In this document: one piece after another, positions 1 to 64,000 of the stretch
How positions within the stretch are numbered: position 1 is the first letter of the stretch
Layout: each line of letters starts with the position of its first letter
Origin: Naegleria gruberi
Lineage: Eukaryota
Reading direction: 5' to 3' (one strand)
Length of the DNA: 64,000 nt
Assembly: GCA_000004985.1 (NCBI GenBank)
Contig: GG738849.1
The notes under the pieces: model-generated
Databases searched by the model: none
The model's input: the letters and a program-made list of their open reading frames with translations, nothing else
What the model was told of the DNA's origin: nothing
Position numbers and translations under genes: made by a program

Positions 1-1033
1 TCCATGAAGAGCATCTTTTGGTCGGTTACTCTATTCAGTGAAGCATTGCACAATGTCATCTCAATTCGTGTATTCGTGTGTTTAGTGTTTGTGGAGGAGG
101 TGGTTGTGTAGAGTAAATTGCTATTGTCATCAGTGGTGCAATCAGAGCAGCTCTTCTTAATCAGTCCAATCAAGGAAAACGGTTGGAGACCAACAATTGC
201 TTGTTGTCCATGGGTCGATTCAAAAATCATATTGTTCTTAGTTTCAGGTTTTTCAGTTATTCAACTTTGATATTTGTTTCACAGAGTTTTTCTGCTAGAA
301 TGTTGTGAAGACTTTTTTTTTATGAAATGTTGATTTTTAAAACACAAAATGTTCAGTTTGAAATGGGTTGAACGAGTGTATCTTCGTATGCAAACAAAAC
401 GAATGTTCGTAGGTAACAGAGCTAATTTGGTGGTCCATTAGGGTATTCAGAATAATCGATAATGAAAAACTGCTGTTTTCAAGAATCATGACACAATAGT
501 CATATGAGTAAGGCTGCAAAAGTCGTTTGGAATATGAAATGGAGTTATTATCTCATCTCTACCAATAGACATTTTACAAATAAGGAGCTTGTTAAAAACA
601 ATTATTTAGGAATATCACTTCCCATGTAAAGACTGTTTGGGAATAGTGGATGATTGTTTTTCCACCAGTGAGGAAAACAAGGCCTCTCGGCGCTTTGTGA
701 AGGCGACTATAGATCCTCTTCGTGATCAAAGGATTTAATAATCCACGAGATACAGAATTGGTCACATCCCTGTATAGAGAAATTTTTTTACAACCATTGC
801 AATAATAACTACGGTTTTTATCCTCTCCTCCACAACACATGATCGGTGCTAGAGGCAGATCTTTCATTTGATTGAAGGTTTTCAAATCTTAATTTGCTTA
901 TTACAAGTTGTTGAATAGGAAGGAGGAATTGGTGCAACAAGTGAACACTAAAATTTAAAGCCTTGCTTACTTGATAGCTTTGAGATTTTGGCGCTTAAAA
1001 AAAAATAGCTTTAGACACTGTACTTTGAGTAAA

Positions 1034-4000
1034 ATGATCGAGGAAGACATTTTTGAGGAAATTTCCTTGGTCAATTTGTTGAATGATATTGAGAAGACAA
1101 GGCCTTTGAAGAGGAGTGATCGAATTGGTGCAAATGGACAACAATTAGTAGCTACCACATCTAGATCAAGTTTGCTTATGGAGAAGGAGATAATTCCCCC
1201 TGATATTGTGCCTTCAATGAAGAAGATTCCTGCCGAAAAGCCCTCAAAGGTTGTGAATCCTCTCAAAATCCAAAAGCCTAAAAAGACAAAAATTGTATCT
1301 GGCAGGCAGCAAAACCATCACCAAAAGAACTCTCTTCAACAACAAGGAAAGAAGAATCAAGGCTTGAAAGAAAAAAATGTTAATCTGAAACGAAACTCTT
1401 CAAATGATGATAACAACGGTTGGAAAGGTCAATACGAGAACAATAATAATCATGATGAAAGCTCTCCCACCATTATGGAAGAACAAAATCTTGAAGGAAG
1501 GTTATCTGTATCATTGGTTCATCATCGTTTCAAAAACGTTTTCGGATTTGGTCACTTTAACAAGCTACAGTCAGCCTGTTTTCACAAAATTTATGATTCC
1601 GATGATAATGTTGTAATTTCAGCTCCAACAGGATCAGGAAAGAGTTGTTGTTTGGAATTGGGAATGATTAGAGTATTGGAAAAGTATTATGGAAAAAAGC
1701 AAGAACAAGGAAAACACAAGATTATTTACATTGCGCCAGTGAAGGCTTTGGTGCAAGAGAAGTACAATGAATGGAAGCAAAAGTTTTCCTCTCTCGGGAT
1801 TAATGTTGGAGAGTTGACTGGTGACACTCATCAAGTGACAGCAGAGACTTTGGAACCATTTGATATTATATTAACAACACCAGAGGTATGTTTTCATTGT
1901 GACGATTTATTTCCTTAATTTCTTAGAAATATGATTCTTTGAGTAGAAAATGGAGAGATGACAGTTGTTTGAAATTTGTGAAGTCTACAGAGTTGATTCT
2001 TATTGATGAAGTTCACTTGTTGAATGAGGTGAGTATTTTGAAATACCTTATTGTCATAATATTTTCTATTAGGAAAGAGGAGCTGTTTTAGAGGCAATAG
2101 TATCCCGTATCAAGAGCATTTCCTCAATTCAAAATCATAGCTCACGAATTATTGCTCTATCAGCTACAATTCCAAACATTGAGGATGTAGCCACTTGGTT
2201 GGATGTCTCACAATCAAATGTATTGGTATTTGGTGATGAGTATAGACCATCCAAACTTGAATTAAGGTCCATTGGATTTACAAATGATAAGAAGAATTAC
2301 TTTGCCTTTGAGAAAATGTTAGATAAGAAATTATTTGATATTATCAAATCTGAGAGTCACGAGAAACCGACTCTTGTTTTTTGTAGTAGCAGAAATTCCA
2401 CAATGAAGAGTGCTCAACAAATTGTCAACGATTCAAATTCTTGCAAAACCAATTACTTTATCACATCCAATGAACAGAAAGAGAGACTCACTGCAAAGTC
2501 CAAAAATGTTGAAGATCAACAACTCAGAGAAATGATTGTATTTGGAGTTGCCTTTCACTCAGCACAGCTTTCCTCTAACGACCGTAATATTGTAGAGTCA
2601 TTGTTTTCAAATAGGGAGTTGAGTGTAATTTGTACCACCTCCACCCTTAGTCAAGGTCTCAACACCCCAGCATATTTGGTCATTATCAAGGGAACCAAAA
2701 TCTATCAATCTGGAACCGGATATAAGGAATATCCCAGTATGAATGTTCTTCAAATGATTGGTAGAGCAGGAAGAGCTGGTTTTGAGGAGGCTGGTCTTGC
2801 TTTGATTTTAACTGAATCTAATATGGCCGAAACCTATCAGAACCTTGCAAATAACAATTATGTCATTGAGTCTACTCTTCACAAATACATATTCGAACAT
2901 TTAAATGCTGAAATATGCCTACAAAGTGTAAGAGATCTAACCGAATCTACCTATTGGCTTAAATCAACATTTCTCTATGCGAGGTAAGTAATTTCAATTT
3001 TGAGTACATTCCAACTTTTTGATAAGATTGCAGAAAAACCCAGAATATTACGGGCTCACAACTTCAGAAGACCTTGAGAAGAAAGTGGAAGAAATTCTCG
3101 AGAAGAGAATCACAGAGCTTGGTGATAATCAAATAATTAACATTGATGGAACCCTAATCAAACCAACTCCTCTTGGTCAAGTAATGTCAAGACTGTACAT
3201 TCAATACAAAACCATGTTGCTCTTACTGAGCTCTATTGGAAGTAAGATGAATGAAAAGAAAATTCTCCAACTTGCTTGCACTGCTGAGGAATTTGCAGAA
3301 TATGCCATTCGGCAAGGTGAAAAAGGAGTACTCATATCATTGAATCAAAATGAAAAGATCAAATATCCATTGAAGAAAAAGATAGAAATGGCAAGAGAGA
3401 AGGTTTTTGTCCTTGTTCAGAGCGTTCTTGGATCAATTACAATAGAGTCTGTCAGTTTGAGACAACAATCTGTCACCCTTAGATCACCTCTTTCGAGAAT
3501 ATTATCTTGCCTCTTTGAAATTGCAAAGAATTTGGGCTTTGGTGTGACCTGCAGAAATGCATTCAAAATGGCCAGAAAAGTGCAAGTTGGATCTTGGAAT
3601 TCAGGATCTACTCTTCCAACCATTCACTCCAGCCAGTACAAGAATGGTATTTCAGTTCAAATAGATATTGGATCTGTTCATAATGCACTTAATAAGTTTT
3701 CCTTGGTAACTATTGAAACTAAGGAGGGTAAAATTCTGGCCCACAGAAAGGTGTGTGAAAGTGGGAAGACATTTTTCAAGATTGACCCAAAGTCACTCCA
3801 CGGCGATTTCTGTTGTTTTATTTGTAACAGTTATGGTGATGAAAGTCAAACTCAAATTACTATTACTGAAAAACCAACCAATTTTAAACGAAAGTACGAA
3901 GATAATAAGGAAAATGAAATTCCCATCTCCAATCCTCCTAAAAAGAAGAATGCATTTACCAACAATCTTAATGAACTAAAACCCAATGTTGTCAATAAGA

Positions 4001-4320
4001 ATGATTCCAGGACAAAGAATGCTGACAAGAAGATAGAAAAGAAGCAAAGCAATCTGGAATTCACTCCACCAAAGAGAAAACCCCAACAACAACGTAGAGA
4101 AATGTCACCTGAAAAATTCGTGTCACCTATACTTGAGAAGGATCCAGAACAATTCTTTGCTCCTCCAAAATCTTTCCAAAAACCAATGTTGAATGATATT
4201 GATATTACCTTAACACCAATCAAGAAGAATTTTGGAGTTAAAAACAATTTGATCGAATCCATTATGAGATATCAACAAAATTCTGGTGATTACATAAGAT
4301 TTGGAAATATGTTTGAATAA
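1034..4320 (+). CDS. HFM1: Ski2-like DEAD/DEAH helicase with one helicase cassette plus a C-terminal Sec63 domain (Mer3/HFM1-type). Proposed exons 1034..1885, 1927..2028, 2073..2983, 3027..4320.
   Basis: Walker A ISAPTGSGKS, DEVH box (LILIDEVHLLNE), SAT (ALSATIPN), motif VI MIGRAGRAGFEEAGLALILTE, then a Sec63-like WH/HhH region. Introns start gtatgt, gtgagt and gtaagt, end in AG, and preserve frame. Only one cassette before the stop, which distinguishes it from Brr2/ASCC3. Confidence 0.7.
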
Positions 4321-4321
4321 T

Positions 4322-4997
4322 TTAAAACTTTTTACTCTTTCTCGATGAACCAACTCCTTGTTGTTGATTATAGTTTTGGACTAAATTACGTACAGATACA
4401 GCAAAATTCAGAGAATCAATTTTCTCTCCAAATGTATAAAAAGGATTACAAATACAATCAATATATAAAGAATGAAGTTGTTGGAATAATGATTTGATTT
4501 CCGAATCTCTGTCCGATTGTTGATATTCGTCTCCTGCAATTATTAATAATAATTTAACATCACTGTTCGTTATATATCCATAAACTTTGTAAATTTCAGT
4601 TGGGAAAAGAAGACCCAAATACATGTCATTTTGACTAACATTTGTTGTTGTTTTACGATTGCTGATCTTTTCTTCAACAATATCCAAAGCTGTGTGAGCA
4701 ATGTAGTGATACTTGAGAGGTTCTTCAGCCTCTGCTGTTTTATAAACTTTAAGAAATAGTGGATTATTCTATTATTATTATTAATTATTAATTATTTAAA
4801 TAGATAAATATTAATTTCATAATTTTCCAACGTTGATGATTGTTAATATTATCAATGATGATGGTGTAAAATTCCGCACAAGTTGTGAATCACATTAAAT
4901 ATATTGATCAACATTTAAGTTTGATCACACTCATAAAATCATAATTTCTTCCACATACCTTCTTGCCAATGATTGACAAACAACAAATACAAGACAT
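4322..4997 (-). CDS. TRAPPC2L: Trafficking protein particle complex subunit 2-like (sedlin family). Exons 4959..4997 and 4322..4768, about 200-nt intron.
   Basis: Exon 1 MSCICCLSIIGKK followed by a gtatgt donor. Exon 2 ...NPLFLKVYKTAEAEEPLKYHYIAHTALDIVEEKI...YKVYGYITNSDVKLLLII...CNPFYTFGEKIDS is colinear with human TRAPPC2L. Confidence 0.8.
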
Positions 4998-5036
4998 TTT
5001 ATAATTTATTAAAAATAATATTAATATCGTTGGAAA
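4998..5036. promoter_or_regulatory. 39-bp A/T-rich bidirectional promoter interval between divergent start codons of TRAPPC2L (-) and PCBD (+).
   Basis: ATG of the minus gene at 4997 and ATG of the plus gene at 5037; intervening sequence tttataatttattaaaaataatattaatatcgttggaaa. Confidence 0.5.
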
Positions 5037-5513
5037 ATGCTCAAAAATCTAATTGTTCGTTCTTCATCATCAAAGCCATCATCAATACTCTGTAAATATC
5101 ATCTCTCCAACTCTTTCCTCCAAATCAATAATAGCAAATCAATTCAAATGAGAAAAATACATAAATACACTGATGAAGAATTGAAGGTAGAATTGGCCAA
5201 AATACCATCATGGGAACTTCATCAAGAGACTAATAGAAATGTGATCCGAAAGAATTTCGTTTTTAAAGATTTTAAACAAGCTTGGGCTTTTATGAATAAA
5301 GTAGCCGAGAAGGCTGATCAGGTAAGTAATAATATCCTAACAAGAATGAATTCTAATTCTTCTTCATAATAGGCCGATCATCACCCAGAGTGGTTCAATG
5401 TTTATAACAAAGTCAATATTGTCCTTTCTACTCACGATTGTGGAGGCTTATCACAACGAGATGTTGATCTTGCCTTGTTTATTGATTCTGTAGCCACCAA
5501 CTCTAAACAATAA
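5037..5513 (+). CDS. PCBD: Pterin-4a-carbinolamine dehydratase (PCD/DCoH) with an N-terminal presequence-like extension. Exons 5037..5321 and 5373..5513.
   Basis: PCD signature ...[39 protein letters not shown] (HHP-x-W ... HD). gtaagt donor at 5322, AG acceptor at 5371-5372, frame preserved. Confidence 0.75.
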
Positions 5514-5654
5514 ATTCCTTCCTCCAATTCCTCTTATACTTGTCTCACCTTGTTATTGTGTTCTCGTCTTTATCAAACATCACCTCTCTTGCATCACAAC
5601 CAAAACAATTTAATAAATAAATTTTCATCACCATTAGAATTAAAAAATCAAAAA

Positions 5655-8600
5655 ATGAAGTTGGAAGCACTGCTGAGTGTGGATTTACCATCAGACAAAC
5701 AAATCAGCAAACTCAGATCGGTTAGTTTCCATCCAACACAAAACAAAATTGCTATTGGATTTAGAAAGGAAATTTATGGTATGTAATTTGTGGATGTGAG
5801 GATGAAGAATGTGATTTCAATATTAATTGTCTATGTTGTTGTTGAAAAAAGAGTATGATCTTGGAACAGGGTCTAGGACTGCTCACTTTAAAACAGAGAG
5901 TGAGGTAACACATATTGCTCACTCTAATACTCATCCGGCAATTGTTTCTGCATTACAAAATGGATGTTTTAGTGTTCTTGATCTAAATACAAATACACTG
6001 ACTGCTTTCCATATTCCTGTCCGAAGAGAGGAAGCAAGAAGTGCATCATTCTTTGCCCTGTCCAATAAGAGACCAATGATTTTCTATGCAAGAACTCCTT
6101 CAAAATTATCACGTGAAAGAACCAATATTGTTTTTGGTATTGAAATGTTTTCCGATTCAAAACATAGAGTTGAGTATAGTCATAAGAAACAAATCACAGC
6201 AATTACTACACATCCTTGTAAATCTTTGATGGCATCAGCAAGTCAAGATGGTGTTATTAAAGTATGGGAGACTGAACAACATAATTTATTATTTCAAATT
6301 GATGGTAAGTTTTTATTATTGATGATTTTAGGATTGAATTTGTGATAATATAGAATTTGAAGCAAACAAAAAGGAAAGAGAAGCTGTTACTAGCTTGTGT
6401 TTTTATAATAGTGGAAGAATAGTGATTATGACATTTTAATTTCTGGAACAAGAGAAGGATCAATCAAAGTATGGTATTTACCAAGTACAACATCACCTCA
6501 ACAACCACGTGTTGTTGGTTATGTCACTACTGATGAATGGATCACATCAATTTTAATCCATCCAAATTTACCATGTCTTTTCTATTTGAACGCTAAAGGA
6601 TGTTTAAATTCTATTGACATTGGATCAATTATTTATTCAACAACTGGTGGACCAAAGATGAAGACATTATTGACAGAATTTGAAATGTTAGATCCATACT
6701 ATGTTGCTTTGCACAGAACAAAGGATACCAAAAAGAGATTAATTCCTATCATTAATGCTACAATCCATCCAAAGACTGGTAATATTGCATTTTACGTAAG
6801 TTTCTTTTTTAAACATTTGTTGTTTATTATTATATTCATAACAAATCAAATAGGGCAAAAATTTCCAAATTTCTGAACTAAATGCAAGAGTCATCAAAGG
6901 AACTATTGTTGCTGATAGATTCCCAATATTTTCTGCTTTTGATTTTGGAAATCCTGGAAGCATGTTACCACATCCTTCTGTTATTAATTCCAATCTCGAA
7001 ATGTTATTGTCCTCTAAAAAACAACAAACCTCTAACGAACTTGTTGCCAATGTGGACTCTTTGGATTATCAAATACCCTTCAATACTATTCCTTATGTTG
7101 ACAGTAGATCTAGACCTCCTCACAATACAGTTTTGTCTTTTGATTTGAAGAAGGAAGTTGCTCAAGTACTTGTTGGATCTTTGAGAGCTACACAAGATTT
7201 GTATCCCTTTTATAGATGCACCAAATCTAATTTCAGTCCTAATAGAAAATCAGTATTGATGTTCTATGAAAAATTACTCAACTCTTCAAATACTTATGAG
7301 AGTGATAACTCTAAATTTTTCTTCTCCAAAGTAGATGATATTTACTCGGGAGGCAAGGATAAAGTCGTATTGCAACTTCAAAAGGGTATTGATGGAGGAT
7401 TTTTGGGAGATTCTAACAAGGATTATGTTGTCCTTTCAGAAGGAGGTGATGTTCTCAAGGTTTACACAAACAATGAGCTTCAAAGTGATATCAAATTGAA
7501 CCGTAAAGTCAAGTCATTATCAACTTGTCCATTCGATAGATCAATTATTTACTGTACAGCCAATAACGAATTAAGTTTAGCCACCTCTATTGAAGACAAG
7601 ACAGAAAACAGACTCCAAATTGACAATAACAAAATTTTCCACCTCAGAGGAAACGAAACACTTATTGATATTCAATGGCAAAGAGAACCATTGTGTAATG
7701 AGGCCTGTTTAGTTGGTGTAATTACTTCTAGAAGAGTTATCATCCTTTCCAAAAATATGGATATGCTTTCATCTGTTGAAGCTTCCAGCCAAATTTCATT
7801 CCAATTCCAATCTATTCTCTGGGTAGGAACAGTACTCCTCTACAATTCTAAAAACTTTATTCACTGTCTTCATCCATATGGATCTACCAATAATTCTAGT
7901 GCCTACATTGGTACATTGGATCATTCTGAATCAGTGTTGTGCGCCACTTTATGTGACAGAGTTTACTTTGTCTCACACAAAGATAGAACCCCAACAATTT
8001 CCTATCGTTATTTGAACATTGTAGAACCTTTGCTTTTGGGTATTTTATCAATTCCAAAAGAAAAGCTTTCTGATGAACAAAGAGGCGATCTTTTAAGAAA
8101 GGTTACCGAAAGATTTGATTGTAGAAATGTTTCTGAAAAAACCTTGTACTTTTTGGAGAGACAAGGTTTCCCTCACTTAGCATCCGAGCTTGTTACAAAC
8201 AGTTTGTTTAACTTTTCATGGGAGTTGAGATTAAGATTGGCTAAGAGTTCAATGAACTTTTCTTATGCCTTGAAGGTTTTGGTTTCTCAATATGAAGAAG
8301 AGTCTCATGATCGTACTGGATTTATTTCTAAGAATTCAAAGTTCTACACACATTTTGTAGATCTTGCCAAATCTTCTTTAGAATATGGTCAATTTTCTGT
8401 TGCTCTCAAATGTTTTGATATGATCAATGATGTTTGGGGATTATTTAATTTATTCACAACTACAAATAATGCCAATGGCTTGAAGCTATTAGCACTTAGA
8501 TGTAGAGATTCACCTGATTTTTATTCAATTTATACAGCTTGTGCTCTATTGATTGGACCTGAAGTGATTGAAGATTTCATAAGAAGTTATGATATCACCA

Positions 8601-10054
8601 TTAATTCTATGGATGTAAATGTTGATGATTGGCCATTTAAGGTTACAGATGTTAAGGAATACGAAGTTAGTACTGAAATTAAGGGAAGAATGCTCGTTGG
8701 TGAAAGAAAGGTTACTGATCAACTCAACTCTGGTAGAGATGCAAGTCTTACTACTCCACCATCTCTGGGAGGTATGCCATCTTCTGAAGAGGAAATTTCC
8801 AAGATGGACATGACTGATTTCCTTAAATGGTTGGGTTATGGAACCATGTCAGTTGGAAAGGAAAATCTTGAAGAGGTTGGTTTCAAGGATGACTTTGGTG
8901 GTCAAGGAGGATCAGCATCAATTGAAGAAGATGAGCCAGCAGGTAAATCAACAAGTAAATTGCCACCACTACCACACAAGTTGCAAGCTCCACCTTCCTT
9001 GGATGTACCAAACGGTTCAACTACATCAGCTACAGAAGCATCAGAGAAGGATGATGATGAAACTAGTGAAATGACATCCACAAAAGATCAAAAATCAAAG
9101 AGAAAGGGTGACAGTGATTCTGATGATAGCGATTCTGATGATGAGGAAGAAGATAAAAGGACCAAGGCATTCCAAGGTCTTAAGATTAAGGAAGAAGTTA
9201 TCTACAAGGATGCTTCAGCCACCGATATTAGAGATTCCATGTCAGGACTTGGTGGATTGGGAGGAGCCAGTAGTAGTCGTAATAGAAGAAGAAGAGGTGT
9301 CACTACAATCAACAACAAGCAAGAGTCAGCCAATGATTCTACCCAAGAATCACCAACACCTTCTACACCATCCAGTCAAAGCAATGAAGACGACGGACCT
9401 AAGCTTGTTAATATTAATCCAACTCAATGCTTGAAGGATGGTATGACAGCTATGGAAAAAGGTGACTTTAAGGAAGCAAGAAATCAAATTGTTTCTGCTA
9501 TTTCAGCTCTAGTTAAGGATAGTACTCAAATCCTTAAGAAGAATAGTATTATTCTTTGTGTAAATTACAAATTATTGATTCACTTGTTAGCCAGAATAAG
9601 AACAGTAGAAAATCAAGCCGATGCCAAAGAACTCGCCAGATTGGCAACATTTATTTGTCAAATCAATGTAATTAATAAGCATAAGATTGTCTGTTACAAT
9701 ATGGGTATCAAGAGAAATATGAATGCTGCCAACTATGGTATCACTAGCTCGATTATCAAGCAATTTATTCCACTCACCGAAAGTATTCCAAAAGTGAAGG
9801 AAGAACTTCAAAAGAGATATCAAGAATGTTCTGAAAAGGGATTCTCTAATGCTGATGCACAATTGGCACAACTTTTCTCAGAGGCAACAGAAGAAAAACC
9901 ATTGAAATTCTGTTGGAAGACTTATCAAGTTATTTCATCACGACACTTGAAGTGTTCATATTGCTCAAGTTTAGGATGTATTTCTGATACTTGTGCAGAA
10001 GATAGTGTTTGTTCATATTGTACATATGGTAATATGGAGCTTGTAGAAGAATAA
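5655..10054 (+). CDS. Large WD40 beta-propeller + alpha-solenoid protein (about 1350 aa) with a Cys-rich C-terminal tail: vesicle-coat/tether-like (protocoatomer) architecture. Exons approximately 5655..5778, 5852..6304, 6354..6795 (frame problem near 6420) and 6854..10054.
   Basis: WD repeats (SVSFHPTQNKIAIG, ASASQDGVIKVWE, GTREGSIKVW), a long helical region, an acidic Ser/Asp-rich insertion (SDSDDSDSDDEEED, about 8880..9400) and a C-terminal CSYCSSLGCISDTCAEDSVCSYCTYG motif. Family assignment (HOPS/CORVET, TSET/TTRAY, SEA/GATOR-like) not resolved. Confidence 0.6.
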
Positions 10055-10072
10055 TTTATAAATTATAACGTT

Positions 10073-11911
10073 TTATACATTGCTATCTCTTATCAAACTC
10101 ATTTTCTTCAATAGTTCACACTCAAACCAATACCTTGTTCTAAGGTAGAACATGTATCGGATATCTAACCATTTCCAATCACAATATCTGTGAATGATTA
10201 CTACATTGTCAGAATATCTTTGATCATTTTTTGCATACTTTTTAAATTGAGAGTATGACAAATTAACAAATGGTGAAAGATTGTGCTCAAGATCCATGGC
10301 ATGTTGGAACATTTCATCCACTCGATCAATTTCCATAGTTTCTTCCAATCTTTCTCTAATTTCATCCTCAGAGGTTGCAGGTGGTCTGTTGATAGTTTTG
10401 GATTCGAAAAAATTGGCTATCCATCCAATAGTTCTAATTGACATTTCCACCTCAAAATCTCTTTTTGGTATAATTAATGCATTTCTCTGACTGTTCAATA
10501 AATATTCAGCACGAGCTTGGTCGCTCACAATAATTTCATTAAATGCCACTCTTACTCTTGCAAAGCAATATCCAATAATTATGCAAATGAAAACCAATGC
10601 AAAAATAGTTAGCTCAGAATAAAATCCATTATTATATTCAATGGATGGAATAAATGCTTTCAAAACTGCTAGCATGGATGTTATGGACAAAATAAATAAA
10701 GAACTGAATATCATTATACAGGCAACAATATTCATAGCCGTCTTGTACCACGAGACAAAAAGTATGCTCACCGACAATACTATCAAGACAAGGAAAAAGT
10801 CCACAAACATTGCAATGACAATCATAATAGGGTGAGTAAACATGCTATGAACAAAGCATGAAACAAAACATGAAAAGTATAAAATCATATCCAATCTCGA
10901 GTTACTCTTTGCACACATGTTTCCCAGATCAAATCTCCACTCGTAACAATGTATCAGATAAACATATGAAACAATCATGAATGGAAAGACCAATAATAAG
11001 CTTGGAATTAATATAAATACATTTAGAGATTGGATTGAATTGAAAAATCCAAGACTCACTGGAATAACCATTGCAGGTAATAATTCCACTAAATTAAATA
11101 ATAACCAAAAAGCCACAACTCTCTTCCTTTCATTTCTTTGTTTGAATATAATCATCTGAGGATGATCTTGAATATTTTCATAAGAATCCACTTCTCTGGT
11201 TCCTTTCAAAAATTGATATGATTTCCAAGATTTGTAAAAGCAAAAACCAGTCAAAATTAACAGTGTCAGAGTAACAAATGTTGCAAATAGGAATGGTACT
11301 AAAAGTGTTCCCACAAAATCCGAGTCATCATCCCACAAATAAGAAATCTTTAAATTTCCAATCACTGACAGGTATTTGAAATATTTTACATTTGATCGAT
11401 GCCATGGCAGATGAAAATCCGTGAACAATGTAATCCACTGAGCCAGTAATATAAAATGGCACACCAATGACACCATTCCCTTATTTGAATGTTTGAAAAT
11501 CTTGCCAAATAATCGTTCTTTCAAAGAAGACACGTTTCGTTTCGAGTGTGTTGATGGAGTTGGCATCTTTTCCAAATCATCATCATTTCCAAAATACAAA
11601 TACAATTCATAAAAGAAGTAATACAATCCCTTTTCTCTATCCTTCAAAGATAATTGTGGATATAATTTCTCATAACAAACATCATGATCAGACAATACAC
11701 TTGCCGATGATACAATATTAGGAATTATTCTCGTGGTTGTTGTTGTTGTTGTAGATATTTGTTGTTGTTGCTGCTGATGATTATCTCCTCCTCCATTGGA
11801 TACGATCAAACGAGTAGCCATCTGTTGTTGCTGTTGTGTGTTACTATTGCTATTCATCATCTGGGTCGCAGATAAATATTGTTGCTCCTCCTGTGGATGA
11901 TTCGTAGACAT
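10073..11911 (-). CDS. Polytopic membrane protein (at least 8 predicted TM helices) with a Gln/Thr-rich N-terminus; family unknown.
   Basis: 612-aa ORF; multiple hydrophobic 20-25 aa segments; poly-Q and poly-T N-terminal tract. Confidence 0.5.
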   Translation of the reverse strand: MSTNHPQEEQQYLSATQMMNSNSNTQQQQQMATRLIVSNGGGDNHQQQQQQISTTTTTTTRIIPNIVSSASVLSDHDVCYEKLYPQLSLKDREKGLYYFFYELYLYFGNDDDLEKMPTPSTHSKRNVSSLKERLFGKIFKHSNKGMVSLVCHFILLAQWITLFTDFHLPWHRSNVKYFKYLSVIGNLKISYLWDDDSDFVGTLLVPFLFATFVTLTLLILTGFCFYKSWKSYQFLKGTREVDSYENIQDHPQMIIFKQRNERKRVVAFWLLFNLVELLPAMVIPVSLGFFNSIQSLNVFILIPSLLLVFPFMIVSYVYLIHCYEWRFDLGNMCAKSNSRLDMILYFSCFVSCFVHSMFTHPIMIVIAMFVDFFLVLIVLSVSILFVSWYKTAMNIVACIMIFSSLFILSITSMLAVLKAFIPSIEYNNGFYSELTIFALVFICIIIGYCFARVRVAFNEIIVSDQARAEYLLNSQRNALIIPKRDFEVEMSIRTIGWIANFFESKTINRPPATSEDEIRERLEETMEIDRVDEMFQHAMDLEHNLSPFVNLSYSQFKKYAKNDQRYSDNVVIIHRYCDWKWLDIRYMFYLRTRYWFECELLKKMSLIRDSNV

Positions 11912-12075
11912 TTTTTCTTGGAGAGTTTTTGGAAAGGCGCCACATTACAATTCAATAAACAAATAAATTGGTTGTGAATATTGGAATATTGATAAATGTA
12001 GGCAAGAAAGACTGTAATGAAGGGAACATTTGAGGTAATAATCAGCAATAGAGTCATGACGATGAGAGAGTGAAT

Positions 12076-13878
12076 TTATTGTTGATCGACTTGGTCATAG
12101 AGAAGAGAGTGAATGAGGGAAGGAATGGAAGTTTTTGATTCTTGAGCTTGGAGGGAAAGGAGATTGGCCAGCTCTGGATCTTTTTGGAGGTGAGTGAACA
12201 TGCTGGTGGCTCTAATGTTTTCCAATTGAATGTTGTAATAGATGTGGATGTATTCAGTGTTGAAAGAGGAGAGGATGAGGACCAGTTCATTATTGTGTCG
12301 GGGAGTGAGCGAAAATTTTCCACAATAACAATTGGCTAGTTGGTTTTTGAAATTGTAGGTCACGATATTCTTCTCGTGGTCGAGAATGTAAATGATACCA
12401 TCCCATGATGTTATCAGTAATTGAGAATTTTGAGAGGATGTAATGAAATTGTGCGCACTGAGGGAGAGAATTTCATGTTCAATATTGACAAAATAGTCGT
12501 AATATTGATGATAGTTTTGCTTAGTGATGGTATAGTTGGGTGCGTGAACGATGGTGCCTTTCGTGGAGAGGATCTCTTCTGTAATGTTGAATTGTTTGAA
12601 TGGATCGATTACTATGACTTCTCCGCTCAATCCTGAGAGGGCTACACATTGATTTTCTCCAAATTTCACATTACCAACCACTGTGAGAGGTTCATTCTTG
12701 AAATTAATATGTTTTGGTTCAATAATTATTACAGTATCTATTGATGAAATAATTCCAAAACCTCCTGATACAAATCCTAATATTATCGAATCATTGTGAA
12801 TGGAAATACTATTAACTTGATTATCCTTCGTGTAAATTTCCTTCAAAAAAACAAAATCGACTCCATTTTGCTTTTCCATAAATTTGTAAACAAAGAGGTT
12901 TCTATTATTTCCTCCAAAAATGATTTCCTCAACTCCATCCTTATCAATATCAAAACTAATTGCACAATTAATATTACATGGAATCCTCGAAGTTAAAAAT
13001 GGAAGAATTGCCTCACTTCTATTTCTTGAATTAATGTGAACTGTTGGTTGATGGAATTGTGCAGTCGGTGGAGATGGACTTCTTGAAGGTGGCACAAAAT
13101 TGCCCTGTTCAGTTGGTGTTATAGGTGTAGTATCAAGTGATGTCTTACTCGAATATGAAGAAGGTATATGCAATGGTGTTGGTATATCTTGTCCAGTTCC
13201 CAATGATGACAACATATCATGAAAAGGATTCGATTGACTATCAGCAGTCATGGAACTATCATAACTATTCACACTGATATTATCATTTTCCATAGTGTAG
13301 GGATGATTCGTATTAAAGGTAGTTTGACTTTCCACACTTTGTGCATCATCAAAACAATTACTAAGAGTTGTCGATGGACGTTCTGTGAATTTGAAAAAGT
13401 GTACTTCTCCCTCAGCACAAATAACAATTAAAATTGGCATTGCCTCCCAACATCCACACGATGAAGCAGGTAATTTTCCATAAATTATTGCTGAAATCTA
13501 AATTCATTCCGAAATTAATCATATTCAACAATTAATCCAAAATAAATAAATTATTCATAATCATAATAAATTAAAGTCAATATTCATAATAATAATAATT
13601 ATAAATAATAAATTATATTACCAATATATATCCAAATCAATTCAAATAAAACCCACCGTTCCTAAATTAACACAAACATATTTCGGATACTTGTATTGAA
13701 TAAATTGATAAATACACAATGTTCCGTTAATATTTCCAATCACCAATTCTCTCAAACCATCTCCATCAACGTCTTCCAAGAGAATGGCATTCTGAGCAAG
13801 GCTTGTTTTTTGATCAAAGTACAAATCATGCGAATCGACAAAGGAAACTTGTCTCAGCGTCGGATGTTGTTGAATCAT
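12076..13878 (-). CDS. ITFG2: ITFG2-like FG-GAP/beta-propeller protein (KICSTOR subunit ortholog). Exons 13657..13878 and 12076..13497.
   Basis: N-terminus ...NAILLEDVDGDGLRELVIGNINGTLCIY matches the ITFG2 motif [26 protein letters not shown]. ...ITSWDGIIYILDHEKNIVTYNF matches [20 protein letters not shown]. C-terminal ...SLLYDQ tail. Donor gtgggt, acceptor AG, phase 0. Confidence 0.6.
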
Positions 13879-14247
13879 TTTTTTTTAATTCCAATTTTTT
13901 TAATATTAAATATTTTTGTAACATTGTATAAAAGTATTTAAATATTTAATATTTTAAATAGTGCAAGATAGAAGGAATTCAAAATGATGAAAAAGTGGTG
14001 ATTTCAAATAAACTTTTGAAAATTCAATTTCATCTTGCTGCCTTCTTGGATGATCTAATTTTGGCGCCATATTCGGAATTTGAAAAGAACTTCATCTTCA
14101 ACAAAAAAAATATTCAAAAAAAAAGTTCAAGAACGAAACTCTCTCTCGGAATTTAAAATTTGAGAGTTTTTTTGATCATCAAACTAGACAATCGGGCACA
14201 CATAAAGGAATCTTTTTTGAATTCAAAGAGCTTATGGAAGAGGACTC

Positions 14248-16818
14248 ATGAGTATTAATTTAACAAGCAACAGGATGACTTTTTATGATAATCATCATGG
14301 TGTGCAAAATGAGAGTGTCGTGAATGGTAGTGGTGGTAGTGTTGGTGGACCTCATGAAGTGGAGGCTTTGAAACAACAATTGGAAAAGGAAAAACAAATG
14401 AATAAGAAATTAATGTCGAATATCAAGAAAATTAAAAAGAAAATGATTGATGTTTCGGCTTTAATTGAATTGCATGATGGATTGAAAAAGAGAATAGAGG
14501 AACAAAATGGTGAGCTTCAAAAATTCTATCAACAAAATCAAATACTTTTGACTGAAAATGCTAATTTGAAGAAGAATGCTCCACCACCACCAAAACAATC
14601 AAATGATTCATCTGAGCAGTTGGCTCAATTACAAAAATTACGATTTGAAAAAATAGAGTTGGAAAATAAGGTGAAAACCCTTAAAGAAAAAATTGAAAGA
14701 GTGAATTCTGAAAAGGACACGATGAAAAAACAATTTGAAACTGAGGAAAAGAAATGGAAGAAACAAGAGGCTACTCAGCAACAAGTGGAAGAACTAAGAT
14801 CCAAGTTTGCATTAGCTCAGAAAGAATTAACCGAATTGAGAAGTAAGAAGGGATTCATGTCATATGCTGATTTTGCAATTGTCAAACCAACTGTTTCTGA
14901 AGAAAAGGAAAAGAAGATATGCAAATCTGTGGCTGTTAATACAGAGGCATCATTGTTGGAAAGGTACATTGCTCAAAAGTATCCTAGTAGAGCTGTCTCT
15001 ACACCAATTAGCAAACCAAAAGAAGTTGTCATTCCTGCTAGTAGCCAAAATGACGATGATGATGAATTTGAACCACTTGGATCTATGGATACATCGATTG
15101 ATATAATTACTCCTCCTCAATTGCCATCAAAGCCATTGTTACTACCTAAACCAACTCTACCTTTACAACCAGTTACCGTTACCACCACAACTACAACCCT
15201 TAAGAGAAAGAATGAAGAAAAGGAGAAGGAGAAACAACTCGAGAGGAAATTGAAAAAGATGAAAAAGCCAACTTCTGAAGAATTTGAAGAAGTTTTGCCA
15301 TCTTCCAAACCTGTTTCTACACCCTCAATAATTCAAATGCCATCCCCATCTCACATTTCAATAGTTGAAAAGAGAATTAATAAGGATGCAGTGGAAAAAT
15401 CAAGGGAAGAAATGCCACCACCTAAAACAGTTCCAACTACAGTGGCTAGTTCAAATAATGAACTGTCAACACCACAATTACCACCAATATTCTTTGAAAA
15501 ATTGGAGAATCAAACTGTGGAGATTTATATCGAGAATATCTTTATCAACTTTATTTGTAAATTTGAGCCATTCTTTAGTGAGACCAAGCATCAATCATCT
15601 CTACTAGGAGATGTCAATAGAGCTTGTAAAAAAATTTGGACAAATTACCCTAAGCAAACGAATGAAATAGCCAATGGTATTTTAACAATTATTGCCAAGT
15701 TGATCGCAAGTAAGGCATCATGTGAAAAGTGGGGATTATGTATAATTTTATTAGATCACATGGATATTTATAGTTTTTCCAACCAACTATTGGAAACCAT
15801 TTTTGCTAATTTGTATATTACAATCACTTCATTTATTACCGGTATTGAGAGTAGTGACCAATCATTCAAAAAGTTGATGGCTCTTTTGGCTGGTATTAGT
15901 ACAATTAGTAATGCTAAATTTGCCAGACCTGACTTTTGCATGTTTTCCAGGGTAAAGGAGATATTTTACTACATATTACAATATAGCTTACAAAATACGA
16001 GAAACCAATTTGGAATGATTAAGTATTCTAATTTCCAACTTTTACTTGCCATGCTAACTTCAAACAGGAGGTTAATTACAAATGGATTTGACACCTACTC
16101 TCCTCTAGATTTGGCAATTTATTTTACATTCTGTAGTATGCAAAGCAAACTTAGTTCGAGTCAAAACTTATTAGATGCCGAGAATACCAAGGCTATTGGA
16201 GATATTGAAAAACTCAAGGATCTTTACAAGTTAAAGGATCAAACAAATCTCACACCACCTTCCCTCTCGCAGACCATTATTGAGAGTATTCATACAGGTA
16301 CAGATGAAAAATCCATAGCACAAGCATCGAATGCATTGGGCTTGCTCACTTGTTTAGTAGATGATTGGAACTTTACATTTAATACTGTGATTTTGAATGG
16401 ATTATGGTCTCTCGTACTCAAATATCTGAATGATGGAAATTCTAAACTGATAGCAGTCTTGTCCATCATTTCAAAGCTCGCCATTTACAGATCACAACAA
16501 ATACCACTGGAAAACAAATCCAACCAAAATGAATGGGATAGTTTGGAAATTTATCATGATGGCCTTGGAGATTTATTGGAAAAGTTCAACTCCATTCTCT
16601 TACTGGAAAATGTTTTCTCAATGGAAGCGTCGAAACTTGTTGCAGATACTATGATTGAAATTGTTGTTAACAAATTAGCCCTTTCCAAATTACTTCCTTA
16701 TCAAGAAAAGCAAGAATATTTCATTCAAACACTCAAAGTCCATCTAGACACGGCAAAAGATTGGATTCAAAAACATATGGTAGAATCAGACCTATTCAAA
16801 ATAATTAATGTTGTTTAA
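14248..16818 (+). CDS. Coiled-coil N-terminal region plus a C-terminal alpha-helical domain; function unknown.
   Basis: 856-aa single ORF. Heptad-rich region (LKQQLEKEKQMNKKL...ELTELRSKK), a Pro/Thr linker, and a leucine-rich helical C-terminus. Confidence 0.5.
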   Translation: MSINLTSNRMTFYDNHHGVQNESVVNGSGGSVGGPHEVEALKQQLEKEKQMNKKLMSNIKKIKKKMIDVSALIELHDGLKKRIEEQNGELQKFYQQNQILLTENANLKKNAPPPPKQSNDSSEQLAQLQKLRFEKIELENKVKTLKEKIERVNSEKDTMKKQFETEEKKWKKQEATQQQVEELRSKFALAQKELTELRSKKGFMSYADFAIVKPTVSEEKEKKICKSVAVNTEASLLERYIAQKYPSRAVSTPISKPKEVVIPASSQNDDDDEFEPLGSMDTSIDIITPPQLPSKPLLLPKPTLPLQPVTVTTTTTTLKRKNEEKEKEKQLERKLKKMKKPTSEEFEEVLPSSKPVSTPSIIQMPSPSHISIVEKRINKDAVEKSREEMPPPKTVPTTVASSNNELSTPQLPPIFFEKLENQTVEIYIENIFINFICKFEPFFSETKHQSSLLGDVNRACKKIWTNYPKQTNEIANGILTIIAKLIASKASCEKWGLCIILLDHMDIYSFSNQLLETIFANLYITITSFITGIESSDQSFKKLMALLAGISTISNAKFARPDFCMFSRVKEIFYYILQYSLQNTRNQFGMIKYSNFQLLLAMLTSNRRLITNGFDTYSPLDLAIYFTFCSMQSKLSSSQNLLDAENTKAIGDIEKLKDLYKLKDQTNLTPPSLSQTIIESIHTGTDEKSIAQASNALGLLTCLVDDWNFTFNTVILNGLWSLVLKYLNDGNSKLIAVLSIISKLAIYRSQQIPLENKSNQNEWDSLEIYHDGLGDLLEKFNSILLLENVFSMEASKLVADTMIEIVVNKLALSKLLPYQEKQEYFIQTLKVHLDTAKDWIQKHMVESDLFKIINVV

Positions 16819-16824
16819 TTGAGA

Positions 16825-18534
16825 TTAATTGAGGACTGGTACTTTTTCCTGTTGTTTATCTTCTACTTCAGTTAAAGATTCAATTTCTGTAAGTAACAGT
16901 GATAAATAAACATCAATCTTTTTGCATCCAACACTATCACCCTTCTTTTTCAACTCTTGTTGTTGCTTTTCATATTGTAATATCTTTTGTTGCAGTTTTG
17001 GTACCACCTCTAAAGGTTTGAATTTGTTCATCTTTTTCTTGAGATTGAGCATTTTAAGTTTCAATGTACAAAACTCCTTAATTTCTTCATTGTTGGAGTT
17101 GTCTCGTTCATATTCCAAAATGGAAAAGCTGTCTGTTGGTAGATCATCCGTAGTTGGGAAGGATGAAATTGGTTCTTCTGGCTTGTTGCTTTCCGATGTT
17201 TTGGAGCCTTCCTTTTGAGGTGTTGTAGGTTGTTTTTCAGTGGATGTTGGCTCCAAATTTCCCATTTCTAATCTTTCCAATTCTTTACTCAGCTCTTCTT
17301 CATTAAATTCCAAACCTTGAGCCTTGTTCATTTCTTCCATTCCAGAATCGATTATATTTTTGATTTCCTTATAGTCAGAGAGTGCCTCTGCAATATTTTC
17401 AAGAGACTCGTCTTGAATGGTATTCAGTTCTGTATTGAATTGTTTTAAAGTTCCTGCTCCTACTGAAAGACTCTTAATAACTTCAATATCAGTAGTGGCA
17501 TTTTCAATACTGCTCAATAATTCAAAAACATTATGAAGAGCTGCATTTCTCTTCTCTAAAATATTGCTAACAAGCTTTTTCTTCTTTAAAATCCATTTGG
17601 CTTCATCCCTCTTACCCTTGGTAATGTATTCTTTTGCTTGGTGGATGAGACTTTCCATCTTTAATTCCAAACTTTTGACTTCCTTTTTGAGTAAACTCAT
17701 ACTTTCTTTCAAGTGAATAATACCAGCAGCTTTCTGTGAAGACATTTCTCCTTGCTTTAAAAATGTCTTTTTGATTGCTGCTTCCTCAAAGCAGACAACA
17801 CCCTTTTTGGAATTTGAAATTTCAATCACATAGGCTGCCTCTTCACAATGCATATATCTCAATAGCAAATCCAATTGACTGAAATCATAATTCGGAAAGT
17901 GAATTTCTCTCAATTCACTTGGACAAAAGTACAAGTCAACATTTGTTACATGATTTTTCACTGCATTTCTAATAAAATTATAAGTTATTTCCTTGAGAGG
18001 TTTCATGACAATATATTGATTATCTTCATGGATCTTGGTATTATTTACAGCAACATCTGATCCAGTATTGGTCAAGGAACTTTGTCTTCCAAAGAACCAT
18101 GTTGTGGCCACATCCACCAACCAACTAGTTATTCCCTGATTATTACTAATATCATACACTTTTTTAAATTCATTAATTGAAATCAAATCTCCATCATGAA
18201 TCATTTGTTGCTGTATAAATTCAATCATTCTATCAAGTTTATAAAATTCAAAACTTACAATGATAGTTTGCCATCCCAATGTAGTTTCCACAATACCTTC
18301 ATCACTCTTCTTACGTCTACTCATGAAAGTTTTCATTTGGCCAATCGTAACAATCAAGATTGAATTTTTATAAAATTCCGAAATGATCGATAAGAGAACA
18401 TTCCTCCAAAACTTTAATCTAGTATCCCAATCATTGATATTAATTTGTCTAGACTTTTTAAAATTGCTCATGTAAAAGAGCATTGATTTATCGTCCTTCC
18501 ATTCTGGAAATTTTCTCTCAACAAATTCATTCAA
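16825..18534 (-). CDS. CHMP7: Charged multivesicular body protein 7 (ESCRT-III-like; N-terminal winged-helix plus C-terminal Snf7 domain).
   Basis: N-terminus ...PEWKDDKSMLFYMSNFKKSRQININDWDTRLKFW matches human CHMP7 [36 protein letters not shown]. C-terminal Snf7-like coiled coils and an acidic tail. Confidence 0.8.
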   Translation of the reverse strand: MNEFVERKFPEWKDDKSMLFYMSNFKKSRQININDWDTRLKFWRNVLLSIISEFYKNSILIVTIGQMKTFMSRRKKSDEGIVETTLGWQTIIVSFEFYKLDRMIEFIQQQMIHDGDLISINEFKKVYDISNNQGITSWLVDVATTWFFGRQSSLTNTGSDVAVNNTKIHEDNQYIVMKPLKEITYNFIRNAVKNHVTNVDLYFCPSELREIHFPNYDFSQLDLLLRYMHCEEAAYVIEISNSKKGVVCFEEAAIKKTFLKQGEMSSQKAAGIIHLKESMSLLKKEVKSLELKMESLIHQAKEYITKGKRDEAKWILKKKKLVSNILEKRNAALHNVFELLSSIENATTDIEVIKSLSVGAGTLKQFNTELNTIQDESLENIAEALSDYKEIKNIIDSGMEEMNKAQGLEFNEEELSKELERLEMGNLEPTSTEKQPTTPQKEGSKTSESNKPEEPISSFPTTDDLPTDSFSILEYERDNSNNEEIKEFCTLKLKMLNLKKKMNKFKPLEVVPKLQQKILQYEKQQQELKKKGDSVGCKKIDVYLSLLLTEIESLTEVEDKQQEKVPVLN

Positions 18535-19249
18535 TCGTTTTTCTAATTAATTATAAATTTATATTATTAATTATTAATATTATCAAGAATAATTGTAAAG
18601 TATTAATCAGAGGAGGTTATGAAGAAGATTAAATTGATCACAGATCGGAAGAGTTTCATTATATTAATAAATTGATCGGTTAAAACAAACCTTCATCGGA
18701 GAGGTGATCAATAATTGCATTGCTACCATTATTATTATTAGTTGTTGTTGTTATTGGTAATTTTCCTTCATCTTCTTCGTCCACTACTATTGGATGATCT
18801 TTTGAATTGCCTTGATTACTTTGCTGTGGCATCATTTTTTTTTTAAATACTTTAATTATTTAACAATTATTTAACCATTTTACAAAAACAACAAATAACT
18901 CTCATTTCTTCAAAAGTGATTTAGAGAGAAAAATACAATCCGATTACTTCCACGTCCTCTCTGATTTATCCTATAGAATCCTCATCATGATGAACATTGT
19001 CAAAATACTGTTCAATTTTGCTTGTTCATCGTGTTTCCATTATTGTGGTAATACCATGGTATGAGAGATAATAAAAACCATTGCCTTAACACTCCATGGT
19101 GGAGATACGGTTTTTTCATCTCCCTTAGAAAAGGAAATTCAAGGAAAATTGACTCTTTGCAAGTAAAACTTATTCACTCTTTTTGCTTTGAGAATAAAGT
19201 TGAACATTGAATCGACAGTTTATAATTCCTTCAATAAGAATGAGTTTAA

Positions 19250-20131
19250 TTAATGGCTTGATTTAAATTCATGGTCTTCATTGAGGAGTTCATTGAAGGA
19301 AATGGAAACTCGTTTGATTTTTCTTCCACATGATGCATTCTCTGACATTTTGGAAGGTTTTGAAATGGTTTGTTTAGAGTATTGAGGAGGAGGATGTGGA
19401 GAGTGCTCCTGAGCTGATTTTGCTTGTAGAGCTAGAGAGCTTGGAGCATGGTGTTGATGAGGAGGATTCATGGTTGATGGAGCATGAGGGCGTTCATAGG
19501 ACACTACTCTCTCATACGATACTGTACATGCTGGTTTTGGTGGAGTATTTACAGGGAGGTGATGGTAATTTTGAGGTGCTTGATATTTGATTGTATTCGG
19601 AATAAGCATGGGATGGTGATTGTGTGGAATTTGCAAATTGGTTTGGTGCTGGTAAATTATTGGTATAGCAAGAGTTGCAGTAGCTTGTTCGTAATGAACT
19701 GTATTCACAGGAGAATGGAGAATAACATGAGTATGTTGGGAAGGAATTGTTTGAGGAGGTGGAACTGTCCTCCTACTCACAATGGATTGATTTAGAAGAG
19801 ATTGAGCCACCTTCGTCGTGGAACTATTCAATTCAGGTGATTTCCTTGATTGACTCGAAGAGTTTGATTGAGCCAACCGTTGTTGAATAATTGATAATTG
19901 AATCTGTTTCAAATCATCTAACTTTTTCAATGGCTCCAGAATTTCAGTTCTTCGAGTCATTACAAGTTTTTGATTTGGTGGTGATTTTCTCCCACCAGAG
20001 AATGAAGCATTATTAGAGGAGAAGGAGTGGTGTTTCAGCGAATTTTGTTGAGAGAATGATAAAACATTGTCTGAAGAGTTGTGGGTGGTATTGGCAGAAG
20101 AAGGTTTCTCAAAGTGCACAATGCTGAATTT
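19250..20131 (-). CDS. Ser/Pro/Gln/His-rich low-complexity protein; function unknown.
   Basis: Long minus-strand ORF. The first ATG is MKFSIVHF...; the ORF-track start is a GTG. Compositionally biased. Confidence 0.35.
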   Translation of the reverse strand, partial: KFSIVHFEKPSSANTTHNSSDNVLSFSQQNSLKHHSFSSNNASFSGGRKSPPNQKLVMTRRTEILEPLKKLDDLKQIQLSIIQQRLAQSNSSSQSRKSPELNSSTTKVAQSLLNQSIVSRRTVPPPQTIPSQHTHVILHSPVNTVHYEQATATLAIPIIYQHQTNLQIPHNHHPMLIPNTIKYQAPQNYHHLPVNTPPKPACTVSYERVVSYERPHAPSTMNPPHQHHAPSSLALQAKSAQEHSPHPPPQYSKQTISKPSKMSENASCGRKIKRVSISFNELLNEDHEFKSSH

Positions 20132-20457
20132 CATCTCTTTTTTTTGAAATGAAAAGAGCACAGAAAATAGTAAACAGGGTGCTTTATTCTTCTCTCGCTG
20201 TTACGGCTTGTACAGGAATGTTACGATCGTTATCATCTCCAAACAGGAGGCTTGTAATGCAAGTTGTTCCGTTGGAACAATATCTTCCTTAATAGGCGTT
20301 TCTTCATTTGTCCTTTAAATATTCCATGGCCAATTCAGTGTAATGCAAGGTCTGTGTGTTTTAATGAGAATTTACAAGAGTTAGGGTGATAAAACTAATC
20401 ACCACTTGATTTCTCAAATGTGAGCTTTCTCAATTGTGGATCCTTATTGGATGGTCT

Positions 20458-21057
20458 CTATTCCGATTCTGGTTCCTCTTTTACTGTTTGTGATGACGGT
20501 GACTTTATAGTTTCTGTGGACAAGGCACAACTAGTGGAAGGAACTGCATTGGATTGCTCCCAAGTTGTTAATGGTTCACTTGTGGCAGGGGTGTAAATTT
20601 CAAGGGATGGTGTTTCACCACAAGAAATTTCCTCTTGCTCCTCTTCCTTAACTCCATCATGGTTAGCGAATTGATTTGGTTGGGGTGTATTGTTTGGAAT
20701 ATTGAGATGGGTTGTGGTGGATTGGTGTGTTGCACCACCATCCGACGAAGCAGTTGGCAAATAACCTTCACAATTAAGTGTCTCTTGAATTACCATGGCA
20801 AATAGAATTTGTAATATTTCGCCCATCTTTCCCTTAATTGGATTCTTTGATAAATCAATATCTGGAAAATCATTAGTCAATTCTTCCAAAACTTGTTTCG
20901 AAGGCAATTTACTATAAGGATGATATCTCACTTGATGAGAATGCTCTTGACAATCTGATTTGTTTTCTTTCATTCTTTCCGATGCAATGATAATAATAAT
21001 TATAAAATTTGATTCGATCAATAAACGTTGTGTCACAACTGGGCAGTTACTGTTCAA
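20458..21057 (-). CDS. Hypothetical protein; true start probably an internal Met (MKENKSDCQ...).
   Basis: 199-aa ORF; C-terminal Ser/Thr/Glu-rich region; no recognisable domain. Confidence 0.3.
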   Translation of the reverse strand: MNSNCPVVTQRLLIESNFIIIIIIASERMKENKSDCQEHSHQVRYHPYSKLPSKQVLEELTNDFPDIDLSKNPIKGKMGEILQILFAMVIQETLNCEGYLPTASSDGGATHQSTTTHLNIPNNTPQPNQFANHDGVKEEEQEEISCGETPSLEIYTPATSEPLTTWEQSNAVPSTSCALSTETIKSPSSQTVKEEPESE

Positions 21058-21749
21058 AGTAAAATTGTAGTAGAATCTTGTTTGTTTTTTTAGATTTGGT
21101 TTTTCTCTCAGAACGCAATCATCTCTCCAACTATTTATTCAAACCAGCACTCTCAGGAGTAGCACAAAATCAGCACATCGTACAGCAGATCATGATGCGT
21201 CCTGTTGCCAATTATTCGTTGATTGCATCCCGATATTACCAATGTGCAGAATTCATATAAACGTGATGGTATTATCCTCGAAAAAACCAAAAGAATTTTG
21301 CTTGACTGAAGATCGAGATGCAACAGCTTCAGTTTTGGCGAGATTCGAAAAACGAGAATCTATGCATTTTTTTGGGTTTTTACTTTGTTAGAAATTTGGC
21401 GCCAATTGATTGGTTGTTTGTGGCTACTATTTGGACAAGGAGAATAGTTGGTGGTTCTTTCAACAGTCAAAATGTCAAAAAATGTGTTTGTGTCCAAAAT
21501 AGAGAATTACTAAATGTTGTTCATTTGGATTTATTGAACTTGGTTGAGTTGCATTACAATGATTATTGAGTATTATTGGGAATTAATATTGTTGAGCAAG
21601 AGTTTATTTATATGATTAGTTTGGATTATTGATGCATTTATTCGAATCAAACATTCCAACAGCATACAACACGGATTTCCATTGCATGACAAGTTTTCAA
21701 TACAATATCAAATAAAACACTCAACGTTTACAATTTCATAATTGCAATT

Positions 21750-23129
21750 TTATTTTCTCTCTAATAGAGATGCAATACTAGGTAGGAAACGAATCGAATT
21801 CTCTCCCTCACTTTCATCCTCCGACAAATGTTGCGCATCGTAACCTCTAGTTCTGAAACTCTTTTCTGTATTGGCCATTATTGAAAACCCTGCCCTCTGC
21901 TCTAAACCAAATGGTTGGTCATTGCCACTATTTGGAAACAGATAACAATTTGAAGAAGGACCACTATTTCCATAATTGAATGGTTGGTGTTTTGATTGGT
22001 TTGGATTCAGGTCGTCATGCATTACACAAATATCGCCAGTCAATGACATGGATGGTAGTGAGTGTTTTGGTGAGGGAAATGATGGTGATTGTGAAACTGT
22101 AGTTGAGGGAGTTTGGATGGATTTTCTATTGTAATGTTGGTGCTCTGAATCTTGGTGTTGACTGGATGGATTGCAACAACAGGACTGCTGTTTGGTTAGA
22201 TTGGTAAGAGATTCTTCATTGATTCGCTCATGATCTCTTTTACCAGTGACTAGATACAGAATTGAGGAGGAAATATCCTCGAAAAAGGAAGAAGATAATC
22301 CACTACTGCAATTGCTTCCATTGTTTAAATGTGGAGAAATTAACGAATCGTGATTATTTTGTGTGTTTGAATCTGTGTTACCCATTGTGGTTATTGAAAG
22401 TAAGAGTGGAATCTGATTGGTTTGATTTCGGTTTGTGAGTTGTTGTGGAATCTTGAACGAATTGGTCGACGAATTGGATAGAACTGGAGAGGAAGTGAAT
22501 GGAGATGGAGTGGACAATGGTTGTTGTTCACTTGTAACCATCATTCGATTAGGATTCATTATTGAATGTTGATTATTTAGAGTTGGAGAATTGCCACTTA
22601 ATGGTAGTTGTTCCCTGTTTTGATTTGAATGAGGAGGTGGTAATGAATCAGTCGAATGCTTTCGTTTCTTCTTCTTACTTTCGAATGAGTTATGAGTCAA
22701 TGGTGAGTGTGAAGAATAATCACTCTGTAAAAGTAAGTTGGAAATATCACACGAGCCATCGAATGGATTTTCTCTCTTCTTATTTGTTTTCTTATTCGAT
22801 TCAAAGACTAAAAGTGAGCAGTGTGGAATTTGTTGTTGCTTGTTTTCCACAACAACCAACTGCTTTTGATTGCAATTAGATCTTGTTTGTTTCTTCTTCA
22901 TGCTGTTATCTGGCATTGGTTTAATTGTATTTCTTTTTTGTTGAAGATTAAAGCAAAGTTGCTTTGAGTGGTACAATTTCAACCAAATAACTTGGCGTAC
23001 ATAACAATTCTGGTGTGCACGATATTGGTTATGTTTCCTTTCAACGATCAATTGGACATTCGTACTGTATGGTTTTATATTACGATACGATAGTTCATTC
23101 ACTTTATGGATTATACACGTATTGTCCAA
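21750..23129 (-). CDS. Asn/Gln/Ser-rich low-complexity nuclear-type protein; function unknown; 5' boundary uncertain.
   Basis: 459-aa ORF with KKKRK-like basic patches and Q/N/S/T homopolymer-rich tracts. Confidence 0.35.
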   Translation of the reverse strand: MDNTCIIHKVNELSYRNIKPYSTNVQLIVERKHNQYRAHQNCYVRQVIWLKLYHSKQLCFNLQQKRNTIKPMPDNSMKKKQTRSNCNQKQLVVVENKQQQIPHCSLLVFESNKKTNKKRENPFDGSCDISNLLLQSDYSSHSPLTHNSFESKKKKRKHSTDSLPPPHSNQNREQLPLSGNSPTLNNQHSIMNPNRMMVTSEQQPLSTPSPFTSSPVLSNSSTNSFKIPQQLTNRNQTNQIPLLLSITTMGNTDSNTQNNHDSLISPHLNNGSNCSSGLSSSFFEDISSSILYLVTGKRDHERINEESLTNLTKQQSCCCNPSSQHQDSEHQHYNRKSIQTPSTTVSQSPSFPSPKHSLPSMSLTGDICVMHDDLNPNQSKHQPFNYGNSGPSSNCYLFPNSGNDQPFGLEQRAGFSIMANTEKSFRTRGYDAQHLSEDESEGENSIRFLPSIASLLERK

Positions 23130-24024
23130 AGTCTATGGCAAGATTGTACGATCGTTATGGCGAAAGGATTTCTTTGCCAAAATGTGTTTGGTTCTTGTTT
23201 TTTGATATTGTGGCTCTTTTAGGGATTGGACACAATAGAAATTATTCATCCAACAATGATCCCTTAGTATTATTGTGAGAGAGGATTCTTTGTCTACTCG
23301 TTTACCATTGCAATTTATGTTATTTTTCCAAAGTGACATTTAAACTATTTCATACTTGTCTGAGGTTAGTACGAAGTATTGCTCTTTGACTATTCAAAAG
23401 ATCACAATTTGGGTAAGCTAACAGATAATGGGTTAAATAGATCATTGTTCACATCTGAAAGGTTGAGTGTTCGACTTGAATCAATCCAGATTTATTTTAA
23501 AGTGTCCAGAAAAGTGTATTACCAAATCAAATTGTATCCACCTCCTCTCTCTCATAGTATCTTCTTATACAATAGTATTAAATCAAAGATGAATTCTCTA
23601 TTGATCGACCGTAGTTGACTACAGTTCTCAATCATTATCGATTGTATAAAAAATTGAGATTGTTGATAAGCCTTCCCGCACAGCAACATCAACAACAACC
23701 CTTCTAAATGTTACCCCATTCATGCAACAACAATGCAGCCTAAGCTGCCCACAAATAATAGATAGAGAACAAAATTGCAATACAGCAAGCATTTGGTCCC
23801 CACCAAGTAAGGTCCAAATATGTTGATAAGGTTGCTGGTTATTTTTTTTTGGAGGTCCTTAATGAGGTAATTTATAGCAAATATTCCTAGTGTGTTTGCC
23901 TCTATATTTATGTATTACTTCCGTTAAAGCAAATGATGCTCTTCTTCTTAATATCAAATCAAACTCTAAATCATCATCATTCGGTAAATAAATTAAAAAT
24001 TGAAAAAGATGATGAATAAAAAAA

Positions 24025-24991
24025 ATGAAAAGAGAAGGAGAAACAGCAATGGCCGATGATGGAGAGTTAGATTATTCTGAACTTGTTGATGAGATTGGAA
24101 TTTCCTCCGATTATGATGAAAATTATAAATCATTGAAGGATTTTTGGGATGTTGCAGAGAAGGATTTTTATCAAAAATCAACAGATTATTGGAAGGAAAA
24201 GGTTACGAATGATATGAATGGAATGTTGGGAGGTTTTACTCATGTTCACGATAGGGATATTAAAGAGAGTTCGCTTTTATTGAGTAAAGTTTTGGAGGAT
24301 GTTACACCAGGTAGAGAAGGAGAAAAGTCTTTCATGTATTGTTTAGAATGCGGAAGGTATGTTTTATTTGTATTTGATTAGAAAAATAATTGTTAATGAT
24401 GATGACGATATTATTATTACTTTGGATGTAACAAAATAATATTGTTAATTAATATTTAATAATGTTAAAATAGTGGAAATGGACGTGTTACTAAAAATTT
24501 ACTGTCTAAACATTTCGATTATATTGATTGTGAGGATGTTAATGAGGAATTTTTGATTAAAGCCAAGGAAGAATGCAACAAGATCAAGGAGACTTATGCT
24601 TGTGCATTGCATGAATTGTCAAGGGTCATTCCAGAAGAATGTAAAGGAAAATATCATGTAGGTTTATTCATTTTGAAAATTTATTGACATTGTACAGTGT
24701 ATTTGGGTTCAATGGTGTGCCTGTTTCTTGACTGATAGAGATTTTGTCAAATTTTTGGAATATTGTTATGAATTACTAGTTGATGGAGGAGTTTTGTGCT
24801 TCAAGGAGAATATTTCAGGAAAGGGTTTTGTTGTTGATTCAGATGATGGCTCAATAACTCGTAGTAATAATCACTATTTGTTTTTATTTTCACAAGTTCA
24901 ATCCAAATTTGAAGTTATTGAAAATACCAAACAGAAAAATTGGGAAAAGGGTTTATTTGCTCTCAGAATGTACTGTTTAAAGAAGAAGTAA
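24025..24991 (+). CDS. NTMT1: Alpha N-terminal protein methyltransferase 1 (NTMT1/METTL11A-like). Exons 24025..24356, 24474..24657 and 24698..24991.
   Basis: ...DGMLGGFTHVHDRDIKESSLLLSKV matches the NTMT1 motif DGMLGGYGHISSIDINSSRKFL. SAM-binding ...YCLECG/SGNGRVTK. ...YHCIWVQW matches DVIWIQW. Donors at AG/gtatgt and CAT/gtaggt, AG acceptors, frame preserved. Confidence 0.75.
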
Positions 24992-24992
24992 A

Positions 24993-26437
24993 CTAAACCA
25001 AATGGACCAATAAAACATCACCATGCTCAAATTGTAATTGAGGTGTTGTGTATGGGTCAATTGGTGTCAATACTCCATTTCTCTTCAACTTGATCTGCGT
25101 TATGGATTTTAACATGTTATTATTCCACAACTTTTTCTCATTGACCATCTTTTCACTCAATTGTTCACACAAGAATGAGAATGTGCAACATTTGTGAATT
25201 GAAAACTTGGAAGTCATGAGTGAATTTTCATAATGTGAATAATCTGCCACTGTTAAAATCTTCGTCTCATCAAAGAAAATGACAAACATGGCAGCTTGAG
25301 CAGTTCCATTTGGTGAAAATTGAGGAGTCACTACTGGATATTGTTGATGTGAATTGGATGATGGTAAGGAGAAGAGTTGAGAAAGGAATGGAGCTGAGGA
25401 TGGAGACGTGTTATAGAATTGAGCAGCAGCTGCACTTGTTGATAAATTGGATGTCATGATATTTGGAGTTGTGGTGTTATTATTACTAGTAATATTACTA
25501 GTAATATTGGAATTGGAATTATTGGATTGATCTAGAATACAAAATGGCTGAACCATTTCATTGTTACTATTCGAAGCAGATGCTAACTGTACATTTGGAA
25601 TGCCCATCAATGGATGGTGATCTTGTTGTTGATTGTGTCCATTACTGGTTGTGGCTTTCATTCTCTTCATGGCCAATTCATTAATATCCAAAGAATTTAA
25701 CATTTTGGTGGTTGTGTCTTGTCCTAAAACCATATCCACAAATGATTTGGAAGGAGAGGATGCTGTAGAACTCACTGTTGCTGTATTTAAATTATTCGTA
25801 TTGTTATTATTAAATTGATTGTAAAGTATCATGTTGGAATATTGAGGAGTTGAAGAATTGTGGATATTATTATTATTTGGAATGGTATTGGCCATTTCAT
25901 TCAGTAATGATTGAAGAGAGTAAGCAGTTGTTGGTTGGTGTGGAATTTGTGGAAGAAGGGTTTCGACTTGATTATTCGATTTCACATAATTATTATCCGT
26001 GGGAATGCTTTCCAATAAATTCAAGAATTCATCATCTTGATTTGAAAGTGCATTCCAGGGAGTCAACAAATCATTTTGTGAATTCTGTAATTGATCAACT
26101 GGATTATTTTGGTCAACTGTGGTAGTTGTGTTTGTGGTCGTCACCAACGAAGTCAATGAACGTTTTCTCTTCTTTGATGATGAAACCTCTTGATCAGAAG
26201 AGGAACAGTTAGATGATCTTTTCAGAGAATTATTAGATGAAGTTTCCTCTTCATCAATTCGAAGGGTTTCGTCCTCCTCTTTCGAAGAAGATGCAGATGA
26301 TGAAGAAGCAAGGGATAATTTCCTTGAATTTCGTTTTCTCTTTGGTTTTACCTCTGAATTTTCCGTTTGATTATTTTCATTATCACCACCACATCCATTT
26401 GAATGGTGACTATTACCATTTTGATTCTTATTAAATC
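24993..26437 (-). CDS. Asn/Thr/Gln/Ser-rich low-complexity protein with a conserved-looking C-terminal domain. The ORF continues upstream of the track start to an acceptor near 26437. Possible further 5' exons at 26823..26888 and about 27016..27120 (Cys-rich).
   Basis: In-frame extension ...SNGCGGDNENNQTENSEVKPKRKRNS...SSSKKRKRSLTSLVTTTNTT... precedes the track Met. Candidate upstream exons end in gtaagt donors and encode CVCCKRYNLHY and GVCCNSCYNKQ motifs, but no start codon was found. Confidence 0.4.
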
Positions 26438-26902
26438 GATACTATATATACATGTGTTGGTAGATGATAATGATTATCCAAGTAGTGGCCACCACATACA
26501 CATCATGGTAATCAACATGTGTGTTGTTGATGATAAAGACATTGAGGGTTCAACACAGCATGTTGTGTGTCGAAACGCAAATGCAGCATGGAAGATAGCA
26601 CACATTGTAGGCCATGATTGAGAATGATTTTTCGCGCGCAAATGGAAAGAAGGACAATTTACAATTCCGAATCCAATATTGTTATTAATGGTAATGAGGC
26701 AATCGTTCAGCACACACATTCACAATATAACAACAACAGCAGCAGGAGGCAAAATGTTGTTGATGATAATGTTTCATCAATATATTCATTAAAATCTATC
26801 GAGAGAGAATATTCTTACTTACCTGCTTGTTATAACAAGAGTTGCAACAGACGCCAATTGGCACCTCAAAGTTGAAGGCTGCTACATACTGCATTCATAC
26901 AC

Positions 26903-26950
26903 ATGTGATGATGATGATGATGAATATTAATGATGAAGATGATGATGAAG
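26903..26950. repeat. Simple-sequence (GAT/GAA)n tract.
   Basis: gatgatgatgatgatgaatattaatgatgaagatgatgatgaagaagat, read directly from the sequence. Confidence 0.7.
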
Positions 26951-29224
26951 AAGATTGTGTGAAAATGGAAAGAAGAAGGGTTTAGGATAATTCAAAGGTA
27001 GGTGAAAATACTTACAGCATCTCTGTTGCTTGCATTGATATTATACTTTTTAGAGTAGTGGAGGTTGTATCGCTTACAACATACACAAAGATTGCTTCCA
27101 TCCTCGTTGGGAATATTCTTGTGTTTGGTCTTGTCGCCAATGATTGCCATAGAGTCCATTAGTTTGTTTAGAATAAAGTTATTCTATGTTGAAGAGAGAG
27201 GGTTGGTGGTAGATGAACAAAGATTAATTGTGTGTCTTTGTGTAAAGTTGTTGTATATTGATCTGGAATGATCGCAAAGAGTAACGACTTGGTTGACCAG
27301 CAACAAATTAGACGAAATGCTGGTTGTGTCAATAAATATTTGCGTGATGCAAAGATTCTCGGTAGAAGTAGGTTAAATAGAATTTGATTGGTTTTTTTTT
27401 GAGCAAATTGTTTCGAATAGTTTGGGGAAATAAACCTGTTGCGAAACACAAAATTGGTATTTGGCACTAGTGGAGCGAGGAGTGTGGTTTTGGTTGGGTA
27501 TAACCTTTCTTACAAACCAAACACTTATTCTTTTTTTTTGATGTTGGCTTGGAAGAAATCAGACGAAAGCCTTGTGAAATATGTTTCGAATAGAGGGATG
27601 CATAGACTCCTTGTGTGGCCTTTCAAAAATTCCCATTCAGGTATGTCAATACTTTTGGAAGATAGCAGAAGAAGTCACCACCATGAATGGTGAACAATAC
27701 ACAAACTAAATTTTGCACAACAATTATTCGAAACAAGCAAAGAAACATAACCTTGTGATTTCTACCACACCTTCCAGCCAACATTAACTGTGCGTGGTGA
27801 AAAGATTTCTTCATCTTCTACCTCCACTTTTAGAATCCAGCCCTCCGACTATTGACATAAATTTTTATCGGAAAACCCACCGATTGTTTTTGGGAATGAT
27901 TTTTCAGGGGATTTTCAAATGATTCCGAAAACAGGTTTTTTGTTTGAGTTGAACAAAGTTTTCTTCAGCAGCAGAATTTGAGTTTACAAATGAATATGAG
28001 ATATGGAATTTTGCAATTTTACAAGTTTATGAGGTGTAGTATGGATGGTGGAAAGTGTGTTGTGAAAATTGCTGTATTTACAGTTGTAAATGGGTAGAGT
28101 TTCGAATTGAAAATTGGTTTCGTTTTGGTGTTTGTAATAATGGGTCTTTCTGTGAGGAGTTGCAACAGGAGAATAGAATTATGCGGTGCCAATCACGATT
28201 TGTCTCTCGATTATTTAGAATGTAGTTGCAATTCATTCACAGTTTCGAATTGAAAGCATGCAACAGATAACACAATTTGTAGACAATACCATTTAAGAAA
28301 CAAATGATTATTCCTCTTGAAACCTTCTCTGAAATTTTCAACTAACGCGTAAAAACATTTCCCCAAAGTTTGTGAACGTCATATGCCAAGGTCACATCAC
28401 AATTTTCCTTCACTACCATTTTGGTATTTTTGCAACTATCAATTTTCTTTGGATGATCGAATCCCTGCCATACACAGCAAATTGGAGAAAATTCATTTTC
28501 GCTGGAATAACTTGTGCAAATTTAGTATCAGATAGAGTTAGTTAACCTTGAGTCAATTAGGGCACTTTCTAATAAAATTAGAGGAAACCTATATTATAGT
28601 AGATGAGGAGAATAAAACATTTACTTTTGGGTGAATTGATATTAAAAACTATCAACTGGCTTGTTAAGGGGTTTATCCACTACTCATCACTCGAGAGAGA
28701 TTTTGAATTTAGTGTACACGAACCATATGTTTGTTATGAACAAGGAAATGATTTTCATTTATCACAGCACTGTAGTTTTACTGTAGTGGAGAGAGTTGTT
28801 GGGTGAGGTTGGTATTAGAGTTGTTGGGTTTTTGGTTGATAGGATTGGTTGACCAATCTGTATTGTGTTGGAAATTGTGAAAAAAAATGATGAGAATGAA
28901 GGGGAAGAAATGAATCGAGTTTGAAGAAGGACATGTTGGCTTGCTAATCGGAAGAGTTTAGGTAAGATGTCTTGATGAGAATTTATTAGAAAGTTCAACC
29001 TAATGATGATTACCATTTTTATTGGATATTTCCATCATTAATTTTCATAATGAAAATTTAAATGATTCGATCATCGGATTTTGGAACATGTACTCGGTTC
29101 TTGTGTATTAAAAAGTACAGCTCAAATATTTCTCATAGCTCTAGATTCGTATTGAATTTTTGAATCTCACAAATATGAGGAAGGACAATTATTCGAAAGA
29201 AAACTATTCAGAAATAAGAAACTT

Positions 29225-30552
29225 TCAAACTTGTTGCTCATCTTCCACAACAATTTCAACACATGTGTATGATTCATCCACATTTGACTTATCCTTCGCC
29301 TTGAAATCTCTCATTTCTGAAATCATTTCATTAATGGATCGATTGACTGGAGCTCCAGTTTCTAATTCTTGACTTATTGGACCACTTTCGACACTAACAG
29401 CAGCTCTTGGAGATTCCTTTTTCTGAGACGAAACACTCATCCTTCTAAACATAGTTTGAACTTGATAAAGTGGCGAATAAATTGCTAATAGAAAGCAAAC
29501 TAAACAAACATATCCAATATTATAAAACCCATGAAAAATCACCGTGCAGTAGGGCCACAACAATGAAAATGGAATGAACACAAACCCACAAAACTGAATA
29601 ATCATTGAAATTGTAATTCCATATTGTAAAAGAGTTGCATTTCGAAGTGCCTTCTTTTTCATTTGTAAACTCGATTCCAAACTCTTATCAGTTGCATTCT
29701 GATTGTTGAGAGTTTTTCTGAGGGAGTCTACTCGATCTCTGGCGATTTTGAGATTTTTCCTTAATAATCGTCCGGAATAGTTTAGGATAATGGAAAAGAT
29801 GGTTATGGAAATGAGGAAAAGGAGTGAGGCGAAGACCATGAGGCCTATTAAGAGATTGGATAGAAGGGATTCGTCCACTAGTTTGAAAGCTGAGGCGAAA
29901 CCGAATAAGAGACATAAACTAGCTGAAAGAAATACAAAGAGGGAAATGGCTATAAGAAATATAATGACCGTGATTCTAATTCTTTTGAAAGTCTTTTTTG
30001 TAACATTTCCTGTTGATTCGGAAGTTTTAAAACTGTTTCGAATAAATTGTTTATTGTAAAATTACAATTCATTGACTGAAAAACTTACAAAACCATTGAA
30101 ATATGCGCCATTATCAGAATAGACAGTAAAACTCCCAAATTATTACAAACTCTACCAATTCCCTTCATTATCGAAGAAGAAACCAACACGGCATTCGAAT
30201 CACTTATCAAATACAATAATTCATTTGCCTCCCTCACCCACATGTTCAAATTTACAATCGCCAATAAGACAATCAATAATCCGAATAGTATATGTTGATT
30301 CCTCGCCAAATATTTATATTGAATTGCATAATTTATCACAACAATTAAGAAGAGGAAAGCAAACACCAATACGAACGGTGCACTCATTCCGAGGGTGATT
30401 TGTCTGAAGAGTGAGAATTGTCCAATATTACTAGCAGCACCTGCTGATGAAGTTACATTACTGTTGGTTGTGTTGCTAAGTAAAGATGTCGTTATGTGTT
30501 GCAGGAGAAGCAAGTTTCGCGTTGTTGATAAGAGATGAAGTTGTTGTTCCAT
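29225..30552 (-). CDS. Seven-transmembrane (GPCR-like topology) membrane protein. Exons 30089..30552 and 29225..30032, with a 56-nt intron at 30033..30088.
   Basis: The two track ORFs (29225..29878 and 30085..30810) join through a gtaagt...aacag intron in phase 2 to give one protein of about 420 aa with seven hydrophobic helices and a cytoplasmic C-tail. Start taken as MEQQLHLL (ATG 30552). The 5' part of the 30085..30810 track ORF is an artefact that overlaps the tRNA. Confidence 0.55.
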
Positions 30553-30715
30553 TGTTTTACAGATAAAAGCGAAATGAGTTATCTCAACCAAAAAGCAGAA
30601 CTTTCTATCATGGGTGAGTTTCATATGAATGTTGTTAGCATCGTATCTCTCCCGAAATGATATTATACGAATGAGTAGAATGGGTGGCAAGATTTCGAAT
30701 CTGTGGCTTAACAGC

Positions 30716-30723
30716 CAAAAGAT
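30716..30723 (-). terminator. Pol III terminator T-run immediately 3' of tRNA-Thr.
   Basis: Minus-strand ATCTTTTGG directly after the tRNA 3' end. Confidence 0.55.
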
Positions 30724-30797
30724 TGCCTCCCTTGGGAATCGAACCCAAGACCTCTGTCTTACTAGGACAGCGCTACTGCCAACTGAGCTAGGAAGGC
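30724..30797 (-). tRNA. tRNA-Thr, anticodon AGT (AGU); no encoded CCA.
   Basis: Minus-strand GCCTTCCTAGCTCAGTTGGCAGTAGCGCTGTCCTAGTAAGACAGAGGTCTTGGGTTCGATTCCCAAGGGAGGCA. 7-bp acceptor stem, anticodon stem CTGTC/GACAG with loop CTAGTAA, T-arm GGTTCGATTCC, and A/B box-like elements. Confidence 0.85.
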
Positions 30798-30890
30798 TTA
30801 CGGTAAGCATATAAAACGCCTTAATATCAATCTAATAAGAGCTATTGTTCTAATAATAGTCTGTGGTTTACAGATAACACAAAAGAAAAA

Positions 30891-31919
30891 ATGTCTTCAT
30901 TTGTTCCATCAACCAAGTTGGCAAGAGAAAGAGCTTTGGATAAATCAACATTGCCTCCGAAGAAAATTAAGATTTATTATGATGAGGATGCATTCGTTCC
31001 ATTAGGAAAACAAAAGAAAGGATCATGGTTAGTTGAACATAAGGAAGTCGGGCAAACCTTTCCATCCTATGAAAGAGGTTCATTCAATAGGATCAAGTAG
31101 GTAGAATATTGATAATCTCAATTTATTAACTTTAATCTATTTTGAATCAATTATTATGAAATATTTCTATTGATTCATTTAAATCATTTAATTTCAATAT
31201 TCAATTATTCCTGCAGAGGATCAAAACAAAATGTAATTTATATTTGCTGTTTGGAGGAATTTCCAGAAGATCAACCTACCAGATATCCATCCATGACCAT
31301 TCTAGTTGAATTTCTTAAGAAATTCTATTGGGGAGTTGAAGTTAAGCTATTCAAAGATCCAACAGGTTACAAAACATTTCCAACCCGACTTAATGACGGA
31401 GTTGAACAATACAAAGCCCCTGACATTCTCAAATATCTCAAAAAGGTCATTCCCAAGGATGCTTACTGTATCATTGCAGTAACAATGGTAGATCTGTATC
31501 CAAGGGATGAGTGGAATTTTGTCTTTGGTTTTGCCTCTTTAGAGGAGAGAGTAGGAGTTTTTTCATTTGCAAGATATCATCCGGATTTCTATGGTGAGGA
31601 CCATTCACAATCTCCCTCAGACATTGAGAGAAATATATTGAGGAGGAGTTGCAAAGTGGCTTCTCATGAGATTGGACACATGTTTGGCTTTAAGCACTGC
31701 ATCTATTACAAGTGCGCAATGAATGGCTCAAATCACATGGAAGAGAGTGATGAACGTCCATTAGAGTTGTGTCCAGTAGAATTGAGGAAATTGCAACACT
31801 GTATTGGTTTTGATGAGAAGGAAAGATATCAGCAATTGTTAACTTTCTTCAAAAACCATCCTCAAATGTTCTCTTCAGAAATTCAATGGTTCACGGAGCG
31901 ATTGGAGTACATTAACTAA
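30891..31919 (+). CDS. AMZ: Archaemetzincin (zinc metallopeptidase, AMZ family). Exons 30891..31096 and 31217..31919.
   Basis: HEIGHMFGFKHC ...C...C motif (HEXXHXXGX3C plus CxxC-like Cys residues: CIYYKCAMNGSNHMEESDERPLELCPVELRKL). Donor gtaggt, acceptor ctgcag, frame preserved. Confidence 0.75.
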
Positions 31920-32058
31920 CCATTTTGAAACCTTACAAGCACTCCTATTTTATTTTGAATAGGAGTTCAAATTCCGTTAACGGAGTAAAAAAAAAGTCCA
32001 GTTCCCTTTAAATAACCCAATCACCAATTTTCACAAACACATCAAATACACAAAAAAA

Positions 32059-33841
32059 ATGGTCAAATCCCTTCTGATAGCACTCACACTCTGTGTTATC
32101 TTCTCCCTTGCCAATGCACAACTTTCCGAAAAGTTGTTAAATTCCCAATACGTCCAATTACATAGTGCTCCTCTTGTTCCTCAAGGATGGACTCGTTTCT
32201 TTGACCATGCCAACATTTCTCCAAACATCGTTGGTGAAGTTTTGAATAATCAACGTACCAAGATTACCTTTGCTTTGCATTCCCAAAATCTCGAAGTTTT
32301 GAACTCTAAATTTGAAGCCATCACTGATCCAGAATCACCACTGTTCAGAAAGTACATGACAATGGATGAAGTTGCCAAATTGACCTCTCCTCACTCCTCC
32401 CACAAGTCCATGGTTATGGAATATATTAAATCCATTCCAGAAGCCAAGATTGTCCAAGTTTCTGCTCATGAAAACTTTGTTACTGTCGATATGCCATTAA
32501 AGTCCATCGATCGTTACTTTAAAACTAAGATGACTCCATTCATTCATAAGGAATCTGGTAAGATTATCTATCGTTCTGAACAAGGTTTCGCTCTCCCACA
32601 ACCATTGTCCTATGCTGTCAAGACTTTGATTGGTGTTCACAATTTCCCAGTTTTCCAACATAAGGCCAAGCAAACTCGTGTCATGGCCAGTGATTCCCTC
32701 ACTACTCCACAAGAACTCTGGAGAAGATATAACATTTCTCTTCCAACAAGCACTTCACCAAAGAGCTCACAAGCTGTTGGTTCATTCTTAGGTCAATATG
32801 TTTCAGTTGAAGATTTGCTCCAATTCCAACAAACTTACAATTTGCCAATTACCAAGCCAACCATTATTGGTCCAAATGTTGATTCTGAACCAGGTGTTGA
32901 AGCTGCTCTCGATATTCAATATATTATCTCAACTGGTTATTTGATTAATACCACAATTAACTCCACTCCAAAGAAGTACGATGATGAAGATCCATTCATG
33001 TATTGGGCCATTGCTCAACAAAAGATGGGTGACAAGAGTGCTTGGGTTCATAGTATTTCATATGGAGGTGTTGAAAAGTACATGCCAAAGGATTACTTGA
33101 CTAGTCTCGATTTGGAATTCCAAAAGTTGACCATTACTGGTAGATCAATTTTGATTGCTTCTGGTGACAATGGTGCTCGTTGTTCTGATTCTGGTGATTC
33201 TTTCGAACCAGAATGGCCAACTTCCTCTCCATTTATTACTTCAGTTGGTGCTACTCGCCCAGATTCCAGATATGTTGAAAGATCTGTCAGTTGGGGTGGT
33301 GGTGGTTTCTCTGCATTGTAAGTTTTTCAAAGTACTAATTTGTTGAATCTAATAATTTTAGCTATCCACGTCCAAAGTATCAAGCTGATGCTGTCACTGC
33401 TTATTTGTCTCAAAATGCTGTTCCACCAACCACTTATTTCAATGTTAATGGTAGAATGTACCCAGATATTGCTGCTCTCGGTGTTGAGTATGTATTTCTA
33501 TAATTTTTGAAATTTTAACACTTTATAGTTATCAAGTTGTTGTCAATGGACAAATCCAATCTGTTGCTGGAACTTCTGCTTCCACTCCTGCAGTTGCTGG
33601 TATTATCTCCTTATTGAATGATTTGAGATTCAAGGCTGGTAAGGGTCCTTTGGGTTTCTTGAATCCATGGTTGTACAAGGTTGTTTTGAATACTAAGGGT
33701 GCTACTTTCGATATTGTTCAAGGTAACAATGCTGTTTCTCCTTGCCCTGGTTTCCCAGCAACACAAGGTGCCGATGCCATCTCTGGTGTTGGTGTTCCAA
33801 ACTTTGCTGTTTTGGCTAAACTTGCTGTCCAAAGTGCTTAA
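32059..33841 (+). CDS. TPP1: Sedolisin / tripeptidyl-peptidase I-like serine protease (S53) with signal peptide and pro-kumamolisin activation domain. Exons 32059..33317, 33362..33487 and 33529..33841.
   Basis: Signal peptide MVKSLLIALTLCVIFSLANA, a pro-domain, catalytic region with SGDNGA and the Ser motif GTSASTPAVAG. Two short gtaagt/gtatgt introns keep the frame. Confidence 0.8.
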
Positions 33842-33970
33842 ATAAAAAAAGATTTTATATTAGAAATAGTATTCATTATTTCTAATGAATTGATTCATCA
33901 TTTGATTTATGTGTTTATTATTCAATATTTGGAAAAGTATTAAGGATGTATTTGAAACAAAATTTTTATA

Positions 33971-35599
33971 TTACAGCTTGGAAGTTTTGAATGGAGCATT
34001 TGGAGTTTCTATTACTTTGAAAACACCCTTATCCTCATTCAAGCATTCCATTTCAGTATCCCTAATTTGGTTGGACCAAATCATTGGTTTACCGGTGCAA
34101 TCTCTTACATCCAAAAACAAGTTATGTTCCTCTTCATCTGGATTTGAGGATGGTTGAGGCGGAAGGAGAAGGAATCTTGCAACTGGATCAGTTTCTGGAT
34201 TCACCTTCTTGATGAATTTCATATTATCTTGAAGTGTATAATACAAGGAAGCATATGAAATGCTATCCAAATCAGAGTATCTCTTTAAGAGATATTTATA
34301 CATTGATCCACCGTGAGTAGCAAAGACCAAATTGACTAATTTGGTATCCACATTGCCACACATTTGTGGTAAGATCTTTTGAGTGAGTGAATTAATGATA
34401 GATTCACACTGAGATTCTGTTAGTTTCTTGTTACAGTTAGTTGTATGACTGGTATTGTATACAACAAATGCAGGCATTTGAGCCTTTGTCTTTTGGTCGA
34501 CTGAATATTTAGCTCTCCAAAGTTGGAAAGTGACTTGATTTTGAGGATCTACAAAACAACCAGCAAAATTTGGATGGTAGTACAATTTTTCGAGTTGAGT
34601 AATCAAAAAGTTTGCCTTCCCATACACTCTTTCCATCAAAGTCTTGTACTCTTCCAAAGAAACTAATTGAGCAGATTGATCAGAAGCAGCATTTGATTCT
34701 TCAACTTCGTTAATTTGCTTTTGTGTGCGAATCAATTCCTTATTTCTGACCTCATCCTTTCCACTAATATTTGTATTGAACCCAAGGAACTTTAACCTGA
34801 ATCGAGATGGAACCATTCCACTCTTTGAAATATAAGACAAACTCTTTGCGTTGTCAGCAAAAACATGAGCATAACAATATCTGATACCAAGTTGGTACAT
34901 TAACAGAATTTTCATGTACCAAGCAGAGAATTTCACATCAGCACCATGATCTCTGTACTTTTTGTTACACCACCCAGAACCAGCCAAACCAACTTTGTAT
35001 TCCTTACCATCAATGTATTGAGTTTTGACAGAGAAGGCTATTGTTCCTCCTGGAATGTAACGTGGTGGTTTTGTTGGATGTTCCTTGGCATAATCTTCGT
35101 CGAGTACTTTTACATTGAGGACAAAGTGAGAACGATCTTTGTTTTGAGATGTGATGGTTGGTTTTTGTGGTTGTTCTGGGTTTTCAATGAAAGAGAATTG
35201 ACTCCATCTTTCGTATATATTTTCATGGACTTTGAGCATGCTGATAGTATCATGTTGTTTGAAATAGGAAAAGTATTCTTCAAGATCTTCCTTGTTACTA
35301 TCTAGATCTGAGAGTTCTCTCTTGAACCAATCGTCTAGATTCGAATAAATGTCGTCCCTTTCGTTGAGAAGCGATTTAGTGGTTTCAACGTATGACTTAT
35401 CTAATTCATCTTGTGTGAGAATTCTATTCTGATATTTGGCAGCCAAATAATTATCAGGATTCATCAAGGTAAATAAGAAAGCAGCTGGTTGACCATTTGA
35501 ATGTGAAAGAACATTCCACTCCTTGTCTGTTCTTAACACCTGATCTCTCAAGAGCATGGCTGCATGCTTTGGAAATAGCTTGGCTCTCAGAATATCCAT
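33971..35599 (-). CDS. Conserved-looking 542-aa soluble protein of unknown function.
   Basis: Single uninterrupted ORF with normal composition (not low-complexity). I could not assign a family from memory. Confidence 0.5.
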   Translation of the reverse strand: MDILRAKLFPKHAAMLLRDQVLRTDKEWNVLSHSNGQPAAFLFTLMNPDNYLAAKYQNRILTQDELDKSYVETTKSLLNERDDIYSNLDDWFKRELSDLDSNKEDLEEYFSYFKQHDTISMLKVHENIYERWSQFSFIENPEQPQKPTITSQNKDRSHFVLNVKVLDEDYAKEHPTKPPRYIPGGTIAFSVKTQYIDGKEYKVGLAGSGWCNKKYRDHGADVKFSAWYMKILLMYQLGIRYCYAHVFADNAKSLSYISKSGMVPSRFRLKFLGFNTNISGKDEVRNKELIRTQKQINEVEESNAASDQSAQLVSLEEYKTLMERVYGKANFLITQLEKLYYHPNFAGCFVDPQNQVTFQLWRAKYSVDQKTKAQMPAFVVYNTSHTTNCNKKLTESQCESIINSLTQKILPQMCGNVDTKLVNLVFATHGGSMYKYLLKRYSDLDSISYASLYYTLQDNMKFIKKVNPETDPVARFLLLPPQPSSNPDEEEHNLFLDVRDCTGKPMIWSNQIRDTEMECLNEDKGVFKVIETPNAPFKTSKL

Positions 35600-36475
35600 T
35601 GTCTATTGTGTAATGTTGTTTTTTTAAATTATTGTTCGAAATCTAGAGTGTTTTTCATGCTTGTTTTGGAACATCTTCCTTGAGTTAAAAACTGACAAGT
35701 AAATCAAACTCAACTTCTAGTACGTGTGATGGAGAGGGTAAGATCTCTCTACTGTCATCACTTAGATTAACAATAAAGTTAAATATCATTTACATGATCC
35801 GCTACTAGAATATCAGAACTCTAAACTTCTTGATTGTAATCGATTGTATAATACTCAATATTACAACGCATTGAGGTAAACACGAAATCATTCCATTACG
35901 TACATTCCAAGTAGAAGAATACAAGTAAGATTTACATTGAGTCTTCCAGTTCTCGGAATTATTATGCTGTAAGAGACTACTTGACCAATTAGACAAGTAA
36001 TGAATTAAACTTCCCTTCTTGACCAATTTCCATCTCAATCTCCTCTAATTAACCCAGCTGTAATACTCTGCTGGTGGAACATTTTCCATCATCACTTTCA
36101 AATAAAATACATATGAGCCCTTCATTCATTATCTTATTCTCTGGAAATTCAAAGCCTTACGAAAAAGCTATCGAGCAGCTGAACAGCAACAGTATCGGAG
36201 TGGTTTTTTTTTAAAGCAAACCGAGGGTTGGATTTTCGAAGCTTTTTGATGAGCATCACATATTCCTTGCTAGCAAAAACTTTAAAAAAAACTCCGTGTG
36301 TGGATCATTCATTATCATCGTTTGATTTTAAAATTATTGTTGTTGTTAGATAATAAAATCAATAGACGATATTAATTTGTTATTATTTAAAAACTCAGAA
36401 GATTTATAACACACAACGACGACTACTATTAAATCTATTTAAAAAGTTTTTTAAGTTTAGGAAGAAGAAGAAAAA

Positions 36476-37353
36476 TTGGAAACTATGAACAACAAAAAGT
36501 CTTTTAAAATTGTCCTTTTGGGAGAAGGAAGAGTAGGAAAAACATCACTCACTCTCCGTTTTATTAAAGATGTTTTTGATGATAACCAACAATCGACCAT
36601 ACAAGCAACCTATCTTCAAAAAGACATTATTGTTGGAAATCAACAAGTAACTTTATCCGTTTGGGATACAGCCGGTCAAGAGGTAAGAGGAAAAATTGAA
36701 TTTTAAACTGATTTTAATAATTTAATAATAATAATATATTATTATAATAATAATTTTAATAACTGAAAATATGAACAAAATTTAATATTAACAGAGATTC
36801 CATGCTCTTGGACCAATTTATTACAGAAATGCCGATGGTGCCTTGTTGGTATATGATATTACTGACCAAGATACATTTGATAGAGCTAAAACTTGGGTGA
36901 TGGAATTGAGAAAAGTTCTCGGGGATGATATTGTTATTACAATTGTTGGTAACAAATGTGATATGATTAAACACAGACAAGTATCGGAAGAACAGGCTTT
37001 GGAATATGCCCAATCAGTGGGAGCAAATCACTTACTAGTCAGTGCTAAAGCAAACAAAAATGTTGCAGAATCTTTCTTGGATCTGACGAAACGAATTCTT
37101 GAAAAGAAGGCAAATACTCCTATGGGAGGATCTCCACAAGCTCATAGAGCTTCTGTCAGAATGTCCACAAGAGGTGTCAGTGGATTAACTATTCAAGAAA
37201 ATCCGTAAGTTTTTACATTAGTTGTCTAAATTACTAAATTTTAAAATTAGTAATCAAAAACCAGTTAATAACAGAATTAGTTCTCGAGTTAGTGGACTTA
37301 CAATCACAGATGAAGAACCTAAAAAAACAGATAATGGTACCTGTTGTAAATAA
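36476..37353 (+). CDS. RAB21: Rab21 small GTPase. Exons 36476..36682, 36795..37204 and 37251..37353.
   Basis: GEGRVGKTS P-loop. WDTAGQE/RFHALGPIYYRNADGALLVYDITD matches the Rab21 motif WDTAGQERFHALGPIYYRDS. GNKCD. C-terminal ...GTCCK prenylation motif. Confidence 0.85.
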
Positions 37354-37651
37354 TGAGATTATCATGTTCCGAGTTTAATTTTTGATATTCTAACTTGTAC
37401 ATTTTAAGAGTTATTGGTTAAATATCAATAGTAAAATATTGATATTTAATAAATAACAATGGAGATATTTATTAAAATTATCATCAACCTTTAATAATTT
37501 CATTAAGGAATTTTATTTCTGAATAATCATTGGATCACATACCTAAAATGAAAATCCAATTTGCTACAGACTTAATTTGAAAATTTAATAAGGATTATCG
37601 ATTATAATGGACTGTTGACACGTTGATTTCTCAATCATTCCACATTAAAAA

Positions 37652-40123
37652 ATGCGTCAACATCTCACACGAAAGAATATCGCTTTTGCTGTGATGGGTT
37701 TTCTCATCCTCATTACTCTATTCCAATTCTTTATTGGCAAACATATTGGAAATACGAAACATGACATGAGTATGAAAATTCAACATGTTGCCACAATTCC
37801 CGATCAAAACATACAAAATGAAGTGGTAGTACCACTCAAACAACCAGAAGATGTGGAGGTAGCAGCAGATCATGTGGAAAAGGAGGCAGAAATAGAAACA
37901 AAACCAACAACAGTCGGAGTGGTGGAAAAGAAGGAGGAACAGAAAGTGCAGAAGGTGGTGGAAAAGAAGACGGGACAGAAGAAGGAGGAAAGGAATAGTT
38001 TACTTTCGTCAACCAAAACAACAGCTTCAACCAATGTTGCCTCCACATCATCACAGAAAAAGAAAAAGAATTCTAAACTGAAAAAACAAAAGAAGGAAAA
38101 TACTAAACCTGTAGAAGAAACAAGAAAATCTACAAAACTTCCACCAGTCTACTTTTTATTTATCTGCACTCTCGATAAGGAACAATGTGAAAAACCAAAA
38201 CAACAAAGTTGGAAAGATTCACTCATCAAGTCTTACAATCAAATCTCTTCAACTGCAAAGGATAATGTTGAATCAATTAATTTTGTGATTTTTGGTGGTG
38301 ATTCTAATATTCCATCACTTTTTACACGTGTGGAAACTTCACAAAAGGGCATAGTTCAAAGTGTGAGTGATTTTATTGCCAATTCTATCAAGGACGATAA
38401 TGCAATGATTATTTTCATAACTGATTTGTCCATTCCAGTTTCACATTCCTTCACTGATACGTACTACATGTTGCAAGATTCAATTCTTGTTGGAAGTATT
38501 GTAATTAATGAAAAGAGCGGAAAGATTCTGAACTCGGGTTGGGATTTGAAATTGAGAAGTTGTAAGGGACAAACTACTCATTCAATTGCCTTTACTCCTC
38601 ACATGTATGGCAAAGAGCTTTCTGCATTATTGGAATCCAATGATAGTGATGAGGAAGAAATGGTTGTTTTCATTCCTTCCTTTAATGGAGCATCGATTCT
38701 CAAGCAAACTTGGAAATATTTTGGTGGATTCCAAATGGACTACCGAAAGGATTATATCTTTGATTTCTTGTTAAGAATTCAAGAACACAATCAAGTAGCT
38801 CCAATTATTCCTGAAAATATCGTGAAATCATATGGAAGTGAAAATTATGAAGAATATATCATTTCAGATACTGAACCATGTAGTTTGGATGAGAAAATTT
38901 CCTTCAGAAATGCAGAATCTGAAATCTCCAAACAATACTATGAAAGTACCATGAACTCATTCTTTAACAGATTGGAAGTTAAGAATATTAATCTAATCTA
39001 TACCATTCCAGCTGATTTACCATCACAATCACTTCAACAAATTTCAAATGCAATCAATATTGAGGGTAAAATTATTCTCAAACTCAACACAACTCTGAGC
39101 GGAATTCACGTGAGTGAGAGTGATAGAATTGCATTCAATAGAATGAAGAATATTGTTCACTCTGATGCGAACATTCCTCTCGTTAATATTGTTCCATTTG
39201 ATCCTAATTGGAATTGTCCTAGAAAACAATACTGCATTGGACTGTTTATGAGTGATATTAAACAGATTAAACAAGAAGATGTCAACAAGATGAAGCAACA
39301 ATATGATGAAATATGGGTCTCTGAGCAACGACATGCCAAGTTATTGAAACGAATGGGGATTAAGAAGAGCAAAACTCAATTCATTCCAAATGGAGTTGAT
39401 ACTTTGGCATTCAAACAGGATGAAAACAAGAATGCTCCAACCAATTACTTGTCCGTGTTTTCAGATTGGGAAAAGGAAAGGTAATTAGTTTAATTATTTT
39501 ATTTAATTCTTATTTCAATAATAGAAACCAAATCAAATTATTGGTAGAATCATTTGCCACAAGTTTTGATCAAGTATCCAATGTCAAGTTGACCATTTTT
39601 ATTCAAGATTTTACATCTGCTTCCAATGATAAGACCTCTCAGGAAATTATCAAGCAATTGGGAATTGAAACTGTCTTTACCAAACCACCATCAATTGAAA
39701 TATTACCTTTAGATGCAAGAAAAGTAGAGCTTCCATCATTCTATCGTGATTATCATGTATTACTTGTAAGTTTTTCACAAAACAATCTCAAATTTTAATA
39801 TCAAATTGCAGATATTAACTGAAAATCAAAGTGCAAGACTCGTCATGCAAGCCATGTCATCAGGCCTCTTAATTGTTTCTCCAGGAGGAGAATTATTCGA
39901 ATTCCTCAATAAGGATAATAGCTTAATTATCAAGCAAGCCAAATCAGTGGAATCATGGATTGAAACACTCAAATATATTCATTCAGAGGGTAATCTTTCA
40001 CTCATACATGAATTATGTAAAGTAGCTCGTCTCGACATGGTCGAATATTATGATAATACTGTAATTGCCAAGGATATTTTATCTAGATTAGGAGATATTG
40101 AGGAATTTATGAATGCTCATTAA
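37652..40123 (+). CDS. Type II membrane glycosyltransferase with a large lumenal N-terminal region and a C-terminal GT4 (glycosyl transferase group 1) domain. Exons 37652..39480, 39525..39765 and 39812..40123.
   Basis: N-terminal TM (AFAVMGFLILITLFQFFIG), a K/E-rich stalk, and a C-terminal ...ARLVMQAMSSGLLIVSPGGELFEFL resembling the GT4 EGFG...EAMA.G.PVI motif. gtaatt/gtaagt donors, AG acceptors. Confidence 0.55.
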
Positions 40124-40256
40124 TTTATGTTTTACACTCTATATTTTGTATTATTAAGATCAATGATAATCGAGTTGATTAAAATTCGAAAGAAGAAATT
40201 TTATTAAGAAATTATAAAAATTAATTGGCGCCAAAATATTTATAACTACAAAAAAA

Positions 40257-41102
40257 ATGACTGATTTATTATCAACCCTCAATTCCGACACTGTTCTCTA
40301 CAAGACCATGAAGACAACAACAACAACAACAAACAATATGGATGAGACAATTTTGGAGGAGAAGGAAAGAGTGTATGGATATTTGAAGGGAACCAATGAT
40401 GCTCATTATGTTTTGGAGAAGAAAAAGATAGTGATTGGAAAAGATCCCGATAAATGTGATATTGTATTACATAATGGAAAGACTATATCGCCTGAACATG
40501 CCAGGATTGAATTTAGAAAGACTGCAACTTCATACACTTGTATGATTACTGATTTACAGTCACAGAATGGTACATTGGTGAATGATAAACGATTGTTTTT
40601 GGATAGTGTCACAAAACAGTTACATCATGGAGATAGAATTCGATTTGGATTTGATCAGACATTTTATACGATTGAGTTTCTTTATGAGGAGGAACAACCA
40701 AACAAAAATTCAACAGATGAGAGAGGATTTGTTGGAATACTCAATCCAAATTTCAAACCAGGAAAATCTAGGAGAAGTAAATCAGCTGAAAAGTCTCTAT
40801 CAAGGCCTAAAGCTGAACCTTCTAAAGAATACAAAGAAAAATTGGAAAAGCAACAACAGGAATTCAAAAGCTTACTTGAAAAGAGGAGGAGCGAAAAAAA
40901 GAGGGCGGAAAAAGATCCAAAAGATCCTTCCACAATAACCTTTCAAACAGCAACAGGATCAAAAACTGTCTCTCTAAATGATCTTCAGGAAAGTGATGAG
41001 GAAGGTATTGAGGATGATTTTATTCCACAAGAAACAATTAAGGAAACCATATCAATAGCAAAACCAACTGTGGACTCCAAGACAAACTCTCCCAAATTAT
41101 GA
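40257..41102 (+). CDS. FHA-domain protein (forkhead-associated phosphopeptide-binding domain) with a basic/acidic K/E-rich tail.
   Basis: ...IVIGKDPDKCDIVLHNGKTISPEHARIEF...SQNGTLVNDKRL...HGDRIRFG is a canonical FHA core (GR...H, SxNGT, N..r). Confidence 0.6.
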   Translation: MTDLLSTLNSDTVLYKTMKTTTTTTNNMDETILEEKERVYGYLKGTNDAHYVLEKKKIVIGKDPDKCDIVLHNGKTISPEHARIEFRKTATSYTCMITDLQSQNGTLVNDKRLFLDSVTKQLHHGDRIRFGFDQTFYTIEFLYEEEQPNKNSTDERGFVGILNPNFKPGKSRRSKSAEKSLSRPKAEPSKEYKEKLEKQQQEFKSLLEKRRSEKKRAEKDPKDPSTITFQTATGSKTVSLNDLQESDEEGIEDDFIPQETIKETISIAKPTVDSKTNSPKL

Positions 41103-41235
41103 TATTCTTTCATCTCGAATTGAGAATATTGAAAAAACTATTTATACAGAACAAAAGAATGAGGAACAGGAATTTTATCATTTAAATCTATTGGTAAACA
41201 GCGTACATTTATTGTCTTACAAGTTGTTAAACGAG

Positions 41236-42549
41236 ATGGGACATCAGGATAAAACTAGTAGCGACGCCCATGACGAAGATGACACTCTAGGCCAAAGCAA
41301 AACAGTGAGGGAAATAATGACTGAAAAATTGAAGGATGTGAAAGGAATTCTGACAGCTTGTATTGGGAGAGTGAATGTTGTCGATAGAGAAAAGGAACGA
41401 ACAATGAAAGAAAAGGAAAATTTAAGAAGCCAAGCTTTGGAAAGATACGCAACAGAATTACAAGTAGAGCTGGATACAATACGATTCGAGTTTGAGAGAA
41501 AGAATATGTTGGTGGAAGAGTTAAAACGACAATCCCTCGACAGGAAAAAGGATCAAGATACGATCAAGACTCTTAGGGAGTGTTTAGAATTCAAAGATGC
41601 TGAAATGAGAGAATTGCAAAGTCAACTAGCTTCTAATTCCTTGATTGGATATAACAGTGAGGCTGCTAAATCGAGAATGCAAAATTTGATAGCTACATTA
41701 ATGAAAGACACGGAAGAATGCAAGAGAAGAAATATGGAATCACAACATAGGCTCGAAAAGAGACTGCTCGAATGGCAACAAGTGAAGGAAGAAAACAAAA
41801 AGCTAAGATTTAGAGTTTCTGACCTTCAAGAAACAATTCACAGACAAATGAACGATCTTCACATCTCTTTAATGCATAAAGAGCAAAAATTGAATGCTTG
41901 GAAGTCTAAAGTCGCAGAGTTGGCTTCTGATAATAACGAAATGCGATATAGAGCTGCGGGCTTTTTACTTTCTCTAGTGAGTGAACAAGATAATAGAGAT
42001 ACAGAACTATTATTGAAATATGAGGAAACTAAGAGAAATCTACACTTTTCTCAAATGGAAAATAACGAGCTTCGATTGGAAATTCAAAATTTGAAAGATG
42101 TCCTCCAATACACAGATGTACATACAACCAAACAAACAATGGACATGTTAAGAGATAAGATACACCAAATGGAAATTGAATGCTCAGTAGATAGAGTTCT
42201 GGAATACCAGAACACCATAACCAATCTAAGTTCCAAAGTTTCAGAATACGAGAGAATGCAAGGTCTCTATATCCAAGAATTTAGTAGATTGAAAAAGTTG
42301 AATACTAAATTCAATGAGGGAGCATGTATTGGAACATTGGAACGTAAAATTCAACTCTACGAAAAGAAGATTGAGAGTTTGGAAAAACACATTGACCAAG
42401 CTTTTGTGGAAAGAGAGTCTGCCATTTCACCAATTCTGCCCTCCTCACAGATGCAATTGTTGAACCCTTCAAATCCATTAAGTGCTATTCAACGAGTTGA
42501 GCTGAAAGAAACTACTCCAAATATCATACCAAAACCTCTTTCTTCCTAG
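41236..42549 (+). CDS. Coiled-coil protein; may be the C-terminal part of the upstream FHA gene (SLMAP/FHAD1-like FHA+coiled-coil architecture), see findings.
   Basis: Continuous heptad-rich ORF. This frame is already open from 41059, overlapping the end of the FHA ORF. The first ATG is MGHQDK at 41236. Confidence 0.45.
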   Translation: MGHQDKTSSDAHDEDDTLGQSKTVREIMTEKLKDVKGILTACIGRVNVVDREKERTMKEKENLRSQALERYATELQVELDTIRFEFERKNMLVEELKRQSLDRKKDQDTIKTLRECLEFKDAEMRELQSQLASNSLIGYNSEAAKSRMQNLIATLMKDTEECKRRNMESQHRLEKRLLEWQQVKEENKKLRFRVSDLQETIHRQMNDLHISLMHKEQKLNAWKSKVAELASDNNEMRYRAAGFLLSLVSEQDNRDTELLLKYEETKRNLHFSQMENNELRLEIQNLKDVLQYTDVHTTKQTMDMLRDKIHQMEIECSVDRVLEYQNTITNLSSKVSEYERMQGLYIQEFSRLKKLNTKFNEGACIGTLERKIQLYEKKIESLEKHIDQAFVERESAISPILPSSQMQLLNPSNPLSAIQRVELKETTPNIIPKPLSS

Positions 42550-42728
42550 AAGGTCATCAAAAGGTGACTTGAGAGCTGTCATTGAACAAACCCAACAGAG
42601 TGAAATAGCTCAACAAGAAACAAAAGAAACATTACCAGTATTGGAAAAGAAACCATCCAAAACGAATATAATTCCAGTTGAGGAAGTAAATAATAGTATA
42701 ATTACAGATCAATAAATAAAATATTTAA

Positions 42729-43712
42729 TTACATCTTTTTTCTAGCAAGAATACCTTGTTTTATCCTCTTGATATGATTTTTCTCTTCGATATTATATTG
42801 TGACAAAGTGGCATCGTCCAATTGTAAAATTTGTAATCTTTGATCCTCACTCATATTATCTATAATATTAATGATATCATTATCAATGTATGCATTTTGA
42901 TTTTGTGGTTGTCTTTGAGCCATCCTAGGATCTCTTGGATCACTTCTAGGATCAACTCTTGAATCTCTAGGATCACTTCTAGGATCACCTCTTGGATCAC
43001 TAAATGGTTGATTATGTTGTGGTGGTGGAGGTTGATTCATAGGTTGTCTCATCATATTTTGTGGTGGTGGTTGATTGAAAGGTTGATCTACCATTCCTAG
43101 GATGTATTGGATGTGTAATAATACTACAGAAAGGGTTGGGTTTTGTGCCAAAATATTCTTTGCTAATTCCGGATTTGTTTGAACCAAATCTCTCATTTCC
43201 ACAAGACAATCATATAATTGTTGTTTTGAAATTTGGTTTAAAGCTTCCATTACTGGATCTTGATTAGAATCTGTCATTTGATCATAATTTTGCATTCCAA
43301 CATTTTGATTCATCATTGGATTATTAGAATAAGAATTTAATCTAGGATCACTTCTTGATGATGATGATGATGGCATTGGTGGAGGAGGTTGATTCATAGG
43401 CATTGAATTTCCCATCGATTCTCCTTCCCCAGGCATATTAATTTTGTTATTATCAGCAAAATCAACACGAAGTTTTCTTCCGTTAAAATCCCTTCCATCC
43501 AATGTTTTCATAGCATTACTAGCACTACCTTCATCAATAAATTCACAAAAAGCATATCCCTTAGGTTTGTTAGTTTCCCTATCGAAAACCATACGAAAAT
43601 TAACAACTTGTCCAGCCTCGTTAAATATTTGTTTTAATTTATCGGTAGAGGCATCATAGGCAATATTACCAATGAATACACAACGTGATGGTGTTCGGTT
43701 GGTTTTGCTCAT
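42729..43712 (-). CDS. CSTF2: Cleavage stimulation factor subunit 2 (CstF-64): N-terminal RRM, hinge domain, degenerate repeat region, conserved C-terminal domain.
   Basis: RRM RCVFIGNIAYDASTDKLKQIF...KGYAFCEF. Hinge ...ALNQISKQQLYDCLVEMRDLVQTNPELAKNILAQNPTLSVVLLHIQYILGMV. DPRSDPR-type repeats. C-terminus ...EDQRLQILQLDDATLSQ... Confidence 0.75.
   Translation of the reverse strand: MSKTNRTPSRCVFIGNIAYDASTDKLKQIFNEAGQVVNFRMVFDRETNKPKGYAFCEFIDEGSASNAMKTLDGRDFNGRKLRVDFADNNKINMPGEGESMGNSMPMNQPPPPMPSSSSSRSDPRLNSYSNNPMMNQNVGMQNYDQMTDSNQDPVMEALNQISKQQLYDCLVEMRDLVQTNPELAKNILAQNPTLSVVLLHIQYILGMVDQPFNQPPPQNMMRQPMNQPPPPQHNQPFSDPRGDPRSDPRDSRVDPRSDPRDPRMAQRQPQNQNAYIDNDIINIIDNMSEDQRLQILQLDDATLSQYNIEEKNHIKRIKQGILARKKM
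42886..43010 (-). repeat. Coding pentapeptide-like repeats (DPRSDPRDSRVDPRSDPRDPR) inside CstF-64.
   Basis: Tandem gatcc(a/t)agaagtgatcc units read directly on the minus strand. Confidence 0.6.
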
Positions 43713-43944
43713 TTTTTTTATGATTTTGGATTTAATTTTTTTGCTTTTTTATTGAATGAGAAGTGAGTGGAGTAAGAATTATTGAAATTCAGGACAAAGT
43801 TGAAGGTAAACCATTGAAAAATTATCAATAAATCACTGATAGAAAGTCTATTTAAATAAGAAATGAGGTGGAAATTGAAAATGATGATTAATTCCACGCA
43901 GAATCATGTGAGCTCTTCAAGTTATCAATGATAATGTCATATAA

Positions 43945-45339
43945 TTACTTGCTGAAATAGTTGAGTAGGGCTTTCTTTGCCTTCCTAAATAATTGAATTG
44001 ACCAATCTTTGATAAATGTAAAATTCATTCCCAATATTTGAAACTTCCCTAATGCGTGCAATAAACAAAACATTTGAGTGAGTTCAATTGGTGCCAAGTA
44101 GTACTTCCTTTCAATATCGACATTAAGTGTGTAATTCTTCAAATACAACAAAACATTTAAAAGGAAATAAAGTGCATACAATAACAACTCAACATCTCCC
44201 AGTACTATCATTACAATACCAATTGGCAAATACATTACATAGGCAACAATCAAATAATAGGCAACAAATGGAAAAAATTTAAAAAAGCCCGTAAGTGAAA
44301 ATCCAATTCTTTCTTCCAACACAGATATGGAATTGAAAAAATAGGTAAATCCAAAAACCTTAGTATTACAATAGAGCAAAACCAACAATGACAAAATAAC
44401 TGCCACACATTCCATTACAACTTTCAAAATAGCTGGTGAAATGAGTACGTTCATTGGACTTTCATAGCTAATTGAGAGTTGTGATGTTAGTTTTGAAATA
44501 TGAACTGTAGTGGGATATTGTCGAAAGAGTCGTTGTTGGTTAAATCTGTTAAATCTATTTCCAAACAAGTGGCAAACATTTTCCATTCTCAATTTAATGT
44601 TCCTTCTTGGAAGTTCCAAACATTGTTTTGCAATCAAATTGGTAACAAAATTTTGTTCCTGATATTTCCTATGATGCAGAGTTGATACAATAAATTTGTA
44701 TAAAATCTCTGGATTTGAGAGCTGAGCGTAAATAGAATTTGCTTGTGTGTTCCAGCAAGAGTTACTAAAATTGAGTTTTTGAGGTGGTTTTTCATCTTCC
44801 TTTTTAAATTCTGATATATGGAAATTCTTATTTCGTCTGTATCCTTTGAATATTAGAATATCCTCCTTCTTAATTTCATTGATTATTTGAGGTATTTGGC
44901 TATTGATATGAGTAATCAATTTTGTATAGCATTTAAATTCAGGATCTGAAACTTCCTTGAGATTATTTCCATCAATTCGAATAATAAAATCCCAATCATG
45001 ACTATTCTTATTGAGAAGTAAATAATTAAACTTCAGATACAGAGCCAAACATTCCTTCAACTCTTTTCTATTGCAAATTTCCTTTCGTTTCATCTTTTCG
45101 ACCAATTCCTCCTCTCTGATGGTATAAATTACATTCTTTACAACATTTTCCAAGTGATCCACAATTTTCTCTTGAATTGTATTGATGGTCCAATGGAAAT
45201 ATGGATGATCATTATCTAGAATTCGGAAGGGGAAAAATTCATTAAACATTCTGTTGTTGGTTTGAGAGAGGCTGAACATATCGCATGGAGTCGAATATTT
45301 GCAAATCTCAAGTAATTCATCAGAGGAGAGGGAAATCAT
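43945..45339 (-). CDS. F-box-like N-terminal region plus a C-terminal polytopic membrane domain (about 5-6 TM helices); family unknown.
   Basis: N-terminus SSDELLEICKYSTPCDMFSLSQTNNRMF (F-box-like LP/W-less variant), then a soluble region, then multiple hydrophobic helices (ECVAVILSLLVLLYC..., LIVAYVMYLPIGIVMIVLG..., LLYALYFLLNVLLYL...). Confidence 0.45.
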   Translation of the reverse strand: MISLSSDELLEICKYSTPCDMFSLSQTNNRMFNEFFPFRILDNDHPYFHWTINTIQEKIVDHLENVVKNVIYTIREEELVEKMKRKEICNRKELKECLALYLKFNYLLLNKNSHDWDFIIRIDGNNLKEVSDPEFKCYTKLITHINSQIPQIINEIKKEDILIFKGYRRNKNFHISEFKKEDEKPPQKLNFSNSCWNTQANSIYAQLSNPEILYKFIVSTLHHRKYQEQNFVTNLIAKQCLELPRRNIKLRMENVCHLFGNRFNRFNQQRLFRQYPTTVHISKLTSQLSISYESPMNVLISPAILKVVMECVAVILSLLVLLYCNTKVFGFTYFFNSISVLEERIGFSLTGFFKFFPFVAYYLIVAYVMYLPIGIVMIVLGDVELLLYALYFLLNVLLYLKNYTLNVDIERKYYLAPIELTQMFCLLHALGKFQILGMNFTFIKDWSIQLFRKAKKALLNYFSK

Positions 45340-45399
45340 TTTTTTGAGTTATAATGTTCGTTTTTGAAATTGAAAATTACAAAGAAATCAATGGAATAT

Positions 45400-46925
45400 T
45401 TAATTAACATATTTAGATCTTAAAGAGTCAATCTTTTGTGTTTCAATTCCATTGAATTGATAAAAGAGTTCAAAGATTGCCTTGACAAGTTGCATTTCTA
45501 AACTCTCCAAGAACATGACAGTCATGTCGAATCTATTCACATCTGCAATCTTTTGCATTAATTCAAAAGCATTCTCCACGTCTTCCTTATTGAATGGTTT
45601 GGCTAAAAAGTATTTATGTATGGATGAAAGAATGGTGACTAAAACTTCTGGTGACAAAGAATCATGCAAAACTGAATGTAATCGGGTTGGTGGTATGATC
45701 TATATTGTTAATAAATTTAGTGATTATTAAGCCATTTCCAATTTAAAAAAACTTACTCTGAGATAATTAGCAAAGTCTTCACCTCTTAATTCCTTATATT
45801 GCTTTTCAAATTCATAGAATGATTTTGGAGCTGATTGAGGGAATGTTGGTTTGATTGTTACCTTGACAGTCTCAACAACTGGTTCCTTATTTGTGACTGG
45901 TTCAACAACAATTGGTTTTTGTTCTGGTTTCTTGACAGGTTCACTTCTTGGTAATTCTTCCTTCTTTGGTTCAGGAGTTGGTTCAACTTTAGGTTGGGTC
46001 TTAGCTGGTTGTTCTTTCTTTGGTTCAGGAGTTGGTTGTTTGGTCATTTCCTTAATGTTCTTAGATGCTCCTGTTGTAATTAAATCCTCAATTTCCTCTT
46101 CCACAACAGGTTTTTTAACGTCAGCAATTATTGTTGTTTTGGTGACTGCTGGCGATTGTTCTTTTGGTTTTTCTACTACTGGTGGTTGAGTTGTTTGTTT
46201 TGGAGTTGGCTTTGTTTCTTCCTCTTCATCGTCATCCTCTTGAATGACAACCTTTTTTGCCTTTCCTTCCTCACTCTTCTTTAATAATTCGATAGCTTTC
46301 AATAATTCTCTTTCAGTTTCCACATGATTAGGATTTAATTTTCTAGCATATTCAAAATCTTCCTTAGATTCCTTATATTTCTTCAATTCTCTTCTTGCCA
46401 TACCTCTTCTCATGTAACTCTTGACATAACTACTATTCAATGAGAGTGATCGAGTGGCATCCAATTCCGATTCAATAAAATTAGATAATTTGAAATGTGC
46501 TTGACTTCTATTACTGTACACAACTGCATCTTGCTTGAATTGTAAGCTCTTTGTATAAAATTCAATAGCCTTATTTAAATCTCCTTTCTTAAAATATTCA
46601 TTACCAGTTTCTTTGGCTTTTTCTGCTTGTTCATCGGGATCCAGTTGTGTTGGTTGAGCCTTTGCACTGGTTGGCTGTGTTGTTGCCGATGTAGTTGTTG
46701 GGTCACTTCCTCTAACAGGTGGATAACTCTAAAATATTGTTAGATTATTCAAAAGGTATTAATTTTAATTACCTTCTTCTTTTCTCCTTCTTGCAACTTT
46801 TTATCCTTTTCAGAAATTTCCTTTGTCCACTTTTGCAAATCATTTACAAACTCATTGTATTCTTGTGCATTATTTCTGATCTGGTGTTGCATTCTAATCA
46901 GATTTGATTGATAGTCCTTGCTCAT
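45400..46925 (-). CDS. TPR-repeat protein with RPAP3-like C-terminal domain (R2TP/Tah1-like co-chaperone candidate). Exons 46773..46925, 45757..46728 and 45400..45699.
   Basis: TPR repeats (...AIEFYTKSLQFKQDAVVYSNRSQAHFKLSNFIESELDATRSLSLNSSYVKSYMRRGMARRELKKYKESKEDFEYARKLNPNH). A long Pro/Lys/Glu linker. C-terminal helical domain ...LSPEVLVTILSSIHKYFL... Three exons joined by gtaatt/gtaagt donors in phase 0. Confidence 0.5.
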
Positions 46926-47402
46926 TTCCGAGAGAGTTCCGAAGTTTTTTGTATTTTACTAGTACTTTTTTGCTCTATCCAACAGGGTAAAGACGAGTTT
47001 GCTTTTTTTTGTTGTATTTTAATTGCTCAAAAGTTGTATTTGGCCTAAAATTAGATGTTATTTAAGAAAAGAGTTGTAAAGCAAAGTAAGCGATTAATTT
47101 AATTGTATTAATTGTTTTAAGAAGGGAGATATTAAAATAATTAAGGTTGTTTTTCCTGAGTTCAAATTCAACAGTTTTTTAAGGATATTAATAACACTTA
47201 ATTGATTTTATTGTACACTATGCAAGTCAATTCAACCCTCGAAAGATACTTCAATTCTTGTCTTGAACGAACAATTTACAACAAGGTTCAACTTTTGCGT
47301 TTCGACACAAGTATGATGTTCATTCTCATCACCCAGCTAAGAGAATTAAAGCAAATAAAAAAGGCTTGAAGGGAATACGAGCCAAAAATAAAATACAAAA
47401 AA

Positions 47403-50400
47403 ATGTTGTCAACACCAAGTAGCCAAGACAAGATGGTCGATGAAGTTGCAGCTGATCAACAACCAGAAGTCGATGAAAAGTTATACAGCAGACAATTATA
47501 CGTGTTGGGTATTGATGCCATGAAGAGAATGCAACAATCGAATGTTTTGATTTGCGGACTCGGAGGTTTGGGTGTAGAAGTTGCCAAGAATGTTATTCTT
47601 ACAGGTGTTAAGAGTGTTACTTTGCACGATACAAAGAATATTACATTGGAAGATCTCTCTGCTCAATTCTATGCATCTGAAAAGGATGTTGGTCTCAACA
47701 GAGCAGAAGTTTCCCTCTCACAACTTAAAGAATTGAATCCATACGTTCCTGTAAAGATTCATCAAGGAGAATTGAACGAAGAGTTTATTACACAATTCTC
47801 TGTTGTTGTTTTCACAGATTCTCACATTCCACAACTCTCAGAGTTGAGTGATGTCTGCCACAAGCATAATATTAAATTTATTGCTTCCGAGAGTAGAGGT
47901 TTGATGGGATCAATCTTTTGCGATTTTGGAACAGATTTTACAGTCTATGATAATGATGGTGAAAATCCAGTATCAAACATTGTTACAGATATTACAAACG
48001 GAAATCCAGCCACAGTTACAGTCTATGATGATAAACCAAGCCACCAATTGTATGATGATGATTATGTTCAATTCGAAGGTATTGAAGGAATGACAGAAAT
48101 TAACAATACTGAACCAGTCAAGGTTCAAGTTTCTGGTAAACATACTTTCAAGATTCATCTCGATACCACTAAATTCAGTGAATACAAGTCTGGATCTGGT
48201 GGTTATGTGAGACAAGTTAAGGTTCCAACAAAGCATTCTTATCAACCATTGAAAGATCAATTGGTTAACCCAACTTGTATTGATTTTGATTATGCCAAGC
48301 TTGGTAGACCTCAAAGCATTCACGTTGCCATGATAGCTCTCAGCGAATTTGAAAAGAGAAATCAACATCTTCCAAAGCCATACAACAAGGCTGATGCTGA
48401 AAGATTATTGGAAATTGCTAAAGAAATTGTTCCAGAAGCTCTCAAGACATCTTTGGATGAAAATGTTGTCAAGATGTTGTCTTACACTTGTAGAGGTAAT
48501 TTGAATCCAATGGCAGCATTTTTGGGAGGTATTGTTGCTCAAGAAGTCCAAAAGGCTTGCAGTGGTAAATTCACACCATTGAACCAATATTTACATTTTG
48601 ATTCTTTGGAAAGTTTGGGAGAAGATGAAAGCAAATATCCAACTGAAGAAGATTGTCAATTCACTTCAACCAGATACGATGGTCAAATTGTTGTTTTCGG
48701 TAAACAATTCCAAGAAAAATTGTCAAATGTTAAGGAATTCATTGTTGGTGCTGGTGCCCTTGGTTGCGAATATCTTAAGAACTATGCCATGATGGGTGTT
48801 GGTTGTGGAAATAACGGAAAGATGTTTGTTACTGACATGGACAGTATTGAAGTTTCCAATTTGAATAGACAATTCTTGTTCAGAAGAAAGCATGTTGGTT
48901 CACAAAAGTCTACAACAGCTGCTGAAGTTGTCAAGGGAATGAATCCTGCATTCAACATTGTTGCTTTGCAAGATAAGGTTGCTCCTGAAACTGAACAAAC
49001 ATTCGATGATGAATTCTGGGAACAATTAACAGGTGTCACTAATGCTTTGGACAATGTTCAAGCAAGACTCTATGTAGATTCTAGATGTGTATATTATTCT
49101 AAGCCTTTGATTGAATCTGGTACTTTGGGTGCTAAGGGTAACACTCAAATTGTTGTTCCAAAGTTGACTGAATCATATGGTTCAACTAGAGATCCACCAG
49201 AAAAGGAAATCCCAATCTGTACTCTTAAGAACTTCCCTAATGCCATTGAACACACCATCCAATGGGCCAGAGATTCATTCGAAGGTTTGTTCAACAAGGT
49301 TCCAAATGAAGTTAACACTTACCTCTCAAAGACTGACTATTTGAAGGAACTTGATAGTGAAAATTCAAGGAAGATGATTTTGGAAAATATTTTCGAATCA
49401 CTCGTCAGCAACAAGCCAATCACTTTTGAAAATTGTGTTGAATGGGCTAGAATCAAGTTTGAACAATTGTTCAACAATAATATTCAACAATTGTTGTACA
49501 ATTTCCCAATTGGTATGATCACTTCATCTGGTACCGAATTCTGGGGAGGTGCTAAACGTCCACCAACTCCATTGACTTTCGATCCTAAGGATCAAGCTCA
49601 TTTGGACTTTGTCATTGCTGCCTCTAACCTCAGAGCTTTCATGTATGGATTGAAGGGATTCACCAAGGAAGAATACGATTTTGCCTCAGTTGTTTCAAAG
49701 ATTGTTGTTCCTGAATTTTCTCCAAAGAGTGGTGTCAAGATTCAAAGTGACGAAAAGGAAAATAAGGAACCAGAACAAGAATTAACTGAATCAGACGAAC
49801 AAGAAATTAAAGTTTTGACCTCCAAGATTCCAAAGCCTTCAGAATTAGCTGGATTCCGTTTGAATGTTAGTGACTTTGAAAAGGATGATGATTCTAACTA
49901 TCACATTGATTTCATTACTGCTACCAGTAACTTGCGTGCCAGAAACTATAAGATTCCAGAAGCTGATAGACACAAGACTAAGGGTATTGCCGGTAAGATT
50001 ATTCCTGCCATGGTTACTACTACTGCTCTCGTTACTGGTCTTGCTTGTTTGGAATTCTACAAGGTATGTTTACTTTTGAAATTTTACATTTTTTTACCCT
50101 TTAATTACACACCTATACTTTTTGTTGGTGTTGCTCTTGTTTGAGTCACCGGGCTATCAGAACAGCTTGATAATAGAGAATATAATTGTCAATGCTCACT
50201 CATATAGCCTATATTAACCAATGGTGACAATATAACAGAGCGCATCAATGAAAGTACTGGACCATTTATGTGCTTACATATATTGTTAAATTTCAAATTT
50301 TGATTTAAACATACAATAGCTCATGCAAGGTGCTGAAAAGATTGCCACTTACAAGAATGGTTTCGTCAATATTGCTTTGCCTTTCATGACCTTGTCTGAA

Positions 50401-50760
50401 CCAGCTGAACCACCAAAACAAACCTACTTGGGAGACAAGACATGGACTTTGTGGGATAGATTCGAAGTTGATGAAGGTAGAGATATCACCCTCAAGGAAT
50501 TGATGGATATCTTCAAGGAAAGACACAAATTGGAAATTACCATGATGTCTGCTGGTAAATCTTTAATCTATTCATTCTTTGGTAACAAGAAATCCAACGA
50601 AGAAAAGATGAAGACACCAATCAGTAAGATTATTGAAAATACTTCTGGTCCTTTCTTGCCAAAGGAAAAGTATGTCAACTTGGAAGTTTGTGTTCAAGAT
50701 TTGGATAATGGTGATGATCAAGAAGTCCCATACATTAGATACAAGTTCAGAGGTTTTTAA
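47403..50760 (+). CDS. UBA1: Ubiquitin-activating enzyme E1. Exons 47403..50063 and 50320..50760.
   Basis: ...LYSRQLYVLGIDAMKRMQQSNVLICGLGGLGVEVAKNVILTGVKSVTLHD. Active-site region ...KEIPICTLKNFPN. The second adenylation domain. C-terminal UFD ...YKNGFVNIALPF... Intron gtatgt...caatag keeps LEFYK/LMQGAEK in frame. Confidence 0.9.
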
Positions 50761-50835
50761 ATGTAGATAAAAATTAATTTATATTCATATAATATTCTTT
50801 GATTTGAGGTTTAATAATTGAGAGCTTACATATCA

Positions 50836-51936
50836 TTAAAACCAACAAGAACAAAGGGTCTTGCCAAGTACAACACAACAAAGCACAAATATCACGGAAT
50901 TATCGAGAGCTAAATTCTTATTGTTACTCGTATTATTATTACTCAGATTAAGAAATGTCAAGTGGCTCATTAAATTGCTCTCATTAATATAGTTTACACC
51001 ATCATCATCCAGCTGATTAGATGACAGATCCAGTGTGTGCAAATTACTCAAATATTGACTATCTGAAAGGTATTTTGCTCCTGCATTTCCAATAAAGTTT
51101 GTTGTCAAGAATAATTTTCCAAGTTTCGACATGAACTGACTCTCTGCAATATATTTGATTCCCTCATCTCCAATTTCATTCGATTTTAAGGTTAATTCTT
51201 CCAAATTAGACATGTACTGACTCTCTGCAATATACTTCAATCCCAAATTACGAATAGTATTATCTGACAAACTTAACACTCTCAAATTTGACATGGATTG
51301 AGATGAGGTAATATATTCAAGTCCTTCATTTCCAATCTTATTTCTATCCAAATCGAGTATCTGCAAATTGGTCAAGTAAGGACTCTCCACAATACATTTC
51401 ACACCTTCAGCTCCATAAAACGTTGCACTCAAAATCAACTTTCTCAAATTGGACATGAATGGACTTTGTGTTAAATATTTCACACCATCGAGCCGAAACT
51501 CGTTAAAATACAGATCCAGAGTTTGCAAATTTTTCAAATATTCACTTTCTGCCAAGTATTTAACACCCTCATCTCCAATCTTGTTACTTCCCAAGTACAA
51601 TGCTTTCAAGTTGACCATGAATTCACTTTCAGCAATACATTTCACACCTCTATCCTTTATTTCAGCTCCATTCAAATCCAAACTACTCAAATTTAAAGCC
51701 AATTTTTGATCAGTAGAAACCACCCTCACCAAATCACTATAATTAATCCGAAAATATTTAACATGAAGTGGAACAGATTTAGTCAACTGATGCCACTTCT
51801 TACAAGTTAACGAGCAAGATCCAATACAATATTTCGCCTCCAGAAATTGAAAGATCAGACAGAGAACATCATCTGACAGCACGGAGACACTCTCTATCAA
51901 AGTAATCATCAAAGAGGAAGGCACAGCTTGACTCAT
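50836..51936 (-). CDS. F-box / leucine-rich-repeat (RNI-like LRR) protein.
   Basis: N-terminus LSDDVLCLIFQFL...CKKWHQL (F-box), followed by about 10 tandem 24-28 aa LRRs (L..L.L..N.IGDEG.KYI..S). Start taken at the internal MSQAVP Met. Confidence 0.6.
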   Translation of the reverse strand: MSQAVPSSLMITLIESVSVLSDDVLCLIFQFLEAKYCIGSCSLTCKKWHQLTKSVPLHVKYFRINYSDLVRVVSTDQKLALNLSSLDLNGAEIKDRGVKCIAESEFMVNLKALYLGSNKIGDEGVKYLAESEYLKNLQTLDLYFNEFRLDGVKYLTQSPFMSNLRKLILSATFYGAEGVKCIVESPYLTNLQILDLDRNKIGNEGLEYITSSQSMSNLRVLSLSDNTIRNLGLKYIAESQYMSNLEELTLKSNEIGDEGIKYIAESQFMSKLGKLFLTTNFIGNAGAKYLSDSQYLSNLHTLDLSSNQLDDDGVNYINESNLMSHLTFLNLSNNNTSNNKNLALDNSVIFVLCCVVLGKTLCSCWF

Positions 51937-52201
51937 ATTTTTTTTCGTTTGATTTTTTTGCATCATGCGCTTGAAATTTACTTTTCAGGCAATTAAAATT
52001 TTCATGTTCATCAACAGTTCTCTATGAAACTCTTCATTATTATAATATTTTTTCAACGAATTCTTATCTCTCACTATTATTTGCTCAAAAATAATCTAAT
52101 TAAATACTTTACAATAATATTCAATTATTTTACAATAATATTTATTAATTTACAATTTCAATAATAATAATAATAATAAAAATACACAACCATCATCACT
52201 A

Positions 52202-52651
52202 TTATTGTTTAGAACATAAACGTGAAGCAAATTCACGATAATCAAAAGTTCCTTCACCATCAATATTTGCCTCCTTCATTAATTCTTCCCAATCTTCATC
52301 CGAAAGACCAGTTGCTTGTTGAATTTGATCTTTAAATTCCTTAGCTTCAATTCTAAAAACATTCTTTGTATCAAAAACTCTCATTGCTTCAATAATATCC
52401 TCTGATTTACTGTCATCTCTAATTAATTTATTGACAACTGACATGAATCCTTGCAATTCAATACCATCCTTTCCAGATAAATTTGATTTTTTGGCATCAG
52501 AAATTGATGATTTAATCATTGATTCCTTCAATCCCATACTTTTCAATAATCCTTCCATTTCCTTTTCGGAAACAAGACCATCACCATTTATATCTAGGAG
52601 AGAGAAGGCTTCTTTTAATTCTTTTTCATCTTGTTGTGAAATGAGGGCCAT
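52202..52651 (-). CDS. EF-hand calcium-binding protein (calmodulin/myosin-light-chain-like).
   Basis: DINGDGLVSEKE and NIDGEGTFDYREF EF-hand loops; about 150 aa. Confidence 0.6.
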   Translation of the reverse strand: MALISQQDEKELKEAFSLLDINGDGLVSEKEMEGLLKSMGLKESMIKSSISDAKKSNLSGKDGIELQGFMSVVNKLIRDDSKSEDIIEAMRVFDTKNVFRIEAKEFKDQIQQATGLSDEDWEELMKEANIDGEGTFDYREFASRLCSKQ

Positions 52652-53008
52652 TTTGATGATCAAGTGATGTTGAGGTTATTGTTTTGTTGGTAACGGAAAG
52701 TTTTTTTTAAAATATTTTTTTTTTATGAATAATTTTTTAATATTTTGATGATCGAATGTCAGACTTTTTGGATGTCTCTTGTCAAATCATTAGCCAAACA
52801 CGGGCCATTTTGCTTCAGAATCACAATGTTGAATAAAACATTGAGATTTATCAATACATTGCTGTTGATACAAGTTATTGGAATAATTGAAAGTTTCTTC
52901 ATATTTACCTATTTACAAATTCAAAATAGACGAATGTCAAATCTAATATTCTTCTCTGATTACAATTTTTCAATCATGACAATAATATTTAAATATCCAA
53001 TTAAAAAA

Positions 53009-56000
53009 ATGTCTCAAAAACATCAACAGCATCAACAACCTCTCGCTCAAATTTCCATTCCCAGCAAATCGACACTCTACGCAACAGCCATCAAACAAAA
53101 TTCATCATCATCAAGAAATCCGAATATTGGCCAAAATGTTGCTGCTTCTTCTTCTTCATCATCAATTGTTGTAACACCTTCCACTCCATCAACTCCTTCA
53201 GCAAGTCCGAATTCATCAGCATCATCACTTGTTTTATCGGTGAGACCACTCTCTATTAATCAATGTGAATTGTCTAGTAGTAGTAGCTGTGGTAGTATTG
53301 GAGGAGTAGTTGGAGGAGGAGTTGGAGATTGTTTAAAAGAATTAATTAAACAATCGTCAATGAAATCAAATTCTTCGGTTTATGAAAATAATTACAAAAA
53401 GTTGGAAAATGATTTAAATGATATTTCATTTCTTGATTTGATTGAATGTAAATTGAATTGGTTGAAGGAAAAGAAGTTTTTTGATCATTATAATATATGT
53501 CAGGTTGTGGATTTAGTGTCAATGCCTCATTTGGATTCACATTTCAAGTACAAGACAAAGATTAGATTTTCCAGTGATGAATCGTCGAGTAATGTAGTGT
53601 TTGATCCATTTACTTGCTTTTTTGTGAGTTTGGAGAATAGAACTACACTTAGGAATGAAGTGGATTTTTGTAAAAAAGAAGGAAAGAGAGTGAGTGATGA
53701 TAGAGTTTACAAAATTGCTTCTCAATTGATGAGTACTGTACATTTTATGCACATGTTTGGGATTTTTCACACCATGTTATGTCCTGAATTGATTTGTATA
53801 GCTGATAATGTAGGTTTTTTATTGGAATAATTGATCATTTAATTCGAATTATAGGGTGATATCAAAGTGAAAGATGCCTTTTATTATCATATGGTTGTTT
53901 GGATTAATTCATCCCTTCAGACTCCCAATGTCTTCTTGAAGGAAGCTCGAGATTTTGAATTGTTTGTTCCATATTTGGCTCCTGAATTGTTTTCTTTGGC
54001 TTGCTATGAGGAGAATTATTTTCAAGATGTAAATAACAAGTGCGATATCTGGTCAATTGGTGTAATTTTATTGGAATTTATTTTAGGTAATAGAATACCA
54101 TTTCCTACACGTTTAGATACTAAGGATAAAACAAAAGAGGAATGGATTGAGTCGGCAATGAATATTTATTTGGATATTTTTGATTTTGTAGATTATTGTA
54201 AATATAGGGAGAATGTAGAAGAAACTGAAACTGAAACTCCAGACGATGCCAAATATAAGAATGCATGGAAGAGAATTCAAAGATTGGACAAATCACTCAG
54301 AGATTTATTATTCCACTGTTTGGCATTCAGACCAAGTGAAAGACCTGATATGGATTGGCTCATTGAGCAACCTTATTTCCAAACCATTTCAAAGGAACGA
54401 TTGGCTCACTACTCGTATAGAATTGCCAAATATCCACACCTGAAGAGTTTGGATGAAAAACCTCTAATTACCAATAAGAAGGAAGTTTCCATCACCTCTG
54501 GTACTCTCTCACCACTCCAGGAAAGACAAAACATGTTCAAGCAAAAGTACTTTGATTGGAAAAAGCTCTACGATGGAAAAATTAGTATATTCGATTTGTT
54601 TTACAGGAGAATATTTGACATGTCCATTGTACCTCACTTTTTCAGATATAATAAGAATTGTCCAGGTGATAAACTTCACATGAGCTATGCCAGCATCTCA
54701 CAAGCTCATGTCGATAGTTACCTATTGATTCCAATGAGCTACCTCGAGGAAGCTCTCACTCACATCAAACTCTACAATAATGATGCTCTGGGAATTAGAT
54801 CTGATACACCCGAAACACCAATCGACTCTCCAACAACAGTGGATGATCGATTGTATCCCTCACTCGTTCACGTCTCTGGTGATATTGGAAAGAAGAGAAG
54901 TCTCTACAATAAGGAAAACATTATGAATGGAAATACCAATACTTGGAATAGATTTTCTGCACTCATCACTGAGAAGGATATGAACTTTGCCTATCAGCAA
55001 AAGAGAGTTCACACCTTTAGAAAATTACTTCTCAGTTATCCATCGAGTAGGGAGGAGATTATCAGAGAGGCCAAGATTGATATTCCCTCAATTCTTAGAG
55101 GAGAAGTTTGGGCTGCCATCTTGGGAGTTGAAGAAGATTTGAAAGCTGAGGATATTTATACTAAAATTCTATTCGAATTACAAAAGCAACCACTCTCAAA
55201 TGTTACAAAACGACAAATTGGAGTAGATGTGCCCAGATGTCACCAATATAATCCACTTCTCCATTCCAAGATTGGTCATGAAAAATTGAGGAAAGTTCTC
55301 GAAGCATGGGTCTATTATCATAAGAATGAAGGACTCGTTTATTGGCAAGGTCTGGATTCATTGTGTGCTCCTCTCCTTGTGTTGAATTTTGACTTTGAAG
55401 CAAAGGCATTCTGTTGCCTTAAAGCCCTCGTCAATAAGTATACTCACGATTTTTTCACATCGAGAGCCAACTCAACTGCCATGGAAGAGAGATTGTCAGT
55501 ATTTAAAAAGTTGCACATGTATCATGATCCAGAGGTTGCCTCTCATTTGCATCACATTTCATTCCTTCCAGAATTGTATGCTATCAGTTGGTTCCTCACA
55601 CTCTTTGCTCACTCATTGCCAATTGAAAAATTATTCAAATTGTGGGATGCTCTCATTCTTGGAACACCTGAATTACCTGTTTTCATTGCAGTTGCCATTC
55701 TCAAACAAATGAGAAATAAGATTCTCGAATCGGATTTCAACAGTGCCATGTATCTATTCCAGAATATTCAAGGTGTTGACATTATTCAAGTATTGGACGA
55801 TACGAGAAGAATTCAAGAAAAGTCTCCAAGTGGTCTCACCAATCCAAAATTCTTCCAATCCAATCATTCTTTCCGTATCTCAATTGATGATTACAATAGA
55901 GAGTGTTTCTATCCGAGAATTACATTGGAAGATTTTGAAAATTCAACACTTTCGTCCATTTCTTTCATTGTGGACATTCGACCAATTGAGGATTACAAAC

Positions 56001-56347
56001 TAGATCACTATCCTTCAGCCAACCACATTTCCACTTTTATTTCCAACGATGAAGAATCACTCAATCTCTCTGCAAACAACCTATTCCAACACAATCTCAC
56101 TCAACTCACAACTGAACTCAACTTTAAGAAAGGTCTTGCCATCGTTGTAATGGCCCATTTGAATCAAACAGATCAATTACTCCAATTAGAACATGCCTTA
56201 ATGTTAGAATCGATACCATACGTTTCTATAGTCCTATTACATCCTCCAGAAAGTAGCGAATCATTGTCAACAGAGTACTCTGATCCAATCAGAGAACAAA
56301 CTCAAAATTCTGAACAAATTGCAATTGTTCAAGAAATTGGAAATTAA
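53009..56347 (+). CDS. TBCK: TBC domain-containing kinase-like protein: pseudokinase-like N-terminal region, Rab-GAP TBC domain, C-terminal rhodanese-like domain. Exons about 53009..53809 and 53855..56347.
   Basis: Kinase-like region (HTMLCPELI..., APELFSLACYEE..., DIWSIGVILLEFILG). TBC motifs IGVDVPRCH (IxxDxxR) and YWQGLDSLCAPLL (YxQ). Rhodanese-like IVDIRPIEDYKLDHYPSANHI. gtaggt...atag intron in phase 0. Confidence 0.7.
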
Positions 56348-56361
56348 ATTTACAAAAAAAA

Positions 56362-57555
56362 ATGAAACGATTTCAAGCTAGAAAGTTGGGCGCAATTTTT
56401 CCATTTTCTGCTTCTTCTTCTTCCAATAAATTGATAATGAAGAAGGAAATGATGAATAAATTAAATTCAAGTGAGAATTGTGTGATGGCTGCTGTTCCGA
56501 AATTAAATAATAATAGTAGTAATTATCATTATCATTATCATCAGCAGTTGCATTGGATGTTTTGGGAATTAAATAGTGTGCAGGGAAGTGTTAGGAATTA
56601 TGCAAAGAGTTTGAAGAAGAAATCAACAAGTAAAATAATAGTGAATAATCAAAAGTTGATGGAGAAGGAGAGAATAATTGAGGATTCAGTGAATGAGGAG
56701 GAAGAATCAGAGGAGGCCAATGTTGCACCATCAGTGATAATGGATGAAAAGACAATGGATGAAGAAGTGGAAAGGAATTCAAAATTGCAAACTCCACCTG
56801 GTTTGTATATTATTGCCACTCCGATTGGTAATTTGAATGATATTTCAGAGAGGGCTAAATTTGTGTTATCTCAATCGAATATGATTGCTTGTGAAGATAC
56901 GAGAACGACAAGGAAATTACTTCATTTTCATTCGTTGATTTCGGATCCTCCTCAGCAATTGATTAGTTTTGTGGAAAATAAGAATGCATCTGAGGTTTAT
57001 AGTCAATCTAAAAAGCATTTGAGCTTAATTTTGAATCGATTGACTAGCTCAAGTGATGTAGTATCGGTGGTTAGTGAATGTGGAAGTCCTTGTATTTCAG
57101 ATCCTGGTTGGATTCTAGTTAAGAATTGGTATGTGAAATATTTGAAAATTATATTAATTTTAAATAGTCATGAATTAGGAGTTCCTGTTTATTCAGTACC
57201 TGGTCCTAGCTCTATAATTGCAGCATTATCAATTAGTGGTTTCAATAGTAATAGATTTATTTTTGACGGCTTCTTACCAGCCATTCCAAAGAAGAGAAGG
57301 AAGTTGTTACAAGAACTTAGGGAAATACAAGGAAATCGTTGTGTTGTATTCTTTGAAAATCCAAACAGAATTAAGCAAACTTTAGCAGATTGTGTTGAAA
57401 TTTTTGGAGGTGATACACAAATTGCTCTTTGTTTTGAATTAACCAAACTCTTTGAGAGAATTCAAAAGGGAAAACTTTCAACAATTGAACGAGTAATGCG
57501 AAATGAAGATATTAAGGGTGAATGTACGATCATTATTGGCAACAATTCAGAATAG
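56362..57555 (+). CDS. RsmI-type (tetrapyrrole-methylase fold) rRNA 2'-O-methyltransferase with a roughly 150-aa N-terminal extension, probably organellar. Exons 56362..57128 and 57168..57555, with a 39-nt intron.
   Basis: GLYIIATPIGNLNDISERAKFVLSQSNMIACEDTRTTRKLL is the RsmI N-terminal motif. After removing gtatgt...aaatag, the spacing ISDPG-x20-VPGP matches bacterial RsmI. The start codon lies 14 nt after the TBCK stop. Confidence 0.7.
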   Translation: MKRFQARKLGAIFPFSASSSSNKLIMKKEMMNKLNSSENCVMAAVPKLNNNSSNYHYHYHQQLHWMFWELNSVQGSVRNYAKSLKKKSTSKIIVNNQKLMEKERIIEDSVNEEEESEEANVAPSVIMDEKTMDEEVERNSKLQTPPGLYIIATPIGNLNDISERAKFVLSQSNMIACEDTRTTRKLLHFHSLISDPPQQLISFVENKNASEVYSQSKKHLSLILNRLTSSSDVVSVVSECGSPCISDPGWILVKNWYVKYLKIILILNSHELGVPVYSVPGPSSIIAALSISGFNSNRFIFDGFLPAIPKKRRKLLQELREIQGNRCVVFFENPNRIKQTLADCVEIFGGDTQIALCFELTKLFERIQKGKLSTIERVMRNEDIKGECTIIIGNNSE

Positions 57556-57610
57556 TAAACTCTTTATTTACAACAAAAGTCACAATATTTTGAGATTATT
57601 CCACACAAGC

Positions 57611-59694
57611 TCAAGAAATCCAAAGTTTGTACATGGCAGAAACAATATAGAATCCAATACATAAAATTGTTGGGGTTGGAATCAATGGCAAAGTGAATAG
57701 TCTATAATTTACACCCATCATTACTTCCAGACCTAACGAACAAATGAAGAGAAAGACTACATTAATCATCAAGGCAATACCAAGCTTTTTCATTTTAGGT
57801 CTTTTAGCAGGAGGAGTAAACATGGTACAGAATCGTTTCAGAATAAATCCAAACATTAAACATGTTGCAACGTGCATGATGGCAATTAAAACATGCATAC
57901 CAATAACAATATATGAAATTGTAGCTGCCAATCCATCCTCATCATCAGGTGAAGCATCTGCTTTTTGGCTGTAGTGAAGTAAAACAAAAGCTCCTCCAAT
58001 CAGTAAACAGAAAAATAAGTGAAGAGCCGTATTGATAATATTTCTAATAATTAATTGTCTTCTATTTCCTCCCAATGCTGCAGTTAATGTTATTGTTTGA
58101 GAAATCCAAGAGACAACCTATTGAAAAAATTAAGCTTGAATATTAAATAATATCAACTTACTGTAATTAGAATGAAAGCAATTAGGAAAGGTGACATTAT
58201 AAAGGAATAGTTATTTACAATTCTCTTAAAAGCATAGAATTTGATATTCTCAATGCCAGGAGTATCATCCATCAAATATTTGGCAGATAATGGGAATATA
58301 CAGGAAAGATTAACCATAAAGAAGAATCCAGTCAAGCCAAATATGAAAATTAATCCAATAAGGATGACCAATACTCCTTGAACAGTTTGTCTTGATTTGA
58401 GTTTAAATCTCAAATAGGCCTTTGTAAATTGTTGAAATAATACAATAATACCACAAAACAGTGGTGGATATAAAAATGCAAAAGGTAATATCCAGTATCC
58501 ATCGATTGCGTTAGGATCGTCCATTGATACGGAAAACATGTCGAAATTCATTTTGATTAGTTGTAATATGAGACAGAGAGTGGCAGAGGCTGTGGAAATT
58601 GGCACTCCCAAAAAGAATGTGAAATAATATTGAGTATTGTGACACATTTCATACATGTTTTCCAATTTTTCTCTTCCCTTGTTATGAGTTTCTAATTGTT
58701 TGGTTGCTGTTGAAACAAAATTGTTCAATTTTTGGAAGCAAAGCTTGTAGAATGAGCAAATATATGGTGCATGTAAAAGAGTGTAAAACTCTCTTTCATA
58801 TCTATTAATTTCACTTGTACCAATACTACTAACTGCCTTATCTCCCAAAATATTCCTCAAATTATAGTGATTTTGTTTGAATTTATCCTCCAACTCTTCC
58901 TCAATTTCTCCCTCGATTCTAATTTTAATTTCCTTTCTCTTTTCATCCTCAACCTCACCCTCAAATCTTGTACTATCATTATTATTAGGATTTGGATCAA
59001 AGAGTGGAATGTAAAATCTACTCTGAAGGGATTCTAATAAATTCTCCTTTTTATCAATCTCTGGTAAGTATTTCGAACCTTGGAATGAGGAAAAGATGAA
59101 TTTGGAATGTTTTGATGGAAACAATTGTTTAAGAAAGAATTTCTCCCACAAAATATTCTGTTGAGAGAGGAATAGCCACTCCTTTGAGACTTGAGAAATG
59201 GACATGATCAGAGATTCATAAGGCAAGAATGAAAATACAATAAGGAGAACATCTCTAGGTATTTGCTCCCATTGAGAAGGTACACTATATTCAGAAGTTC
59301 TATCAGGATTTACATTGAATCCATAAATTGAGTACAAGACATGATGATTGAAAACACCAATAGCTCTCGAAGAAGAAACTTGTGTTGCCTCATCATCATT
59401 TGTTTCCAATAATTCATCCATTTCATCACTTGATAATTGTTCATCAAAGGCATTACCACGAGGAGAAGTCATCATTCTCTTTCCCGATATCAATTCAATC
59501 AAACCGTTAAATACATTTCCCAAACTAAATTCTCCATTGTTATTAGCAATACTACGATTGTTGTTATGATTACTACTGTGGTGACGAGTGTTGCTTCTAT
59601 GTACAATTAGATTTGTCGTTCCGTCATCGTTTAATTGTTCCTCTTCTTCGGCATGGTGGTGCTGATCATCATTGCCCAAAGAACGTAAAGACAT
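57611..59694 (-). CDS. F-box-like N-terminal region plus a polytopic membrane domain (at least 8 TM helices). Exons 58162..59694 and 57611..58117.
   Basis: ...IPRDVLLIVFSFLPYESLIMSISQVSKEWLFLSQQNILW (F-box-like), then multiple hydrophobic helices. gtaagt...caatag intron in phase 0 joins ...FILIT/VVSWISQ... Confidence 0.5.
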
Positions 59695-59865
59695 TTTTTG
59701 ATTTTTAATAAATTGTAAGGTTTTCGTTTTGTTCTGTTATTGTGTTCCTTCTAAAATAGAGTTCTAATTCTTGTTTTTTATTGTTGTTCTAATAAGCAAT
59801 CTTAATTTTAATAGTTTAAATAACAAATATTTGTAACAAGTTAAAAAAACAGATATCTTTAGAAC

Positions 59866-60273
59866 ATGACTGATTCTCTTCCTCCAATTCCTTCCTTGAA
59901 TTTTGTTTATCATCTCGTATCGGAGAGTGCCTATTTGAAAGATGTACAAGAACACAACGGTCAATATTTCAATGGTGATAAGAGGGATGGCTTTCTTCAC
60001 ATGTCCATTGCTTCCGAAGTTGAAAAGAGTTGCAAATTGTATATGCACTCTGTAAAGGATTTGATAATATTAAAGATTGATATCAAGAGTTTGGAAGCTA
60101 GAGTTTCAAGTTCAACTGTTGTTGAGAAGATTGCCTACGATTGGGTTCCTGCAAGAAGTAATTATTTTCCTCATCTCTATGGATTATTACCAGTCGAGTG
60201 TATTGTAGATAGAATTTCCGTGCCAGTCGTTCAAGATGAACACTCTTTTGATGGTATTCACTTGGATAATTAA
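59866..60273 (+). CDS. DUF952-family small protein.
   Basis: ...RDGFLHMSIASEV...LIILKID...YDWVPARSNYFPHLYGLLPVECIV matches the DUF952 consensus DGFIHFST..Q......LL.VD....L.WE.SRGG.LFPHLYG.LPL.AV. Confidence 0.55.
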   Translation: MTDSLPPIPSLNFVYHLVSESAYLKDVQEHNGQYFNGDKRDGFLHMSIASEVEKSCKLYMHSVKDLIILKIDIKSLEARVSSSTVVEKIAYDWVPARSNYFPHLYGLLPVECIVDRISVPVVQDEHSFDGIHLDN

Positions 60274-60578
60274 ACTCTTCTATTGTTCAAAAAGCTTTTG
60301 AAAAATTCTTTCGTCAGGAGTATTTAATTCTACCATCAAAATATTGTCGGCAAAATTTCATATTAATAATATTCCATCTTTAAATCTTCATCTTTTAGTT
60401 AATATTTTCTACATATTCTTATTGTTGTTGTGTGTTTTGTTTTATTGGAGAGTGAATTCTATCATCTTTATTCAACTTAGAAAGGCGCCTTTTATGTGCT
60501 TTGTAACAGTGGTGGTTGACTCTGCCCATATTTGCCTATTTTTGGGGCCATACAATTTTGTTTTAATTAAATAAAAAA

Positions 60579-60941
60579 ATGTTGAACAGATTCGCTAAGA
60601 AGACTGCCCAAAGCGTTATTCAAACTTCTTCTAACACTTCTAGATCCCTCCACACAAATCCAGTCTATGACTACAAGGGTGCTTGGAAGACATACAAGGG
60701 TGCTAAGATGCAAGCTTTCGCTTTAGGTCTTGTTGCTTGTGTTCTTGGTCCTCTCTGGGTCTGGAAGGCTGAACACGACGATATTAGAACCGTCTACGTT
60801 TTCGATGGTAAACCAGTTTTCGCCAAGTTGAGACCAAAGTTGTACGCTTGGAAGAGTGATTGTCTCGATTGTGGTCTCTTCGATAAGGACTGTGCTGCTA
60901 TGTGTAAGCAAATTCAAGATGCCAAGAAGAAGGGTCTCTAA
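60579..60941 (+). CDS. Small (120 aa) protein with a presequence-like N-terminus, one TM helix and a C-terminal Cys cluster; probably a mitochondrial membrane protein; family unknown.
   Basis: MLNRFAKKTAQSVIQTSSNTSRSLHT (basic/hydroxylated, no acidic residues), TM FALGLVACVLGPLWVW, and CLDCGLFDKDCAAMC. Codon usage typical of expressed genes (GGT, CCA, AAG). Confidence 0.5.
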   Translation: MLNRFAKKTAQSVIQTSSNTSRSLHTNPVYDYKGAWKTYKGAKMQAFALGLVACVLGPLWVWKAEHDDIRTVYVFDGKPVFAKLRPKLYAWKSDCLDCGLFDKDCAAMCKQIQDAKKKGL

Positions 60942-61054
60942 ATTAAAATATTATCATCATCATCCGAATGAAATAACATTTTTTAAAATTGTAACTTTAA
61001 ATTAGGGATTTTTAAATTAAAGGCGCCACTATTAGGTTTTTTGAAAAGACAATT

Positions 61055-63664
61055 TTATTGTAAATTTAAAACCATTCTCTTCTTATCTGCCTTCTTTCTT
61101 CTATCGTGATTAGCACTTTTGGCCTTGTTTTCTCCTTTTTGTTTGAAGTTATTGTTGTTTCCGCCACGTTGTTGTTCATTTGGTGAGGAAGTAGTATCAC
61201 TGTTGTTATCTTGACTAGTTGTAGCACTGTTGGTAACAACCTTGTTAGTGGCAGTAGCAGTTGGTTGTTTGCTTACTTGCTTCGAGGCATCATTTGAACC
61301 TTGGTTGGATGTATCTGCAGATTGTTGTTTGGATTGTTGATGAGTGCTCACTTGATGATAGCCTCCACCTCTCTTTCCTCTATTAGCTGTTGATCCTCCT
61401 CTGTTGTTATTGTTGTTTTGATTTCTTTGAGGTTTGGAATTGGATTCGATACCAGCAGCGTTAGCATTATTTGAGGAGGATTGAGAAGTATTTGGAGTTG
61501 AGGCAGATTGATTATTGTTGTTTGATTGTTGTTGGTGATGTTTGTTTCTATTTGGATTACCTTGTTGCTTATTGCCTTGTTGCTGCTTATTCTCTTGTTG
61601 TTGCTGTTGTTGTTGAGGAGGCTTATTCTCTATTGTTTGTGGCTTTTCTTCACCATGGTGGTGTTGATGATTTGGATTACTATTGTAAGCCTTTGGAACC
61701 TTAATCTTGTTAAAGTTTTCGTCTTCATGTTCACCTTCAGTTGTGACAGCCATCACACTATCATATGAATCATCATATTCATCATCGTAGGCATATTCGA
61801 GGAGAATACGTTGCTTGATAGTTTCGTCTGTTTCATTAAAGTTGGTTCTATTGTCCTTCTTTTTACCAATTCTGACCGATGCGAAAAAGTCAGTATCCAT
61901 CCAGACAGTTGGTGAAACAATTGGTGAGGCAGGTTCGTAAGAGGATGATGATGATCCACTTGTTGAGCCAGTATTGAGAAGAGATGAAGGTGGCTTACTT
62001 CCAGTATTTGTTGGAGCCTTATAGGATTTGAGTGACAATTTGTTGTCCATCTTCTTCAAGTGCAATGGCAATTGATTATCCATGAGGGCATTTGTAGTGT
62101 TGGTAATATCATTATTGAAATGATCGAGACATGCTTGTAAGAATCCATTTCCATAATCTGGGAAGAATGATTTGAGTTGTTTGAGCATTTCTGTTAGAGC
62201 TGGTTCATCTTCACTGTTGGTTGATCCCTCTGTTTGAGCATTTTCAGATAATTTAGTGAAAATAGTTGTTGAAATATTATAGACAGAAGAGACACTACTC
62301 AGTAAAGCATTTCCCAAAATAACTTGTTCTAACCACTTTCCTAAACCATATAACTTGTCATATTGATAGATTACATAGTTGAATTTAGTTTGATCCTTAG
62401 CTTGGAATTTGAAAAATCCTTGTAAAATGTCCAATAATTCCAAAACAATTCCTGTTGCTTGTCTTGTAAGTTGCTTGTCAAGAGTAAATTTACACAAGAG
62501 TTCGAGTTTAGATTTTGGAATTTGTTCCTTCTTGAATGATGATTCAAAATATCTAGTGTACAATGTTTCCATATGACTTGTTGTTGATCTATTTGAATGA
62601 GTTTCTCCAGTAATTAAATCTTCAATATTTCTCATATAGTATTCTCTAAACAAAACATGAAGAATAGAAACAATATTAAGTTTGACTTGTCTGCATACAA
62701 ATCTATAATCAGGGTCATCACCAATAATACTCAAAAGTTGGGGTATAATCTTATCGTGACATTCCATCAAAAGATTAGGGAATTGATAATTGACAGGAGT
62801 TTTGGTTTCTCTAGTGTCAACCATGAAAGCATAGGACGCCAGTGGGAAAACATCAAGGAGGGATCTTATGGTAAATGTAGAATCGTATAAATAGTAAATT
62901 AACTTTCTAATTTGATGACAATCAGATTTTGAGTTTGAAGTCACCTTGTTTGAGGCATCAAACAAATCTCTCCACGTAACACAAATACTATTCAAAACAT
63001 GTTCATTGAGTTCGTGCATATAATTTGGTGAAGAGAGGAAAATTCTGGAAAGTAACTCGGTGGTAAGCATTGAATTAGGATATCCATAAAGTGAAGAGAG
63101 ATCAAATATTTTACCAACATCTAGTAAATGCTTTTCACAAATGACAAACCCAGCATCTAACCATTCTTCACGATTTACATTATTCAAGTCTGTTGGATGT
63201 GAAATGTCAATATTTCCCTTTCCATGTAAATTAAAGTTCATAAATAATCTATAGTAAATCATGAAGAGACGTCTATATATTTTGATTTCCTCACGTTGTT
63301 CATTCCTTGGACAATTTTCATTGATTTGATTAAATCCAATATCAAAAGGTCTCGGAAACAATCTAAATACACTTTCTAAGCTTCTCTTGAGAGAGGTATC
63401 ATTCAACATGAGCACCCAAAAATCATGATCATTACAAGTTAACAATTTATGATAATCTCTATTCAAAATTTTTAAACATTCAATTCTAGTTATTCTCTTA
63501 TCAGATGCCAACAATGGATTTAAACGATCCATGAACGGAATCATTTCCAATCCTTGTCCCTTTCCTAAAGAATAATAATTCTCTAGCCTAGTATGTAATT
63601 GAGTAAAGGATTGAACATCAATGGGAGTATTGTTCATTTTGTGTGTGATGATGAATTTTTTCAA
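61055..63664 (-). CDS. ASCC2: Activating signal cointegrator 1 complex subunit 2-like protein (CUE-domain) with a long Gln/Asn/Ser-rich C-terminal tail.
   Basis: CUE region ...LKSFFPDYGNGFLQACLDHFNNDITNTTNALMDNQLP matches the human ASCC2 motif DLLPDLGEGFILACLEYYHYDPEQVINNILE. Large helical N-terminal domain. Probable real start MNNTPIDV (about 63637). Confidence 0.65.
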   Translation of the reverse strand: MKKFIITHKMNNTPIDVQSFTQLHTRLENYYSLGKGQGLEMIPFMDRLNPLLASDKRITRIECLKILNRDYHKLLTCNDHDFWVLMLNDTSLKRSLESVFRLFPRPFDIGFNQINENCPRNEQREEIKIYRRLFMIYYRLFMNFNLHGKGNIDISHPTDLNNVNREEWLDAGFVICEKHLLDVGKIFDLSSLYGYPNSMLTTELLSRIFLSSPNYMHELNEHVLNSICVTWRDLFDASNKVTSNSKSDCHQIRKLIYYLYDSTFTIRSLLDVFPLASYAFMVDTRETKTPVNYQFPNLLMECHDKIIPQLLSIIGDDPDYRFVCRQVKLNIVSILHVLFREYYMRNIEDLITGETHSNRSTTSHMETLYTRYFESSFKKEQIPKSKLELLCKFTLDKQLTRQATGIVLELLDILQGFFKFQAKDQTKFNYVIYQYDKLYGLGKWLEQVILGNALLSSVSSVYNISTTIFTKLSENAQTEGSTNSEDEPALTEMLKQLKSFFPDYGNGFLQACLDHFNNDITNTTNALMDNQLPLHLKKMDNKLSLKSYKAPTNTGSKPPSSLLNTGSTSGSSSSSYEPASPIVSPTVWMDTDFFASVRIGKKKDNRTNFNETDETIKQRILLEYAYDDEYDDSYDSVMAVTTEGEHEDENFNKIKVPKAYNSNPNHQHHHGEEKPQTIENKPPQQQQQQQENKQQQGNKQQGNPNRNKHHQQQSNNNNQSASTPNTSQSSSNNANAAGIESNSKPQRNQNNNNNRGGSTANRGKRGGGYHQVSTHQQSKQQSADTSNQGSNDASKQVSKQPTATATNKVVTNSATTSQDNNSDTTSSPNEQQRGGNNNNFKQKGENKAKSANHDRRKKADKKRMVLNLQ

Positions 63665-64000
63665 ATTTTTTGTTTTATTTTTAAAAATATTAAATAATCA
63701 AATTGCTGATGGTGATGAGCAAAAACTTCAAGGCAACAATTTCGGGAATGAACTCAAGTACGATATTGAACAGAATAATTGTTTCCTTGATGGTGTGAAG
63801 AAAAAGATAATGTTTAATTTGAGACTAATTTTGAAATGTTTAGCAACCTACAATATAATCCTAAATTCTATTTAATAATCTGTAGTGAGAGAACAATTGT
63901 AAAGATTGAGTTTCCATGGAAACAAATTTCAAGAACAATCATCAGCTGATGAATGAGATTGGAATTTCTCCTCATATACGGAAACAAAAAGGAAAACTTT

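Follow-up and report, generated by a model that had tools for sequence, protein, structure and literature searches.

A single missing G breaks the frame of a predicted TTRAY1 gene in the Naegleria gruberi reference and is probably a consensus error

When one WD repeat is encoded in two different reading frames of the same exon, is it the gene that is broken, its splicing or decoding that is unusual, or the sequence that is wrong? The question is raised by an exon at positions 6354-6795 (+) of the window, i.e. the 64,000-nucleotide stretch of Naegleria gruberi DNA (assembly GCA_000004985.1, contig GG738849.1) analysed here. A first-pass annotation had assigned this exon to a WD40 coat-like gene, and had offered three explanations for its frame discontinuity: pseudogenisation, a sequencing indel, or a long intron that would include the WD-like stretch.

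The gene extends from 5655 to 10054 (+). Exon 1 (5655-5778) starts with the ATG at 5655 and ends in phase 1, at the same boundary as in N. lovaniensis (...KEIY|E YDLG). It is followed by intron 1 (5779-5851; 73 nt, GTATGT...AAAAAG), which has a counterpart at the same position in N. lovaniensis (3125-3257 of contig L001), and by exon 2 (5852-6304), which encodes WD40 propeller blades in frame 1 and shows 86% amino acid identity to N. lovaniensis (tblastx). Intron 2 (6305-6353; 49 nt, GTAAGT...ATATAG, phase 1), already proposed in the first-pass annotation, is real: it is present at the same position and in the same phase in N. lovaniensis (L001 3711-3803) and in a Naegleria metagenome contig (L003), and is missing from the Willaertia magna gene, which is intronless. 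Exon 3, to be considered below, is separated from exon 4 by intron 3 (6796-6853; 58 nt, GTAAGT...AAATAG, phase 0), again found at the same position in N. lovaniensis (L001 4241-4288). Exon 4 (6854-10054; 1,066 codons and the stop) encodes a second propeller, a putative COPA/B-like solenoid, an acidic/Ser-rich linker and a conserved C-terminal Cys-rich region, and is colinear with A. thaliana TTRAY1 in profile comparison.

Judged by its sequence, this gene is orthologous to TTRAY1, known as TWD40-1 in plants. The TSET/TPLATE complex, an endocytic adaptor, has two scaffold subunits built of beta-propellers and an alpha-solenoid, and TTRAY1 is one of them (Hirst et al. 2014, PMC4031984). A profile built from three heterolobosean proteins and run with hmmsearch aligned with A. 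thaliana TTRAY1 over three colinear blocks, one in the N-terminal propeller, one in the middle region and one in the C-terminal region (128.9 bits), which gives the coat-like gene of the first-pass annotation its name. The same profile gave no match at E<=10 to A. thaliana TTRAY2, searched as 1,171 of its 1,377 residues with the C-terminal part left out; by this measure the gene is closer to TTRAY1 than to TTRAY2. Overall sequence identity to the plant TTRAY1 proteins is low; the architecture is the same, with two beta-propellers followed by a predicted COPA/B-like solenoid and a conserved C-terminal Cys-containing region. Residues ~19-280 match Pfam WD40 and many beta-propeller families. The domain order is also that of COPI alpha-COP and beta'-COP (the B-COPI scaffold), but the Pfam matches on that side are weak and under the family cut-offs: 26.5 bits (cut-off 57) for the COPA/B second propeller at residues 430-697, and 22.4 bits (cut-off 33) for TPR_COPA_B on the predicted alpha-solenoid located after the propellers. 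Searching PDB sequences with the protein returned generic WD40 matches and weak matches to beta'-COP propellers only. Alpha-COP and beta'-COP are given as separate N. gruberi genes in PMC4031984. On sequence grounds, the best named relative is thus TTRAY1 and not a COPI protein, and association of the product with the TSET core (TPLATE/TCUP/TSAUCER/TSPOON) is putative.

Hirst et al. 2014 (PMC4031984) give the other five N. gruberi TSET subunits in their source data. The NgruTTRAY2 published there is distinct from the present gene (N-terminus MSVKSPKL..., scaffold_28); it is the only N. gruberi TTRAY protein in their TSET source table and in their alignment of TTRAY sequences, from which N. gruberi TTRAY1 is absent (PMC4031984). 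For the present locus, no N. gruberi protein came out of our database searches, and neither an exact look-up of the exon 4 ORF nor a look-up of the neighbouring P0004 gave a match. The protein search was word-based and lossy (it missed P0011 and P0166 once, and P0001 and P0002 another time), so that the failure to find an N. gruberi model there is weak evidence only.

The frame break lies in exon 3. In frame 2 (6356 mod 3) the exon reads EFEANKKEREAVTSLCFYNSGRIVIMTF and then meets a TAA at 6437-6439; in frame 1 it is open from 6412 (WKNSDYDILISGTREGSIKVWYLPS...), immediately after a TAG at 6409-6411, up to the next donor at 6796. Both observations had been made in the first-pass annotation and they hold; the two stops are the upper and lower bounds of the interval in which the frame has to change. 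The continuous frame of N. lovaniensis aligns with 6350-6412 in frame 2 and with 6415-6486 in frame 1 (tblastx). Once joined, the halves form one WD repeat, as had been surmised; it corresponds residue for residue to the orthologous repeat and adds a second repeat to the Pfam WD40 match, which reaches 48.0 bits over two stretches (32.8 bits over one if the long intron is assumed). Chance does not explain the break. DNA alignment, together with the blastn differences to near-identical contigs, reduces it to one G absent between 6415 and 6416: AGT GGA GAG AAT AGT GAT (S G E N S D) is expected, and the window has AGT GGA AGA ATA GTG AT. Exon 3 is therefore made of a first part, 6354-6415 in frame 2, encoding (E)FEANKKEREAVTSLCFYNSG, and of a second part, 6416-6795 in frame 1 of the reference coordinates, encoding (E)NSDYDILISGTREGSIKVW...GNIAFY. 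The site reads GGAGAGAAT when the G is present and GGAAGAAT when it is absent, and sequencing reads with and without it would be told apart by TAGTGGAGAGAATAG versus TAGTGGAAGAATAG. Only the addition of one base or the removal of two restores the frame. The first-pass proposal that one nucleotide be added or removed around 6419-6424 was thus correct as to addition; removing one leaves the frame broken, and the lesion is at 6415/6416. Two other mutational events were considered and discarded. An 11-nt duplication was suggested by the direct repeat AATAGTG (6407-6413 and 6418-6424), but the repeat spans only 7 of the 11 nt, and exactly one G separates the window from the near-identical strain. 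A two-base insertion in place of a one-base deletion suits the loop length of N. lovaniensis, but is contradicted by L003, Willaertia and the near-identical contig L004.

In the comparison with orthologues, which the first-pass annotation had recommended, N. lovaniensis (78-80% amino acid identity to the gene), L003 (~75%) and Willaertia magna (63-66%) each encode here a single, uninterrupted WD repeat with the pattern ...VTSLCF(Y/C)N(S/N)(G)(E)NSDYDILISGT.EG.IK.W. At the site of the missing base they have Glu (GAA) or a loop of equal length. The closest sequences are two N. gruberi-like contigs, L004 (ENA ERZ929261; 98.5% identity to the window) and L005 (Logan; 99.2%), which are two assemblies of one Illumina run, ERR1078381 (PRJEB11402), and hence not independent samples. 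Their amino acid sequence for the first part of exon 3 is identical to that of the window. In both, GGAGAGAAT stands in the place of GGA-AGAAT, i.e. GGA G AG (Gly-Glu) in place of GGA|AG; the result is S-G-E-N-S-D-Y-D in an unbroken frame, and translation is free of stops across the entire exon. They differ from the window by substitutions at ~0.6% of the aligned bases and by intergenic indels; when 2.7 kb more were aligned with the ERR1078381 sample, one coding indel was found, which is in frame (9 nt), the remaining ones being intergenic. These contigs represent another strain or haplotype, so they establish that an intact allele exists and not that NEG-M, the reference strain, carries it. 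Scans of metagenomes by DNA pattern and for related loci yielded no independent copy, and neither did the literature on PRJEB11402.

Apart from the missing G, nothing in the gene is damaged, and purifying selection acts on it. With the G inserted, ~1,406 codons are read without a stop, while the two off-frames contain 60 and 163 stops; no second lesion was found in the 4.2 kb of coding sequence. Compared with N. lovaniensis, the gene has a dN/dS ratio of ~0.07. Amino acid changes unique to each lineage are 69 in N. gruberi and 77 in N. lovaniensis, or 57 versus 68 downstream of the break. Between the window and L004, all five substitutions in 971 coding nucleotides are synonymous.

Could the two frames be reconciled without any lesion? 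It would be enough for the WD-like stretch to be left untranslated, either because it belongs to the long intron of the first-pass annotation (6305-6454, 150 nt, GTAAGT...CAAGAG), a GT-AG intron which does keep the frame (...QIDEGSIKVW), or because exon 3 hides a second small intron, for which a few weak frame-restoring GT-AG pairs are available (e.g. 6411-6454 and 6397-6452). The segment 6354-6454 is, however, a conserved coding repeat in all the orthologues, and it is open throughout in L004. The long intron would delete 33 residues that all of them encode, the intronless gene and the 98.5%-identical strain included, and each of the small-intron models likewise drops conserved blade residues. 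We enumerated all the frame-restoring pairs of GT/GC/AT donors and AG/AC acceptors: the orthologues and the Pfam scores, 32.8-34.0 bits with one repeat as against 48.0 bits with two, rule them out. Over this stretch the amino acid identity to N. lovaniensis is 75-76%, whereas true introns vary in length between the two species (49 versus 93 nt and 73 versus 133 nt), and the internal donors, GTGGAA and GTGTTT, are unlike the GTAAGT/GTATGT of the gene. Splicing is thus very unlikely to be the explanation. A change of frame at the decoding level, by programmed -1 ribosomal frameshifting in 6412-6437, transcriptional slippage or RNA editing, is less credible still, even though one -1 shift anywhere in 6412-6436 gives an open product; if made on the TTT-TAA stop, it yields ...GRIVIMTFLISGTREG..., whose generic WD40 score (48.6 bits) is equally good. 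But the 25-nt interval 6412-6437 contains no X XXY YYZ heptamer in frame 2, and the longest run of A at the inferred site is two bases. Conservation moreover puts the shift at 6415/6416, away from the stop: frame 1 is where NSDYDIL is conserved, and where its codons depart from those of N. lovaniensis they do so at frame 1 third positions (TAT/TAC, GAC/GAT, TTA/CTA), a pattern that rules out a shift at the stop. Finally, the base is present in the DNA of relatives, down to the 98.5%-identical one, and a conserved change of frame was found in none of them, the frame being continuous in four. That TTRAY1 is an old, decaying pseudogene is hardly to be believed either. Read literally, the reference does truncate the protein at residue ~220, and the absence of TTRAY1 from the TSET source table agrees with a loss. 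The pseudogenisation envisaged in the first-pass annotation, if understood as lasting decay, is nevertheless contradicted by the constraint described above: a single lesion, a low dN/dS, equal rates in the two lineages, synonymous-only polymorphism with respect to the near-identical strain, and a corrected frame free of stops next to stop-rich off-frames. Long intron, alternative splicing, programmed frameshifting and old pseudogene are therefore rejected.

One missing G in an otherwise intact gene is most likely an error of the draft sequence and otherwise a very recent mutation; these are the two causes left. We consider that the G was probably lost through faulty base calling or consensus building in the Sanger draft of NEG-M; the fault, as we infer, lies with the record and not with the organism itself. 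A G following an A would have been dropped during the draft assembly, and the cellular mRNA would be read uninterrupted through exon 3 to give a protein of ~1,407 residues with a complete WD40 blade. Weak G peaks after A are characteristic of dye-terminator Sanger traces, which makes GGA[G]AG a typical place for a base to be dropped under thin coverage. The NEG-M reference is a Sanger assembly according to Table 1 of PMC9928731. Given that the five other TSET subunits are listed in N. gruberi, loss of TTRAY1 alone would be unexpected. The case resembles the single-base indel errors of draft assemblies in that one base is absent from a constrained ORF of a Sanger draft and present in a near-identical strain and in every orthologue; it differs from a proven case in that a real, recent NEG-M allele is possible at this site. 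Such a very recent deletion, specific to the strain or to one allele, is a tentative second choice, to which we give appreciable but clearly lesser weight. It could affect one haplotype, a working allele being left, or have become fixed in axenic culture, in which case TTRAY1 would be truncated after about 220 residues. Since the intact sequence belongs to another strain or haplotype (~0.6% substitutions), it does not prove a reference error. NEG-M is an axenic strain, long in culture, where a real mutation might be tolerated. Published work describes Naegleria as diploid and heterozygous (PMC9928731), and TSET as dispensable in Dictyostelium (PMC4031984); both points fit a real deletion. On the other side, a very recent deletion has to accommodate a 4.2 kb coding sequence without further lesion, differences from the near-identical strain that are only synonymous, and an N. 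gruberi lineage without acceleration. A lone G dropped from GGAGAG is, besides, no slippage-type mutation, yet it is a typical Sanger miscall; and, by a rough estimate, consensus indel errors in a 41-Mb Sanger draft should be commoner than real disabling indels in conserved genes.

If the preferred reading of a consensus error is correct, the biological surprise is small: a conserved gene was split in a draft reference by one missing base. Inserting a G after 6415 gives a TTRAY1 model of ~1,407 residues, which would complete the TSET hexamer of N. gruberi, a model excavate. It also indicates that 'absences' in comparative cell-biology tables can stem from single-base faults in draft assemblies. 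Were the deletion real, it would be relevant to membrane-traffic work that uses NEG-M. It is improbable that the G is absent from both NEG-M copies; this widely used laboratory strain would then be a natural TTRAY1 knock-out, the loss having possibly arisen, or been tolerated, while the strain adapted to axenic growth in liquid, a condition in which uptake routes change, and the comparison of NEG-M with wild N. gruberi would offer a system for studying TSET function beyond plants and Dictyostelium.

Elsewhere in the window, three places with a possible change of frame (1918/2199, 2987/3019 and 56347/56362) proved to be ordinary introns or separate genes and not further breaks. Three of the window's ORFs are exact matches to the N. 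gruberi proteins NAEGRDRAFT_46101, 78254 and 62924.

The cause of the frame break in the TTRAY1 gene is pinned to a single base. The gene lies on the + strand, from an ATG at 5655 to a stop codon at 10052-10054, with exons at 5655-5778, 5852-6304, 6354-6795 and 6854-10054 separated by introns at 5779-5851, 6305-6353 (49 nt) and 6796-6853. After the 49-nt intron, exon 3 reads in frame 2 as (E)FEANKKEREAVTSLCFYNSGRIVIMTF and then meets a TAA at 6437; frame 1 is closed by a TAG at 6409-6411 and is open from 6412 (WKNSDYDILISGTREGSIKVW...) up to the donor at 6796. These two stops confine the change of frame to 6412-6436. On re-reading of the window, everything that the first-pass annotation had said about the exon 3 frames was correct; as to its suggestion that one nucleotide be added or removed, only the addition holds, because frame 1 is reached from frame 2 with one more base or two fewer.

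The window has the features of AT-rich eukaryotic DNA (about 34% G+C), with short GTAAGT/GTATGT...AG introns, and three of its intron-less ORFs are exactly the N. gruberi proteins NAEGRDRAFT_46101, NAEGRDRAFT_78254 and NAEGRDRAFT_62924. The NEG-M reference of N. gruberi is a Sanger assembly of 40.9 Mb with 35% G+C (PMC9928731, Table 1). A protein search with residues 100-391 as query returned P0166, a 170-residue ORF product that matches the window's exon 2, read without splicing, at 100% identity. The two contigs that encode it were assembled from ERR1078381, a run of PRJEB11402 that is labelled metagenome: L004 (ENA assembly, 1,880 nt) corresponds to window 4854-6747 at 98.5% identity, and L005 (Logan assembly of the same data, 996 nt) to window 5570-6564 at 99.2%. 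In the DNA alignment both read TAATAGTGGAGAGAATAGTGAT where the window has TAATAGTGGA-AGAATAGTGAT, and the additional G can be placed at 6415/6416 only. With it, exon 3 reads EFEANKKEREAVTSLCFYNSGENSDYDILISGTREGSIKVWYLPS... for 132 codons up to the contig end and agrees fully with what the window encodes on either side of the break, and the Glu codon that it creates is also Glu in N. lovaniensis and in a Naegleria-like metagenome contig (L003). Another contig from the same sample, L006 (2,681 nt), is 97.7% identical to window 10848-13566; its coding DNA differs from the window by substitutions and one 9-nt in-frame indel only (an AAC repeat at 11736-11744, in the minus-strand ORF 10073-11911), its remaining indels all being intergenic. 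Indels of 2-21 nt relative to the N. gruberi-like contigs are likewise found in intergenic DNA only (window 5494-5536, 11995-12015 and 13515-13543). Across the ~4.5 kb compared, the G at 6415/6416 is the sole frame-breaking difference.

The closest proteins found were C9374_011361 of N. lovaniensis (identity 78% in BLASTP and 80% when aligned), then ABK040_009827 of Willaertia magna (63% and 66%), in which the full repeat is AVTSLCFCNNESNDYDILISGTREGSIKVW and PVTSLCFYDNGSSSDFDLLVSGTREGNIKVW, respectively. By tblastx, a single unbroken N. lovaniensis frame aligns first with frame 2 of the window (6350-6412) and next with frame 1 (6415-6486). A third orthologue is carried by L003 (ENA ERZ27315067, k141_1302718; 11,613 nt), at ~75% amino acid identity to both Naegleria proteins; it reads uninterrupted SLCFYNNGENSDYDILISGTTEGAIKIW and has an intron at the position equivalent to window 6305-6353. 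In the codon alignment, the N. gruberi GGA is followed at the break by two bases only (AG), then by AAT AGT GAT TAT GAC, and the relatives have a complete codon in place of the AG. Intron number varies, from three in N. gruberi to four in N. lovaniensis (the same three positions and a fourth, at 4977-5032 of its locus) and none in W. magna, whose gene has 1,415 codons in 4,248 nt (3001-7248 of its locus). The introns common to the two Naegleria species keep position and phase but not length (49 versus 93, 73 versus 133 and 58 versus 48 nt).

Other readings of exon 3 were rejected. The long intron 6305-6454 envisaged in the first-pass annotation has GT-AG ends and stays in frame, yet it removes residues encoded by every orthologue; the few, weak GT-AG pairs internal to exon 3 restore the frame, but each deletes residues that all orthologues encode. 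With these models the Pfam WD40 match drops from 48.0 bits and two repeats (restored frame) to 32.8-34.0 bits and one repeat. A -1 shift at the TTT-TAA stop equals the restored frame under the generic WD40 model, with 48.6 bits. It was rejected because it gives RIVIMTF instead of the conserved NSDYDIL and because the N. lovaniensis differences in that stretch sit at frame-1 third positions. Programmed frameshifting or slippage was discarded since the window sequence has no slippery heptamer or long homopolymer at the site and the base is present in the relatives' DNA.

Apart from this one site, TTRAY1 is fully constrained and is not decaying. The base-restored CDS has no in-frame stop in ~1,406 codons, against 60 and 163 in its two other frames. 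For the pair N. gruberi and N. lovaniensis, Nei-Gojobori dN/dS is 0.07, with 0.046 upstream of the break and 0.072 downstream; dS is saturated. With Willaertia as outgroup, 69 amino acid changes are specific to N. gruberi and 77 to N. lovaniensis (57 and 68 downstream of the break). The five substitutions between the window and L004 in 971 coding nt are all synonymous (AAA/AAG, CTG/TTA, ACT/ACA, ACA/ACC).

The consensus of the Sanger draft probably dropped a G, which would be missing from the consensus and not from the gene. Such an error is supported by the non-slippage character of the change and by the lack of any other sign of decay; the weak peak that dye-terminator chemistry is well known to give for a G after an A would fit it too. 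That N. gruberi keeps the five remaining TSET subunits (source data of PMC4031984) also argues for it. A real, very recent deletion is less likely; it might be present on a single haplotype, if the strain is heterozygous, or have occurred within the laboratory lineage. The contigs L004-L006 (sample ERZ929261) differ from the reference by substitutions at ~0.6% of aligned bases and so represent another strain or haplotype, which leaves room for it. These contigs offer a small view of natural N. gruberi variation, or of its second haplotype. The site is biologically ordinary: most likely the draft sequence is at fault, and a genuine mutation would have to be very young, in a gene otherwise fully constrained; the useful outcome is a corrected N. 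gruberi TTRAY1 gene model.

Sequence comparison identifies the gene at 5655-10054 as N. gruberi TTRAY1, because of a colinear profile match to A. thaliana TTRAY1 and none to the N-terminal 1,171 residues of TTRAY2. Pfam finds WD40 and beta-propeller families within the N-terminal 280 residues and, below threshold, a COPA/B second propeller at 430-697 and TPR_COPA_B. A profile built from the three heterolobosean proteins matched A. thaliana TTRAY1 (TWD40-1, from the TTRAY alignment of PMC4031984) colinearly and with a score of 128.9 bits, in three blocks (profile positions 22-278, 658-889 and 1203-1369 to residues 26-271, 735-967 and 1400-1563); the 1,171 N-terminal residues of A. thaliana TTRAY2, used as test sequence, gave no match. 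Exon 4, searched exhaustively with HMMER, yielded 171 relatives; among the best matches looked up, one cluster includes a Percolomonas sequence, and further ones are transcripts of Sulcionema, Artemidia and Stygiella. In Hirst et al. 2014 (PMC4031984), the table and TTRAY alignment contain NgruTTRAY2 (JGI 68453, scaffold_28) but lack NgruTTRAY1, whereas the text states all six subunits for N. gruberi; the subunit table (Figure 3 source data) has three N. gruberi beta'-COP entries. The present locus would fill the TTRAY1 gap of that table. Protein database searches, by a method that misses known relatives, returned no N. gruberi protein for it, an absence that is only suggestive.

The downstream neighbours of TTRAY1 are kept, and upstream synteny differs between species. 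A myosin-head gene lies directly upstream in N. lovaniensis (1-2915 of its locus) and in L003 (1729-6070), which encodes Sedlin/Sybindin as well as a pterin-4a-like gene, myosin and a complete TTRAY1, the last three in that order. In N. gruberi, within the upstream part of the window (1-5654), it is the pterin-4a-like gene that adjoins TTRAY1, and tblastx found no myosin in window 1-16000. A Brr2/Ski2-like helicase gene at 971-4320 (+), with DEAD, Helicase_C and Sec63 domains, is spread over three ORFs in different frames; its junctions at ~1886-1925, 2031-2071 and 2985-3033 are no additional frame breaks but ordinary GTATGT/GTGAGT/GTAAGT...AG introns. The ORFs 53867-56347 (a protein-kinase remnant and RabGAP-TBC) and 56362-57555 (a tetrapyrrole-methylase fold), both on the + strand, 15 nt apart and in different frames, look like separate, closely packed genes and not like a split gene.

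Follow-up and report, generated by a model that had tools for sequence, protein, structure and literature searches.

A one-base tail-to-tail junction between an NTMT1-type methyltransferase gene and a lineage-restricted gene in Naegleria gruberi

Introduction

What does it mean that the stop codons of two convergent genes of Naegleria gruberi lie a single base apart: are both genes real, is the one-base spacing itself selected, and where would the two transcripts end? Naegleria, whose genome measures 41 Mb, is neither a reduced parasite nor an endosymbiont but a free-living amoeboflagellate. 3'-3' cis-natural antisense pairs are known in the compacted genomes of microsporidia, nucleomorphs, Giardia and yeasts, and a work entitled [quoted passage not shown] reportedly deals with overlap linked to compaction. 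For convergent or antisense overlap in Naegleria, our literature search found nothing specific. The DNA analysed here, hereafter named the window, is a stretch of 64,000 nucleotides of N. gruberi nuclear DNA (GenBank assembly GCA_000004985.1, contig GG738849.1). In agreement with this origin, four of its ORFs without introns are identical to N. gruberi RefSeq proteins encoded on a scaffold of 850,158 bp.

Results

One base separates the two stop codons

The direct strand of the window reads aagaagaagTAAaCTAaacc at positions 24980-24999. The plus-strand gene, of the NTMT1 type, ends with TAA at 24989-24991, and the minus-strand gene, hereafter the partner, ends with CTA at 24993-24995, that is TAG on its own strand. 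The spacer is the following:

24992..24992, no strand: single base "a" between the stop codons, with the same junction in metagenome contig L004

A stop-to-stop ORF scan delimits a plus-strand frame at 24677..24991 and a minus-strand frame at 24993..26441 with a gap of 1, which confirms the one-base separation reported in the first-pass annotation. Base 24992 divides both coding regions, and there is no antiparallel overlap of coding sequences. L004, 95.5% identical to the window, crosses the junction unchanged and reads TAGtTTA on its own strand. Since it carries the same junction sequence, the match argues against an error peculiar to the N. gruberi assembly, although it does not check every base of the window.

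The plus-strand gene is an NTMT1-type methyltransferase

The plus-strand gene has three exons encoding 269 amino acids, joined by the sole combination of GT-AG splices that keeps the frame open:

24025..24356, plus strand: NTMT1 exon 1, matching positions 2-63 of PF05891 and aligning with the N. fowleri and Willaertia orthologues
24474..24657, plus strand: NTMT1 exon 2, whose join to exon 1 holds the SAM-binding motif ECGSGNGR
24698..24991, plus strand: NTMT1 exon 3, ending in the stop TAA (24989-24991) and matching PF05891 positions 135-218 of 218 (E 2.8e-16)

Exons 1 and 3 score 42.1 and 60.2 bits against the Pfam profile PF05891 (Methyltransf_PK), whose gathering cut-off is 27, and the match runs to the last profile position (218). 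The spliced protein holds the class I SAM-binding glycine-rich motif LECGSGNGRVTKNLL. It is 71% identical to an N. fowleri protein (95% of the query covered) and 59% identical to a Willaertia protein (94% covered). Judged by profile, motif and full-length orthologues, the gene is assigned to the NTMT1 / Methyltransf_PK family of protein N-terminal X-Pro-Lys methyltransferases, in agreement with the first reading of the locus. It fits the profile end to end and has orthologues in N. fowleri, N. lovaniensis and Willaertia. The C-terminus is conserved, with LRMYCLKKK in N. fowleri, MYCLKKQ in L003 (a deeply diverged metagenomic relative) and MYCLKKIKL in Willaertia. The family itself has no bearing on the junction, and this member is unremarkable save for its reference annotation, which is incomplete: reference protein P0006 is 100% identical to our model across the splice and is partial. 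The start was placed at the first ATG (24025), with an alternative ATG at 24049.

The partner gene codes right up to its stop

The partner also comprises three exons, in a frame restored by GT-AG introns of 127 and 381 nt. Its product of 552 amino acids is Cys-rich at the N-terminus, followed by a long linker rich in N, T and Q and by a C-terminal domain of about 100 residues:

27016..27159, minus strand: partner exon 1, with its ATG at 27159; MDSMAIIGDKTKHKNIPNEDGSNLCVCCKRYNLHYSKKYNINASNRDA; 81-82% DNA identity to exon 1 of L003 and L002
26823..26888, minus strand: partner exon 2; YVAAFNFEVPIGVCCNSCYNKQ; matches residues YVAAFKFDVPLGVCCNSCYNKQ of N. lovaniensis P0010, and L003
24993..26441, minus strand: partner exon 3, a 482-codon open frame including the stop TAG at 24993-24995

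Such a gene could be questioned. Most of it is N/T/Q-rich low-complexity sequence, it has no Pfam match, and no N. gruberi reference protein was found for it by homology search. These features would fit a reading in which the C-terminal part of the minus-strand ORF is non-coding, the terminal exon ends upstream, and the one-base abutment is an ORF artefact. We consider that reading effectively refuted, its remaining probability being negligible. The 482 codons stay open in a genome of 33% GC, and the codon-usage score of exon 3 stays within 0.14-0.44 from end to end, the last scoring window before the stop giving 0.17; in the training genes used as reference, in-frame sequence scores 0.33±0.15 and out-of-frame sequence -0.63±0.47. 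An exhaustive phmmer search of 1.84 billion representatives retrieved two relatives, P0010 (N. lovaniensis C9374_011413, E 1.3e-16) and P0012 (E 1e-4), which both match the partner at their extreme C-termini and share the same final aligned residue. The last 100 amino acids are 46% and 29% identical to these orthologues, the C-terminal domain has 22 invariant columns in the three-orthologue alignment, and the ends are flush (GDVLLVHLV, NDVLFVHVM and NDILIVHVF). In the 95.5%-identical strain, the gene contains in-frame indels only, and its last 135 residues are unchanged. The first-pass annotation had named an upstream end of the terminal exon as the point to check; the frame was found to be coding up to the TAG, and the minus-strand gene to be real.

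A third phmmer match, P0011, was rejected as an orthologue, being an unrelated repeat protein. An earlier word-indexed search for homologues of the C-terminal 135 amino acids gave no match, which reflects a limit of that tool. Overall, the partner is a lineage-restricted gene.

Structure prediction bears on the same end of the protein:

24996..25316, minus strand: C-terminal globular domain of the partner, with a beta-grasp-like predicted fold (AlphaFold2 and Foldseek) and VLLVHL as its last beta-strand

The AlphaFold2 model, built from the three-sequence alignment, predicts the domain with confidence (mean pLDDT 80.2, pTM 0.74). Its last strand, VLLVHL, spans residues 101-106 of 107 and ends one residue before the partner stop; this predicted strand reaches the stop in all three orthologues. 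Foldseek returned weak matches only from the PDB, the best being the beta-grasp domain of SSL7 (E 7.8e-4, TM 0.49), with ubiquitin, SUMO and UBL proteins at TM 0.3-0.5 only. These similarities lend weak support to a beta-grasp-like fold. Because both ORFs are real genes, the junction is not a chance meeting of two random ORFs.

The same locus in relatives

In L003, the same two genes are convergent with a 2-nt gap (TAAatCTA), even though the last exons of NTMT1 are only 71% identical between N. gruberi and L003. In N. lovaniensis, both genes are kept but the convergent arrangement is absent, and NTMT1 is the downstream gene, on the same strand as the partner. In Willaertia, NTMT1 faces a different convergent neighbour. 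Conservation of the abutment at orthologous loci, which the first reading had suggested comparing, is thus seen in L003 and not in N. lovaniensis. A metagenome scan with the NTMT1 last-exon alignment for further heterolobosean junctions yielded only distant NTMT1s (32-39% identity).

Tight spacing is common, with no sign that one base is a special value

Gaps at the nine convergent junctions of the window measure 1, 18, 6, 1, 129, 179, 75, 55 and 113 nt, so that four of the nine are at 18 nt or less (1, 1, 6, 18). The other 1-nt junction (4320/4322) reads TAAtTTA, and its minus-strand gene encodes a Sedlin_N protein (E 8.8e-32). Convergent gaps in Willaertia magna are 17, 1 and 12 nt, the 1-nt case being at 17521/17523. 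Tight convergent spacing is common in this lineage.

The exact 1-nt spacing (TAA-N-YTA) might still be a selected functional element and not the low end of compaction, such as a bidirectional terminator or a processing site that both genes share. Three of the eight tight junctions (18 nt or less in the window, Willaertia and L003) are at exactly 1 nt, with a nominal P of about 0.005 under a uniform 0-20 nt model; none is at 0 nt or overlapping, and two lineages that diverged deeply both keep NTMT1 and the partner within 1-2 nt. However, the excess does not survive correction, the value 1 having been picked post hoc. The remaining tight gaps are 6, 12, 17 and 18 nt, in addition to the 2 nt of the orthologous L003 junction, and the arrangement is gone in N. 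lovaniensis. The spacer base and its flanks vary (TAAtTTA, TAAaCTA and TAAaTTA, besides the L003 sequence), and folding of the RNA across the junction revealed no significant hairpin or terminator-like structure (z = -0.9, with an equally good fold in 36 of 200 shuffles). A selected one-base element is therefore very improbable. The first-pass argument that two 1-nt cases in 64 kb speak against chance holds for close tail-to-tail packing, which recurs systematically here and in related genomes, and does not extend to the 1-nt value: the two cases reflect genome-wide compaction with no special element, the tight gaps ranging from 1 to 18 nt with no common motif.

A purine context at +4 of the stop codon was also considered as the reason for a gap of 1 rather than 0; it was rejected, since T is the commonest +4 base among the listed gene ends and purines are not preferred there. 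The sole hit of the Rfam and tRNA scans was a tRNA-Thr located well away from the junction.

Candidate polyadenylation signals lie within the neighbouring coding sequence

Direct-RNA data give N. gruberi 3' UTRs a median length of 39 nt, or 22 nt where the stop codon has a dual use (PMC11529991). The top hexamer, AAUAAA, lies 15-20 nt before cleavage and is depleted in coding sequence, and U-rich downstream elements are reported (PMC11529991). Tight packing is workable because these 3' UTRs are very short. On each side of the junction, candidate signals of this kind were located:

25009..25014, plus strand: candidate NTMT1 poly(A) signal AATAAA, 17 nt past the NTMT1 stop
24952..24957, minus strand: candidate partner poly(A) signal AATAAA, 35 nt past the partner stop
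25042..25056, plus strand: candidate GU-rich downstream element GGTGTTGTGTATGGG (direct strand), past the predicted NTMT1 cleavage zone at about 25030-25035
24926..24951, minus strand: candidate U-rich downstream element and cleavage zone (about 24931-24936) cccuuuucccaauuuuucuguuuggu, directly 3' of the minus-strand AATAAA

The hexamer at 25009-25014 is antisense to the partner codons GTT TTA TTG (V-L-L), within the last strand, and that at 24957-24952 is antisense to the NTMT1 codons GGT TTA TTT (G-L-F). In the coding sequence of the window, sense AATAAA is depleted about 12-fold (4 sense vs 48 antisense occurrences in 39.9 kb). The hexamer occurs between -5 and +54 at 9 of the 32 gene ends of the window, vs 6.7% expected (P = 1.8e-4), and a 60-nt stretch of antisense-coding sequence would contain it by chance with a probability of about 7% on each side.

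AATAAA is not a universal downstream signal of tight junctions, an idea that we rejected: within 80 nt of the stops, none was found at three other tight junctions of the window (4320/4322, 10054/10073 and 16818/16825). Hence, the embedded-AATAAA model is not general, and other hexamers are needed there. In L003, AATAAA is present on one side only, that of the partner.

Dual-use stops have been described together with ultrashort 3' UTRs in N. gruberi and Giardia (PMC11529991), thus in the same organism and for the same AAUAAA-based machinery. The present junction differs. Neither stop (contexts aagTAAact on the plus strand and gttTAGttt on the minus strand) overlaps AATAAA, and the hexamers follow 17 and 35 nt after the stops, in the coding sequence of the facing gene. 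True dual-use stops are found elsewhere in the window (12075-12080, 21749-21754 and 61054-61059). The main text of that paper contains neither "antisense" nor "neighboring", and uses "convergent" solely in "convergent evolution".

Codon choice at the hexamer was compared among relatives. The G-L-F codons of NTMT1 are GGT TTA TTY in N. gruberi, L003 and Willaertia, the three taxa with an abutting convergent gene, and GGC CTT TTT in N. lovaniensis, where none abuts. The GGT-TTA combination is expected at a frequency of about 0.09, and the coincidence concerns a small sample of three taxa that are perhaps not phylogenetically independent. Synonymous-codon identity is slightly, and not significantly, higher in the last 20 NTMT1 codons (54-64%) than upstream (43-52%).

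Discussion

We consider it probable that the junction joins two real convergent genes that compaction has brought to within one base, and whose 3' ends lie inside each other. Compaction would have reduced the intergenic DNA between the NTMT1 and partner 3' ends to a single base. Because both termini are conserved, the LRMYCLKK tail of the methyltransferase domain in NTMT1 and the predicted last beta-strand in the partner, the coding sequences would be hard to shorten or to overlap, and the stops would set a hard limit. With 3' UTRs as short as those of N. gruberi and a spacer of 1 nt, transcription of each gene, with its cleavage and polyadenylation, would then run into the last exon of the other. 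NTMT1 would probably use the AATAAA at 25009-25014 and the partner that at 24957-24952; each would sit on the antisense strand of the facing codons, where AATAAA is not selected against. The predicted 3' UTRs would be about 40 and 60 nt long, and the two mRNAs complementary over about 100 nt. Such a mutual 3' overlap is the likely mechanism, as far as the sequence can indicate.

The locus thereby resembles the cis-natural antisense pairs of compact genomes, which likewise consist of convergent genes with little or no intergenic DNA and with 3' signals inside the neighbour, here putative ones. It has two real convergent genes and a spacer shorter than the median 3' UTR. It differs in that the coding sequences at the Naegleria junction do not overlap, the transcript overlap being a prediction. 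A tight junction of this kind is ordinary for a compact genome, and compaction-driven 3' overlap is already well known.

A functional coupling of the two genes goes further. The reciprocal embedded signals and the complementary ends of about 100 nt would link expression of NTMT1 with that of the partner, by transcriptional interference or by double-stranded RNA and RNAi, and this mutual dependence would also preserve the pairing over long spans of evolution. The position of each AATAAA within the conserved terminal codons of the other gene, the shared GGT TTA TTY codons and the convergent pair common to N. gruberi and L003 despite the divergence of their NTMT1 last exons all point this way. 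On the other hand, N. lovaniensis has split the pair while keeping both genes, Willaertia NTMT1 has another convergent neighbour, and the overlap zone shows no significant rise in synonymous constraint. Convergent 3' overlaps in other compact genomes are, moreover, mostly seen as by-products of compaction. We regard coupling as unlikely, if less so than a selected spacer. Equally doubtful is a 3'-end interlock, in which each poly(A) signal, antisense within the conserved terminal codons of the other gene, would place a double constraint on the same nucleotides, from the protein of one gene and from the 3' processing of the other.

For annotation, the junction means that convergent genes in Naegleria can adjoin to within one base, and gene callers that forbid overlap may truncate or drop such models. 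Whatever the cause, the NTMT1 reference model at this locus is partial, and homology searches returned no reference protein for the partner. Strand-agnostic RNA-seq will misassign reads at such junctions.

Beyond compaction, the locus offers a clean, testable case of putative cleavage and polyadenylation signals inside the coding sequence of a neighbour in a free-living eukaryote, with a possible constraint on synonymous codons. If the interlock were true, it could help to explain why the pairing has persisted at 1-2 nt across deeply diverged heterolobosean lineages, and the complementary mRNA ends could couple expression of the two genes. If general, it would amount to an unrecognised layer of constraint on codon choice in compact free-living eukaryotes.

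A one-base gap between the NTMT1 and partner stops

Positions 24980-24999 of the window read aagaagaagTAAaCTAaacc. Direct reading and a stop-to-stop scan of both strands (plus frame 24677..24991, minus frame 24993..26441, gap 1) agree with the first-pass annotation, which placed the ends of NTMT1 and of a minus-strand N/T/Q-rich gene, hereafter the partner, one base apart at 24989-24995.

Elements of the junction, by direct reading
24989-24991, plus strand, NTMT1 stop TAA
24992, spacer base 'a' between both stops
24993-24995, minus strand, partner stop TAG (CTA on the plus strand)

The same junction sequence occurs in L004, a metagenome contig that spans it, which argues against an error peculiar to the N. 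gruberi assembly. The window (~34% GC) carries densely packed long ORFs with few, short introns, and four of its intronless ORFs are identical to N. gruberi RefSeq proteins (XP_002681755, XP_002681602, XP_002681762, XP_002681611). Judged from its sequence, it is nuclear DNA of N. gruberi.

Of the GT-AG splice combinations, a single one keeps the NTMT1 frame open; its product has 269 aa.

NTMT1 exons, sole open splice model
24025-24356, plus strand, exon 1
24474-24657, plus strand, exon 2
24698-24991, plus strand, exon 3

The assignment of this gene to the NTMT1 type is borne out by orthologues in N. fowleri (71% identity) and Willaertia magna (59%) and by Pfam PF05891 (Methyltransf_PK, NTMT1 family), of which exon 1 matches positions 2-63 and exon 3 positions 135-218 of 218, so that the family profile ends essentially at the NTMT1 stop. 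The C-termini read ...LRMYCLKKK in N. gruberi and N. fowleri, ...MYCLKKQ in L003 (a 2.2-kb JGI metagenome contig) and ...MYCLKKIKL in Willaertia, and the stop is real. Relative to the three-exon model, the N. gruberi reference protein (P0006, 219 aa, "partial") starts 47 residues late and stops short of the terminal KKK.

The partner is coding up to its stop

The partner's last-exon frame runs without a stop for 482 codons, as far as 26441. Its first ATG does not come before codon 181, hence upstream exons were expected. A word-indexed search, run with the C-terminal 135 aa, gave no match. Exhaustive phmmer against 1.84 billion representatives retrieved P0009, a near-identical allele on an ENA metagenome contig, P0010, "hypothetical protein C9374_011413 [Naegleria lovaniensis]" (644 aa, 47% identical, match at residues 541-643 of 644), and P0012 (288 aa, 34% identical, match at residues 187-287 of 288). 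The N-terminus of P0010 located two upstream exons in the window; the resulting model encodes 552 aa, its two GT-AG introns measuring 127 and 381 nt.

Partner exons
27159-27016, minus strand, exon 1
26888-26823, minus strand, exon 2
26441-24993, minus strand, exon 3

The product combines a Cys-rich N-terminus (CVCC...CCNSC) and basic NLS-like runs with a long N/T/Q-rich linker and a C-terminal domain of ~100 aa; Pfam gave no match. Protein searches covering the N. gruberi proteome found no reference protein for it, the matches being the ENA metagenome ORF and the N. lovaniensis orthologue only, and the gene (24993-27159) is probably unannotated in the N. gruberi reference. With only two real relatives among the representatives searched, the family seems confined to Heterolobosea. 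Upstream of the partner ATG, ~27200-29200 (~2 kb) holds no convincing ORF in an otherwise gene-dense window, and ~1.2 kb is likewise empty upstream of the N. lovaniensis orthologue; the N. gruberi stretch may be a large promoter/5' UTR region, or contain unrecognised small exons or non-coding RNA.

A real terminal exon ending further upstream would make the C-terminal segment non-coding, and several lines of evidence argue against it. Three orthologue C-termini stop at one and the same position of the alignment (GDVLLVHLV*, NDVLFVHVM*, NDILIVHVF*). Codon-usage log-odds remain typical of coding sequence throughout, with 0.17 in the last window (training genes: 0.33±0.15 in frame, -0.63±0.47 out of frame). 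In L004, 95.5% identical in DNA to the window, indels are in-frame only and the partner's last 135 residues are identical. In addition, the AlphaFold2 model of the C-terminal domain (pLDDT 80.2, pTM 0.74) places its final strand at residues 101-106 of 107. A Foldseek search with this domain (best E 7.8e-4, TM ~0.5) weakly suggests a beta-grasp-like fold.

Tight convergent packing is a property of the lineage

Convergent junctions were enumerated over the whole window, two plus-strand genes being extended to their true last exons. The nine gaps are 1, 18, 6, 1, 129, 179, 75, 55 and 113 nt, that is ≤18 nt in 4/9. Two of the tight junctions, 10054/10073 (18 nt) and 16818/16825 (6 nt), lie between long ORFs. 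The other 1-nt junction, TAAtTTA at 4318-4324 (stops 4320/4322), joins the end of a Sec63-domain helicase-like gene (4320) to a Sedlin/TRAPPC2-like gene (4322-4768, minus strand), a real Sedlin_N protein (Pfam E 8.8e-32). The three convergent junctions annotated in a 20.8-kb Willaertia locus leave 17, 1 and 12 nt between stops; the one-base case is TAAaTTA between a PQ-loop and a bromodomain gene (17519-17525, JBEGDK010000159.1). Convergent gaps in a 14.6-kb N. lovaniensis locus are 250, 38 and 206 nt. Given the tight gaps at the other window and Willaertia junctions, tight tail-to-tail packing is a property of the lineage and not of the 24989-24995 locus.

The first-pass annotation had held that two 1-nt cases in 64 kb argue against chance. 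This stands for tight packing, which is systematic, but not for the exact value. A 1-nt gap occurs in 3/8 tight junctions (~0.005 under a uniform 0-20 nt model, by our own arithmetic), and this nominal figure fails correction for a value picked after seeing the data. Flanks and spacer bases vary among tight junctions, and no significant RNA structure was found across the junction (z = -0.9). A stop codon ends in A or G while its reverse complement starts with T or C, which makes stop overlaps of 1-3 nt impossible. No junction in this small sample has a gap of 0.

Elsewhere in the window, at 56347-56362, two genes follow each other head-to-tail: a TBC-domain-like gene ends only 14 nt before the next ORF reaches its first ATG. 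By eye this second ORF resembles an RsmI-type methyltransferase, and use of that ATG would put its promoter within the preceding gene. Rfam and ARAGORN gave a single match in the window, tRNA-Thr (anticodon AGT; 30724-30797, minus strand). It falls inside a mechanical 241-aa ORF (30085-30810), towards the N-terminus, so at least that part of the ORF is not protein-coding.

The abutment is old yet dispensable

Conservation across orthologous loci is partial. Compared over the NTMT1 last exon, L003 shows 66-72% identity to N. gruberi, to N. fowleri/N. lovaniensis and to Willaertia alike, and its source is a relative about equally distant from all three; here NTMT1 and the partner are likewise convergent (TAA-at-CTA, 2-nt gap). 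N. lovaniensis has lost the abutment: the Peptidase_M54 - partner - NTMT1 neighbourhood is retained with scrambled orientations (3548-9825 of PYSW02000004.1 versus window 24025-31919), which implies small gene-scale inversions between the two species. There, NTMT1 follows the partner on one strand at a distance of 127 nt and is faced by CutC at 38 nt; its gene contains an additional intron, and its protein has acquired a C-terminal extension of 10 residues. In Willaertia, NTMT1 stands opposite an unrelated WD40 gene at 17 nt. These comparisons indicate that the abutment is old, common to two deep lineages, yet dispensable.

Proposed poly(A) signals embedded in the opposite gene

In N. gruberi, direct RNA sequencing gave a median 3' UTR of 39 nt, with AAUAAA ranking first among hexamers, 15-20 nt before the cleavage site, upstream UGUA and downstream U-rich elements, coding sequence depleted of AAUAAA, and 11-13% "dual-use" stops (PMC11529991). 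The window reproduces the published 3'-end features. In 39.9 kb of its coding sequence, AATAAA occurs 4 times sense versus 48 antisense (~51 expected from base composition, 0.00128 per nt), an asymmetry consistent with selection against premature polyadenylation. AATAAA lies at -5 to +54 in 9/32 gene ends versus 6.7% expected (P = 1.8e-4). Three stops are dual-use, or 3-4/32 gene ends counting touching hexamers, near the published 11-13% (PMC11529991).

AATAAA overlapping or touching stops
12075-12080, minus strand
21749-21754, minus strand
61054-61059, minus strand
33841-33846, plus strand

Because the spacer is only 1 nt, a 3' UTR of normal length must run antisense to coding sequence of the opposite gene. 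Candidate signals lie on both sides.

Proposed 3'-end signals at the junction
25009-25014, plus strand, AATAAA proposed for NTMT1, 17 nt past the stop, antisense to partner V-L-L codons
25042-56, GU-rich stretch 3' of the NTMT1 AATAAA
24957-24952, minus strand, AATAAA proposed for the partner, 35 nt past the stop, antisense to NTMT1 G-L-F codons GGT TTA TTT

NTMT1 cleavage is predicted near 25030-25035 (3' UTR ~40 nt) and partner cleavage, with a U-rich run 3' of its AATAAA, near 24931-24936 (3' UTR ~60 nt); the two mRNAs would then be complementary over ~100 nt. We infer these sites, lengths and overlap from the signals. The chance of AATAAA in a 60-nt antisense-coding stretch is ~7% per side. 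The G-L-F codons GGT TTA TTY, which create the antisense AATAAA, are found in N. gruberi, L003 and Willaertia, all with an abutting convergent gene; N. lovaniensis, without one, has GGC CTT TTT. This tracking is suggestive; GGT-TTA has an expected frequency of ~0.09.

The embedded-AATAAA model is not general. At the other three tight window junctions (4320/4322, 10054/10073, 16818/16825) no AATAAA was found within 80 nt of the stops, and at the last two, lacking a downstream AATAAA, other poly(A) hexamers must be used. L003 has AATAAA on one side only, and synonymous identity shows no significant rise in the overlap zone. We consider it improbable that codon choice is constrained by reciprocally embedded signals and that these help keep NTMT1 and the partner paired.

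Relation to known gene arrangements

In functional terms, NTMT1 and the partner form a convergent gene pair with a putative 3' overlap. Unlike in coding-sequence overlap, their coding regions are separate, and unlike the dual-use stops of N. gruberi, neither junction stop is one. Convergent 3'-overlapping pairs are well known in compacted eukaryotic genomes (microsporidia, nucleomorphs, Giardia, yeasts). We found no description of convergent or antisense overlap in the literature on Naegleria specifically; hence this instance and its embedded-signal detail are new, while the kind is already known. In Naegleria, such a 3'-overlapping pair is workable through the species' ultrashort 3' UTRs (PMC11529991).

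Follow-up and report, generated by a model that had tools for sequence, protein, structure and literature searches.

Introduction

In yeast, whose genome is compact, the regulatory genes HO, FLO11, and IME1 have unusually long promoters of 2-3 kb that are rich in motifs. Repeated short sites are also known from boundary elements of fission yeast, which contain clusters of tRNA B-boxes; the B-box consensus is GGTTCGAATCC / GGTTCGANTCC, with conserved G53 and C61. To our knowledge, almost nothing is known about cis-regulation in Heterolobosea. A recent work describes gene-by-gene promoters with enriched binding motifs in this group (bioRxiv 10.64898/2026.07.29.740908).

Here we analyze a stretch of 64,000 nucleotides of Naegleria gruberi DNA (hereafter the window), in which an earlier note had singled out about 2.7 kb as poor in open reading frames. 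We conclude that these 2.7 kb consist of two ordinary things lying side by side, namely the 5' end of a gene encoding a Cys-rich protein and a non-coding spacer that is probably regulatory DNA (Table 1). Nothing that we found in the region suggests a new kind of element. The spacer of 2 kb and its motif cluster nonetheless provide a small and concrete test case for the study of promoter architecture in Heterolobosea.

Table 1. Features in and around the ORF-poor stretch. Positions are those of the window; distances of motif copies are to the ATG of the Cys-rich gene.
Feature	Position	Strand	Details
Exon 3, Cys-rich gene	24993..26441	-	stop codon included
Intron 2, Cys-rich gene	26442..26822	-	381 nt, GTAAGT...ATATAG, phase 0
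Exon 2, Cys-rich gene	26823..26888	-	encodes YVAAFNFEVPIGVCCNSCYNKQ, second CxxC pair
Intron 1, Cys-rich gene	26889..27015	-	127 nt, GTAAGT...TGCAG, phase 0; position conserved in N. lovaniensis
Exon 1, Cys-rich gene	27016..27159	-	encodes MDSMAIIGDKTKHKNIPNEDGSNLCVCCKRYNLHYSKKYNINASNRDA; ATG at 27159; GTAAGT donor at 27015; alignment with the N. lovaniensis orthologue
Spacer, single-copy non-coding	27160..29224		2,065 bp; bounded by the 7TM stop codon (29225-29227) and by the ATG of the Cys-rich gene
GTTTCGAAT copy 1 (TGTTTCGAATAG)	27410..27418	+	251 bp upstream
Imperfect inverted repeat	27538..27787		arms of ~55-65 nt (27538-27593, 27722-27787), ~130 nt between them
GTTTCGAAT copy 2 (TGTTTCGAATAG)	27583..27591	+	424 bp upstream; inner end of the left arm of the inverted repeat
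GTTTCGAAT copy 3, inverted	27726..27734	-	567 bp upstream; inner end of the right arm of the inverted repeat
GTTTCGAAT copy 4 (AGTTTCGAATTGAAA)	28099..28107	+	940 bp upstream
GTTTCGAAT copy 5 (AGTTTCGAATTGAAA)	28242..28250	+	1,083 bp upstream
Two-exon gene, 423-aa multi-pass membrane protein (7TM)	29225..30552	-	exons 30552..30089 and 30032..29225

Results

Extent and composition of the ORF-poor stretch

Counted from stop to stop, open frames with 120 or more codons take up 76% of the window. The longest stretch without any such frame is the one spanning positions 26442-29227 (2,786 bp), followed by one of 1,189 bp, which bears out the claim that the region is ORF-poor. Inside it, the longest open frame has 113 codons and the longest start-to-stop ORF encodes 99 aa (27168-27467, minus strand). 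The region had also been described as not extremely A/T-rich, and this holds as well: the GC content of the spacer is 0.342, practically the mean of the window (0.341), and that of 12 other non-ORF gaps of the window is 0.24-0.34. The plus strand of the spacer is asymmetric (0.21 of G, 0.14 of C). Stop trinucleotides are depleted relative to shuffled sequences (density of 0.054 vs. 0.072), and open frames of at least 38 codons are about twice as numerous (30 vs. 16.7 +/- 3.2). In terms of GC content, stop density, and number of medium-length frames, the spacer looks like coding DNA rather than like a spacer. The same would be expected of coding DNA that has decayed.

A three-exon gene encoding a Cys-rich protein

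Judging from the alignments given below, the part between 26442 and 27159 proves to be the 5' end (exons 1 and 2 with both introns) of a predicted and apparently unannotated three-exon gene on the minus strand. Once spliced, the three exons make a CDS of 1,659 nt (552 aa) without internal stops; the two introns have GTAAGT donors and AG acceptors. An in-frame TAG is found 8 codons upstream of the ATG (27186-27184). The N. lovaniensis protein C9374_011413 aligns without gaps over both junctions (A48/Y49 and Q70/Y71), and the two intron positions are the same in its gene. The similarity of the two introns to those of N. lovaniensis is at the level of shuffled sequences in local alignments. An independent metagenome contig is ~99% identical over exons and introns. 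Hence, the two exon-like segments with GTAAGT donors that the earlier note had pointed out are real exons, located on the minus strand and with the exact limits of Table 1. That they form the Cys-rich 5' end of the low-complexity gene next to them is supported by the collinearity of the junctions with the orthologue, and the start of the gene, which had been missing, could be found. Exon 3 encodes basic NLS-like clusters, a long and fast-evolving low-complexity region rich in Asn, Ser, and Thr, and a C-terminal putative ubiquitin-like beta-grasp / PB1 domain.

Together, exons 1 and 2 encode a C-x2-C-x34-C-x2-C module that has 74-85% identity with its counterparts in N. lovaniensis and Willaertia magna (84% and 74%, respectively, over the N-terminal 73 residues). 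Its four Cys (C25, C28, C63, and C66) do not vary among six domain copies from four proteins. This fits zinc binding, an activity that had been proposed as possible and for which the module is a candidate. The module matches no Pfam family and, by sequence or by fold search, no solved structure, and a scan of JGI metagenomes with conserved peptide patterns retrieved no further relatives. It is common to C9374_011413 and to the W. magna proteins ABK040_009836 and ABK040_012892, which, like the N. gruberi product, also have a putative C-terminal beta-grasp-like domain. The low-complexity region in the middle cannot be aligned with these relatives and differs greatly in length (proteins of 552 aa in N. 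gruberi vs. 644 and 257 aa). All of them are uncharacterised and thus give no indication of function.

The described proteins closest to this architecture are the treble-clef and zinc-ribbon Cys4 fingers (GATA-type and ZAD-type, CxxC...CxxC). Like them, the module has two CxxC pairs and invariant Cys, and the second pair opens a predicted helix. Unlike in these fingers, the 34-residue spacing and the sequence fit no Pfam model and no solved structure, and the module is assigned to no named family. As it is strongly conserved in two genera and outside the described families, in proteins whose remainder is unalignable, we regard the module as a plausible candidate for a lineage-specific nucleic-acid- or protein-binding domain. 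That the gene encodes a regulator is only suggested by this architecture.

The neighbouring membrane-protein gene

On its other side, the spacer is bordered by a gene on the same strand that encodes the 7TM protein and has an intron of 56 nt (GTAAGT...AACAG). We found no homologue of this protein anywhere, and it belongs to no Pfam family. The 3' untranslated tail of the gene must extend into the spacer, where TTTATT (AATAAA on the minus strand) occurs at 29018 and 28982. The collection of 5.8 billion proteins that we searched has no N. gruberi entry for the 423-aa membrane protein nor for the 552-aa Cys-rich protein. Further N. gruberi proteins encoded in the window are nevertheless present in the same collection. 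Two ORFs of the window are exact N. gruberi proteins, which identifies the organism. Since both genes lack entries, ~5.6 kb of the reference seem to be gene-free although they are not.

A cluster of short motifs and an inverted repeat

The earlier note had listed a short motif that recurs in the spacer, and this clustering is real. We counted 6 copies of GTTTCGAAT in the 64 kb for 0.61 expected, a number reached in 0 of 100 shuffles. Five of them lie within 841 bp of the spacer, 251-1,083 bp upstream of the ATG, and the sixth is at 30035, within the intron of the membrane-protein gene. The four copies listed previously, all on the plus strand, were recovered (two of them are exact copies of AGTTTCGAATTGAAA), but an inverted fifth copy had been overlooked (Table 1). 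As a post hoc control, we simulated the region with a first-order Markov model: any 9-mer reached 5 copies in only 3 of 1,000 simulations. The other 2-kb stretches of the window having a 9-mer in at least 5 copies correspond only to low-complexity coding DNA made of codon repeats. The half-site GTTTCG is present at 3.4 per kb in the spacer vs. 0.40 per kb elsewhere in the window.

We found no motif catalogue for Naegleria in the literature. The TTCGAA core is unlikely to be sensitive to CpG methylation because 5mC is sparse in N. gruberi (0.28%) and not CpG-specific (PMC12344493). The imperfect inverted repeat folds with z-scores of -3.6 (plus strand) and -2.2 (minus strand); it is present only once in the window and lacks a flanking duplication. 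The spacings between motif copies (173, 516, and 143 bp) hinted at a degenerate tandem array with a period of ~172 bp. This possibility was rejected, as an offset-match scan was aperiodic and Tandem Repeats Finder reported only trivial repeats in the spacer.

Comparison with the N. lovaniensis locus

The spacer upstream of the N. lovaniensis orthologue has 1,241 bp and is the longest of the 13 in the 22.6-kb locus, where the median is 207 bp. Its GC content is 0.39 (0.37 on average in the locus). It has a motif cluster of its own, made of a different 9-mer, with three of the four copies of TGATGACCA found in the locus, all within 115 bp, for 0.41 copies expected per locus. Local alignment of the two spacers revealed no similarity (score of 15 vs. 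14.5 +/- 1.3 in shuffles). GTTTCGAAT is absent from the N. lovaniensis upstream region, and the two GTTTCG half-sites present there are not significant. Hence, conservation lends no support to a function, although saturation of neutral DNA is to be expected at the divergence between these two species. A tblastx search of the locus retrieved no counterpart of the spacer or of the 7TM gene. In N. lovaniensis, 1.24 kb separate the orthologue from a gene encoding an M54 peptidase, and the two species differ by rearrangements of the flanking genes.

Searches for other elements in the spacer

We searched the spacer for the signature of an RNA. There was no match to Rfam 15 in 26400-29300 at the gathering score or at E<=5, the best candidates having 14.6-19.9 bits for thresholds of 39-86; the sole match in the window to reach its threshold is a tRNA-Thr (30724-30797). 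Sliding z-scores revealed no folding signal (means of 0.0 and -0.7 for the plus and minus strands, respectively), and the three segments with z < -3 have weak absolute energies, from -9.5 to -12 kcal/mol. The DNA might have been kept because 27200-28900 produces an independent lineage-specific lncRNA, or an upstream or antisense transcript. Such a transcript would be consistent with a region that is long, single-copy, and, unlike most spacers of the window, not AT-rich, as well as with the asymmetry between its strands and with the shared orientation of 4 of the 5 motif copies. We consider it unlikely, given the lack of a match to Rfam even at the permissive threshold, of excess folding stability, of conservation with N. 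lovaniensis, and of strong splice donors.

It is less likely still that the spacer is decayed DNA, either the remnant of one or several dead genes or an eroded lineage-specific insertion that arrived with the orphan 7TM gene beside the tRNA-Thr. The coding-like GC content, the depletion of stops, and the excess of medium-length frames are compatible with decay. So are the absence of a counterpart in the N. lovaniensis locus for the whole block from 27160 to ~30850 (spacer, 7TM gene, and tRNA-Thr) and the absence of homologues of the 7TM protein. However, the spacer has the composition of the host, and the poverty in C of the plus strand can by itself account for the small number of minus-strand stops. 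When the 30 open frames of at least 38 codons were joined into a query of 1,712 aa, no protein homologue was found at E<=1 among the 5.8 billion proteins, and there were no remnants of transposases, reverse transcriptases, or integrases in these frames at the same threshold. Blastn found no copies of the spacer, only chance matches, in the remaining 62 kb of the window and in two loci retrieved for comparison, among them the 22.6-kb one of N. lovaniensis. No terminal inverted repeats and no long terminal or flanking direct repeats bound the block, where only short repeat pairs of low identity occur. The earlier note's degraded mobile element in 27200-29200 is thus not supported, for want of such repeats, of a copy in the window, and of a transposase-like ORF. 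An insertion targeted to the tRNA was rejected too, as the spacer contains no fragment of the tRNA-Thr that could be a tRNA-derived att-like site.

The spacer has no GTAAGT donor on either strand and a single GTATGT, whereas all three introns checked nearby start with GTAAGT. Together with the absence of homologues and of long read-through frames, this argues against the heavily spliced gene that had been put forward for 27200-29200. We also discarded a hidden selenoprotein or an alternative code, since reading through any one stop codon yields no frame of more than 124 codons. Very improbable, in our opinion, is an unrecognised orphan protein-coding gene that is short or has weak splice sites. 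The 7TM neighbour proves that genes without homologues occur here and may be absent from the public protein set, and a codon-Markov coding score, although without a sustained signal, has two weak and short peaks of 5-7 bits, at 28320-28500 (minus strand) and 28620-28800 (plus strand). Yet these peaks do not exceed the noise found elsewhere, in a crude score that is also near zero for the confirmed short exons and for much of the membrane-protein gene; moreover, the longest ORF is the one of 99 aa mentioned above, which has no homologue, and the donors used nearby are missing.

The least probable explanation is that the motif copies are degenerate tRNA B-box-like sites that recruit the RNA polymerase III factor TFIIIC without transcription and would thereby form a chromatin boundary between the two genes: the centre of the motif, TTCGAAT, is the heptamer at the centre of the consensus GGTTCGAATCC, its five copies cluster within 840 bp of non-coding DNA as in B-box or extra-TFIIIC clusters, and a real tRNA gene is 2.5 kb away, but the flanking G and CC are missing in 5 of 5 copies (T at the conserved G53 and, as GTTTCGAAT is followed by A or T, one of these at C61), neither an A-box partner nor a tRNA-like fold could be detected, ARAGORN and Rfam identified no tRNA-like or SINE-like unit, and there is no similarity to the tRNA-Thr.

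Discussion

We infer that the spacer is most likely ordinary regulatory DNA, i.e., non-coding DNA between two genes of the same strand. Its far end, approximately 29224-28960, would probably be the 3' untranslated tail of the membrane-protein gene upstream. The other ~1.8 kb would comprise the promoter, the 5' untranslated region, and an upstream control region of the Cys-rich gene, although the exact limits of tail, promoter, and 5' UTR are guesses. We favour a 3' tail and a long promoter because, at the orthologue too, no other spacer of the locus is as long as the one upstream of the gene. The simplest view of the five copies of GTTTCGAAT is that they would be a putative cluster of sites to which one sequence-specific factor binds. 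As in homotypic clusters of binding sites, a short motif is over-represented in non-coding DNA near the start of a gene; conservation of the sites at the orthologous promoter, another mark of such clusters, is not observed in N. lovaniensis.

A more ambitious version of a regulatory spacer can be envisaged, which we regard as doubtful, below a transcript or decayed DNA in probability and above an orphan gene. The five GTTTCGAAT sites and the 250-bp imperfect palindrome that holds two of them would then make a dedicated control element, an enhancer-like array or a boundary, switching the Vahlkampfiid-specific Cys4 nuclear protein on or off at a transition of the Naegleria life cycle. The spacer would have been kept for that role, possibly via a non-coding transcript. 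If true, such an element would be the first handle on heterolobosean cis-regulatory logic.

The reading that we favour, a 3' tail followed by a long promoter, is best compared with HO, FLO11, and IME1 of yeast. Unlike these genes, the one described here is only presumed to be a regulator. Like them, it lies downstream of a spacer several times longer than the local norm in a genome that is otherwise dense, and it has a short motif repeated within ~1.1 kb of its start codon. A long upstream spacer is found at the N. lovaniensis orthologue as well.

The ORF-poor region and the gene start that it contains

The window has a GC content of 34%, is dense in genes whose introns carry GTAAGT, and contains two long ORFs that match N. 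gruberi proteins exactly (NAEGRDRAFT_46101 and NAEGRDRAFT_78254), which identifies it as nuclear DNA of this species. Of its length, 76% falls within stop-to-stop open frames of 120 codons or more. The largest uncovered stretch, 26442-29227 (2,786 bp), is more than twice the size of the next one (1,189 bp), and its longest ORF has 99 aa. The spacer within it has a GC content of 0.342, equal to the window mean, and values of 0.24-0.34 were measured in other non-ORF gaps. These results bear out the earlier note, which described the region as ORF-poor and of a composition that is not extreme A/T. Though real, the region is for the most part unremarkable: the start of a gene occupies one third of it, and a long, single-copy, non-coding upstream spacer the other two thirds (see table). 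CpG is depleted across the window (observed/expected 0.45; 0.62 in the spacer). Since 5mC in N. gruberi is very sparse and lacks CpG preference in published methylomes (PMC12344493), this depletion is not obviously due to methylation.

Features of the ORF-poor region and its surroundings
Feature	Position	Strand	Remarks
Exon 1, Cys-rich gene	27159..27016	minus	joined reading frame, GTAAGT donor
Exon 2, Cys-rich gene	26888..26823	minus	joined reading frame, GTAAGT donor
Exon 3, Cys-rich gene	26441..24993	minus	joined reading frame
Non-coding spacer	27160-29224		2,065 bp; from 7TM gene stop to Cys-rich gene ATG, both genes on the minus strand
7TM gene	30552..29225	minus	two exons; 423-aa multi-pass membrane protein, about seven hydrophobic segments
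tRNA-Thr	30724-30797	minus	anticodon AGT; Rfam

The two exon-like segments with GTAAGT donors of the earlier note, proposed there to be the Cys-rich 5' part of a gene, are both present on the minus strand. Joined to exon 3 they give an uninterrupted reading frame of 1,659 nt with two canonical introns (127 nt and 381 nt) and an in-frame TAG eight codons upstream of the ATG (27159). The proposal is further confirmed by the closest named relative, N. lovaniensis C9374_011413, whose protein aligns without gaps over both junctions (59 of 70 N-terminal positions identical) and whose gene has both introns at the same positions. An independent metagenome contig (ENA ERZ929261, k127_38009) is about 99% identical to the exons and introns. 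Aligned with window 24916-27097, it shows about 99% identity at aligned positions; the roughly 80 indel columns fall chiefly in intron 2 and in the low-complexity exon. This indicates that its sample contains a very close N. gruberi-like strain. The protein has no N. gruberi entry in a collection of 5.8 billion proteins. Since this collection holds other N. gruberi proteins of the window, the gene is apparently unannotated. It is a new member of an uncharacterised Vahlkampfiid protein family.

Two further observations concern this gene. A gap of one base lies between its stop codon (TAG, 24993-24995) and the stop codon (TAA, 24989-24991) of the N-terminal methyltransferase gene on the plus strand; the convergent transcripts must overlap at their 3' ends. 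Intron 2 contains a sub-threshold Rfam match to a C/D-box snoRNA model (26718-26782, minus strand; 19.9 bits, E=4, with the gathering score at 75), near a UGAUGA-like box at about 26785 and a CUGA box at about 26712. This match is probably due to chance, since conservation with N. lovaniensis does not extend to the intron sequence.

A cluster of short motifs in the spacer

The recurrence of a short motif in the spacer was also confirmed. The 9-mer GTTTCGAAT has six copies in the window, against 0.61 expected, and five of them lie between 27410 and 28250, at 251, 424, 567, 940, and 1,083 bp upstream of the ATG of the Cys-rich gene, including an inverted copy at 27726 that had been overlooked. 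When the region was simulated 1,000 times with a first-order Markov model, only three runs produced any 9-mer at five copies. Elsewhere in the window, the 2-kb stretches in which a 9-mer occurs five or more times owe this to codon repeats in low-complexity coding DNA. The cluster is statistically sound. Beyond 15-22 nt the flanks of the copies are dissimilar, so the copies do not derive from a long repeat. Only the copies at 27583 and 27726 depart from this, as they occupy the inner ends of the two arms of an imperfect inverted repeat of 250 bp (fold z-scores: plus strand -3.6, minus strand -2.2). In the spacer, the half-site GTTTCG shows an eight-fold enrichment.

The centre of the motif, TTCGAAT, matches the core of the tRNA B-box, but the conserved flanking G and C are absent in all copies, and we therefore do not class the copies as B-boxes. 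A methylation-sensitive CpG in TTCGAA is unlikely given the sparse, not CpG-specific 5mC of N. gruberi (PMC12344493). The sixth copy of the motif, which reads ATTCGAAAC on the minus strand, lies in the 56-nt intron of the 7TM gene (30033-30088, minus strand) and directly adjoins its AG acceptor.

Interpretation of the spacer

We regard it as fairly probable that the spacer combines the 3' tail of the 7TM gene with the Cys-rich gene's promoter and upstream control region. The tail would occupy the far end, where minus-strand AATAAA signals lie 207 and 243 nt past the 7TM gene stop, the rest would be the control region, and the motif copies would be putative binding sites. In N. lovaniensis, the spacer upstream of the orthologue (1,241 bp) is the longest of the neighbourhood (median 207 bp, 13 spacers), its GC content is at or above the local mean, and three of the four copies of another 9-mer, TGATGACCA, in the 22.6-kb locus (0.41 expected) fall within a 115-bp stretch of this spacer (9167-9281 of the locus), 720-834 bp upstream of the ATG. 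TGATGACCA shows no enrichment in the N. gruberi window. A long, motif-clustered upstream region thus travels with the gene, although its sequence turns over. The two upstream spacers do not align, nor does either intron of the gene. Coding DNA is only 68-82% identical between the species; saturation is thus to be expected in neutral sequence, and the missing alignments are uninformative on function. Gene-specific promoters and enriched binding motifs have been reported in Heterolobosea (bioRxiv 10.64898/2026.07.29.740908).

Some features of the spacer fit this reading less well. Its GC content is coding-like, its stop-trinucleotide density is low (0.054 against 0.072 in shuffles), and its medium-length open frames are about twice as many as in shuffles. 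These signals are accounted for in part by the scarcity of C on the plus strand (C 0.14, G 0.21), which removes minus-strand stops, and they would look the same in decayed coding DNA.

A lineage-specific origin of the block from 27160 to about 30850 is possible. The M54 (archaemetzincin-like) peptidase, Cys-rich, and methyltransferase genes are neighbours in N. lovaniensis too (window 24025-31919, locus 7548-13825), but there the block, i.e. spacer, 7TM gene, and tRNA-Thr, has no counterpart, and both flanking genes are rearranged, being opposite in orientation relative to the Cys-rich gene. For the 7TM protein, a search of 5.8 billion proteins gave no homologue at E<=0.001, and it has neither a Pfam family nor an N. 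gruberi entry in the collection; its gene looks like an orphan and is apparently unannotated. The tRNA gene lies in the 338-bp gap between the ATG of the 7TM gene (30552) and that of the divergently oriented peptidase gene (30891). A 241-aa ORF at 30085-30810 reads through it, and its start was rejected as spurious.

A less probable alternative is an independent non-coding transcript from the spacer. In the search for known or structured RNA, tRNA-Thr was the sole Rfam find in the whole window, nothing in 26400-29300 came near threshold even at E<=5, and the mean folding z-scores of the spacer are 0.0 (plus strand) and -0.7 (minus strand). Two earlier suggestions were not supported. A protein-coding or heavily spliced gene is disfavoured by the absence from both spacer strands of GTAAGT (23 in the window, and used by all three introns near the spacer), by the lack of protein homologues at E<=1 for its 30 open frames of at least 38 codons joined as one query, and by the lack of frames above 124 codons when any one stop is read through. 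A degraded mobile element is disfavoured, as we found no bounding repeats, periodicity, or tRNA-derived fragment, and no second copy in the window or the loci used for comparison.

The product of the Cys-rich gene and comparison with known systems

A query made of the first 86 residues retrieved solely its own family among 1.84 billion representative proteins: N. lovaniensis (84% identity), two Willaertia magna proteins (one at 74%), and one short protein in which the Cys module is present twice. The six module copies share the pattern C-x2-C-x34-C-x2-C, with four invariant cysteines and invariant Tyr, Asn, Phe, and Gly. The AlphaFold2 model of the module is of fair quality; pLDDT is 88-90 over residues 41-70. 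The part of the product between its two ends carries basic KRKR clusters together with a long tract rich in Asn, Ser, and Thr, which is unalignable between species. This architecture would be compatible with a nuclear regulator.

The module shares with treble-clef CxxC...CxxC fingers no more than the pattern. It matched no Pfam family, solved structure (by sequence), or solved fold, and fits none of the named families with which it was compared. Some regulatory genes in compact genomes have unusually long promoters, and by analogy the spacer upstream of the Cys-rich gene would behave alike.

Follow-up and report, generated by a model that had tools for sequence, protein, structure and literature searches.

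A conserved FHA–coiled-coil gene split over three reading frames in the Naegleria gruberi NEG-M reference genome

Results and discussion

Gene content of the locus and architecture of the encoded protein

Within the 64-kb window considered here (the whole stretch of Naegleria gruberi DNA that was analyzed, 64,000 nt), positions 40257-42715 constitute one conserved Naegleria gene, which encodes an FHA domain and a long coiled coil and is here divided among three frames (Table 1). The three segments are all collinear with the orthologous proteins and all display coding codon usage. The first matches the N-terminal parts of the orthologs with 54-57% identity (E=1e-89 to 1e-98) and has a codon-usage score of +55/+63; its phosphothreonine-binding domain is recovered by the Pfam model with E=2.1e-17 (63.7 bits, cutoff 20.7), and an invariant FHA-core block aligns between it and the orthologs. 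The coiled coil of the second segment is 67-69% identical to its counterparts in N. fowleri and N. lovaniensis over ~370-386 aa (E about 1e-179). The third segment encodes the tail RRSSKGDL...VEEVNNSIITDQ, which terminates at the true stop, a TAA at 42713-42715, and whose end aligns with the N. fowleri terminus ...VEQVKNESIILDQ, stop included. Its frame is open over 42506-42715 (70 codons), overlapping the coiled-coil frame by 44 nt, with a codon-usage score of +11.4/+15.6 as against -25 to -39 for the other frames, and a related strain represented by the ENA contig L005 translates the tail in frame with segment 2 (protein P0014). The restored N. gruberi protein of ~820 aa thus comprises an N-terminal FHA domain, followed by ~440 residues of coiled coil and a basic/serine-rich tail that is disordered. 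A low-confidence structure model (pLDDT 51, 4-sequence alignment), used for secondary structure only, predicts a beta-sandwich for the FHA domain and helices across residues 282-723.

Table 1. Features of the FHA–coiled-coil locus (window coordinates)
Feature	Position	Strand	Frame (mod 3)	Remarks
Segment 1: N-terminal region, FHA domain, linker	40257..41099	+	0	281 codons
FHA (phosphothreonine-binding) domain	40428..40649	+		aa 58-131, Pfam PF00498
Frame break 1	41091..41100	+		10-nt window CCCAAATTAT; reading frame must move +1
Candidate shift site UUA-UGA-U	41097-41103	+		in-frame stop
Premature TGA ending the FHA ORF	41100..41102	+		created by break 1; orthologs read through
Segment 2: long alpha-helical coiled-coil region	41101..42546	+	1	482 codons
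Frame break 2	42544..42548	+		+1; from BLASTN of ENA contig L005 against the window
Candidate shift site UCC-UAG-A	42544-42550	+		in-frame stop
Premature TAG ending the annotated coiled-coil ORF	42547..42549	+		created by break 2
Segment 3: disordered C-terminal tail and stop	42548..42715	+	2	55 codons
Convergent CstF64-like gene	42729-43712	-		RRM_1 + CSTF2_hinge

The initial annotation, made from the letters alone, had the FHA ORF end at 41102 while the coiled-coil frame was already open from 41059. These coordinates hold: the former runs from 40257 to the TGA at 41100, the latter from after a TAG at 41056-58 to the TAG at 42547-49, resulting in the 44-nt overlap that had been noted. The claim that the apparent spacer is coding-like is likewise borne out, in that the 133 nt preceding the ATG of MGHQDK (41236) are stop-free with codon usage in frame. 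The chance of 59 open codons is ~0.01 at the ~0.07 stops per codon expected from local base composition, and against the two off-frames 41101-41235 scores +5.6/+10.3 log-likelihood units, with strongly negative values for the remaining frames. Furthermore, this stretch is 62% identical to residues 316-360 of the N. fowleri protein (E=2e-17) and lies in collinear order between the matches of the FHA domain and those of the coiled coil; the supposed intergenic spacer is conserved coding sequence.

Orthologs, genomic neighborhood and affinities of the family

We recovered orthologs from N. fowleri (FDP41_005898, 849 aa), N. lovaniensis (C9374_011419, 852 aa), Willaertia magna (ABK040_009847, 779 aa) and an ENA contig (P0003, 824 aa), all four of which unite the FHA domain and the coiled coil in one protein, as do more distant family members. 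At the DNA level the ORF is uninterrupted in N. fowleri, N. lovaniensis and the ENA contig (3/3, the genes covered by this comparison). The restored N. gruberi protein is 57%, 56% and 52% identical to those of N. fowleri, N. lovaniensis and P0003, respectively, and the restored gene is the N. gruberi ortholog of FDP41_005898. The proteins of N. fowleri, N. lovaniensis and W. magna show the same domain order as that of N. gruberi, namely the FHA domain, a short helix with a beta-hairpin (STITFQTA.GSKTV), the long coiled coil and the disordered tail. Whereas the genes of N. fowleri and N. lovaniensis are uninterrupted, the NEG-M copy is spread over three frames with its middle part alone annotated; measured against the uninterrupted reading frame of the FHA–coiled-coil family it shows two +1 breaks, and it is a family member by descent, but disrupted. 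The CstF64-like gene lies directly downstream in the N. fowleri and N. lovaniensis loci too, and the stop-to-stop gap between it and segment 3 is 13 nt, as in N. lovaniensis.

The three segments descend from a single gene. As the initial annotation had surmised, there is one gene rather than two, for the orthologs are fused, the spacer is coding and the downstream neighbor is kept; the ortholog comparison it had proposed as a check found the FHA domain and coiled coil fused in every ortholog recovered. Two (or three) separate genes, with one encoding the FHA domain alone and another a coiled-coil protein beginning at MGHQDK, are accordingly very unlikely. GenBank does carry a 437-aa model, NAEGRDRAFT_62928, that starts at 41236, and each ORF has its own ATG, but 45 conserved codons (the stretch with 62% identity to the orthologs) stand in frame ahead of the 41236 ATG, itself the first in that frame. 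Moreover, the 44-nt overlap of the FHA ORF and the coiled-coil frame leaves no room for a promoter or terminator, and all orthologs are fused; a two-gene reading would also lose the conserved tail. The translation of 41236-42546 is exactly identical to EFC48864.1/XP_002681608.1, and NAEGRDRAFT_62928 is thus the middle fragment of the ~820-aa FHA–coiled-coil protein. Exact-sequence look-ups with the FHA and coiled-coil ORFs (the latter also with alternative starts) and with several restored fusions returned NAEGRDRAFT_62928 only; no annotated model of the FHA part came up in them, and NAEGRDRAFT_62928 lacks the tail.

Below 1e-30 the family comprises 8 cluster representatives, the named ones being from Naegleria and Willaertia and the remainder metagenome, JGI/IMG or Logan sequences, and it looks heterolobosean-specific; scanning JGI metagenomes with its alignment yielded 587 pattern matches and 0 relatives. 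Among solved structures the best match to the N. gruberi FHA domain is that of CEP170 (PDB 4jon, profile E=5e-8). CEP170, the human centrosomal protein of 170 kDa, also bears its FHA domain at the N-terminus, but the likeness ends with this domain, the rest of the protein displaying no detectable relationship, and we claim no orthology. A resemblance to SLMAP and FHAD1 had been suggested initially: it stands for the architecture, with the FHA domain at the N-terminus and a long coiled coil after it, but not for the sequence, as a PDB profile search with the FHA domain retrieved no SLMAP or FHAD1 chains at E<=0.01. The C-terminal transmembrane tail anchor of the SLMAP type is also absent, the N. 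gruberi tail RRSSKGDL...IITDQ being hydrophilic.

The two frame breaks and the related strain L005

Break 1 is bracketed on the left by the frame-0 codons AAC TCT (41085-90), equal to the AAC TCT (NS) of N. fowleri and N. lovaniensis, and on the right by the frame-1 GAT at 41101, which pairs with the ortholog GAC (D). The indel is thereby placed to the 10 nt of CCCAAATTAT, which contain short runs of CCC, AAA and TT. Word-index homology searches and exact-sequence look-ups found no close-relative sequence covering break 1; negatives from the former are weak, as these searches returned inconsistent subsets, one missing P0007 and P0014 and another P0001-3.

Break 2 could be positioned against L005, an independent Illumina metagenome contig in ENA that represents a near-identical environmental strain (5 mismatches in 920 nt). 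Relative to it, NEG-M is without AGGACA (between 42543/42544) and CG (between 42547/42548), a net loss of 8 nt that amounts to a +1 shift, whereas L005 reads in frame through CCT CTT TCT AGG ACA TCC TCG AGA AGG (KPLSRTSSRRSS). The orthologs bracket this break to 13 nt, from PK (42529-34, frame 1) to RR (AGA AGG, 42548-53, frame 2), and it is not conserved. The 1-nt indel or recent frameshift invoked by the initial annotation was hence right as to a small frame-shifting lesion, but there are two breaks, the second of them of 6 + 2 nt against L005. Having missed this second +1 break, it also ended the coding sequence at 42549, while the gene runs to 42715.

L005 carries a 2-nt frame break of its own at window position 42249-51, ~300 nt upstream, in the conserved SEYERMQGLY, with 12 codons between that break and its stop. 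Of the NEG-M versus L005 substitutions that are not tied to an indel, 3/4 are synonymous. Across ~2.4 kb of neighboring coding sequence the same two genomes differ by 13 substitutions and one 9-nt in-frame indel, with 0 frame-breaking indels, which makes both assemblies look sound and confines the frame breaks to this gene.

Alternatives to genuine mutation

A more mundane reading is that the gene is intact in the organism and that errors in base calling or consensus building introduced both breaks into the NEG-M assembly, which is reportedly an 8x Sanger draft. This is a possibility of some substance that we nevertheless rank as less likely than genuine indels. Break 1 sits in short homopolymer runs, and it is chiefly there that error is a concern; break 2 lies in a pyrimidine tract adjoining what is a CTCGAG palindrome in L005. 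The ORFs are otherwise perfectly preserved, with substitutions against this relative being mostly synonymous, and exact-sequence look-ups provided no independent NEG-M sequence confirming the breaks. Yet the reading would need two errors 1.45 kb apart in a 64-kb window that has no other non-intron frame break, and the neighboring genes show no frameshift discrepancies against the same relative. The two-gap loss of 6 + 2 nt at break 2, in non-repetitive sequence, is atypical of base-calling error. Finally, L005, independently assembled from Illumina data, is also frame-broken in this gene, pointing to biology rather than chemistry.

Programmed +1 frameshifting at the two stops, UUA-UGA-U and UCC-UAG-A, would yield the full-length protein without any change to the sequence, and both required shifts are indeed +1. 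They can be placed exactly at the 0-frame stops (...SPKL|DILSS and ...PLSS|RRSS) with good alignment to the orthologs, all three segments are still open and coding-like, and a stable hairpin at 42551-42611, beginning 1 nt past the TAG (z=-3.2; 0/200 shuffles fold as well), would, were this true, assist the second shift. The antizyme +1 site is UCC-UGA-U; like it and the Euplotes-type sites, those of N. gruberi would combine a +1 shift with a 0-frame stop at or next to it, and UCC-UAG-A resembles the antizyme sequence. Unlike them, however, the N. gruberi sites are unconserved even in a near-identical strain and are not genome-wide within the window, where none of the other genes has such a pattern. 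N. fowleri, N. lovaniensis and P0003 have uninterrupted ORFs and W. magna a single fused protein, while the strain with 5 differences in 920 aligned bases keeps its frame through site 2, and its own break, 12 codons from its stop, would be beyond rescue by stop-codon shifting. The shift positions are bracketed to 10-13 nt by windows that include both stops, so that a shift at the stop itself is not demonstrated. No structure is predicted downstream of site 1 (z=+1.1), Rfam has no elements in 40000-43000, and the repeats and inverted repeats detected around the breaks were only short matches at chance level. Our literature searches found no paper on ribosomal frameshifting in Naegleria; the mentions of frameshifts encountered dealt either with the curation of other strains' assemblies or with viral capsid genes that have become pseudogenes in the genomes of other amoebae. 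Taken together, we regard such recoding as even less likely than separate genes. If it were true, the junction peptides ...TNSPKLDILSSR... and ...KPLSSRRSSK... would be made, and a heterolobosean would then tolerate stop-codon frameshifts much as Euplotes does, letting such indels arise and persist.

Least likely of all are unconventional short introns, GTGGAC...TTGAG (41070-41124) and GCTGAA...CCTAG (42501-42549), whose removal would restore the frame. At 55 nt and 49 nt these candidates belong to the right length class (L = 1 mod 3) and are near real intron size, the first being the sole short GT..AG candidate at break 1, and the second has a good polypyrimidine-YAG acceptor. Their donors, however, differ from the GTA(A/G)(G/T)T of all verified introns in the window, which are 44-58 nt long and of the form GTAAGT/GTAATT/GTAGGT...YAG. 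Removal of the first would delete the invariant S285 along with matching SSRIE/SERLV residues, and that of the second would delete sequence translated in frame in L005, which needs no intron; the ortholog genes are intron-free at both places. The earlier observation that no GTAAGT-type donor joins the frames was confirmed by an enumeration of all GT/GC...AG pairs that bridge the breaks and fall in the right length class; none of them is like the real introns. As no candidate resembles the introns of the window, we reject an intron at either break. The other same-strand frame junctions examined in the window are canonical introns or ordinary intergenic gaps.

Probable recent indels and the status of the NEG-M copy

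In our assessment, one ancestral gene has probably sustained two genuine, recent, non-programmed small indels in the NEG-M reference. An indel within 41091-41100 would shift the frame by +1, and the loss of 6 + 2 nt at 42544-42548 would shift it by +1 again, with the copy as written yielding a 281-aa FHA-only product that ends at the TGA at 41100. With only this product available as written, the NEG-M copy is probably either a pseudogene of very recent origin or a null allele, carried by a clonal amoeba that is heterozygous or polyploid. We infer that the breaks are real mutations, not artefacts of base calling, and that expression does not circumvent them. Naegleria has been described as mainly heterozygous diploid with ploidy variation (PMC9928731), a condition under which null alleles can persist. 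As a counterpoint to gene decay, the three segments are otherwise stop-free, and this, along with the synonymous nature of 3/4 of the substitutions, indicates that the gene was under purifying selection until very recently.

The locus is an ordinary broken or mis-annotated gene and does not represent a new mechanism, which would be at hand only if the unlikely recoding reading were true. The N. gruberi reference annotation is wrong here, and comparative and proteomic work should use the restored model. In two N. gruberi-type genomes that are almost identical, different indels break the frame of one and the same otherwise well-conserved gene and spare its neighbors, which suggests tolerated null alleles or incipient gene loss. 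A further counterpoint to the proposal of plain indels is that both premature stops lie 0-3 codons from the shift, as stop-codon-dependent +1 frameshifting would predict; with ~1 off-frame stop per 11 codons, stops that near both shifts are expected by chance in roughly 5% of cases for two sites.

Relatives of the FHA–coiled-coil gene

Using the conceptually joined N. gruberi protein as a query, we recovered three full-length matches, each encoded by an uninterrupted ORF (see table); in N. fowleri and N. lovaniensis a convergent CstF64-like gene lies directly downstream, as it does in the window. An exhaustive profile search returned only 8 cluster representatives below 1e-30, including a full-length FHA and coiled-coil protein from Willaertia magna (ABK040_009847, 779 aa). 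The proteins P0009 and P0012 are further fused members. Beyond these 8, similarity was confined to the generic FHA domain, which makes this a small family whose named members are all heterolobosean. In the word-index protein search, queries that overlapped gave disjoint sets of hits (P0007, although 100% identical, was missed with the full-length query, as was P0014, and P0001-3 with the short one), and negatives from this search are weak evidence. The initial annotation had favored one gene over two, and the relatives found bear this out in carrying both regions in a single protein, a fusion that is, as judged from these sequences, the ancestral architecture.

Features of the locus, its relatives and the window (protein features from model and alignment; identity to annotated proteins by exact look-up)
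Feature	Position	Details
FHA ORF, frame mod 3 = 0	40257-41102	TGA at 41100
Coiled-coil frame, mod 3 = 1	41059 to TAG 42547-49	opens after TAG 41056-58; runs through annotated ATG 41236
Third frame, mod 3 = 2	42506 to TAA 42713-15	continues past TAG 42547
CstF64-like gene, stop	42729-31	convergent
FHA beta-sandwich	residues ~39-142	
Helix	residues 190-219	
Conserved beta-hairpin	residues 226-239	STITFQTATGSKTV
Long helices, coiled-coil type	residues 282-723	
Disordered tail	residues 724-818	conserved basic RRxS-type motif at start
N. fowleri FDP41_005898	L001 6001-8550	849 aa; identity 57%, query coverage 96%
N. lovaniensis C9374_011419	L004 3001-5559	852 aa; identity 62%, query coverage 84%
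ENA protein P0003	L003 3784-6258	824 aa; identity 55%, query coverage 85%
ORF (-)	12079-13440	identical to NAEGRDRAFT_46101
ORF (-)	33974-35599	identical to NAEGRDRAFT_62924
ORF	41236-42546	identical to NAEGRDRAFT_62928, 437-aa 'predicted protein', 850-kb scaffold
Intron	2985-3034	GTAAGT...TGCAG
Intron	6797-6854	GTAAGT...AATAG
Intron	39481-39524	GTAATT...AATAG
Intron	39767-39812	GTAAGT...TGCAG
Intron	53812-53856	GTAGGT...TATAG

Three segments of one coding sequence

A scan of ORFs and frames reproduced the 44-nt overlap noted between the FHA ORF, which encodes a Pfam FHA domain (aa 58-131, E=2e-17), and the coiled-coil frame. The supposed intergenic stretch (41101-41235) had been described as coding-like, and codon usage, ortholog match and predicted helix all agree. 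Codon usage there favors frame 1 (+5.6/+10.3 over off-frames, with the other two at -8 to -27), and the 45 residues encoded align with residues 316-360 of the N. fowleri protein (62% identity, E=2e-17), collinearly between the FHA and coiled-coil matches, with 60% identity to both N. lovaniensis and P0003; nothing matched in the remaining frames in the ortholog comparison. In the predicted structure this stretch would form the first long helix (H282-328).

A single frame split had been proposed; this break is confirmed, but there is a second one, beyond which the gene extends to the TAA at 42713-15. Codon usage strongly favors the third frame (+11.4/+15.6, with the others at -25 to -39), and its C-terminal end, VEEVNNSIITDQ, aligns with that of N. 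fowleri, VEQVKNESIILDQ, each directly preceding the stop. The gene thus comprises segments of 281, 482 and 55 codons, each shifted by +1 relative to the preceding one. Its stop lies only 13 nt from that of the convergent gene, so the 3' UTRs of the two must overlap; the spacing is likewise 13 nt in N. lovaniensis and 46 nt in N. fowleri. Within the coding tail, two adjacent stable hairpins (42551-42611; -18.6 kcal/mol, z=-3.2; 0 of 200 shuffles folded as well) begin 1 nt past the TAG at 42547, the first being AGGUCAUC-AAAA-GGUGACUU.

Codon-level comparison with orthologs brackets both breaks. For break 1, AAC TCT at 41085-90 in frame 0 equals the AAC TCT 'NS' of N. fowleri and N. lovaniensis, and GAT at 41101 in frame 1 corresponds to their GAC 'D', which places the break inside CCCAAATTAT. 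Break 2 falls between CCA AAA at 42529-34 (frame 1) and AGA AGG at 42548-53 (frame 2), the latter being AGA AGG 'RR' in N. fowleri.

The window, which the exact look-ups assign to N. gruberi NEG-M, is gene-dense (G+C 30-38%), with short, canonical introns. The references used for comparison included both introns of the three-exon, same-strand gene upstream (37652-40123), which account for its apparent frame changes; its exon 1 has no Pfam match. In line with the reported lack of a GTAAGT-type donor joining the frames, none of the GT/GC-AG pairs of suitable length class across either break looks like a genuine intron of N. gruberi. Splicing out the best break 1 candidate (GTGGAC...TTGAG, 55 nt) would cost the protein its invariant S285 and the residues around it, and the candidate at break 2 would remove sequence translated in a sister strain.

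The breaks in a close relative

That strain is represented in the ENA metagenome assembly ERZ929261, where a 920-nt contig (L005) encodes P0014, a 155-aa protein returned by the profile search. This contig shows only 5 mismatches to window 41820-42733, and a second contig (L002) matches 10848-13566 at 97.7%; the sample therefore includes an organism very closely related to NEG-M, and its assembly is an independent one, built from Illumina reads. L005 is in frame at break 2 (CCT CTT TCT AGG ACA TCC TCG AGA AGG TCA; KPLSRTSSRRSS), so even a strain with as few as 5 mismatches over 920 aligned bases does not share the break. NEG-M lacks AGGACA, a frame-neutral loss, and, 4 nt on, a CG whose loss breaks the frame. 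A 1-nt indel or recent frameshift had been suggested; a small frame-shifting indel stands, but break 2 differs by AGGACA and CG rather than 1 nt, and is more than a simple one-base miscall.

L005 has a 2-nt loss of its own at window 42249-51 (L005 429-431; GAATACGAGAGAATG versus GAATA--TGAGAATG), which disrupts the conserved SEYERMQGLY, leads to a stop 12 codons later and explains the two overlapping ORFs called on this contig. This lesion and break 2 of NEG-M can each be written as CG lost immediately before AGA. In about 2.4 kb of neighboring coding sequence the same two genomes differ by 13 substitutions and one 9-nt in-frame indel, with no frame-breaking indels. The 9-nt indel is an (AAC)3 length polymorphism (11736-11744) in ORF 10073-11911(-); all other indels in that compared stretch are non-coding. 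Within the FHA gene, 3 of 4 substitutions unlinked to an indel are synonymous, pointing to constraint until recently.

Origin of the frame breaks

We consider it probable that small, non-programmed indels that shift the frame arose recently, within the N. gruberi lineage, in a single ancestral gene. Naegleria is described as mainly heterozygous and ploidy-variable (PMC9928731), and frame-broken copies might be tolerated as null alleles in such a clonal amoeba; alternatively, the indels would mark the beginning of gene loss. Draft-assembly error, chiefly at break 1, is possible but less likely. That these are two truly separate genes is very unlikely, since translation would then leave out 45 conserved codons as well as the tail, which is also conserved.

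Programmed +1 frameshifting would accord with the direction of the shift at both sites, their position adjacent to a stop, the antizyme-like UCC-UAG-A context and the hairpin directly after the TAG at 42547 (z=-3.2). Indeed, at both breaks the 0-frame stop lies at the 3' edge of the bracket, resembling stop-codon +1 frameshifting, but with 44 off-frame stops in 483 codons, or about one in every 11, it is unremarkable for a random indel to be followed soon by a stop (roughly 5% for two sites). Moreover, the arrangement is conserved neither in any ortholog nor in the sister strain, site 1 is without structure (z=+1.1), the Rfam search found no element, the window holds no further case, the L005 lesion could not be rescued in this way, and the literature searched reports no such event for Naegleria; we thus find this explanation scarcely credible. 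The initial observation is confirmed overall, and its interpretation is supported and extended: the locus is an ordinary frame-broken, under-annotated gene of a kind already known.

The protein, its upstream region and other observations

By analogy with its domain families, the protein may act as a dimeric scaffold with an FHA domain binding phosphothreonine ligands. The comparison with SLMAP and FHAD1 holds for architecture only. Of the solved structures, the FHA domain of CEP170, a centrosomal protein, comes nearest (E=5e-8), a lead rather than an indication of orthology. An E2F-like palindrome, TTGGCGCCAAAA (40228-40241), lies ~20 nt upstream of the ATG, and ATGGCGCCAT ~45 nt upstream of that of the N. 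fowleri ortholog (L001 about 5950-5960), which hints that it may be a cell-cycle promoter element; similar TTTGGCGC sites occur in the window at 987, 14060 and 21395.

Elsewhere, the stop of ORF 53867-56347 and the next same-strand ATG (56362) are only 14 nt apart (TAAatttacaaaaaaaaATG, 56345-56364); either the spacer between two genes is exceptionally short, or the two ORFs form one gene that has gone unrecognised. Finally, the mechanical ORF 30085-30810(-) contains a tRNA-Thr(AGT) gene at its 5' end (30724-30797 (-)), and the real start or exon structure of this ORF must therefore differ.

Follow-up and report, generated by a model that had tools for sequence, protein, structure and literature searches.

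A degenerate F-box-like motif on a predicted multi-pass membrane protein of Naegleria gruberi, and an unrelated neighbour with a canonical F-box

We suggest that a Naegleria gruberi gene at 43945..45339 encodes a membrane-tethered, Skp1-docking substrate receptor that is translated from position 45339. As a reading of the whole protein this is tentative, its chances lying a little short of even, and it draws on the precedent of the Arabidopsis protein CFB with its proven Skp1 binding, taken together with conservation of the N-terminal motif and hydropathy. Positions are those of the window, that is, the whole stretch of 64,000 nucleotides from contig GG738849.1 that was analysed. The gene is called copy 1 here, and the gene at 57611..59694, which an earlier note had paired with it, is called the neighbour or copy 2; both genes, with every feature of theirs given below, lie on the minus strand.

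Results

Copy 1 is a single unbroken ORF of 464 amino acids plus stop. Its residues 31-464 are 100% identical to a public N. gruberi protein (P0001, N-terminus MFNEFF), and the gene is NAEGRDRAFT_62930 (XP_002681764.1, D2V2A1), annotated as a 434-aa "predicted protein"; no mention of the accession numbers was found in the literature searched. This identity places the organism among the Heterolobosea, which corrects the earlier note, where the source had been taken for an amoebozoan. ORFs on the plus strand within the copy 1 interval all measure 61 aa or less, no ncRNA or tRNA was found at 43000..46600, and no repeats were found inside the gene.

The two versions of the protein differ at the start codon. 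The first in-frame ATG lies at 45339, three codons past an in-frame stop, while the public model begins at Met31 (45247..45249), a residue that aligns with the Trp in helix 3 of the F-box, and therefore loses most of the N-terminal motif. The 30 codons that this model leaves out (45247..45339) are the best-conserved part of the family, and on this conservation the first 30 codons are shown to be coding. Since the relatives align from query residue 2-3 onwards, copy 1 is likely to begin with the ATG at 45339, and the start codon of NAEGRDRAFT_62930 is probably mis-annotated, with a model that is 30 codons short.

Among 1.84 billion representative proteins, searched exhaustively with phmmer, copy 1 was matched to four only, namely the annotated protein itself and three relatives. 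These are an N. gruberi paralog (P0006, NAEGRDRAFT_75777, 501 aa, 34% identity, E 3e-47), an environmental fragment of 178 aa from an SRA run (P0007) and an environmental protein of 438 aa from a 3.7-kb contig with 33% GC (P0008). Neither a profile search of a 5.8-billion-protein collection nor a scan of metagenome contigs added any relative to these three. N. lovaniensis and Willaertia, though both are present in the databases, yielded no ortholog, and none was seen near the orthologs of the neighbour in N. lovaniensis and a related assembly, where the loci are only 10 kb long and stop short of the equivalent position. The known family thus consists of two N. gruberi paralogs and two environmental sequences and, as far as sequence searches reach, is small, fast-evolving and confined to N. 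gruberi-like genomes.

That the ORF is non-functional, a pseudogene or annotation artefact whose features would be meaningless, is very improbable. The whole protein matches nothing in Pfam even at E<=10, and this, like the failure to find N. lovaniensis or Willaertia orthologs, is what such an explanation would lead one to expect; it is, however, at odds with 464 open codons kept intact in AT-rich DNA (32% GC in the copy 1 region) and with homologs at E-values from 3e-47 to 2e-13 that share an invariant motif and conserved hydrophobic segments. An identical annotated protein and a paralog at 34% identity confirm the proposed ORF as a real gene.

About 60 bp (45340..45400) separate the ATG of copy 1 from the stop of a same-strand ORF at 45400..45669, so that any promoter of copy 1 would be very short or would overlap the 3' end of the upstream gene. 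This ORF could belong, as last exon, to the TPR gene at 45727..46521, which carries a 27-bp tandem repeat of 3.1 copies (45958..46040) in its Pro/Glu/Lys-rich part. Directly downstream of copy 1 lies a CstF-64-like gene (42729..43712, minus strand) with an RRM and a CSTF2 hinge, whose product includes a long stretch that is rich in Pro and Gln and contains DPR(S/G)DPR repeats.

The N-terminal motif of copy 1 (residues 4-42, LSSDELLEICKYSTPCDMFSLSQTNNRMFNEFFPFRILD; 45214..45330) reads LSSDxxxEICxxxxPCDxFxxSQ across the family, and 13 of the first 26 residues (L4, S5, S6, D7, E11, I12, C13, P18, C19, D20, F22, S25 and Q26) are invariant in all four members. It is likely that this N-terminus is homologous to the F-box. 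Alternatively, copy 1 could be a lineage-specific membrane protein in which the likeness is a relic or arose by chance, the motif being kept for another reason, such as a helical interaction or targeting, and having no part in Skp1 binding or ubiquitination. We regard this second explanation as a substantial possibility, although one that falls clearly below an even chance.

The profile scores bear on both explanations. Searched alone, the first 70 residues of copy 1 match PF00646 at residues 3-31 (profile positions 3-31 of 43) with 15.5 bits (E 0.017), under the Pfam cut-off of 20.5 bits (for PF12937 it is 24.3 bits). Eight shuffled and two reversed N-terminal fragments, run against Pfam as controls, gave chance matches of up to 17 bits (E 0.005), so the score of copy 1 is not evidence by itself, and its place inside the control range would suit a chance likeness. 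Yet these control matches were to assorted families and never to the F-box (0 of 10), whereas in copy 1 and in each of its three relatives no Pfam family ranks above the F-box at this N-terminal place, with PF00646 scores (whole protein and N-terminal fragment, respectively) of 16.4 and 21.3 bits for P0006, 16.4 and 21.8 bits for P0007, and 20.7 and 25.4 bits (E 1.3e-5) for P0008. The support for an F-box in copy 1 itself is transitive, coming only through these homologs. The F-box-like N-terminus proposed earlier is thus only partly borne out, by the PF00646 matches of 20.7-25.4 bits in the homologs and not by the score of copy 1 taken alone.

A register test, in which the LS of the four N-termini was set against the LP of six genuine F-boxes and each pairing was compared with its own shuffles, also speaks against chance: all four N-termini beat 97-100% of shuffles, with p<=0.007 in nearly all pairs. 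The six reference F-boxes came from Skp2, from the neighbour's family (four sequences: N. gruberi, P0002, P0004 and P0005) and from the F-box/LRR gene at 50836.

Other observations are better accommodated by a relic or a chance likeness. The match in the copy 1 family covers profile positions 1-31 of 43, corresponding to helices 1 and 2, and helix 3 goes undetected, so that one of the three F-box helices is without a match. The residues that the earlier note had named for Skp1 binding, the Leu-Pro and the Trp, are absent from copy 1 on alignment, with LS and M in their places, and both are missing from all four members: Leu-Pro is Leu-Ser throughout, and the helix-3 Trp position (..K.W..) is occupied by M, L, M and F. 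Leu-Ser alone does not bar a sequence from the F-box family, since a genuine 36-bit F-box of the same genome, in the gene at 50836..51966, has it too. PDB searches with the family profile, with an N-terminal profile and with the N-terminus of P0008 alone returned no F-box protein.

A home-made HMM of the copy 1 motif missed the genuine F-boxes in the window and one made from the six genuine F-boxes missed the copy 1 family, both HMMs being too shallow to decide membership. The AF2 model of copy 1, built from a four-sequence alignment, is too poor for use (pLDDT 35); it places helices at 6-14, 18-27 and 29-34, but with local pLDDT of 36-42, and Foldseek found nothing in the PDB for it at E<=0.001.

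Behind the motif, residues 43-303 (44431..45213) are predicted to be cytosolic and match no Pfam domain. Residues 46-110 are the best conserved after the motif and helical in AF2 at low confidence, and the conserved positions of the middle region are H62, E77, R91, L98, Y101, L102, F118, I120 and F173. The C-terminal part was assessed by the Kyte-Doolittle mean over 19 residues (KD19), two or more segments of at least 1.6 being taken as polytopic, and by summed Hessa scale. Two predicted transmembrane (TM) helices, at residues 304-322 (ILKVVMECVAVILSLLVLL; 44374..44430; KD19 2.67, Hessa 0.06) and 362-380 (44200..44256; KD19 2.46, Hessa -0.37), are backed by both scales; a probable third at 382-400 (44140..44196) has a KD19 of 1.73, and a possible fourth, TM or amphipathic, at 425-443 (44011..44067) is weak at 1.22. 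With values of 2.67, 2.46 and 1.73, it is reasonable on hydropathy to call copy 1 polytopic, with two to four helices, in line with the multiple TM helices originally read from this sequence (two strong and one or two weaker).

Residues 362-380 line up with the segment that is most hydrophobic in P0006 and in P0008, although the hydrophobic region as a whole is only moderately conserved in the family and P0008 has one strong segment. All the same, copy 1 very probably inserts in a membrane. There is no hydrophobic signal-like segment at the N-terminus, and the C-terminal tail after helix 4 is Lys-rich (6 K/R against 1 D/E); this fits a protein with both termini inside and helices even in number, whose F-box-like end would face the cytosol.

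A degenerate F-box on a membrane-associated protein would also fit a non-canonical Skp1 partner. Skp1 recruitment without a cullin has been described for yeast Rcy1 and for the RAVE complex, and copy 1 might likewise bind Skp1 in a membrane-trafficking or assembly role and form no SCF ligase. The PF00646 scores of the homologs and the register test agree with this as well as they do with an SCF role, and nothing in the sequence tells the two apart. Copy 1 nevertheless has no similarity to Rcy1-type proteins, the phmmer matches being limited to its own four-member family, and we consider a cullin-free role distinctly unlikely.

The neighbour makes a stronger case than copy 1 for an F-box combined with TM helices, and here the original reading of a second gene with this layout is borne out. 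It is identical to the annotated protein XP_002681768.1 (679 aa), which already bears the name "F-box domain-containing protein", and is spliced from exon 1 (59694..58162) and exon 2 (58117..57611) across a 44-nt intron (GTAAGT..ATAG, 58161..58118). Its F-box at residues 142-188 (59131..59271) scores 32.4 bits with PF12937 and 27.6 bits with PF00646, the family profile matches the F-box of Skp2 (1fs1_A) at E 4.5e-5, and the family keeps LP and both Trp (P146, W173 and W183 are invariant). Eight TM helices are predicted at residues 359-670 (57641..58620, a span that includes the intron; KD19 1.74-2.83), in a region conserved in Naegleria and Willaertia, and in an N-in topology 16 K/R fall inside against 7 outside. 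The layout recurs in orthologs from N. lovaniensis (63% identity), Willaertia magna (40%) and two other assemblies, and the F-box was matched in all five orthologs. The helix bundle has no match in Pfam or among solved structures; the AF2 model (five-sequence alignment, pLDDT 41), which was given no weight as evidence, found nothing in the PDB with Foldseek at E<=0.001.

In the gene models of the neighbour's orthologs P0003 and P0004, similarity ends precisely where the 44-nt intron lies and unrelated sequence follows; at the locus L003 (6383..8519) the next gene is a separate one of 170 aa with a match to exon 2 of the neighbour. It seems from this that the intron position is conserved and that these models read through the intron. 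The 5' side of the neighbour (59866..63697, with a DUF952 gene, a 120-aa gene and a CUE-domain gene) which was compared with L002 3240..6975, is syntenic with N. lovaniensis and the related assembly, N. lovaniensis having two extra genes (460-aa and TLD-domain) between the DUF952 and F-box genes; on the other side N. gruberi has a TP_methylase gene and the others an ALO / FAD_binding_4 oxidase gene.

Copy 1 and the neighbour share a cytosolic F-box or F-box-like end followed by C-terminal helices, and they lie about 12-13 kb apart on the same strand. This layout, an N-terminal F-box(-like) segment ahead of a strongly hydrophobic C-terminal part, had been read correctly for both genes, but the family of two copies built on it does not hold. 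BLASTP between the two proteins gave a best E of 0.34, and hhalign a probability of 0.35% for the whole proteins and of 1.5% for the N-terminal regions; paralogy was rejected on these comparisons, and with it a lineage-specific two-copy family. The HMM of the copy 1 family likewise misses the neighbour, and the neighbour-side HMM misses the copy 1 family. The 1.5% obtained against the neighbour's F-box also counts on the side of a relic or chance likeness in copy 1. The F-box starts at residue 4 in copy 1, where it is degenerate, and at residue 142 in the neighbour, where it is canonical with LP and Trp; there are two to four TM helices in the one and eight in the other; and the neighbour is conserved across genera (40-63% identity), whereas copy 1 is found in N. 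gruberi-like genomes only. In the absence of detectable homology, the shared layout would be independent if both are F-box membrane proteins.

Between the two genes sits a third F-box gene (50836..51966, minus strand), which encodes 376 aa with a 36-bit F-box, reading LSDD in place of LP, and LRR_6 repeats; the exact protein is absent from the public collection. Its last 20 residues, SVIFVLCCVVLGKTLCSCWF, form a hydrophobic tail rich in Cys that might serve as a tail anchor or be lipidated. Hydrophobic segments are therefore present in three F-box(-like) genes within 16 kb, and the tail of the third hints that membrane tethering of F-box proteins may be common in the Naegleria lineage.

Discussion

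Membrane-sited SCF adaptors are established by CFB, FBXW7beta and FBXL4, so that the idea of such an adaptor was already known. In CFB of Arabidopsis thaliana (AT3G44326; two paralogs) the F-box lies at the N-terminus, a TM helix at the C-terminus, and no further domain is known; the protein requires its F-box to bind the Skp1 homolog ASK1 and its TM segment to associate with membranes (PMC5853388). Like CFB, copy 1 combines an F-box(-like) N-terminus, a middle part without known domain and C-terminal TM segments, and for the layout that we propose, CFB offers the best parallel in function. The likeness is one of architecture only: no sequence homology to CFB was seen, the search of 1.84 billion proteins having returned only the close relatives of copy 1. 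The F-box of CFB is canonical and that of copy 1 degenerate, and CFB has one TM helix against two to four in copy 1 and about eight in the neighbour.

Under the receptor reading that we favour, the protein would start at 45339 and open with a degenerate F-box whose helices 1 and 2 can still be recognised, with LP changed to LS and the helix-3 Trp to Met. The roughly 300 N-terminal residues would be cytosolic and two to four C-terminal TM helices would anchor the protein, while the N-terminal motif would dock Skp1 and thereby Cul1-Rbx1. Residues 43-303, the helix bundle or both would then select clients in or on the same membrane for ubiquitination, in an arrangement like the one that was shown experimentally for Arabidopsis CFB.

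FBXW7beta and FBXL4 are, like the proposed copy 1, SCF substrate receptors placed at a membrane. Human FBXW7beta has an isoform-specific TM domain (PMC10111352), and SCF-FBXL4 sits on the mitochondrial outer membrane, where it degrades the membrane proteins NIX and BNIP3 (PMC10308361). Both join a classical soluble substrate-binding domain (WD40 and LRR, respectively) to a single sequence for anchoring or targeting. Such a domain is missing from the Naegleria proteins, and half of the neighbour, unlike FBXW7beta and FBXL4, consists of a conserved polytopic bundle. The only unusual element is this multi-pass bundle, and it is secure only for the neighbour.

Polytopic ER ligases of the RING class (Hrd1 and Doa10/MARCH6 type) couple a bundle of membrane helices to a module in the cytosol that brings in the ubiquitination machinery. 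They would offer a functional parallel, conceptual only, if the Naegleria bundle recognises intramembrane clients; they are RING ligases and not F-box/cullin ligases, and they have no sequence similarity to the Naegleria proteins. A bolder view, which we consider unlikely, is that Naegleria evolved polytopic, membrane-embedded SCF receptors at least twice and independently, that intramembrane clients are recognised by the helix bundle itself in place of a soluble WD40, LRR or Kelch domain, and that such receptors are to cullin-RING ligases what the Hrd1/Doa10 type is to RING ligases. The conserved neighbour with its eight TM helices would then represent the ancient form, while the copy 1 family would be young and fast-evolving.

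Conclusions

For copy 1 alone the outcome is a modest improvement in the annotation of an orphan gene, in which the apparent 30-codon truncation of the NAEGRDRAFT_62930 model hides the only recognisable motif of the protein, and what appeared to be a two-copy family is two unrelated genes. If the motif does bind Skp1, however, SCF ligases would extend from single-anchor adaptors such as CFB, FBXW7beta and FBXL4 to multi-pass receptors, and a deep-branching eukaryote would have a route to clients inside membranes.
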